Part shown: positions 1 to 64,000 of the stretch, in pieces | How positions within the stretch are numbered: position 1 is the stretch's first letter | How the letters are laid out: every line of letters starts with the position of its first letter | From: Chrysomallon squamiferum | Lineage: Eukaryota > Animalia > Mollusca | Length of the DNA: 64,000 bases | Assembly: GCA_012295275.1 (NCBI GenBank) | Contig: CM022674.1 | Coordinates: forward strand, 4,960,001 to 5,024,000 | Direction of reading: 5' to 3' | The notes under the pieces: model-generated | What the model was told of the DNA's origin: nothing | What the model saw: the letters and a program-made list of their open reading frames with translations, nothing else | The model's database searches: none | Program-made: the position numbers and the translations under genes

Positions 1-146
1 ATCAGTGATTTTTGGAATCTGTTAAAATCTGCTAATTTCTGGAAATCACACAACGTAATATAAAAAAGAAAACTAATCATTCATCTGCAAAATTTAAAAC
101 TTTATTTAAAAAAGCTGATTTTAGCAGGGCAAGGTAACATACAAAC

Positions 147-1357
<1,211 letters not shown>

Positions 1358-1890
1358 TATTGTACACTGTTCATTCGTACGTGTTACGCAGGTCCAGCAT
1401 AGAATAACCTAAAAGAGCCGAAAATAAACTAAAATAACTATAACGAAAAAAAAAAGAGATATAAATTATAATATAAATTTATAACCATATGCAAATTAAT
1501 AAGCAGTTAGATTTTAAATGATTTAAAAAGACCGAAATCAGGAAAATACTTTTTGAAAGAAGGTCGTACTGAAATAAATACTAAAATAGGAGACAAACAA
1601 AATTTATAAATTAATTTTTAGAACCTTTAACATACTGTTTAATTTATTGTTAATTAATAATCATTAATGATCATTATAAATATATTGCATTTAAAGTGTG
1701 ATGAAAGAGATATAATAATTTTGTTTACTATTTATTTTTATTCATTTTGGTTTTAATTAGTTTACATTCACTGATTCTGACAGTTCCATACTAACCGGAA
1801 GTGAATTGTGCGGAAAAAAGGAAATAAACTGATAAACAAAACTGACAAAAATACTTAATTTAATCTCTGAATCATTATATATCTTAAATA
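1358..1890. promoter_or_regulatory. Bidirectional promoter region shared by CENATAC (-) and GPS2 (+), including a probable non-coding GPS2 first exon
   Basis: Head-to-head arrangement. ETS/GABP motif CCGGAAGTG at 1795-1803. Consensus donor gtaagt at 1891 and acceptor tttcag ending 2456 upstream of the GPS2 ATG. Confidence 0.55.
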
Positions 1891-2499
1891 GTAAGTTTAA
1901 TTGATTAGAATATTACGTCAATTCCGGATTTTAAAGATCCATTTGTTTCTCTTTTCATTACATTCGTATTTAATAATTTCAGATAGTCTATTTCCGTTAT
2001 AAGCTCAAATTCGGTATATTTACGTTAGTTATTGGTTTTATTAGATGAAATTATACGATCTAAACAAACTTGATATATTAATGGAGCTTAAAGACTGAAT
2101 TATATTACTTTTTATATATCTTTTCAAAGTCTTGGAGTTTATATATGTAATGTTCATTTACTCAAATGTTCAATACGTTGTTTTTCGATTTGTAATAGAA
2201 TTATTAATTAATCAATTATATACGGTTTAATACATATAAATATTGTAATATGATGCACCATTACCATCAGAATATTGATTTTAATTTACCACTGATGTTA
2301 ATTTCAAAGTTAAAATTCATAATTATGACTAATTTTACAATTAGGTATAATAATAATGATAATCAAATGAAAGAAAGTAAAAATACATAATTTAAATGTT
2401 AGAACATCAGGAATCTTTGCGAAAATGACACTGACAGAATTTTAATTTTATTTCAGCAAAAACTTATAAGAATTCGAGGATTAATTTAAAATCTTCAGA

Positions 2500-2615
2500 A
2501 TGCCTGCTCTATTAGAGAGACCGAAAATGTCACTGACAATGTATCAAGCTCTCAAAAGACATATCATTAAAGAAAGAGAGCGGAAAAAACAAGGTTTGAA
2601 CAATTTTATATATTA

Positions 2616-2662
<47 letters not shown>

Positions 2663-3833
2663 GCTGTTAAAAAGGGGCTTTAAACTTAAAGTATTTGTCA
2701 TTTGAATGTACAAAAACACCCTAATAACTGGTATAGATCTGTTAACTACAGTTTCATTCTTTATTTTTCATTGATATTTTTTTGGAGGGGGGAGAGAAGG
2801 AGTATTTATAAAAAACTTTGTCTGGAAAAATCAACAAATTCAGTTTAGTTCAAGTCCTACATTATTTATACATCAGGTTACATACACTCAATATAAAGTG
2901 TGATAGGCATTTCACAATTTTTACAATAAAATAGGACACATTTATTTATTTCACTATTTTTCGCTCTTTTTTCTTTCTTCCTGTATTTTCTTCTTTTCTT
3001 TTTTACTTTTCTTTTCAGAACAATTGCAGGATAAACTGATGGAAGAACGAACACAGAAAGAGAGAGAGATGAAGAAAAAGAAAGAAGAAGCTGACACCCT
3101 TACACTGGAGCAGACAAAAGAACAGGTAACCATGGTGACAACAGGGTCGAATATCATCAAAGTTTTTATTAAAGATGTGTCCTTCTTGCTGTGCTTGTTT
3201 TTTTCATTGTATTCTGTTCAGCTTGCTTTACTCTGTCAATGTTACCCAAAAATTTTGGAAGTGGCATATACCATATGATAAATAAATCATAAATTTTTGG
3301 TTTTTAAATTAATAATAATAATAATTAATTAACGATAATTAATAAAAAATATAAATAGTTACAGTTATAAAAACATGAGATAATTATTCATGAAAAAAAT
3401 AATAATAATAAAATTTAGTAAATATTATTCACAGGGCAAAACAATACAAATATTCAGATTATGGATTCTTAAAGATTTTTAAAGATATTTTTCTAGGTCT
3501 TATTAAAATATTCATTAAACTTTTATCAAAGATTATTAATCTAAACTGAATCGTTCTTTTATAACCATCTAATTACATTCAAGTATGATATTCAAACACA
3601 CAATCCTGCATACACAGACATACACAAACGTACAGACATACACAAACTGACTGATTAATGAGGATTAAAAAAGATCTTTGCCACTGCATTTTCAGCTATT
3701 TTTTCTTAAGTTTCACAGAGTTGGATACATTTTGACACAGCTATCTATTATTATTATTTATTTATTTATTTATTTATTTAAAATTCTTTTTTTTTTTTTT
3801 TTTAAATTAATTTCTTTCTTTCTTTTTTTTAAA

Positions 3834-3902
<69 letters not shown>

Positions 3903-6900
3903 TGTTTATTTAAAGATTTCTCAACTTGAGAAAAGACTAAAAGAACTTGAGACGGAGAAACATGAACTGTTTTCCAGACTCAAAAAAGTTTTACATCAAG
4001 AAGACGAATCTCGCAGGAGAACTCAGATAAAGGAACAGAAGTGAGATTTTATTTATTTATTTATTTATTTATTTAGTTATTTAGTTAGTTAGTTAGTTAG
4101 GTAGTTTGTTATTCATTTATTTTATCATTTATTTTTGTTTATTATAATGTTTTATTCAAATTACATTTATTTGTTGTTAAAAGTTTAAAAAAACAATTTC
4201 ATGAAACTTGATTATAATGACCTCTAGGAAATGATATTTATTTATATATTTGTTTATTTTATTTATTACTTTTTTATAATTATTATTATAATATCACATT
4301 ATTATTATTATTATTATAACAATAATACCCACATGTTTGACATTTAATAATTGTTAATATTTATAATGCTTTGAAGTGTTTTTAAACTAATCACTTTGTC
4401 TTTTTGTTCCTTTCATCCACTCATCATTCTTTTTTTATTTTTTTTCATTAATTTTTTTTTCACACATCTAGTCATTCATACTTTCTTATTTTCTACCTTT
4501 CTCTTTCATTCACATTGTCCATCCATTCATTCATTCATTCATTCGTTCATTCATTTGTTCATTTGTTCCTCTAATTGCAGTGAGATGTTGATACAACAAC
4601 AAGGGTACCAGTGTCTTCAGATTCCGGTCTCCTCGCATCCAGCAATGTTACAGCAGATATCTGGCCGGCCAGCAATGTACAAACACCCACAAGTCTTAGT
4701 GGTCAGTTTTACTGTGTCCACTTACTGTGTTACTTTAATAACTGGAACAAATAATTTGTCAAGTTCAGTGGTCAATTTTACTGTGTCCACTTACTGTGTT
4801 ACTATAATAACTGGACAAATAATTTATCAAATTCAGTGGTCAGTTTTACTGTGTCCACTTACTGTGTTACTGTAATAACTGGACAAATAATTTGATTCAG
4901 TGGTCAGTTTTACTGTGTCCACTTACTGTGTTACTATAATAACTGGACAAATAATTTGTCAAGATTCAGTGGTCAGTTTTACTGTGTCCACTTACTATGT
5001 TACTTTAATAACTGTACAAATAATTTGTCAAATTCAGTGGTTAACTTTAATAACTGGACAAATAATTTGTCAAATTACTAGTCAGTTTTACCACTTACTA
5101 TGTTATTATAATAACTGGACAAATAATTTGTCAATGTTAATTAACTACTACTAGTCTACTAATTACTGCAATGATAGCTAATTACTACTACTACTACTAC
5201 CAGCACCATTACCACAACTTCACAACTACTACTACTACTGCTAATACTAATACTACAACAACCACTACTACTGCAGCTTCAGGTACCAGACCAATTATTC
5301 AGATTATTAGGCATTCGGATTTCTGGATTTTCCTGGTTTTCTGGTACCAAGACATCTAAATATGTAAATAATTAGGCATAAACATTTTAAAATTAAAACA
5401 TAAAAAGAATTGATGATGACACAACAGCACGTAAACAATGCGGTGAGTGAATACTTGAAAGAGTAGTTCTACTATTCAGATCAACTAATAATTGTTATTA
5501 CTACAACTTCAGTTACTATAATTATTTTTACTGCTTTACCATTGTTGTTATTACTACCAACATTATTACAACAACAATTACTACTACAACAATTACTACT
5601 ACTACTACCTCTGCAACTGTTACTACAATAAACAGAATAATAATAACAATAATAGCAACAAATAATAATAACAGTATGACCTGCCAATTACAAAATATTT
5701 AATAATAAATAATACTAATTATTAAGTAGTTTTTATAGTAGTAACAATGATAATAATGATATTAATAAAAACAGCTACAGTAGTATTATCATAAGAAAAC
5801 TTAACAAATCATACTTTTTTTTCTTTTTTTCAGGGTGTCAAAAGAATGAGGACTCCGTCACCACCAGCTACATCGTCATACCAGAACTACGAAGATCCTA
5901 AATACCTTCACACATCGTTCACAACGGCACCAAAACAACAAGCTGCCAGTCATTTATATCAACATCCACAGGGAACTGAGTATAGTTAGTACACAAATTT
6001 TTTATTCTTTTCTTTGTTTATAATAACTTTTAAAAATACACTTGTACTCAAACCAGTGTATTTTTTTACATTTGATTATAACTTAATACTAATGAGTAAC
6101 TGTTTCGTTGAGAGTCAATACCATTGAAAATGCTTTATCAGAAATGCTTGGGATCAGAACTGTTTTGGATTTCGGAATGTTTCGGATTTTGGAATATAAG
6201 GAGATAGCTTTAGAATAGAATCTATGTCTAACTATGAATTTCATTCATTTTTCAATATACAGCTAAAACAAATAGTCTGCAGGATTCTTTAAAATAATAT
6301 CTGTAATAATTTTGTGCATAAATTGTGGTCTGTGTATGAAAAATTGTCTGAAAATGTTTTGGATATCAGAGCTTTTCTGATAAGGGATCATCAACCTGTA
6401 GTAAATATTAAAATTAAAAATTATTGTAGAAAAAAAAAAGAAAGGAAAGAAGACTAAATAGAATTCTGTGATTCAAAGTTATTGTTTTAATTTGTTTTTG
6501 TTTTTTTTGTTTTTTGTTCTTAAAATTTTATGTATTTCGTAATTAAAGTTTTAAAACAGTATTTATAAAATCTTTACTTATTTGCAGTAAATTTTTAATT
6601 TGATATATAATTATTTTAATCTTAAGAATTATTGTAATATCAAAAATTAAACCATTTAACATCCATGTTAAGAAACAAAAGTAATTATATTTAATCATTT
6701 ATATTATCATATGCTAGAGATTAATGGGTGACAAATTGAAAATATTCTTTTATCATTTCTCATTTTATAATTTTCCTTATTTTATTTATCATTTTATTAT
6801 TATTATACTTTTTTATTTAATAATTTTTTTTGTTTTCACCATTTTGATAATAATAATTCTTATTAAATCTTATCTTATCCTGTTTATTCCAGAAGGTACT

Positions 6901-7515
6901 GCTTACTCACAAGCTCAGCCTGGTCATGTGACCTACACCAGCCAATCATCATCGTCGACAGGACATTCGTTTCAGCAGCAGGCTGGAGTGTACACAAGCA
7001 GCCAATCGCAGCCAGGGAAATATCTTCAGCCCGGCCAATCAGCTTTCACGTCTTATCCATCTCATTATGCACAACACCAGCAGAAACAGCAACTCCCAGA
7101 CAACTTTCCACCTGGCTTTGCAATTCAGAGAATGCAGCAACAAGGTATGTTGTTGTTGTTGTTGTTGTTGTTGTTGGAATATTGTGTTTATTATTATTGT
7201 TGTTGTGGTTGTTGTTGTTTTTATTATCATTGTTGTTGTGTCTGTTGTTTTATTATGTTGTTGTCATCATTGTTGTTGCTGTTATTATTATTGTTACTAT
7301 TTATTATTACAAATACTACTAATGTTACCACTGCCACTGTTACTACTACTGCTGTTATTACTGTTATGATATTAATACAGTCACAACTACCATTAGTGCT
7401 ATTCTTATCATCATTATTAGTAGTAGTAGTAGTAGTGGTAGTATTATTATTATTATTACTGTTATTACTTTATCATTATTAATTTGGTGTTATTATTAGT
7501 ATTATTATTATTATT

Positions 7516-7604
<89 letters not shown>

Positions 7605-7859
7605 TATTATTATTCTTATTGTTATTGTTATTATTATTACAGGTTATATAGGATCACCACATGGAACAGGTATTTCAATTCAACAGCAACTTGAACATGC
7701 CAATCAGAAATCTGGATTCACAGAAGACAAATACAAGATGCAACAGGTAAAAGAGAAATATTTAATTTTAAAACCTGTACTGATAGTTTCACACATAATC
7801 AATCACCTCCATATGTTCAGTGCAGATAAATAAATCACATAGCTACATACACACATACA

Positions 7860-7944
<85 letters not shown>

Positions 7945-9778
7945 ATGTATATATATGTCTGTGTGTGAGTGTATGTGTGTATATGCATGTGTATATATAT
8001 AGATATATAAAATAAATGAAAGAGAAAGAGATAAATTGATAGATGGATGGTTAAAAAGAACGATAGACAGAGAGACAGACAAATAAATTAATAAACAGAA
8101 AATAAATAAATAAATAAATAAATGCCTCTACACACTAAGTTTGGTTTTATTTACCAGAGACAGGAAACAAAAGTGCTTAAGGTTCAAGTTGAAACTATTT
8201 GTATTCTTCTTGACAAACACAAAAAAAATTGAAACTTCTAAATTTAAAATGTGTCCTATTCAAGTATTTTAATATTATTCCAAATAATCTTTAACTTTTT
8301 TGTGTGAAATATTTTATAAATACATTTCATGAGAATTATTCTATTTTTATTTTTATTGGTTTTTATTAGTTTTGTTTTTATTGTTTTTAATTTAAGGGTT
8401 TTTTTTATTTTTATTTATATTTATAATTTTTTTTTTTTTTTCAGGTTAGAGAACAACAGAGAAATTTTCCAACAGAACAGTGGCAACAAGGATCAGCAGT
8501 GGCTCCACAGTATGCATTTCAGAGAGTGAGTCTTAACTTTGTGTATGTCATAGAGGGGGGTAAGGAATGAGGGAGGAGGGAGGGAGAGAGAGGGAAAAGA
8601 GAGTTACATACTGTAGTTTATCATAGATGTATATGGACGTATGTCTACGTTTTTGCATCCATGTGTTTTTCCAGACAACTATGCATCTGATTGACTGTAT
8701 TTCTATGTGTGTCTCTGTATTTACTTATTTACTTATTATGTATAATTTGTGGCTACTGAAAGGCTCGAAGTAACAAATTTTGTTGTGTTTTTACTGTTTA
8801 AAGGTTTTCTAATTATTTGCCACAAGCAACTTACATACATATGCACTGAATAATTGTGCATTCTCCTTTATTCAGTTTAAATTTTTTAATTTATATGAGC
8901 TTTTTCATCTTTTATTTATTTTCATAACTGTTGTTGTTGTTGATGTTGTTTTAAAATGTTGGGTTACTATATTTTTACAGGCACCAATAAGAGGTAAAAC
9001 GCCATTACCAGGGCAACAGCCAGCCATAATGCAGCAGCAGCTACAGTTGCAGCAGAGTCAGTCAAAGGTATTTTGTTTATTTAGTTATTTATTTATTTAG
9101 TTATTTAGTTATTTTTATCTGTTTATTTTTAAATTTATTTATTTACCTTTTTATTATATTTATTTTTATTTACATTTTGGTTATTTACCTTTTTATTATA
9201 ATTATTAATTTATATTTTCACCTTTAATAATGTTTTATTAATCTATATTTTTTATTATTATTATTTTATCTTTAATTTATTTATTTATTTATTATTATTA
9301 TTTTTTTTTTTTTTATTGTTTCTTTATTTCTTTATTTTTTATTATTATTATATATCATGAAATATGTTTATGGGTATCACATGCTGATATTAAAAATATT
9401 TCCAAGAGACTGCAGTATATTTAAACTAGCAGTTTATTCTGATCTGTGTGTAAGTAAAATAACATTTTAAAAAAAATTAATAATTTATTTATTTAGCTAA
9501 GTATTGTTTTTTTTTTAAATAGCATTTATTTATTTACTTATTTACAAGTACTGATTGATTGATTGATTTTTGTATTTATTTATTTATCTATGTACCTATA
9601 TCTCTATTTATCCATTTATTATTTCGTTCTTTATTTCACAGGGAAGTATTGTGACTGGTTATCCTTCACGACCCCACACAGGTCCCTCAGGGTCGTATCA
9701 GACTCAGCCTGCGCAGGTTTGTTGATCTGATTATTTCCCTTTATGTAATGATTAGATCTGAGAGATTTGTAAAAGTAA

Positions 9779-9867
<89 letters not shown>

Positions 9868-10019
9868 TAAAATAAAAGTAAATTTAAGAAAAGATAGAAA
9901 TGAAAAGTATTCCTATTTTCGATCAGACAGTGAATTTGTTTATTATGTAAAGATAATGTTTGTTTGTTTGTTTGCAGGGCAACTTTCCACCACAAACTAC
10001 TCAAGGCAGACCTAACTGA
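2500..10019 (+). CDS. GPS2: G protein pathway suppressor 2 (NCoR/SMRT-HDAC3 complex subunit)
   Basis: Exons 2500-2593, 3019-3125, 3916-4040, 4581-4701, 5834-5984, 6893-7144, 7643-7746, 8445-8525, 8981-9067, 9642-9716, 9978-10019; all GT-AG and phase-compatible. N-terminus MPALLERPKMSLTMYQALKRHIIKERERKKQ...TLEQTKEQISQLEKRLKELETEKHELFSRLKKVLHQEDE matches the GPS2 coiled coil, followed by KRMRTPSPP and a Q/P/S-rich tail. Confidence 0.93.
4699..5135 (+). repeat. ~64-69 bp minisatellite (6-7 copies) starting at the GPS2 coding exon 4 splice donor
   Basis: Unit gtggtcagttttactgtgtccacttactgtgttact(a/t)taataactggacaaataatttgtcaa(a)ttca. Starts at 4699, 4768, 4836, 4900, 4969, 5037, then a degenerate copy near 5080. 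Confidence 0.92.
6105..6400 (+). mobile_element. pogo/Tigger-type MITE (Tigger4/MER46-like) in a GPS2 intron
   Basis: Left part ttatcagaaatgcttgggatcagaactgttttggatttcgga...ttcggattttggaatat; right end ttctgataagggatcatcaacctg followed by TA (Tc1/mariner-pogo target site). Resembles the recalled Tigger4/MER46 termini (CAGGTTGAGTATCCCTTATC...). Left TIR is decayed. Confidence 0.7.
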
Positions 10020-10040
10020 GTTGAAACTTCATAAAAACAC

Positions 10041-10440
10041 TGAAATCTGTGAACAAGAGAAGTTCTTCAGTATCACATGACTTAAACAAGCACAGTCATT
10101 GGTTGTCTCTGTTAGTCACGTGACCTGATCAACAATTATAAATATGGAGGATGCGTGTTATTAACAACAGAAGATGAAATCATTTAAATATGAAATAACA
10201 TTGAAAGAAAAGTTATCTCTTTAGTTGCATCACGTGACTAAAATCTGCTCTTTCATTGGCTTATTGTGCTTGTCATATGACCTGCCGAAAGGTATAAATA
10301 TTGGAAGACAGTATTTATTAAATGTCAGATTGCAATGTCTCTATTTAAATAAGAAAGTTTAGATAACTGTTTCTGTCACATAACCTCACGTCACAAGATG
10401 TGAACGTGCTCTGTCATTGGTCAGTTATTCCTGTCATGTG
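10041..10440 (+). repeat. Dispersed duplicated segment, copy 1 (start of the GPS2 3'UTR)
   Basis: Collinear with 20829-21210, e.g. gtcattggttgtct.tgtt.gtca.gtgacctgatc..a.attata(a)aatatggaggatg, and further blocks to attggtcagttattcctgtc vs actggctgaatattctcgtc. Confidence 0.85.
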
Positions 10441-10484
10441 ACAAACTCCACAACAGGCTTTTAGTAATTTGTACATCACATGTC

Positions 10485-10529
<45 letters not shown>

Positions 10530-12665
10530 CCCTTTGGGTATATATACATTTATATAAGGCGTTTAAATTATTTCTCTATGCTTTACCTTAATACTTAAAA
10601 CATAACAAAGCTTGTTTTAGGCTCTAATGCTCTGTTTTCCTGTTCATCTCATATAGATACATGAGAAAGATAAACTATTAAAATGTCTGTGCTCTTAGAT
10701 TTGTGTGTTTAGCCAAGTTTTAATGGCTGGCTTTGTTTCACACTTATTTCACAAACTTCTTCATATTCTTTTGCCTGGATTGTTTCTTCATCAAAACACC
10801 AGGAATATCTAAGTTCAGAATGATAGGCTAATGTAAGTCACATGACACCCTAGAGGAGAGTTTGATTGGCTGTTTTATTGAATTTATTTGACTAACTGTG
10901 TCTGTTGGTTTTATTTTATGATTTATTTGATATTACTATTCAAGTTTTAGATTTTCTAACATTATCAGTGATCATCTTTTGATTACTGCATACAATAAGT
11001 TGATTGTCAGATACCATTAACTGGACATATTTCTTTAAATGCCATTCGTTCATGTTACTGTCTATTACACATCACATGACTAAAATATGAATTTATTTGA
11101 CTAACTGGTTTTGTACCTGTCATTAACTGGATGTTTCTTGACTCTGTAAATAACAATGCCATCAGTGTGTTTTATTGGGTGGTTTTTCTCTGACCTTTGA
11201 CTGGATATGTCATCTGAAATATCTTATACGATTGGCTGTTGCACATCACATGATACAATTAGCTCTTTGATTGGCTAGTTTTGTAACATTATTTGACAAG
11301 TGTTTTTCTTGGAATACTGTTCCAGTATGTGATTGGCTGGGGATTTTGTTGGTTTTTTCTTGTGTGTGTCACATGACAGGCTGTAGACATCTGATTGGCT
11401 GAAGGTCATTATGTCACATAATAAATTACCACTGTTTGACTGAATATTTTTTCCTTAATTATGTGACCTCGGTAGCTGCTACTGGAACCTGTCTTCAGAC
11501 TGTAACATATTTTTCTTTCACTTGTTTACTTACTTTCAACTTAGCTTTGGATACATCTAATCATTATTAATTAGTTTATAAAGCAAGAATTAACAATGAA
11601 GGGTTGTGGTTAGAGAAATTAATAATCAGTAGTTGAATAACAGTGAATAAATGAATATATGAATGAATGAGTGAATAAATGAAAGAAAAAAAGAGTTGGA
11701 ATATGAATGAATAAAAAGAAAAATCTTTATTTGTTAAATTTGTATTTAAAGTGCATGATAGGTGAACTGAAATAGGTGTTCCTGTTATTGTTAGATTATA
11801 AATGTGAAAGACAAATGTTTTGGTACTGCATTAGTATCATTCATTTTCTCTTTATGATGTTGGATTGTATGCAAGCATTCGTGAACAGGTACACACACAC
11901 ACATACACATACAGTATTTGCATACAGCACATGCATCTGTTATAAAATGTTGAGATTGTTGTTTACAGAAATAAAAGTAAATAAAAAAAGTAGAAATTCA
12001 TCTCTTGATATTAACAAACTTTCTCCTTCTTCCTCTCACTATCTTTCTCTCTTTTCTCCCTCACACTCTCCATTATCTTTTTTAATCTACTGTTTTCAAT
12101 AAAATTAACAGAAATCTGTAGAAAAATTGCTTTGTTTGTTGTTTGAATCTCAGTTGATGTAAAATAAGCTGTTTTTTTGTTAAATAAAATGTGAAATAAA
12201 ACATAGAAACCTATGACAGATTTCGTTTTATCTGTTTGAACTATATAAGCATTCTGAATGGAATATGTACGACTGTTTGTTTTGTCAAATTATTACAATA
12301 TCTAGAAATAAAAACAATAATATTAATAATAAATATTAATCTATATATATATATATATATATATATAAGCTGAGCTTATCTAGCTTACCATTCGTCAAGC
12401 GTAATTAACCAATAACTTAAACATTTGGGGATGAAAAGTGATCCTGTATCCGTAATATACAGGATTTGGTCCATTAAGGATTTTAATAAAAACCATGTAT
12501 AAAACGTAAATTCAGGACCAAAAAAAAACATGGCCATGATAACTAGGGACCGATTTTGCCAGTTTAATAATTTAAAGATTACGTCAAAAACAAAACTATT
12601 ATCAAAACAAAACAATTTATTTTTACTTTATATACATTGCATTTCAAAGATAACATTAAGTCAGT

Positions 12666-12750
<85 letters not shown>

Positions 12751-12754
12751 TTAT

Positions 12755-29693
<16,939 letters not shown>

Positions 29694-30391
29694 CGTAAGA
29701 ACAGATTTTTATCGAACGATCACACACAACACAGAAACATACTCTGTTATTCCTTGTCAAGCAAGTATAGGCTGATGACCATAATCCAGGCTAAGACAGA
29801 CGTGTTTGAAAACCCACATAATCCAAGCCACTCGGACCTCAAGACACTGCCTAACACCGTGGTCCTTTATGACACTCTGCACATCTTTTAATCTGATACA
29901 GGAAACTTCGGGTTCGTTATGTATGTTAAAGGGATTTCCCCATAGGCGAGTACTTTAATACGGAAGAGCATAAAATGTAAAACTTGCCTGAAGACGTATT
30001 TTGATTTGGTAATTATGTACGTAATTGTTGTTTAAGTTCGCCGGTGCGATTTTAGAAGTAGTCGTAAAAACGAAATAAAAGTTAATGTAATTTTCAGTGT
30101 GGTTTTCGTTTGTTTTTATTTTAAATTTAATTAATATAGATTATGAAAATGATTAGTTTAATGGAATATAACAGGCAAAATTCACTTTAACGTAATGTCG
30201 TATATGCTTCTTCTTTTTTGTTGTTATTATTATTATTAAAGTTAATAGCAAGATGCGTAACAGGAATTTACAAATACATCGAAACAGTTATATGTAATGC
30301 GTGTAGAAGTGTAAAATATTTGAAGTTAACAAAAAAAAAGAAATATATATATTCGTTAATGTAATGTAATAAAATTAAATGTATTTTGACG

Positions 30392-30476
<85 letters not shown>

Positions 30477-31339
30477 CATATAATTATACTCATATACCTT
30501 TAACACTTGCTGTAACTTGAATATCACAAGATTACTTTACACTTAATAACTTTGAAAGTTTGAAAGTTTATTTTAAAATGCCTTGAAGAAATAGCCGTCT
30601 ACTTTAGGTCAGTATTTTCATGAGATTCTGTTTTTTCTTCTTGTTTTTTATCACTAAGTACAGACGTAGGTCATTTTCAAAGGGCTATTTTGAAATCACC
30701 TCGCTTCAGGCTTTTGAAAAACTAAATTCAGCTGGTTTGGAATCAGATTATTTCATTTACAAGATGAAAAAAAAAAAAATTCCTTTGATTAATCAATCAA
30801 AGGATAATGAACGAAATGAACTTATCATTTATTCAACAATCACTATAATAATAATATTGATTAATTATTATTATTATTATTATTATTATTATTGTTGTTG
30901 TTATTATTATTATTATTATTATTGTTATTATTATTATTATTATTGTTGTTGTTATTATTGTTGTTGTTGTTGTTTTTATTATTACTGTGATTGTTGTTTT
31001 CACCGTCATTATCATCGCTATTAAGGCCTGGTTATTGTTATTGATATAACAATTATAAATTATTTACTGTTACCGTTATTGTTGTTGTTTTTGTTGATGA
31101 TGGTTTCAACCTACTCTTCTTTCTGTTTACTTTATTTATTCAGTTTTGGTAGTCATGATGTTTCTCTGTTTCCAACAACAATCTTTTTTTTCCCCCTATT
31201 TTAATTATTATTATTTCTTTTCAATCACAAACCATTAAATTAAAAATAAATAAATCTCTTTGATACTCTAACATTTCTATTGTTTTTGTGTTAATTTTTA
31301 TTTTTTTGTAATTGTTTTTTTTTTTTTTTTTTTTTTTTT

Positions 31340-31371
<32 letters not shown>

Positions 31372-31933
31372 CGGTTCATCAATTAACCTACCATTATTTT
31401 CCTGATCCCAATCAAAAAAAAAAATAAAAATAAAAATAGAAAAAAAATAGAAGAAAGTGAAAAAATAAAGTTAATAGGTCTCACACATTAATTATCCATA
31501 ATCAGGTTTCCGTTGAACGAAGCTCTATTGGCTAATTTCAATGAAAACGCCGACAGCTATTGGAAATACTGTAACACGCCCTTTTGGTTTCGTAATAAAA
31601 TTGTAAAGCTTTGCTGATTAACAAACAAAAAAATAATAAGTAAAAAAAAAAAAAAAAAAATTAAAAAAATCAATCAATCAATTATTCAGTTCAGTTCATT
31701 GCGGCTTGACTTAGTTGTTGTTATAATACTGTAATTATGGTTGTTGTTGTTGTTGTTGTTGTTGTTGTTATTATTATTATTATCATTTGTAGTAGTAGCA
31801 GTAGTAGTAGCTTGGTTTTTTGGAGGAGATATTGCCTTTTATTTATTTTATTTTATTTACTATACTAAGTGGAAAAAATATATATATATATATATATATT
31901 CTTTTTACTTCGACATCTCATTTTCTGTTTTAG

Positions 31934-31966
<33 letters not shown>

Positions 31967-32386
31967 GTATTATTAATATTAATTAATCAACCTGTTTATT
32001 AATATTATGTGCTTTATCAGTCAAGACCGCGATGAAATACGTAATTAGTCGAACAATTCCGAATGACAATAAATGACGTCAATAATTGAATGACGTCATA
32101 TACGCTGGACGACCAATTCTTATTGTTATGCCTTTTTTTTATCGTGTGTGAAATATTTTCATTTAAGGTATGAAATGATTGCCATTGTTTCTAATTCTTT
32201 ACCAGATTACGTGTTTCGTGGGATAATTAATTCTGAAATTACTTCTTTTTTTTTTTTTTTTTTGATCAGTGCAAATTAAAGATATAAGCAACCACTTTAC
32301 ATAAACAATAATACAGAAGCATTTTGTTGAAAGAAAAATACCTACAAGTCACAATTAATTGCTTTTTTATTTTTATTATTATTATT

Positions 32387-32417
<31 letters not shown>

Positions 32418-32557
32418 CTGTTGTTGTTGTGTTTTTTTTGTACATATCCATCTACGTCAGTTTTCTCTTTCTATCTGTTGTTTTATCTGTATACTTATCT
32501 TTATTTCTATTTCTCGCTGTCTATCCATCATTCTTTCTTTCTCTCAATATGTCGTTA

Positions 32558-32638
<81 letters not shown>

Positions 32639-33017
32639 GTGTGTGTGTGGTAATCGATCTAATGACTTATTCGCTTTCGATTATCAAGTCATTTAATCTA
32701 ACCGTCTGTATGACTCAGATAATCGTGCAGTGATACGATTTAACACGATCAGTTTTAAAGTTTAACCTTCTGTTAAATGTATCCTTCGTTCGTATACGAA
32801 GGTATGACAGAGCACCACAAATGGCTGTTATAATTCACATAGTATTACGTCATATCTCTTCGACTGTAGTATTGGAACTATTTGTCTCGTTACCTTTTGT
32901 ACTCGACCGGGTACAGACGTACCATCATTAACCCTTTCAGTTTACGTTTTATCAAAGTTTAACAGATGTATGTACTTTAACAGCAGGAGTCAGAACATTT
33001 CATGAAGTATTCATTAA

Positions 33018-33100
33018 TGGCGTGCTGGTAACGATGTCTAATTGTATACAGCATATAAAATGTACGTTAATGGGATCGAATCCCCAGGGAGGTCACGGTA
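33018..33100 (+). mobile_element. Possible tRNA-derived SINE head remnant
   Basis: A-box-like TGGCGTGCTGG (33018-33028) and B-box-like GGATCGAATCC (33073-33083) at Pol III-like spacing; no cloverleaf recognisable. Confidence 0.35.
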
Positions 33101-33259
33101 ACTTTACTTTTTGGCAACATTTACGACTTTTTTTGATTAGATTGTGTCTTGGTGTAACATCATTTATTTATTTTTATTTTCATTTTATTTTATTTATTGA
33201 TTGATTTATTGATTTATTGATTTATTTTTTTTTTTTTTTTTTTTTTTTTTATTATTTTA

Positions 33260-33293
<34 letters not shown>

Positions 33294-34251
33294 TTAATAT
33301 TATTATTTTTTATTTTATGATTATTATTATTATTATTATTGTTAGTAGTAGTAGTATCGTCATTATTTTCTCTCTTTTTTTTAAATTGTTTTTTGCATTT
33401 TGTATTTTTTTTTTTTTTCGACTTTTTGGTTAGACTGTGTCGTTGGGTAACATATTTTTTATCAACATGATTTTTTTTTTTTTTTTTTATTATTGTTATT
33501 ATTATTATTTAATACTTCAATCTTCTTTTTTTAATTGTCCTAGATATTTTGTATTCTTATTTCTTTTATCTTTCTACATATCTATATAATTATAATTACA
33601 ATAACTGCAAAAATCATGTAGATCTTTTTGTTTTAACTGCTTGATTTGAACGCTTACTTTTTTAACAATGTGTATCACCATTTAATTTATATGTTGTCGT
33701 TTTGACACTCACAAAAAAACAATAACAAATCGAGATAAAAATTCATAAAAATAATTTAACATACACCAGCGAATTGATCGATATATTGAACACGTTATCG
33801 CTCACTGATATTGCCGGCAAAGAACATCAATATTTTCAAAACGCTTTATTTGCTGATCTTGTCGGCAAAAGACATCAATTTTTAATATGTATTCTCTCGG
33901 CTTCTCTCTCTCCGTCGCTTTTATTTTATCTCCACGCACTGAACAAACAGTGACAGCGAGAAATAATCGAATAGGAGACGGAAGTCCGTCACTGTCGTCT
34001 GCTTTCGCTTCTGGCTGCCATTGGAAACTTGAAGCATCGATGGTTTTTGGATACGCCGTGTGGTTTTGTCTGCAGTGACTTTGTTTTTGCTTCTGGGAGT
34101 TTGTCATGGAGATGGGAAAATATTTATCTTCAACGATTGAATGAGGTGGAGGTTAAATAAAAATAATTATCATCCACTGCGAGACATTTTTTTGTAATTA
34201 ATAGCGATAACTGCAGGTTTTTGGTGACGTGATCAGAGAAAACAGACGACA

Positions 34252-34878
34252 ATGTTTAAAAGAGATTTAGTGGTAAGTTTGTTCGTTGTTGTTTTTTTTT
34301 AATTTGTTTTTTTATTTCTTATTTTCTATAACCTGAATGTTTGTTGTGAAGCGTATTTTACTAGCTAAACGCTTTACAATTAGTGCATATTTCGACTGTA
34401 AACATACGAGATGATGTCAGTTAAGACTGATTCAGAATGTATTTTGTCGTCCATTTTTTGAAACTGTTAAACAGGCATCTTCAAACAACTAAGTATTTTC
34501 ATTTATTAACAGATAATAGAAAATATTTCTATATTATTAGCCAAATATAAGTAAAATTAAAATTTTACAAAGGAAATTCACTGTAAGTACACCTCGAGAA
34601 AGTTAATTTTAAATAAATATAAATAAACAAACGTATTTGGTTAAACAGTTCTGCTGCAATTTAACCGAAATTTTTTAATCGCAAAATTTGCCAATTAGAA
34701 AATTTTCTATCTGTCTACCTGTTTCTAGTTCAAACCTATATTCTATGACAGAATGTGAATCCTATAATATGTCCTATTCGGTTTATGATTATTAGCATAT
34801 AAACCATTTTGCCCTTAATCGAAATGAATGGACACCGAAATCACGGTATCGAATATTCTCTTTCGTGTTTCCTTATAA

Positions 34879-34915
<37 letters not shown>

Positions 34916-34935
34916 TAAATAAATAAATAATAAAA

Positions 34936-34976
<41 letters not shown>

Positions 34977-35433
34977 AAATTAAATAAAATTAAAAATATA
35001 AAAAAAAAATTAAAATTGAAAATAAATAAATAACATAGCATAACAGTCATAGGACAAATACAGCAGTAATTACCTAAAGAATCAAACGACGAAACATAAT
35101 GTCAAAATATATTAATATTCATTATTTATTGCCATCAACAACTTCAACTAGCATCATCTCCTTTCTGTTAAAATTTAATAATGCAATAACCTTCCCATTG
35201 TAGTATAATTTATGAAACACGGATACCCGTCTTTGTAATATCCTATCTTTCCGTCTGTAAATTGTCGTCTGCTGAATCTGTGAAGAACATGATTATTAGA
35301 GTCGACTCATCTTTTAAGCCGGCGTTATCGAGTTAAATATTTATAGTAAATCGCAAGATTAATTGTCTTGAAAGCGCCAGGTACAGGAAATCAATCAGAA
35401 ATGATATTAACGTTCGCGAGAATTAACTTTGAT

Positions 35434-35530
<97 letters not shown>

Positions 35531-35794
35531 ATCTCTCTCTCTATCTCTTTATCTCTCTCTCTATCTATCTCTCTGTCTATCTCTCTCTGTCTGTCTCTCT
35601 CTCTGTCTATCTCTTTCTCTGTCCATCAATACTCTCTCTCTATCTCTCTCTGTCTCTCTCTCTATCTATCTCTCTCTCTGTCTATCTCTCTCTGTCTATA
35701 TCTCTCTCTATCTATCTCTCTCTCTGTCTATCTCTCTCTGACTGTCTATCTATCTATCTCTCTGTCTATTTCTCTCTGTCTGTCTATCTATCTA

Positions 35795-35884
<90 letters not shown>

Positions 35885-36285
35885 GAATGATCGTAGTCGT
35901 AAAATAAACGACTCTGTCAACGACATCAGTGACGAGGACCGCTGGGAAGGTGACCAAGATGAAGAATCTGAAGGTGAAACCAGATACGAAGAACACGTTC
36001 CTCGGTAGAATCCATTATTTCTGTTGTTGTTGTCTTCGAAGTCGTTGTTGTTGTTGTTTCATTATTGTTATAATAACAATTATTATTATTACTGTTGCTG
36101 TTGTTATTACTACTATTGTTTTGTTATTAATAGTATAGTTATTGTTATTGTTGTTGTTGTTGTTGTTGTTATAGTTATATAGGTGATTGTATTAACTTTA
36201 AAACGACTGTATCAAAAATAAATAAATAATAAAAATACCACTTTCATAACAGTAATAAAATAATTCATTATATTGCAAGCACTAC

Positions 36286-36332
<47 letters not shown>

Positions 36333-36708
36333 CAATAATAATAATAATAATAATACCTACAATTAGTATACAACACCAGCAATGATAAAAATAACAACTA
36401 GCAATAGTAATAGATCCATTCATCAATCAATAAATAACAAAACCAACACCATTTCAACAAAATACTACTACCACTACTACTACTATTACTACTACTACTA
36501 TTACTACTACTACTACTACTAACAATACTACTACTACTACTACCACTACTATTACTACTATACTACTAACAATACTACTACTACTACTACCACTACTATT
36601 ACTACTATACTACTAACAATACTACTACTACTACTACTAACAATACTACTACTACTACTACTAACAATACTACTACTACTACTACCACTACTACTACTAC
36701 TACTACTA

Positions 36709-36753
<45 letters not shown>

Positions 36754-37470
36754 AACTAACAATACTACTACCACAACTACTACTACTACTAACAATACTA
36801 CTACTACTACTAATAATAATAATAATAATAATGTTACAGGCGAACAAGAGAAGTGCACCCTATAACAGGAAACGACTACATCCCCCAGAAGGCCAAGCTG
36901 TACCGCGTGTACCGGAACAACGACAAGCTGTTTAAGGGACTTCCGGTCTCCTACAGCCGGCAACAGTTCCCAACCATCGAGTCGTTCACCACGTGGTTAA
37001 ATGAGAAGATTTCCACGCCGACGGGTAAAAACGACGTCATCGCTTTTGCTTAAATTCTGATAATCAGATTTCATTTCTAACGTAGTTCACTGATATTTCA
37101 GTTTAGTTTTAGTTTTTATACCAATGTTGTCCACTGAATTTTGATATGGTTTAGAAAAATTTAGTTTTTAAAACTGCAATAAAAAAAAAATATATATATA
37201 TATATATATAATACAAATATGTAATAAATGCCAAACCACACGTGCCTGTTTTCACATGAGTTAATCGTGTATGTCTCTACCTGACATTTTTTTATAGTTC
37301 AGAATTAACGCCTGAATTTCGTGAAGGTGTACAACCACATCACTGTTATTACGTTTTTACTGTAGTTACTGTGGTAATGAGACCAGCAGTAACAGCAGAA
37401 TCGACAGTTTAGTGGTGGTAGTCGGTATCATGTCATCGTAGCAATACCAGTAGTTATAAGATATTAATAT

Positions 37471-37558
<88 letters not shown>

Positions 37559-38269
37559 CGCACGCACGCACACATACATTTCGAATATAGACACCCTATA
37601 ATAATAGTAATAATAGAAATTATACAGTAATAACGTATTTGCATATGTAATTTTTGGTTCGTGCTAAAATCATCTTGTAGGTGTCCGGTTCCTGTTTTCC
37701 TGGCCGTCTGGATCCGAAATAAAGAGCAACGACGACTTGGATGAACAGGACTCCCGCATCCTCGTCGTGTCCTCCGTCAAAACACTCAACAAAAACATCG
37801 ACTACGGAGACGCCCTTGCTCACCCGGAATCGGTTGAACACGTGAACAGTCGGCCAAATCCGACGCAGGCCGAACCCGAGCCGGAACTCTATTCCGAGAG
37901 CGACCGATACTTTACGATTACCAGCAACCTTAAACGAAAGAGCCATGGCTTGTTCGTGCTGAATCCCGATTCGAGAGATACGTTCGCCGATCTGATGAGG
38001 GATATCATAACGAGGCTCGACATTCCTCGGCCACCAATAAAAAGTCTTCATTACAGCAAGTCACCGTACACAAAGGTATGTTTAAATAGATTCAGTTTAA
38101 ATAAACTGTGTTCAGGTTTGGATCGAAAATTTCAGAGGAAAAATGCATGTAACAGCATTATTTTGTAGTGAAATTACAACTGTATACAACAGTCTCGAAG
38201 ACGCTAGAATTTTTAAATTTTTTATTTTTATATATTTTCTTACATATCTATTTCTTCTGCTTCTACGTA

Positions 38270-38306
<37 letters not shown>

Positions 38307-39139
38307 TGTATTTGTATTTAAACTGATTTTATTTTCAGTTATATGAACGAAAACAAATAATAAAAAAAACCGCAGTTTTTTCTTTCCTTTTTGCATCTAT
38401 TTCTTTTTAACTATCCTTTCGTTGTAGTTATATGATAATATTAAATGCTATTAATATACATTAAAAAATTTATTTTACTTTATTTTATATTATTTTTTTT
38501 TTAATTTATTATTTTTATTCTTTTAATTCTTTTTTATTATTTTTTTTTTTTTCTGTCTACATCTTTTCGTTTGTTTTGTTTGTTTATATATACAAAAATA
38601 AAATCAACAACTTCTGTTCGATTCTCTCTCTATGAATCATAATTTCTTATAGGTTGTAGATAATCTATATCGAATACTGTCAACAAAATTAACTAATGGG
38701 AGATTGCTGTTATGACATCAAAGCACGTTTACATGGTCAAAGATGCATATTTAGTTCAAAACTGCGTTGCATCTAAGACATCGATAAACATAATTATATC
38801 AGTTATTGAAATTCTTTATATTCATGTATTGTTTTTAAGCACTGTGCATTGTCAACTTCAGCTATACGAAGCAAACGAGTTTTTATTTTTCAGTATTTAT
38901 ATAAATATATGTTTTCGTTATACCTAATAATCAAATGTTTTTACATTTATGTGCAACGATATAATTATCAGGTTTTTTAGTTTATCAGTATAATTATGTA
39001 TCTCTACAAAGAAAGCGGCAGACAAAAATCTGTAAAATTTATAAACTTTTATGTATTTCTTTGTTAAAAAAAAAATAATAATAAAATTCATAAAAAAATA
39101 ATAAAATAAATTTAAATAGATAAATAGATTTTTCTAGTG

Positions 39140-39184
<45 letters not shown>

Positions 39185-39607
39185 TCTAAAATTATAAAAG
39201 TGTGGCGATAATTATAATTATTGTTGAATTGTATAGTTCAAATATAAAAGGGACATAACTTTTGTGAACTATTCTATTTTAAAATGAAAAAAAAAAAACA
39301 AAAGAAAAATTACGATTGGTTCAAATAAATATAAGCACAATTTTGTTATTATAACTGAAAGGAAATATTTCATTTTTAGTCCTTTTCTTTATTTTAATTT
39401 TATTATATTTATTCTTTAGTAGTAGTAGTAGTTAGTTTTAGTTTTTTATTTTTTTTTTTTTTTTTTATTTTTGTTCAGGTTTTGAGCCTTCACCAGTTGT
39501 TCAGAGATTTTCAAAATGGCGACGGATTCTTAGCTTGTGGAGAGGAGATGATTCCCAGAGAGCTAACACAAAACAATTTATACAAGGTCAGAACATCTGC
39601 AGATTAA
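34252..39607 (+). CDS. Tandem doublecortin (DCX)-domain protein resembling the N-terminus of DCX-EMAP/EML-like proteins
   Basis: Exons 34252-34272, 35886-36004, 36840-37024, 37681-38075, 39479-39586, all phase-compatible. The 3' end either reads through to TAA 39607 or splices to 41870-41905 (DRNYDSTTAVS*). DCX1: KAKLYRVYRNNDKLFKG...ESFTTWLNEKISTPTGVRFLFSWPSG; DCX2: RYFTITSN...LNPDSRDTFADLMRDI...VLSLHQLFRDFQNGDGFLACGEE. Confidence 0.8.
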
Positions 39608-40515
39608 CATCATAAAATATCCTTCACATACGATGAGGCGAAAAAAAAAACCAACAACAACAAAAACACTTTTTCTATATTTCCTAATTAGTTTAATTTA
39701 ATTTACGTACCCTTCTACAGTTAATAATAGATTTTTATTGAGTGCTTGAAAACGAATAATAATAAAAGGAACTTCATAAACAATTAATTGCCACAATATT
39801 CCTCGTTGGTCGTAGACTGTGAACTGATAAACTTTAGGCTTTTCCAATTTAGACAGAATATTCAGTTTCACTCGTAGGGTGTAATTCCTTTCTTGATTTT
39901 ATTATATTATTATTATTATTATTTTCCTAAATAAATAAATATTTATTATTAAATAATTAAATAAATAATTTCTTTCTTGAATTTAATTTTCTTAAATAAA
40001 TAAATAAATATTAATTATTAAATATAGAAATAAGTAAAACGATGATGGAGGAAATTAAAAATAATAATAAAAATAAAAATAATAAAAATAAAACGAAGGT
40101 TTCAAGATCACTGATAAAAATAAAAACGGAGTACGTTGAGTTTACACAGTAACATTCAGTTTTGCTCGAATCACTGTTTGAGAGATTTAGAGAATTCGCA
40201 CAAAGGGCAATGGGTAACAGACTCATTCTTATGCAATTTTACGAGTGGGTTCATCATTTAAAGCAAATTCAACCTCATTTATCGTTAGCTAACGTTCTAA
40301 CACACTAACATTAAGTCTGGAACAGACACACGATTGGCGTGCTTGAATGTTTATATATAGAGTTTGTGCGAGAAGGGGAAATTCTTTAAATGATAAGTGT
40401 GTCGTGTTTTGTACTTTCTTCCGACTAATCGGAAAGAACAGAAACCGAAATCCGAGGACAGACTATTCTCTTTCATGTCTCATGACAACAACAGCAAAAA
40501 AAAAAAACAAAAAAA

Positions 40516-40546
<31 letters not shown>

Positions 40547-40659
40547 AAAATAATAATAATAATAAAAAATAATAATAATAATAATCTTTTTTCTTCTTCA
40601 CATTCTTCTGTCATAAATGTTCTGTTTTTGTATGTGGACAGAATCATTCTACTAGTTGT

Positions 40660-41492
40660 GATGTAGTGGCAGTCCTCCTATTGAAATAACATTTTCTAGC
40701 CTCTCTGTATATTTATTTGATTTAGCTAGCGGCAGTCCACCTACTAAAATAACACATCTGTATAACGTAAGCTCATATATCATTGAGTGGCTGTCCTACT
40801 AAAACAATACATTTGTATACCGTAAACTCATATATCAGTGAGCGGCAGTCCTCCTACTAAAACAATACATTTGTATACCGTAAACTCATATATCAGTGAG
40901 CGGCAGTCCTCCTACTAAAACAATTCATTTGTATACCGTAAACTCATATATCAATGAGCGGCACTCCTCCTTCTAAAACAACGCATTTGTATAACGTGAA
41001 CAACATATATTGAGCGGCAGTATAAAACAACATATTTGTAACTAAACTTGATATATCAGTGAGCGGCAGTCCTCCTACTAAAACAACATATTTGTATACC
41101 GTAAACTCATATATCAGTGAGCGGCAGTCCTCCTACTAAAACAATACATTTGTATACCGTAAACTCATATATCAGTGAGCGGCAGTCCTCCTACTAAAAC
41201 AATTCATTTGTATACCGTAAACTCATATATCAATGAGCGGCACTCCTCCTTCTAAAACAACGCATTTGTATAACGTGAGCTCATATATCAATGAGCGGCA
41301 GTCCTCCTACTAAAACAACATATTTGTATACCGTAAACTTGATATATCAGTGAGCGACAGTCCTCCTACTAAAACAACATATTTGTATACCGTAAACTCA
41401 TATATCAGTGAACGGCAGTCTTCCTACTAAAACAACACATTTGTATACTGTAAACTCATATATTAATGAGCGGCAGTCCTCTTACTAAAACA
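40660..41492. repeat. ~58 bp minisatellite (~13-14 copies) with higher-order repetition
   Basis: Unit gagcggcagtcctcctactaaaacaatacatttgtataccgtaaactcatatatcagt. The variant series at ~40820-41000 recurs at ~41100-41280. Confidence 0.92.
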
Positions 41493-43265
41493 ATGACAAT
41501 GACTTTGTTCTCATAAACTGTAGGATTATAGTACAGAGAAGAATGTATTACAACAATGTGAAAACAAATTTAAAATGCACATGCGTGGAAGTTAAACAAG
41601 ACGGTTATCTATTTCAAACTAACAGATCAGTGTGTGGCAGTCCCCTTCTAAAGCAGTGCAGTGTTATCTATATATAGCTCTTATTAAACTGGTTATAACA
41701 TAATAAACTTACCGTTTTGTTTCACAAAACACCAGCTGTATCGACTCAGTCAATAACTGGTCGCCATTTATCACGAAGCAGCGTCCATAATAGAAGAAAC
41801 CTATTCGATAAAGTCATTAAATTGATCAACAACGTTGATGCCGTTTTAGCTAGAAAGTTTTTGTTTCAGGACAGAAATTATGATTCGACTACGGCAGTCT
41901 CATAAAGTCAGTCATTGCGGCTGCCTTTTAACTTAAATTTAAATAAATAAATAAATAAATAAAAATTTACGGAGAGAAATTTTTACAGGACAGAAAGTCA
42001 GACCCAAATAAGCCATTCTTCCAACTTGATTCATAAATCTGACTGTTCTAGTTTTATATTCTTATCCAGTAAATGTAACAAAAGATGCTTTAAATTATTC
42101 ATTTATTTTACTACAGTGACCTCTGTTATATAATAATAATAAATAAAAAGAAAAAGGAAAAAAAAGAAAGTTGAATTACAGTTTCGTGTTACAGAACAAT
42201 AATCATAACTCATCCATGAGCAGTTCCATAAATTTGATTCATATGGCTTCATGTTTTAGTTAGAATTATTTTAATTACTTGTTTGAATCAGGATTATATT
42301 TATAATGACCATCTTATATATAAAAAAAAAAAATCATTTTATTTTATTTTATGATTATTATTATTATTTTCATGCCATGGTTATTTGTAGATTGCTATCA
42401 ACATGTTTTTATATTTTAATGCAACTAATACTTTACATAATTTCTTCTGTTTTTCTTATTTCAGTGATGCTACGATATCTACGTCGAATAGTTTCAACTG
42501 TCAGGACAAAAAAAAAAAAACACAAAAACAATAACTGAGAGAAAAAAAAAACTGTCTTCTAAATCGAATTCAAAGAAGACAAGAGTTGAAACTTAATTTT
42601 ATAATTTAATTTTTTGATACAAGCTGATGTAATCATTTCGACATTAAACTTATTATAATAAAAACAAACAAACCCAGAAGGACAGCCCAGAGGAAAAAAA
42701 ATAAAATATTATAATTGTCTGCTTAAAAAAAGACGAGATTAAGAAGGGAACCGTTTGTAAAGACATCTTTCCTCACTGATTTTAACTTAATCATATTTTA
42801 ATATTACGCAGAAGATATGCAGTCCTTCAAAATTACATTTTACACATACTCGTTACAACGAAAACAAATAAATAAATAAATTATTATACGTTTCCAGAAT
42901 TAATATAAATTTTATTTTATTATTATTATTTGCACTTCTTTCCGATGTATCTGCAAATAACGCTTCAGTGTGTATTTCCTTTCCATTTTTCACTTTCAGC
43001 GATTTAGTATATAAATAAATAAACAAATAAATAAATAAATAAATAATAAAATATTAACAATGTGATCCACATTCATGAAAGAATGAATGAATATTTAACA
43101 ACAGTCCAGCACGAGAAATATATCGTCCACATTCACGAGTGATCATCGTTCAAAATATACAGACAGAAGGCAACAGAAGGTTTCAAACTAGGTTTCATAC
43201 CACTTCCAGGTGAACATCGACCAGATAAAGCCAAGCCTTTTACAGATCTAAAATGTCCGTAAATA

Positions 43266-43375
<110 letters not shown>

Positions 43376-44400
43376 AATGGCAGTATAGAACTACATATTT
43401 AATATATATGTCACTTTTTTATTTTATCCATTTCTTTCTTTCTTTCTTTTATCTATTTTTTTTTTTATTATTATTATATTTTATCTTAAATTTAAAAAAG
43501 GAAAATAAAAAGTATAAATAAAACAGTATATAATGAGAAAATTGTTTCTTTAATTTGTGTTTATTGTTGATAAATCGATATGTAGCAGGTCGCTTGAATT
43601 TGAAATATTTATCACTGTCAGCAGGTTTGATTAAAATGCTTATAATAAAGGTGTATTTATTCTTTATTTATTTGTTATTATTTGTTTTCTTTAGAGAATT
43701 TGGAATTTTAAATCAACGAATACAAATAGCAGAGAAATAAAAAAAATGTGAGAGAACCACCACTCTTTTCTTCGATCGTAAAGGAAAACATTCAATTATC
43801 TTGATAACATAGGTTTGGTTTCTAAATAAAATTCCAGTAATCGATACGTATTGTTAATTTTTTTTTTTTTTTTTTTTTAAATCTTTCTCGTTTTATGTTT
43901 CGTGTCACAGGTAAATGATTACTTAAAACTCAAATATATAGCAGGTTTTGTTTAAATACTGCAGTCTTTTTAGAGATGAATTACAGTCCACGAAGGCAAA
44001 TTGCTCGAAAGTGAGTACTCCTACTGAACATGTAGGCAGTTTATGCTGATGTTCATGTAACTCATAATGTATAATGAAAAAATATATATGTATATGTATA
44101 AACACGCACACAGTATTTGCGATCGTTATTTAAAAGAAACCCACCACAAAACACTACATGTTAATATAAAAACATGTTAATGAATTTTCCTGTTCTTGAA
44201 ACCTTCTAAAAGGTAGAGATTATATTTTATTTTTACGTTCTGTTTATCTGTAGACAAGTACTCAATGTGTATTTCCCTTCAATTGTTGAGTTCTAATGAT
44301 TTACAAAAAGAAAAAAGAAATAATTAAATAATAAAAAAGGAAAAGAAATTCAAAGCAATCATAATCAGTTCGCATTTTGAATATAAATAAACCCTTTCAA

Positions 44401-44461
<61 letters not shown>

Positions 44462-44805
44462 GCACGGATGCACAGAGTACATAAGTCATATAAGACTAAG
44501 GATAGGAAACTACAGCTCTTTGATAATTAAAGAAATGTTTTAAGAAATATATTCACATCCAAAGAAAACCGAAAAATCATTATTAAAAATAGAATAAAGT
44601 ATTGCTAATTAAATGTTTCTAAAACTATATACGAATTCCGATATTGAAGTTGGGCTTTTTATAACACCGATTAAACATCAATTAAAAATCGATAAAAAAA
44701 AACAACAACTGCTGAATCAATTTAAATTTGGTCAGGTTTGCCTTCAACCTGACATCTTATCGCAGCTGTAATCAGAAGAGGATTAAAAATATTTAGTAAT
44801 ATAAT

Positions 44806-44849
<44 letters not shown>

Positions 44850-45260
44850 CGTGGGAAAGACTTTGCAATTATTAAAAATAATTACTGGTGGAATTCAGCT
44901 GAACATTGAACTTTATGTCGCAATTTGCACCGCTAATAAATGAACTTGGGGGCCCTGTTTGAGTCGATAAACGCTGGTTCAGATATTAAACTTCTCCTTT
45001 GAATGAATTCGTCATTAAAATAAACTTAATGTTCATTCAGAAATTTTAAGAACTGGATTTAAAATAATAGTAATTAAAAAAATATATATTAAAAAATTAA
45101 AAAATTCAAGAGTACAAATATGTCGTTTGCCAACAAAGTTCACAATTAATGGAGTCGTCTAATTATAGTTATCTCCCTTGACCATTAACTATCGTTACTA
45201 TGAAATGTAGATGTTTTTCTAAGATTTTCATAACATTAACTCTAAATGTAAGAAATTGAC

Positions 45261-47591
45261 ATGGATTCCAAGCTGTTGACTTTGTTACAGATATCTGATA
45301 GTGGTAAGTGTTTTATAACAGTTATTTTATTTTACATTTTACGAGAAATAATCACAACAGCTGGCTATTTGACCGATGTCGAAATAATTGTAATATCGCA
45401 CAAATCCTATACCGATTGAGTCTATAATTAAATAATAATAATAAAAACAAAAATTGAATAATAATAATAAATAATAATGTACATTAAACATTATTGTTTA
45501 AAAAAGTAAAACGTAAATTTAGAACGTAAACAATTTATCACAAGCGAATAAAGATAACATTATAGAAATGTATATGTACGATTTTCTCTTTTATCAAGGG
45601 GTTTCAGTGTTTTTTTATTAGCAGAAGAGGGAAATATTATTTGCTCCAGTTAATTCCAGATTTAAGGTTGAACAAATAAATATCTTAACAAAGACAATTA
45701 CTAGAGCTTTTAACAATATAATAATAGTAATAAAAAAAAAAAGATATATTAATTTCTCTTTATTTTGGTGTATGTGTGTGTATAAAATGACTGTCTTTAT
45801 TATTATAAATTATTTTATGATTTTTTTTTTATTATTTTTAATCTAGCTTTCCCAAGTGGAGGTTTTTCTCACAGTCTTGGTTTAGAATCTGCCATACAGC
45901 ATGGTCTCGTTAAAACAAAAGGTAACTTTAAAAAACAAATTATTAATAAATAAATAATATTTCCACAAAGACATGTTCATTTCTTATGCCAGTTCAGTTA
46001 TTAAAGTATCATTAGTTCATTTCTAATTAACTGTTTCTCATATATCAAGGACTAGTAATAGAATTTTTTATTTTTTTTATTATTATTTTTTTTTTTTATT
46101 TTATTTTATTATTTTTTTTTATATATATATATATCCAGATTTAAGGTCTGTTAGAGTGTATGTGTGTGTGGGCGCATGTTTTGAAATTTGTAAAATATTC
46201 TTTCATTGCATTGTAGCTGCATTTTGAGGTGTAAATGCTTATTTTTTATTAGAAAATGTTAAATATATACAGACACACAAACACACACACATAATTACAA
46301 AAGTTACTGTAGATATGCACATATGTATTGAAACAAGTTTTATTGGATTTACAAAAAATAATCTCAGCTTCATTTATTTGTCACTGCTAATTAACTCTTG
46401 ATAACTTGATAAATTGTGTTGTTATAAGTATTTACAGTCTTGATGTTGAATTTTTATTTCAGACAGTCTTCAATGTTTTATAACAGGATCAATGGAAAAT
46501 GCAGGTAAATAAGTTAATTACAAGCTTCTTAGAATAAAATACTAAATGCAATATTATTAATAAAAGACAGTAGAACAAGATATAGTTTAACTAGCTAACA
46601 GTAGCCATAAGCATGTGACAATTGATGATGACGATGATGATGATGATGATAAACAAACAAACAAACAAACAAAAGAACATTGACAGTTAAAATAGTTAAT
46701 TGATGACTATGATGTTCTTTGAATAGTTAAATAGCTACCATCATCTATGACATAAAATATCATCAATCTGTCAATGCATTCTTTTAATTAGTATAGTACT
46801 TGAATGACTGGCTATCATAATAATGATAAACAGTTGCAGAGCTGAATTTACTGTAAATTATGAAAATGATGCTAGCATAATATGAAAGCCATAAAAAAAA
46901 AAAAAAAAAAAAAAGCATTATGAAGGAGTATAGCTCAAATTTCCATATTTTGGTTATCACTCATCTAAGCATGAAATAGTCATATTTATGTTACAATGGT
47001 TTGCATAATGACTGCTCATAATTTTATTGATCTAAAATTTAAAGGGCAGGATTGACAGAAACTATATATTCTAAACAAAGTTCTTCTTTAAAATAATGTA
47101 CATTCAGTCGATATTCTGAATAGAATTTTCATTGATTCAAACAAATAATGTTTAAAATTTTCAGGTTCATTTGGTTTACCTTTTGTTCATGATGCTTACA
47201 ATGAAGGTCATGAAGTGTCAAAGGTCATGGCTCTTGATGACCTTTGTGAAGCTTGCCTTTCCAATCATATTGCTAAGAAAGCAAGCATGCGACAGGTAGA
47301 TGTTTTTAATGTAGTAACACAAAATAACTGGGCTGGAGAAATAATTAGTTCTGAATCTAATAACCATCAGTCAAATGATATTAATAATGAACTGGACAAA
47401 TAAATGATTTTGAACATTATTTTTAACAATAAAATCTGGCAATTATCACAATTTATTTATAACTGGTATGCAAGGTTAAAAATCTAAATAAACTGTAGTT
47501 CAGTATATTGTAAGGAAAGAAATATTTTAGTCTTGGCTTCTGAAAAACCATTTATGTGTTATTAGTAAATAATAATTCTTTTTTTTCTTTA

Positions 47592-47646
<55 letters not shown>

Positions 47647-49926
47647 GTGATAATAATAATGGTAAATGTAACAGCCAGTGATATTCAGGATAAGCAATTA
47701 TTTCTTTAATCATTTACTCCAGAATGGTTTTCGCAGTGGATCACATGCATTACAGATGATCAAACCAAATTACGTTACTCCTGTCTCTGAAATAAATGAA
47801 AATTCAATTGACAGTAAACTCTCAGTCTCAGGTTTTGTTTTCTAAGGGCAAATCTTTCCTTGATTCTGCAAGCCATATTTTCGGCAATGATGAAATTCAG
47901 ACCCTGTCCTCCAACTTGATTCATCGTCATTTTGCCGTTGTCTTTGGTGCTGCCTATCGCCTCCTGGGCTTCAGCGTGGATGATGTTCTGACATCATTCA
48001 TGTTCAATGTGTTGAGGACACTGACATCCAGTGCTGTTAGACTGGACAGGATTGGACCAATAGAGGTGTGTAAAAAAAAAAAAATGAAATATAACTAAAA
48101 TTTAGTTTTCAATTCTGACCAGAGTTCCATGTAATGGTATTGGTTGGACCAGTAGAGATGTACAAAAAATTAAATATATTTAAAATTTAGTTTTTAATTT
48201 TGACCACAGTTCCACTGGTATTTTATGGACCAATAAAGGTAAGTGAAAAAAAAAAAAATGAAAAAAAGTGAAATGCCCATCTATAAGAAGAAATTAACAT
48301 ATCCTTATAATATCTGAATGGTCTTTACAAATTATAAATAATAAAAAAAAATTCATGAAAAATACAGTTAACTAATTTTTATTAATAGAAAAAAAAATAC
48401 ATATTTTAATTTTTAAAAATGTATAATAATTTTGTTTTACAAAGATTAATAAAGGTAGTGAATGTAGATTATTATTATTAACCATGCTCATAAAGGTGAT
48501 TACATAGTAGGTGAGACTGATGTGTAGAAAATTTTACTAAAACCAGTTCAGGACATAAGTTAAGGTTTTTTTTAGCTAAAAACAAACCAGATAGAAAAAT
48601 ATACACACAAACATACAATTCTTTTAAATCTATAATAAAGATTTATTTTAAAACACTGATACGCTAACCATAGTAAAATCTATATTTCTTCTTTTGCTTT
48701 AACAATATTATTTATATAAATTATTAAATTGTTGCTTGCAACATCACAGACATGTATTTGTACTCAAATATTGTTATTATCCATCTGTTTCATTTCATAC
48801 CTTTATTTGCCTTCTGTCATCAGAATCTCTTGTATCGTCTGATAATTTATATTTGCATTACTGAATTACTTGCCATTTTTAATTTCAACTGATCACTTTT
48901 ATATCTCTCTTACCTTCTGTGTACATACTACTGACTGTTTATATAGAGATGACATCCATATTGAATAAGTGTAATATGTAACTGTTGTCATTGACTAATG
49001 ATAGATATCCAATGTTGCCAACAGCAACAACTTCATTTTCTTCATAAATAATTTGTGGGTATTTCAGTACTTGTCATGTCCTGAAAATTTATCATATTTT
49101 TTTTTTTTTTTTTTTTTTTTATTTTATTTTTTATTTTTATTTTATTCATTTTGTTTTATTTTTTATTTTTTTTATTTCAATTTTTTATTTTTTTTAATTT
49201 TAATTTAATTTTATTTTTACTTAGTTTTATTTTATTTTTTTTCAGTTTATTTGATTTAATTTTTAAATTTATTAATTTTGTTATTTATATATCAATTTTA
49301 TTTTATTTTATTTACATATTTATTTTTATTATTATTATTATAATATATATATATATGTAGGTAATTTTTTGTAATTTATTTTCATCTTCTTTTAAAACTG
49401 AATTTAACAATTTAAATTATTTTGTACATTAATTGTTCACTACCTTTTGACACAATCTGTTACTTATTAAACCTAAATTTATATACAAAGTTGATCACAG
49501 TGCGAAATAATGTCCAGTATACACAGAACAAATTTCACAAATCATGTGCTAGAATGCTGAAATCTAATTGCCACCTTTACTGTACAATTCTGTGACTACT
49601 TTTCTTATCTTGATATAATAATGAGAGTTGTATCATTGTATCATTTTATTTTTGAACATTTAATTATTTTACACCCCTACTCATAAATGATATTTTTTTT
49701 CTGTCTTTTTTCAGATGTACTTTTTGTTTTTTCTTATTATCGTTGTTGTTGTTGTTGCTGATAATGCTACTGTTGTTGTTTATTTTTGTTATTTATTATT
49801 GTTATTATTTCAGGCACAACAACTCCAATATTCATTACAGACACTGATACCAGATATAATAGAAAGGTAATTAAAATACATTAACTAGATCGTAAAATTA
49901 TATTGTAATCTTGCAGAACTGTACAT

Positions 49927-50006
<80 letters not shown>

Positions 50007-50418
50007 CTCTCTCTCATTAACTTTCTGTTTCTCTCACATTAACTCTCTTTTTCTCTATGTGTGTGCGTGTTTGTATATGTGTTTTTATTTAGTTTATATT
50101 TACATTATTATTTTTATAAATAAATAGGTTCATTTTACTGAAGTCTTTATTTTTAAAATAAGAAATAATTCAATATCTAAGAGACACACTATCTCTGAAT
50201 TTTTGTCTTATTTCATTTAACAATATCTTTGAACCATCATCAAACGAACAATTTATTTTTAATTTACGTCAACTCAAATTAATTTATCAGTGACAAAATT
50301 CTTTCTGTTATCCAGAAATCGCGAGAAGCTGGCTCCTGATGCTGCCATTACTTTCCCTTTGATGGAGACTGTCCAGTGTGCACATGGACTTTTGTTTTCA
50401 AAACTTTTCTTTTCTTGA
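45261..50418 (+). CDS. ureF: Urease accessory protein F (nickel-urease maturation), 7 exons, ~221 aa
   Basis: Exons 45261-45303, 45847-45921, 46463-46504, 47165-47295, 47847-48065, 49814-49866, 50316-50418 (666 nt, open, all GT-AG). Diagnostic motifs: LLQISDSAFPSGGFSHSLGLESA, NHIAKKASMRQGKSFL, HFAVVFG, SSAVRLDRIGPIEAQ, and C-terminal HGLLFSKLFFS*. Confidence 0.92.
48051..48260 (+). repeat. ~85-90 bp tandem triplication containing the ureF exon 5 donor
   Basis: ggaccaatagag|gtgtg (donor after 48065), ggaccagtagag.atgta (~48146), ggaccaataaag|gtaagt (GT at 48239). The first two are each followed by A-run, aaatttagtttt and tgacca.agttcca. Confidence 0.8.
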
Positions 50419-50998
50419 CAGTGATCATGTTTTAGGATTTGTTATTCAATTTTCTGTGTTGTATAATTTGAATAAAAGATAAAAAGTTGTAAAAGTGATT
50501 AAATAATACAGTAATTTTTATTTTTTTATTTTCATAACACTTATTCAGATTGATGTCATATTCAAAGTGTTTAAAGATATAAAACTGATTAAATATTAAC
50601 ATATTCTGTTTCATTTTCATAAAATAGTTTCAGTTTATTAAAATATATTAAACACCAATAGTTTTTGAAATTTTGTTGGTTATTTTTACTTATTTTTTTT
50701 TTTTTATTTTTTTATATTTTTTTGATCTGTTAAAATGTTTGTATTCTTAAAGCTTTCATCAATATATCCACTTCATCCTGCCTTGTAAATAAATTATAAT
50801 ATTCACCAAAATATATTTATAATTATATTATTTTTAAAATAAGAAATAATTCGTCAGTGTATCCACTTCTGGAAACCTGCCTCAAATAGGTCATTCATTT
50901 TTGTAAATAATTTGTAATATTTACTGAAATATATATATATATATAATTATATGTTTTATATAAACAAATGCACACACTGTAGAATTAATATACAAAAT

Positions 50999-51067
<69 letters not shown>

Positions 51068-51871
51068 CAAAAAAAACACTAATAGATAAACGAATGTAAA
51101 GATATATATAAACCATAGTATATATAGATTCACTGATATACATTTTAGAGATTATAAACAGTAACACAGTAACTGACATTAATACTGTCTATACATCATA
51201 CAAAGTATTCTGTCGCAGATAAGAGGAGAGTGAGAGACATACATACATAAGCAAGCATAAAAACCGTAAATAATGTAAATATGCACCACGATAACACCAT
51301 CTACGAACTACACACACACACACACGTACATATGTAAATGCGTTTGCACATAGCTCTAAACGACAAACATGATTTGAAAACGTGCTGATATAAACACAGA
51401 AACGAACAGTAATTATACCATTATATTGATTCAAATTATAAACAAATATAATCGGTGCATTGCATTTGTAACAATCACAAACGGACTTCTGAACTCGAAA
51501 AGTCAAGGATAATGAATAAATTAAGTAAGTAATATTCAAATGATTATATACGGCATTATGATGACAACATTTATTATTATTCGATAGATAATTTAAAATA
51601 GTAAAAACAACAGTCTATATTTATTTGATCTAGTAAAGAATTACGAAAAATGAAAATAATTTTCTTACCTTAAATACAAGAATATCCAACACAATGTAAT
51701 CCACGTGACAATAACAAGGGATGTCCGTCGTGAATGACGTATTTCAATTATTGACGTAATTGCCTTTCGGAGCTTTTCGGATGATATCGTTTTTCTTCGT
51801 GACTTTGACTAAATAATAATATTAATAATAATAATAGTAATGGTAATAATGCAGCAATAGAACAACAGCAA

Positions 51872-51916
<45 letters not shown>

Positions 51917-52678
51917 TAATTAATTAATTAATTAATATTTTGGTTATCGAGAATAAAAACAATGGTAAATGTATAGACAATTTTGTAACTGCTTCTGAAC
52001 TGTTTGGTTATAACAATTTTATACGCCAGACCTTCTTTGGATATATGCACGCATAATGGTTGATAAACGAAGTTTTATGTTTCTTGAACCTTTAATAAGC
52101 GTATAATTAATGAGGACAGACATCCTACGTTTGCATGCTTAAGATAGAAACATACACATAATCACACACACACAGACACACCCACAAAACAACAGGCACA
52201 TGCTCACTCAGACATACAAACACAAAACTGGCTGTACAGTATTTTCGAATAAATCAAAGCAATTTAAGTAATAAATAAGTTGAAAATTACAAATTAATTG
52301 ATATGGACCAAAACAAAAAAATAAAAATGTGAGTAAAATATTCTACAAAAGTATCGTTAATACTTATTACGAATTCCGTACAGAACTGAGGTAGTTCGGA
52401 TCAGCGTGGTTTTGTAAATAGCCTTTTGATATCGTTTCAGTGTTCGTGTCCTGACGATAACCAACCGGGAAGAAAAGATAAAACTTAGTGGCTTCTCTTC
52501 GAATAAATATAAATACAGTCTGATTTGTCAGTGTTTTACAATCTTATCATTTTTTTATTTTTTTTTAAACATGAATGTCAACAAGAATCGAAATAGGGAT
52601 GTGTTCGGAAATAGCACGTGTGCAATTATGTTTTGGGGGAGTTTTCATTATTTTGTTTTCTTCTTCTTCTTCTTCTTC

Positions 52679-52719
<41 letters not shown>

Positions 52720-53437
52720 TTGTATTATTATTATTATTATTATCATTATTATTATTATCATTATTATTGTTATTATTATATCTCCAGGAGTGACCACTAA
52801 CCCCAGAGCTTTGTCAGAGCTTTGTCAGAGCTTTGTCCTGACGCATGAAAGATCACAGGTTCAACCCTTCTTTCAGCACTCAATCATCTATTTTTCCTCA
52901 GGATCACCGGAAAGTACCGGCAACTCGCTCACTCGCCCCAAACACCACATTATAGATGGCGCCACTTCTTGTAACTTAAAAAATCTTCCAAAATATAAAG
53001 AGTAAAATCTTCAAATAATAAATAAGATAAAAATATATAAAACATAAAAATGTCTTGGTAGGAGCAAAACTGTCATAACCTGATTATTAATTTCTGATAA
53101 TTAAGATCAAACTGTTAAAGAGAATTGGCAAATGAAATTTTTGCGACTGTCAGCTAGGTGGCCATTACTGAAATTTCTGGGGAATTAAAAACCGTAGCAC
53201 CGGTTCTAACCAGACGTTCGTCCATTATGTTTCACTCCCGTTCATAACCTGAATCACCCCCACTAAACCCGCCCTTTGACCGATAACACTAGATCACTGA
53301 TCTCACTTGTAGCAGAATAAAAACCTTAGTTCAGAATATTTTTATCAGTTAAACGTGCATGGGGCCAAAGTCGAACAAACAAACATTTTTGATTATTGCG
53401 CATTTAATGGACAAATTGAACGTTTTCGTTTTCTAAA

Positions 53438-54092
53438 ATGGAAAGCAATGGAGTTGTTTTTCCCGTTCTGGTTGTAACATTCTTTTTGTTATTTCATACA
53501 GGTTAGTACTTCGCATAGTTTTTTTTAAAGACGCTTTTGATTTTCTATTTCTTGCGTGTAGTGTATTTGTATGTGTCATATATGTATGTTTTTATATAAT
53601 GTATGTACGTATGTATGTGTGTGTGTGTTTGTGTACGTATAAATATATATATATATATATGTTGTTATGTAAACGTAGATAGATAGATGTATATGTACGT
53701 AGATAGATACAGATACAGATACACACATACGTTTATATATGTGTGAATGTGTGTATGATTATATATATATATATACGTATGCTATACACAGAGAAAAACA
53801 AACTATTTCATAATCTCCTCCTAACGATTATATATAAAGAAAAGACCTTTCCATATCGTGAATATAGCCTTTGATTAAGTAGTCGAGGAGATATTGCAAT
53901 AACGGGAAATACTGAATATTATTATTAGTAACAAAGACAATGAAGTGAAAACTTAGATATTTGTATTTTTATTGCTGTTACTCACATTGTCGTTGATTTC
54001 TGTAACTCTGTTTTTAGCCATTTCATAATACTGTAATCATCATAATAATTAATATTAGAATTCTCATCAGCATTATGTCCGTCATGATTATC

Positions 54093-54156
<64 letters not shown>

Positions 54157-55727
54157 GAATATATATAAATAGATTCAGAACTTTAGTCTAAATTATTAAT
54201 TATTGTTGCCCCCCCCACGATTAGAAGGAGGGTCGATTTCCCGTAGGGTGAGGCAGAATTATTTTCTGATGAACTTAGTATTTTTACGCTTGCCAGAACA
54301 AACTGCACGGAATCTGATTTCAAGAGTAAATGAGATTCTACAGACGTCGTAAATTTCGAGGGACATACTTTTCTTATATATATATATATATATATTTTTA
54401 TATATATATATATATATTTTTGTGGTTTTTTCCGTCTTTACAAAGGAAAGTCCACAGCTAAAGCAACCAAACTGTGTGAATAATTAGCCGAAATAAATTA
54501 GGTATAATAATAATGAAAAAGGATTTTAATTTACTTATATATTTATATAATTTATTACAAACAGTATCCTAGATATACGTTGGAGTTGTTGGATTTGTTT
54601 TAATTTTTTTTTTTTTGACTATGAACCAAACTTTGCTAATAATAAAGTATAACAATAATATAACGTATCAAAAAACTCTGAAGGGAGTGACAATTTTTCT
54701 TTCTTGCTCGACAAAACTCACTGTTCATGTCACGTCACGACGTAGATAAAATAACAAGAGAAATCTGCAAGACTGAAACAGAAAACAATTTCGATCATTT
54801 ACTGATTTATGTTGCCATTTAATAAAACGACATTTTTGAACTAAGAAAGCCAACATCTCAAAAACGATAAGGATTTTTCACGGACAATTGCATGCAGTGC
54901 TGTTTTTTTTTTTATTATTATTCGCATCATTAACAGATTATTATTATTATTATTGCCATTCTACGATTTATACAGCTACTAATCGAACTACAGCTGCTAT
55001 TATTATTATTATTATTTTAACTAACATAGGAGTGGCAGTCCTCTCATACTATTACATGCCTTCCTCACTTAACGACCTACTCGTTTAACGACCGCGTGGA
55101 CTTACAACCAGCTCTCCTCCTTGCACGGTATTTTACGCTGTTCGAGAATTTTTGTCGTATGAACGACAACTCGGGGTACTCAGTATCAAGCGTCTCAATT
55201 CTCATCACAGTGTCTCATCGTCACAGCCTCGTTCCAGGAGTTTTGTCAGTATTTACTACACGAGCGTTCACAATTTTCGAGACTACATATTTCGTCTGTA
55301 CATTTGTACTTTTATTGTGCATCCGTAATACGAGATTTTATCATTTTCTGTGATTATTATTATTTATTATTATTATTATTTTATTTATTTATTTATTTTA
55401 TTATTATTATATTTTTTATTATTATTATTATTTATCATTTTATATTTTTTTTTTATTATTTTTTTTTTTTTTTTTATATTTTTTATTTATTTTTGTTTTG
55501 TTTGTTTTTATTTTATTTTTAAAGTATTTTAAAAATTCTAAAAATGTTATAAACGGTTCAAAGGTGACATTAAAACATTATCTAAAGCTGGTCGACACAA
55601 ACCTACTAACAGTACAGTATGCTTGAAACATTACTAAGGAGTGGCCTTAACGACCTAACCTTTGGAATGGATCTCTGTGGGTATATGAGAGGACTGCCAC
55701 TCCTATGTCAGTTATAATAATAATAAT

Positions 55728-55784
<57 letters not shown>

Positions 55785-56217
55785 AATAAATATAAATATA
55801 ATATATTCTACAAATACATAGTGTTTTCCATATTTATTTATTTATATATTTATTAACATTCGCTCAAAATACTGCTAAAAAGTTAGTTACAGCCGGAAGA
55901 TGAGGGTTTTTCCTGCACCAAAAAAAATAAAATAAATAAATAAATAAATAGATTACCTGCCGTTATGCAGCTGCGATCCCAAGACATTCTAATTTTCACG
56001 TTGCTAAGATTGCTTGGACTTTCGTTTGTGTTACAGACAGAACTTCCGCTCTTGTTTGCTTTCACTGTTCCGACACGGGAGGTAACCCTGACTGCCAGAA
56101 TTATCTTGCCCTGACGAAATCCGCGCGAAATTTTGGCGACTTGACACGAAACTGCACCGTAGAAAAGTACTGCATGATCGAGAAATTCGTACAGAAAGGT
56201 TAGTTAATGATACTATT

Positions 56218-56255
<38 letters not shown>

Positions 56256-56763
56256 CCTATAATCTTTTTTTTAAACTTTTTAAAATGTTTTCTTTTTAAA
56301 TTTTTATTTACTTACTTATTTATTTATTTATTCATTCATTCATTCATTCATTCATTCATTCCATTTTTTAATTATTATTTTCCCTTTTTTCAGTTTTTAA
56401 ATTTTTTTAATTTAATTTTTTTAATTAATTTATTTATTTATTTATTTGTTTGTTTATTTTTATTTTTATTTTTATTTTTATTTGTTTATTTTTTATTTTT
56501 ATTTTTTTTTTATTTATTTATTTTTTTTTTTTTTTGCATTCAAGTATCCCCGTTTAAAAGTAGCGTTAATTTTATGTTTAGGTTCAGCAGCAAAAGACAG
56601 TGTTTGGGGGTTTATGTTAATTTTATATCAGCTTCAAGTTTTGAGATAGCGTCGAGGTCTGGTTTAGGGTTAAAATATAAGTTTAGAGATTCCATTAGAC
56701 AAAATTAGATTCTCTTTATAGACAGTGAGATACTGAAACGACTGTCTGCCTTTCTGTTGTTGT

Positions 56764-56799
<36 letters not shown>

Positions 56800-56850
56800 C
56801 TGGATGATTAAATATTTGGTTATAATTTTAATATTAATGCTTATCATCAA

Positions 56851-56901
<51 letters not shown>

Positions 56902-57509
56902 TGCTGTTGTTGTCGTTTGGTATTTTATTGTCATGATTAAAACAGAGACGACGTTAGCTAATAGTAGTAAACTGTTCTACTTTTTTTTTGTATTGATTAT
57001 CTAAAAGAAATGTTTAAGATACACTAGATACTAAAACAGTGTACGACAACCTTGCAACAGTCGTAGAACAAGCTGTGTCTGCGACAGTGCATTGACCTCC
57101 ACGTGCAGTAAGAACAATTTATCACTTCACCTATGACGCAACAGACGGCCATTTTAGTCTCGCTAACAAAGACTATATTCATTCTTTTTTCCTTACATAC
57201 TGACGTGTATATTTATTTACTTATAAACTGCTTTATGAAATATTTATTTGGTTGTTGAAATTACTTTTTTTAAACTTTTTTTTTTTTTTTTGGCTTATCC
57301 ATTTTAGCCACTCATTAATCATTTATTTAATTGTGTGTGTGTTTATTTGTAGTATTTATTTATAAATATTGTTTGTGTGTTTGTATGTTGTTTGTTTATT
57401 TGCGTGCTTGCTTGTTTCTGTAATTTATTTACGTATTTATTTATTTATTTATTTATTTATTTATTAGATTGTTTGTTTGTATTATTTATTAATTTGTTTA
57501 TTTATTTGT

Positions 57510-57540
<31 letters not shown>

Positions 57541-57837
57541 TATTGTTTATTTATTTACTTTACAGGCAGCGTCAACAGTTTCATCCGGGACTGTACGAAC
57601 AACCAAAATGATAGTTACTCTGCCGGAAAGCCAGGACGATTGAAATACCTCAAACCAGACAACGCCACTGTCTGCACATTTGATCCCAGCAGTATGGACC
57701 AGATCTGCATTTCTCTGTGTACTGAAGATTTGTGTAACGGCCCGTCAGGAGCAGAAAGTTTATTATTTTGTGGAGAAATGTTAAAAGTGTTGCTGTTTTC
57801 GTGGTTTTTAATATACGGATTAGGCTTTGAGTTTTAA
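53438..57837 (+). CDS. Ly6/uPAR three-finger (quiver/sleepless-like) GPI-anchored protein, paralog 1 (~165 aa)
   Basis: Exons 53438-53501 (signal MESNGVVFPVLVVTFFLLFHT), 56037-56198 (LVCFHC...DCQ...NCTVEKYCMIEKF), 57566-57837 (SFIRDC...VCT...ICISLCTEDLCNGPSG plus hydrophobic tail). Phase-1 introns, 10 Cys in the domain, terminal C-x4-CN motif. Confidence 0.85.
55018..55714. mobile_element. ~700 bp non-autonomous TIR element (MITE) in intron 1 of Ly6 paralog 1
   Basis: Perfect 25 bp inverted repeat acataggagtggcagtcctctcata (55024-55048) / tatgagaggactgccactcctatgt (55684-55708), extendable to ~31 bp with one mismatch. Internal direct repeat cttaacgaccta near both ends. No transposase ORF. 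Confidence 0.75.
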
Positions 57838-57903
57838 TTGTATTTTATTTATTAATTTTTATTTTTATTTTATTTTATTTTTTTTATTTTTATTTTTTTT
57901 TTT

Positions 57904-57940
<37 letters not shown>

Positions 57941-58099
57941 ACAACATTTATTAATTTATTTATTTATTCATGTTTCGTTTTTTGTGGAATAGAAATTCCT
58001 TGTACAAATTTATGACTTCGTATAACCCCAGATTAAAAGTGACTGAAGCCATTAACAAAAACATTTTTTATTATTTTTCGTTATTATTATTATTATTAC

Positions 58100-58133
<34 letters not shown>

Positions 58134-58280
58134 TTTTTTTTTTTTTTTTTTATTATTATTTACGCTCGCTATGTATATAGGCGGGAGATAGGGACAGATA
58201 AGATATGTTTCGATATATAAATAAGTAATATTTATTCAAATATGAATATTTTAGAAATAAGTAAAATCAAATAAAAATAA

Positions 58281-58331
<51 letters not shown>

Positions 58332-59014
58332 CCAAAAAATATATTATTATATTTTTAAGAAAAAATTAATGTACAATTTGAATGTTATAATAATAATAAA
58401 AAAATAAAAATTTATTTTGAAGCTCAATGAAGTTCTCATTCGTGTTTTGTTTTTTGCTGTTGTTGTTGTTGTTGTTGTTTTAATTTATTTTTGATACGGG
58501 GTGGGGTTACCGCATATTTGCAGACCCCCCCCCCACTTATAAATCATGATAAATGACGCAGATATACAAGCAAGTACAAAACACACCCAATCGCAAACAG
58601 ACGACAGTCAGTCAATGTACTGGTTACGATATTTTCGCCTGTCTGACTCTAGAACAGACGATGCTATGTTAACCGACCCATCACAATGGTTTAAATCCCA
58701 GAAGAAACATTAGAAGAAAAAAAAAAAAAGGGAGATAAATCAAGCGACAGGAAATACATTGCGGGTTGCCGGATGCACATTTGCGAAAATCGTCGTCGAT
58801 CATTTAAAAACAAAAGTACTTTAGAGCGAAGAAGCGGACATTTATATATATTTTTTTTTTTTTTTTTTTTTTAAGTATAGTAAATGTTGAATATCAGTCT
58901 ACTGGCTAATGACGGTAAAAGGCGGGTGATAGCAGATGATTAAATACCAGTGGACTCGAGGGATAGGACTCATTACCGGATCAGAATTCTATTACGATAC
59001 AAATTGATGTCGAA

Positions 59015-59431
59015 ATGATACTGCTTATTGTGTGTGTGTGTGCTGTAGTAACGGTTGCTAAAAGAGATTTTAGCTATGGTAGAAGGAAAAAATGGCTTTT
59101 GCTTGTTACAAGGTCTTTTTTTTTTTTTTTTTTTTTTGATTATATCAAGAAGTAAATTAGTTGGTAATAATGTTGTGAATAATCTACTTCTGATACACAC
59201 CACTCATACAGAAACACACACACACACACACACACATGCACACACACAAACATACCCACAGAGACAGAGAGAGAAGCAAACATACACATATGCAAGTACT
59301 TCCATACATCCATCCATACATACATAAACATATAAAAACACACATACTTACATTCATACATGTATGAATACATACATAAACATAAATACACACACAGAAA
59401 CACACACATCTCTATCTATGCAGACAGACAG

Positions 59432-59463
<32 letters not shown>

Positions 59464-60906
59464 GCATATGCACATACACACATATATATATACATACAAA
59501 TTAATAATATCCATCCATAAACACCATACACATAAAATGAAAGTCCTGAACTCTTTTATAAAGAAGACTAATATTCCTCCATATTTCAGTTCCTACTGCT
59601 CACGGGATCCGGTGCTACTACTGCCATGGGACTTCCGGTGTAGACAGCGCATGCGAGCAAAATATGAAAGGTCTTTTGGATTCAGCAAATGGCGATGGCG
59701 ATATGGCCAAAAACTGCACAGACTCTAAATACTGCATGATAGAAATATTCAAACAACCACTCAGTAAGTTCGTTTCTGGTTTAAATAAACAAACATTTCT
59801 TGTAGTTTACATTTAGTCAGTTTTACAATAACTTTTACAAACCTTTGAGTTTTAAATGACGGAGGAAAGCATTTTGTCGAAGCTGTGCTGTCACTGAAGT
59901 TATTTGAAATCTAGAGATGTTTGTGTACATTCATGTTAGTATTTGTATCTACCTCTTCTTTATTTAATTTATAAAACTAATTTTGTTCTCTGCACACACA
60001 CACACACAAATACATACACCTACAATATAACCAGATGTTTGCGAAACAAAGTCAAAAATCAAACAGTAATAACAATGGAACTGCAGTGCAGTAGTGGTTT
60101 TTCCTTCTATGACGTAATGACTTGCAGTTTGGTAGTAGTTGTAACAGGGGTACCATCGTCAACAGAATTAATAGCATAAACAGCAGCAAAATTTTAGTAG
60201 TAGTAGAAGTAACAGTAGCAGTAGTTGTAGTAGTAATAGTAGTAGTAGAAGTAACAGTAGCAGTAGTAGTATTAAAAATAGTAGTAATAGTAGAAGTAAC
60301 AGTAGCTGTAGTAGTAGTAATAATAGTAGTAGTAGTAGTAGTAACAGTACCAGTAGTAGTATTAAAAGTAATAGTAGTAGTAGTATAAGTAACAGTAGCA
60401 GTATTTTGTAGTAGTATTTTGTAGTAGTAATAGTAATAGTAGTAGTAGTAGCAGAAGTAGTAATAGTAGTAGTAGTAGTATAAGTAATAGTAGCAGTAGT
60501 AATAGTAATAGTAGTACTAGTAGTAGTAGTTGTAGTAGTAGAAGTAGTAGTAGTAGTAATAATAGTAGTAGAAGTAGTAGTAGTTGTTATTGTTCAATCA
60601 CAATATTTGGGTACAGTGCATTTGCGTGACAAACATCATGTTATTCCGAGACTGTCATATTAACCTTATTGTCGTTAGATACATTCTTTTAATCCTGTGT
60701 AATTAACCTGATACTTACCGTCCTCTGTGTTTTTATTTTTCTTACCATCTTAACTCATCCGTCACGGTTTTGGGGTTACTGCTGTGATCACGTGACAACT
60801 GAAATGAAATGTCCATTAATCTCCAAGATAAACGTGCTAGAAATATAACAAATGAAAAATAACCCAGCCTATTGTGTTGTGCGTGAGTGTGTACGTGTGT
60901 CTGTCT

Positions 60907-60959
<53 letters not shown>

Positions 60960-61798
60960 TTAAGTGGAAGGGATGGATTGATAGATGAGAGTTGGAAAGA
61001 CGGAGAGGTAAACACGATATAAGTATAAAGTTGTCTCTAGTGGTGCGTATATTTGTCCATAATTGTTCATCGTCCATTTCTTGTACCATCTGTCCCTTGT
61101 TTACGTTTCAGGATTTTTCTTTGAATAGTAAGCCAGTGAGCCGAAAGGCTTACAGCTAATATTCAATAAAATACATACAATACAGTAAAATACAATACAG
61201 TACAAATGCAATAAAATAAAATACAGTACAATACAAACAATACACGACAATACAGTTATTGTCAGTCTTCGGAATCTAGGCGATTAAATATGATTGTTTG
61301 AATATCTAACATTTTTTTATTCGTAGATTTTAATCAGAAGTGCGTAAGAAATTAAAACCTATCATTCTTAATATATGCATGCCTATAGTTCTTCTTCTTC
61401 TATTTGTTTTATTTTATTTTTATTTTTAATCTTATTTTCTGTTTTATTTTATTTTATTTTATTATTATTTTATTTTATTATTATTATTTTTTTTTTTTTT
61501 TTTTTTTTCAGTCTCCACGTTCAGTTTTATCCGAGACTGTAGTAACAACGATTCCTATTCGTTCAAGTTGAAATATCCCGCCACGATCAGACTCCCAACA
61601 CTCTCTGACGTCAGAGCCAATAAAACTGTGTGTGGCCGAGATTCGACCAATGTTTTCACTGTCTGTGTGCTTCTGTGCGGCGCTGACTTCTGCAACGGGC
61701 CAAACACAATGGCCGTCTCAGCGAGCCCGAAACAGCACATGAAATATGACTACTTGCTTCTGCAGATGTTTCTGTGCCTCGTTGTTTTCCTCAAGTGA
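59015..61798 (+). CDS. Ly6/uPAR three-finger (quiver/sleepless-like) GPI-anchored protein, paralog 2 (~174 aa)
   Basis: Exons 59015-59078 (MILLIVCVCAVVTVAKRDFSY), 59590-59763 (IRCYYC...ACE...NCTDSKYCMIEIF), 61512-61798 (SFIRDC...VCG...VCVLLCGADFCNGPN plus hydrophobic tail). Same exon phases, same 64-nt first exon and same 10-Cys pattern as paralog 1. Confidence 0.83.
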
Positions 61799-64000
61799 AG
61801 CAGACGACAAAAGGCAGTTCTGAGGAATTTGTTATTAAATATATAAAGATTACAGGTCTTTGAGTACATTTTTTTTTTTTTTCATTATCGTAACAATGTT
61901 GTTTTATTCTTTTATTTATTTGTCTATTTATTTATTATTCTAGTCGTCGTAGTTGTAGTAGTAGTATTTTCTGTTTATATATTTAATCAGCTATTTGTTT
62001 TCTCTTTTTTTTCTACGTATCTTACTGTGTGACTTTTACCTACCATTCTGTCTGTATGTTTCTATATCTATCTATTTAAATATTTGTCTTTCGGTTTCTC
62101 TGTGTCTTGATAAAAAATATATCTGTGTGTGCGTGTGTGTGTGTGTGTGCATGCTATATTTGTAAACATGTGTCTAATATCTATAAGCCTTTATGTTTGT
62201 CAATTCATTGGGTGTCTGCCTTTAAAAAAAAAATTTGTATCTGTAAAGTAAAATATTTTAAAATAACCAATAATTTTAACAGTTAGCAGTTACAGCTAAA
62301 GTTTATTTATTTATTTATTCATTTATTTATTTATTTTTCTATTTATTTATTTATTTTTTTTTTTATTTATTTATTTATTTATTTATTTATTTCAATTATT
62401 TTTTGGCTGTTCTTGTTCTTCTTCGTCTTCTCGAAATGTAGCTATTTCTGAAATTTCAGTCCTTATGTCAAAATGTATAAAATTCTAGAAATCCAATTGC
62501 AGTTTATTTTATCATCAGTTAAAAAACAATTTTACTAACATGAATTAAAAACCCACTTTACTGTCGTTGGTTAAAAACCTATTTTACTGTCTTGAAATAA
62601 AAACCTCTTTTACTAACTAGCACGAGTTAAAATCCATATTTTCCTAAGATTCTGGATCAATGGTCGCATTCTGTTTTCAAGCTGCCGTGTCAACAATGTC
62701 GTCTTCACAGTATTTGACGAAGTCGTTGTAGTTTGACGAGCTCATTGATGTTCCACTCCACGATGTATCGATATTACAGAGAGAGAGAAGCTGTTATTGA
62801 TACTGGGGATGAAAAATTCGAGTTTTTGAAGAGATATGAAATTTAGAGGTTTTTAAAACATTTTTCAATATTTATATGATATATATATATATATATCAAC
62901 GTTTTATCTTGTACGTCGTATCATCTACTTTATTTATCTGTCTGTATCTTTATATTTCACTAATTATCTATCTGTCTGTCTATCTATATATTTATCTATC
63001 TTTATTTTAATTATCTCTATATCAATCTCTATGTTTTACTTTATCTATCCATGTCAGTCCATAGCTCTGATCCTAACCATTTTATAAAATGATAAAAATA
63101 TATATAGCCAATATGTCATCAGTCTTGCCAGTATATCTTGTATTTCATCATCTATATTTTTCAAGTACTTATATGGGTTATGTTCAAACAAAAAAACCTG
63201 AACACGTTTATTTGCGTTGGTTTTTTACCAATAGTACTCTATTGAGATATATTCCGTGTTTGTTGATAAAGACAGATATTGAGACAGAAAAGTCTTTAGA
63301 ACAAGTCGGAGTATTATACGCATATTTTTCAATACTGAAGAAAATATTAGTTGGGCATAGCAGTAACAATAGGAGTATCAATGACTAAAATTATTTTTAT
63401 GTGATTTATATATTATTATTATTATTTTTTTTTTTTTTTTTTATTTATTTATTTTTTTTTTTTTTTTTTGCTTTTTGTAAAAAAATATATTTTATCTATA
63501 CAACAATAAATAAATAAATAAAATTAACAAATTCAGTAAATGAATACATGTTTGCTTAATGACATCAGCATATTATTGCAAACTGCTCTTACCTTTATTA
63601 TTTTGTATTATTCTTGTTTTTGTTTTGTTTTCTGAATCTATTAAGTTACGGAATACTTTATATTGGTCTTTCCTTATATATATAACTTGGTCTGGTGGAT
63701 TTATTGTTAAACATTGTTTTTATTCTTACCTGTATTAAATCCCAAATACAAGCTGTAGCATTATTTTATTTTCTATTCTTTCCTTACGTAAGTATCTTTA
63801 ATGATTATTACGTAATCAGTTATTTTTCGTTTGATCGCTTTTTCCCTGTAAGTTCATTCATGTAATTTGTTGGTGTTTTTTAATATAAGGAGACTCGGGA
63901 CATGACGTCAAAACATGACACAGCATTCACACCCGAATTAAGGATTTTTTTTTTTTTTTTTTTTTACACAAAGTATTAAATATGAATTAACAGTTTACGC

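What the first reader, a model, noticed from the sequence alone, without database searches (positions are those of the whole stretch)
45261..50418. Complete intron-containing ureF in an animal genome: sign of a host-encoded nickel-urease activation system
Seen: a 7-exon open gene with the UreF signature motifs, including the conserved N-terminal DSxFPxGGFxHSxGLE and a C-terminal H..LFSKLFFS tail. It has six GT-AG introns in host-type microsatellite DNA and lies between metazoan genes, so bacterial contamination is unlikely. Established: UreF acts with UreD/UreH and the GTPase UreG to load Ni2+ into urease. The pathway is classic for bacteria, plants and fungi, absent from vertebrates, and only patchily reported and poorly characterised in invertebrates. 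Inference: this animal keeps its own urease, UreD and UreG elsewhere. Possible uses are nitrogen recycling, ammonium handling, or raising pH/carbonate for biomineralisation.
Basis: partly seen in the sequence, partly recalled or inferred. Interest (0 to 1): 0.85.

Follow-up and report, generated by a model that had tools for sequence, protein, structure and literature searches.

The report
Snail's own urease-maturation gene (ureF)
This animal, likely a snail, has an intact seven-exon gene for UreF, a helper protein predicted to load nickel into the animal's own urea-splitting enzyme; the same gene is already annotated in many invertebrates, so it is an ordinary family member, although published data on related vent snails hint that the pathway may recycle nitrogen in their symbiont organ.

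Summary
The gene is real: seven exons, six GT-AG introns, 221 codons. It aligns without gaps to RefSeq 'urease accessory protein F-like' of the snail Gigantopelta aegis (170/221 identical), and exon 5 passes Pfam UreF's cut-off. Orthologues occur in 21 named animal rows from seven phyla. They form one clade (100/99) that follows the animal tree, apart from one alveolate row, so this is an old inherited gene, not contamination or recent transfer. This genome is not held. In G. aegis the host annotation lists urease, UreF and UreG but no UreD row. Published tissue tables put urease, UreG, urea-making enzymes and ammonium transporters in the symbiont organ of two vent snails, with no urease term in the mantle list. 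That favours nitrogen recycling over biomineralisation. Splicing and expression in this animal were not tested. Animal urease has been in print since at least 2009, though one 2018 review denies it. Five scan look-ups found no earlier animal ureF note. Verdict: new member of a known family.

The parts
45261..45303 (+). ureF exon 1 (ATG; codons 1-15), phase-1 GT donor
   Evidence: 11/14 identical to G. aegis UreF
45847..45921 (+). ureF exon 2 (codons 15-40): the conserved N-terminal FPxGGFxHSxGLE loop
   Evidence: 23/25 identical; the only part of the window hit by bacterial UreF queries
46463..46504 (+). ureF exon 3 (codons 40-54)
   Evidence: 9/14 identical
47165..47295 (+). ureF exon 4 (codons 54-97)
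   Evidence: weak Pfam UreF hit E 0.042; 38/44 identical
47847..48065 (+). ureF exon 5 (codons 98-170), core of the Pfam UreF domain
   Evidence: PF01730 E 3e-11, 44.3 bits against cut-off 23.3; 54/73 identical
49814..49866 (+). ureF exon 6 (codons 171-188)
   Evidence: 13/17 identical
50316..50418 (+). ureF exon 7 (codons 188-221 and stop): the C-terminal H..LFSKLFFS tail
   Evidence: 22/34 identical
50471..50476 (+). first AATAAA after the stop, candidate polyadenylation signal (untested)

Best explanation
The locus is an intact, spliced, vertically inherited animal ureF gene whose product likely scaffolds nickel delivery from the GTPase UreG (through a predicted UreD partner) into the animal's own urease, which would split urea into ammonium and CO2 for nitrogen recycling or excretion. 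Shown here: the gene structure, the open frame, family membership by sequence, the UreF fold of the closest orthologue, and placement in an animal clade. Taken from H. pylori work: a UreF/UreD(H) dimer recruits a UreG dimer and opens a tunnel for Ni2+. Inferred: that the animal protein does the same; that urease and ureG sit elsewhere in this genome, as in G. aegis; and that the urea comes mainly from arginase/agmatinase and DUR3-type uptake.
For: Pfam UreF above cut-off. Gap-free 77% match to G. aegis UreF-like. The G. aegis orthologue matches H. pylori UreF end to end in sequence (E 9e-10). Its AlphaFold model (pLDDT 87) matches only UreF structures at E<=0.001 (10 of 10; TM 0.86 to 4HI0; next hit E 0.37). 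Near-invariant family positions are kept (D13, G98, H125, R162, G167, P202, F219), and the tunnel positions A41 and S47 of H. pylori (PMC10121161) stay small (S14, G20). The C-terminal tail needed for UreG recruitment (PMC3792862) is intact. Tree: 28 rows form one clade at 100/99 with cnidarians apart from the rest (92/92), a 13-row mollusc group (98/97), and caenogastropods, heterobranchs and limpets grouped as expected. The G. aegis host table has urease, UreF, UreG, arginase, two agmatinases and three DUR3-like transporters. Urease best hits are listed for Chrysomallon, Pomacea and Mizuhopecten. Urease in Aplysia and sea urchin (PMC2667541), Acropora (PMC3750612) and Riftia host tissue (PMC8789280).
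Against: No urease, ureG or ureD could be sought in this genome, and none is in the window. There is no UreD row in the G. aegis table. No Ni transporter was found in the two urease-bearing animals of PMC2667541, which left open whether these enzymes use Ni. Some H. pylori contacts differ: R179 (dimer salt bridge) maps to T146, A233 to T200, R250 to K217 (K in 24 of 27 animal-side rows, R in 119 of 134 others), and the tunnel acid E85 falls in an alignment gap. The structure was predicted for the orthologue, not for this protein. No RNA or enzyme data exist for this animal. One alveolate row (Vitrella) nests in the animal clade.
Confidence: 0.82

Rival explanations
1. The pathway mainly serves biomineralisation: urease raises pH and carbonate at the shell or statolith.
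For: Urease and nickel are linked to coral calcification in the literature (36 papers held all four terms, listing only). A role for urease in Aplysia statoconia is recalled, not checked.
Against: No urease, urea or ammonium term in the mantle-high list of Chrysomallon, where three carbonic anhydrases are listed. The only 'urease' row in 12 other supplements is UreG, in the oesophageal-gland list. Orthologues occur in animals without a calcified skeleton: Nematostella, ticks, mites, a tardigrade.
Confidence: 0.1
2. UreF is an orphan or has another job in this animal (urease lost, or matured without Ni or without UreD).
For: The genome could not be searched. No UreD row in G. aegis. K replaces R at the H. 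pylori R250 position and T replaces R179. Some invertebrates have lost urease (Osedax, PMC10192322).
Against: Frame, length and invariant residues are intact, and the end branch is short (0.11). The closest named relative keeps urease and UreG.
Confidence: 0.07
3. The gene is bacterial or symbiont contamination, or a recent horizontal transfer.
For: The Atlas's nearest clusters are mostly bacterial (that tool warns this is no sign of transfer). Vent-snail symbionts carry their own ure genes.
Against: Six spliceosomal introns. Sister to a snail orthologue at 100/99, inside an animal clade. Bacterial loci found with the orthologue are only 22-32% identical over long matches.
Confidence: 0.01

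Closest known systems
Gigantopelta aegis 'urease accessory protein F-like' (RefSeq XP_041377540.1; P0001)
   Same: Same length (221 aa), no gaps, 77% identical, sister in the tree.
   Different: 51 substitutions. Gene names on the G. aegis contig do not obviously match this window's neighbours (names only). Automatic annotation; no experiment found.
Invertebrate UreF orthologues (Aplysia XP_005109185.3, Nematostella XP_001637079.2, Holothuria KAJ8020800.1, Varroa XP_022643634.1, Galendromus XP_003738487.1, Rhipicephalus XP_037279296.1)
   Same: Pfam PF01730 (tested for Aplysia and Nematostella), one clade, shared tail of the type F-x-K-L/M-F-x-S.
   Different: The other named invertebrate rows listed are 43-53% identical. 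This protein and G. aegis end in LFFS where most animals have LFYS (F in 3, Y in 23 of 27).
Helicobacter pylori UreF (PDB 4HI0, 3SF5, 8HC1) and Klebsiella UreF (6JC4)
   Same: Fold (TM 0.86 for the orthologue's model), N-terminal D..FP.G.[FY].HS.GLE loop and C-terminal tail. Source of the mechanism (PMC3792862, PMC10121161).
   Different: About 20% identical; operon-encoded, without introns. R179, A233 and R250 are changed and E85 is not alignable in the animal protein.
Plant UreF (Hevea/Manihot cluster, P0156)
   Same: Falls with the animal clade in a 40-row group (99/90); same family.
   Different: A separate, well-supported clade; tail of the type LFSRLFCS.

Membership tests
UreF urease accessory protein (Pfam PF01730) | Profile match above the curated cut-off | tested here: met
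   Exon 5 alone scores 44.3 bits against 23.3; orthologue 90.7 bits. NCBIfam gave no hit.
UreF urease accessory protein (Pfam PF01730) | All-helical UreF fold | tested here: met
   Tested on the 77%-identical orthologue: 10 of 10 Foldseek hits at E<=0.001 are UreF chains.
UreF urease accessory protein (Pfam PF01730) | Conserved N-terminal loop and intact C-terminal tail that recruits UreG | tested here: met
   D13, F21, H23, H211, L218, F219, S221 are kept; K217 stands for R250. The importance of Y48/R250 is recalled (paper not held); that of the tail is from PMC3792862.
UreF urease accessory protein (Pfam PF01730) | Dimer-interface and Ni-tunnel residues of H. pylori UreF (R179/Y183; A41, S47, E85, A233) | tested here: inconclusive
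   S14, G20, F150 are compatible; T146 and T200 differ; E85 lies in a gap of a 20%-identity alignment.
Urease maturation system (urease + UreD/H + UreF + UreG) | Urease and ureG in the same genome | not testable with these tools
   No genome held; absent from the window. Present in G. aegis.
Urease maturation system (urease + UreD/H + UreF + UreG) | ureD/ureH in the same genome | not testable with these tools
   No genome held. No UreD, UreH or K03190 row in the G. aegis annotation; this is an annotation search, not a sequence search.
Urease maturation system (urease + UreD/H + UreF + UreG) | Binds UreD and UreG and is needed for Ni- and GTP-dependent urease activation | not testable with these tools
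   Needs biochemistry; no complex prediction was run.

The most novel reading that the evidence does not exclude
Chemosymbiotic vent snails use a host-encoded, nickel-matured urease to turn their own urea into ammonium inside the symbiont-housing oesophageal gland, so that the host meters fixed nitrogen to its bacteria. This ureF would be part of that circuit, in a nickel pathway kept from the cnidarian-bilaterian ancestor and possibly run with a diverged or missing UreD. The signal sits in two published supplements whose main texts never mention urease or urea: Gigantopelta urease 2.7-fold, agmatinases 5- and 17-fold and ammonium transporters up; Chrysomallon UreG 2.2-fold, arginase 4.2-fold, two DUR3 about 7-fold and an Rh ammonium transporter 382-fold. 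It assumes this animal is such a snail, which was not established.
Probability: 0.3. Interest if true: 0.6.

Novelty: new member of a known kind. Interest (0 to 1): 0.33.

Why it matters
The gene itself is routine: one more orthologue of an annotated invertebrate gene. It matters because it points at a gap between databases and reviews. A 2018 review says ureases are made 'not by animals' (PMC6077230), and a 2009 survey called the two animal ureases it found orphans of uncertain Ni use (PMC2667541). An intact UreF in seven animal phyla argues for a real, ancient Ni-loading pathway in animals, and none of my 10 paper searches returned a study of an animal UreF. That makes three questions testable: whether animal urease is a Ni enzyme, how Ni reaches it, and whether symbiotic snails use it to supply ammonium to their bacteria.

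Tried and rejected
1. Whole-genome search for urease, ureG and ureD: no genome held.
2. RNA support: the run search listed 4 runs, three RNA runs holding 0.05-0.10 of the words.
3. NCBIfam: 0 hits for 2 proteins.
4. Search for named animal ureases with a bacterial UreC stretch against proteins over 754 aa: none named among the 120 listed of 1,996 hits. Inconclusive, since algae, plants and fungi filled the list.
5. Metagenome scan with the orthologue: 24 loci, all distant matches, none animal-like. The alignment-based scan of bacterial genomes could not run.
6. First tree (FastTree, 164 rows) rooted on two distant rows put the root inside the animals and split them. I took this as long-branch attraction, dropped those two rows and rebuilt on 68 rows.
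7. Purine breakdown as the urea source, the textbook route (PMC13751858): no uricase, allantoinase or allantoicase row in the G. aegis table, so it is not favoured for that lineage; annotation search only.
8. Papers that did not help: PMC13255410 (algal symbionts), PMC11784444 (oyster microbes), PMC8722025 (gut microbes), PMC7435645. The Riftia supplement could not be read and may hold a lophotrochozoan urease survey.
9. dN/dS and intron-position comparison: no orthologue DNA was available.
10. No complex prediction was sent: a textbook pair would tend to pass by likeness to solved structures.
Full report
Observation. I read 44500-51500 and built the gene from the splice sites. The result is seven exons from ATG 45261 to TGA 50416-50418, six GT-AG introns of 449-1748 bp and 221 open codons (one search had the last junction one base off with the same product). 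Of five raw ORF pieces scanned, two hit Pfam UreF: exon 5 at E 3e-11 and 44.3 bits (cut-off 23.3), and exon 4 weakly. Exon 5 found 1 protein among 102 candidates, RefSeq 'urease accessory protein F-like' of Gigantopelta aegis. The spliced model matches it in 221 of 221 columns without a gap, 170 identical, and all seven exons are the top seven tblastn segments. Splicing rests on homology, not on RNA from this animal.

Context. The window is 23-35% GC and rich in microsatellites, also inside introns 2, 4, 5 and 6. Upstream pieces match a tyrosine kinase and EGF-Ca above cut-off, and Ig, GPS2 and CCDC84 below cut-off; 7 of 12 window pieces had no Pfam hit. The nearest neighbours look doublecortin-like (about 34-39.6 kb) and Ly6/quiver-like (about 53-62 kb); these two labels are recalled from the residue patterns and come from no call. 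Seventy-eight queries (73 ORFs from six bacterial ure loci and five eukaryotic ureases) hit only ureF exon 2, so no other urease gene lies in the window. No whole genome is held.

Family and fold. The orthologue matches three PDB sequences, all UreF, end to end (best E 9e-10). Its AlphaFold model (pLDDT 86.9) gives 10 Foldseek hits at E<=0.001, all UreF (TM 0.86 to the UreG-bound H. pylori chain), and the next hit is at E 0.37. The Atlas agrees. In H. pylori a UreF/UreH dimer recruits a UreG dimer through the UreF tail (PMC3792862, passages), and Ni passes through a tunnel in UreF and UreD (PMC10121161, passages). Mapped through the alignment, D40, H50, H244, L251 and S254 are identical, A41 and S47 stay small, and Y48 and Y183 become F. 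Against a perfect match, R179 becomes T, A233 becomes T, R250 becomes K (24 of 27 animal-side rows, against R in 119 of 134 others), and E85 cannot be aligned. One line of that script, labelled E54, was misnumbered and is not used.

Distribution and origin. The orthologue found 16 proteins among 184 candidates. A profile of them found 6,580 representatives at E<=0.001, of which 150 were listed. I looked up names for 27 distinct proteins. With the names this gives 21 named animal rows: cnidarians (4), molluscs (10), an annelid, a tardigrade, chelicerates (3), an echinoderm and a hemichordate. Eight of these clusters carry the name urease accessory protein F. Rows under 200 aa and a shorter Owenia isoform were dropped, leaving 164. 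FastTree rooted on two distant rows split the animals. I dropped those two and built IQ-TREE trees on 68 rows: 28 animal-side rows chosen after seeing the first tree, 18 hand-picked and 22 random others. The 28 form one clade (100/99; quick tree 99), with cnidarians (100/95) apart from the other 24 (92/92), a 13-row mollusc group (98/97), and the window sister to Gigantopelta (100/99, branches 0.11 and 0.18) (the bootstrap had not fully settled). The clade holds 5 unnamed rows and one alveolate, Vitrella. Only 1 of the 40 other rows is named (a plant cluster), so inheritance since the cnidarian-bilaterian ancestor is supported but the deeper origin is open. The animal is likely a gastropod close to Gigantopelta; that is an inference from the tree.

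Is the rest of the pathway there? This cannot be tested for this genome. For G. aegis the published host annotation (PMC7895826, supplement searched by term) has urease K01427, UreF K03188 and UreG K03189 but no UreD/K03190 row among 21,440 rows. It also has arginase, two agmatinases and three DUR3-like urea transporters, and no uricase, allantoinase or allantoicase row. Its synteny table lists urease best hits in Chrysomallon, Pomacea and Mizuhopecten, and a UreG best hit in Chrysomallon. My own attempt to list named animal ureases failed: 0 among 120 shown of 1,996.

What it is for. In G. aegis, 1,782 of 21,438 genes are high in the symbiont-housing oesophageal gland. They include urease (log2FC 1.44, FDR 0.046), two agmatinases (4.05, 2.30) and three ammonium transporters (9.17, 7.57, 1.68); UreF, UreG, arginase and DUR3 are not on the list. 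In Chrysomallon (PMC7142155) the same organ's list (1,664 rows) has UreG (2.2-fold, FDR 2e-13), arginase-1 (4.2), two DUR3 (7.7, 6.7) and two Rh transporters (382, 6.9), but neither urease itself nor agmatinase. Its mantle list has no urease, urea or ammonium term and three carbonic anhydrases. Neither main text contains 'urease' or 'urea'. This favours nitrogen handling over shell building. There are four limits. About 8% of G. aegis genes are on such a list. Different components are up in the two snails, and ureF in neither. The organ is of digestive origin. The G. aegis sulfur-oxidising symbiont has its own ureD, ureF and ureG. A precedent exists in Riftia, where host urease activity in the trophosome is proposed to release ammonium under host control (PMC8789280, passages). 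None of these data are from the window's animal.

What is known. Urease orthologues in Aplysia and sea urchin were reported in 2009, without Ni transporters and with doubt about the metal; that text does not mention accessory proteins (PMC2667541, passages). Acropora urease was listed in 2013 (PMC3750612, passages). A 2018 review still says ureases are not made by animals (PMC6077230, passages). Ten full-text searches returned no paper on an animal UreF; the library lacks most subscription journals, so this is not proof of absence. Older biochemical reports of urease in snails and other marine invertebrates are recalled, not checked. All papers were seen as term passages, plus the supplement rows cited; none was read whole. 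Five look-ups of the scan's own notes gave no animal ureF; one search gave two notes on eukaryote-like bacterial urease operons, which I did not test.

Verdict. The gene is real, intact and correctly named, and it is an orthologue of genes already annotated across invertebrates: a new member of a known kind. The best mechanism (0.82) is standard Ni maturation of a host urease serving nitrogen recycling or excretion. Interest is 0.33: low for the gene, raised by the unstudied state of animal Ni-urease maturation, the unresolved UreD, and the symbiont-organ lead (probability 0.3, interest 0.6 if true).

Noticed in passing
window 48040-48290: The end of exon 5 and the start of intron 5 are triplicated (about 85-bp unit). 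The third copy carries a consensus GTAAGT donor, stronger-looking than the real GTGTGT donor. An in-frame stop lies before it, so its use would truncate the protein.
   Followed up: partly
P0174 (Vitrella brassicaformis CEM00996.1): An alveolate UreF nests inside the animal clade, nearest a tick row, with an animal-type tail. It may be a transfer, a contamination or a long-branch artefact.
   Followed up: partly
PMC7895826 source data: The Chrysomallon best hits of urease and UreG have nearly consecutive gene ids on one scaffold (192_1.22 and 192_1.24), and a DUR3-like gene is on the same scaffold (192_3.4). This hints at physical linkage of urea genes in a snail; in G. aegis the two genes are on different contigs.
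   Followed up: partly
PMC7895826 Supplementary Data 1: The G. aegis host annotation has no row for UreD, uricase, allantoinase or allantoicase, while urease, UreF and UreG are present. These may be real losses or annotation gaps.
   Followed up: partly
alignment of 27 animal-side rows: Animal UreFs share a changed tail: F for Y at 215 (27 of 27) and K for the otherwise conserved R at 217 (24 of 27), plus N for Q at 52 (25 of 27). This could mark a co-evolved UreG interface.
   Followed up: partly
window 40728-41493: Tandem array of 13.4 copies of a 58-bp unit (86% matches) between the upstream gene and ureF.
   Followed up: no
window 52900-61800: Two tandem spliced genes with cysteine patterns like Ly6/three-finger (quiver/sleepless-like) proteins and hydrophobic C-termini. 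The label is recalled; no Pfam hit for the four pieces scanned.
   Followed up: partly
window 34250-39600: Spliced gene whose exons look doublecortin-like (recalled); no Pfam hit for the three pieces scanned.
   Followed up: partly
window 13700-29300 (minus strand): Multi-exon receptor tyrosine kinase with Ig and EGF-Ca domains; GPS2-like and CCDC84-like exons lie at the left end of the window.
   Followed up: partly
P0176, P0179, P0040, P0131: UreF is present in mites, ticks and a tardigrade, so the pathway is not confined to marine or calcifying animals.
   Followed up: no
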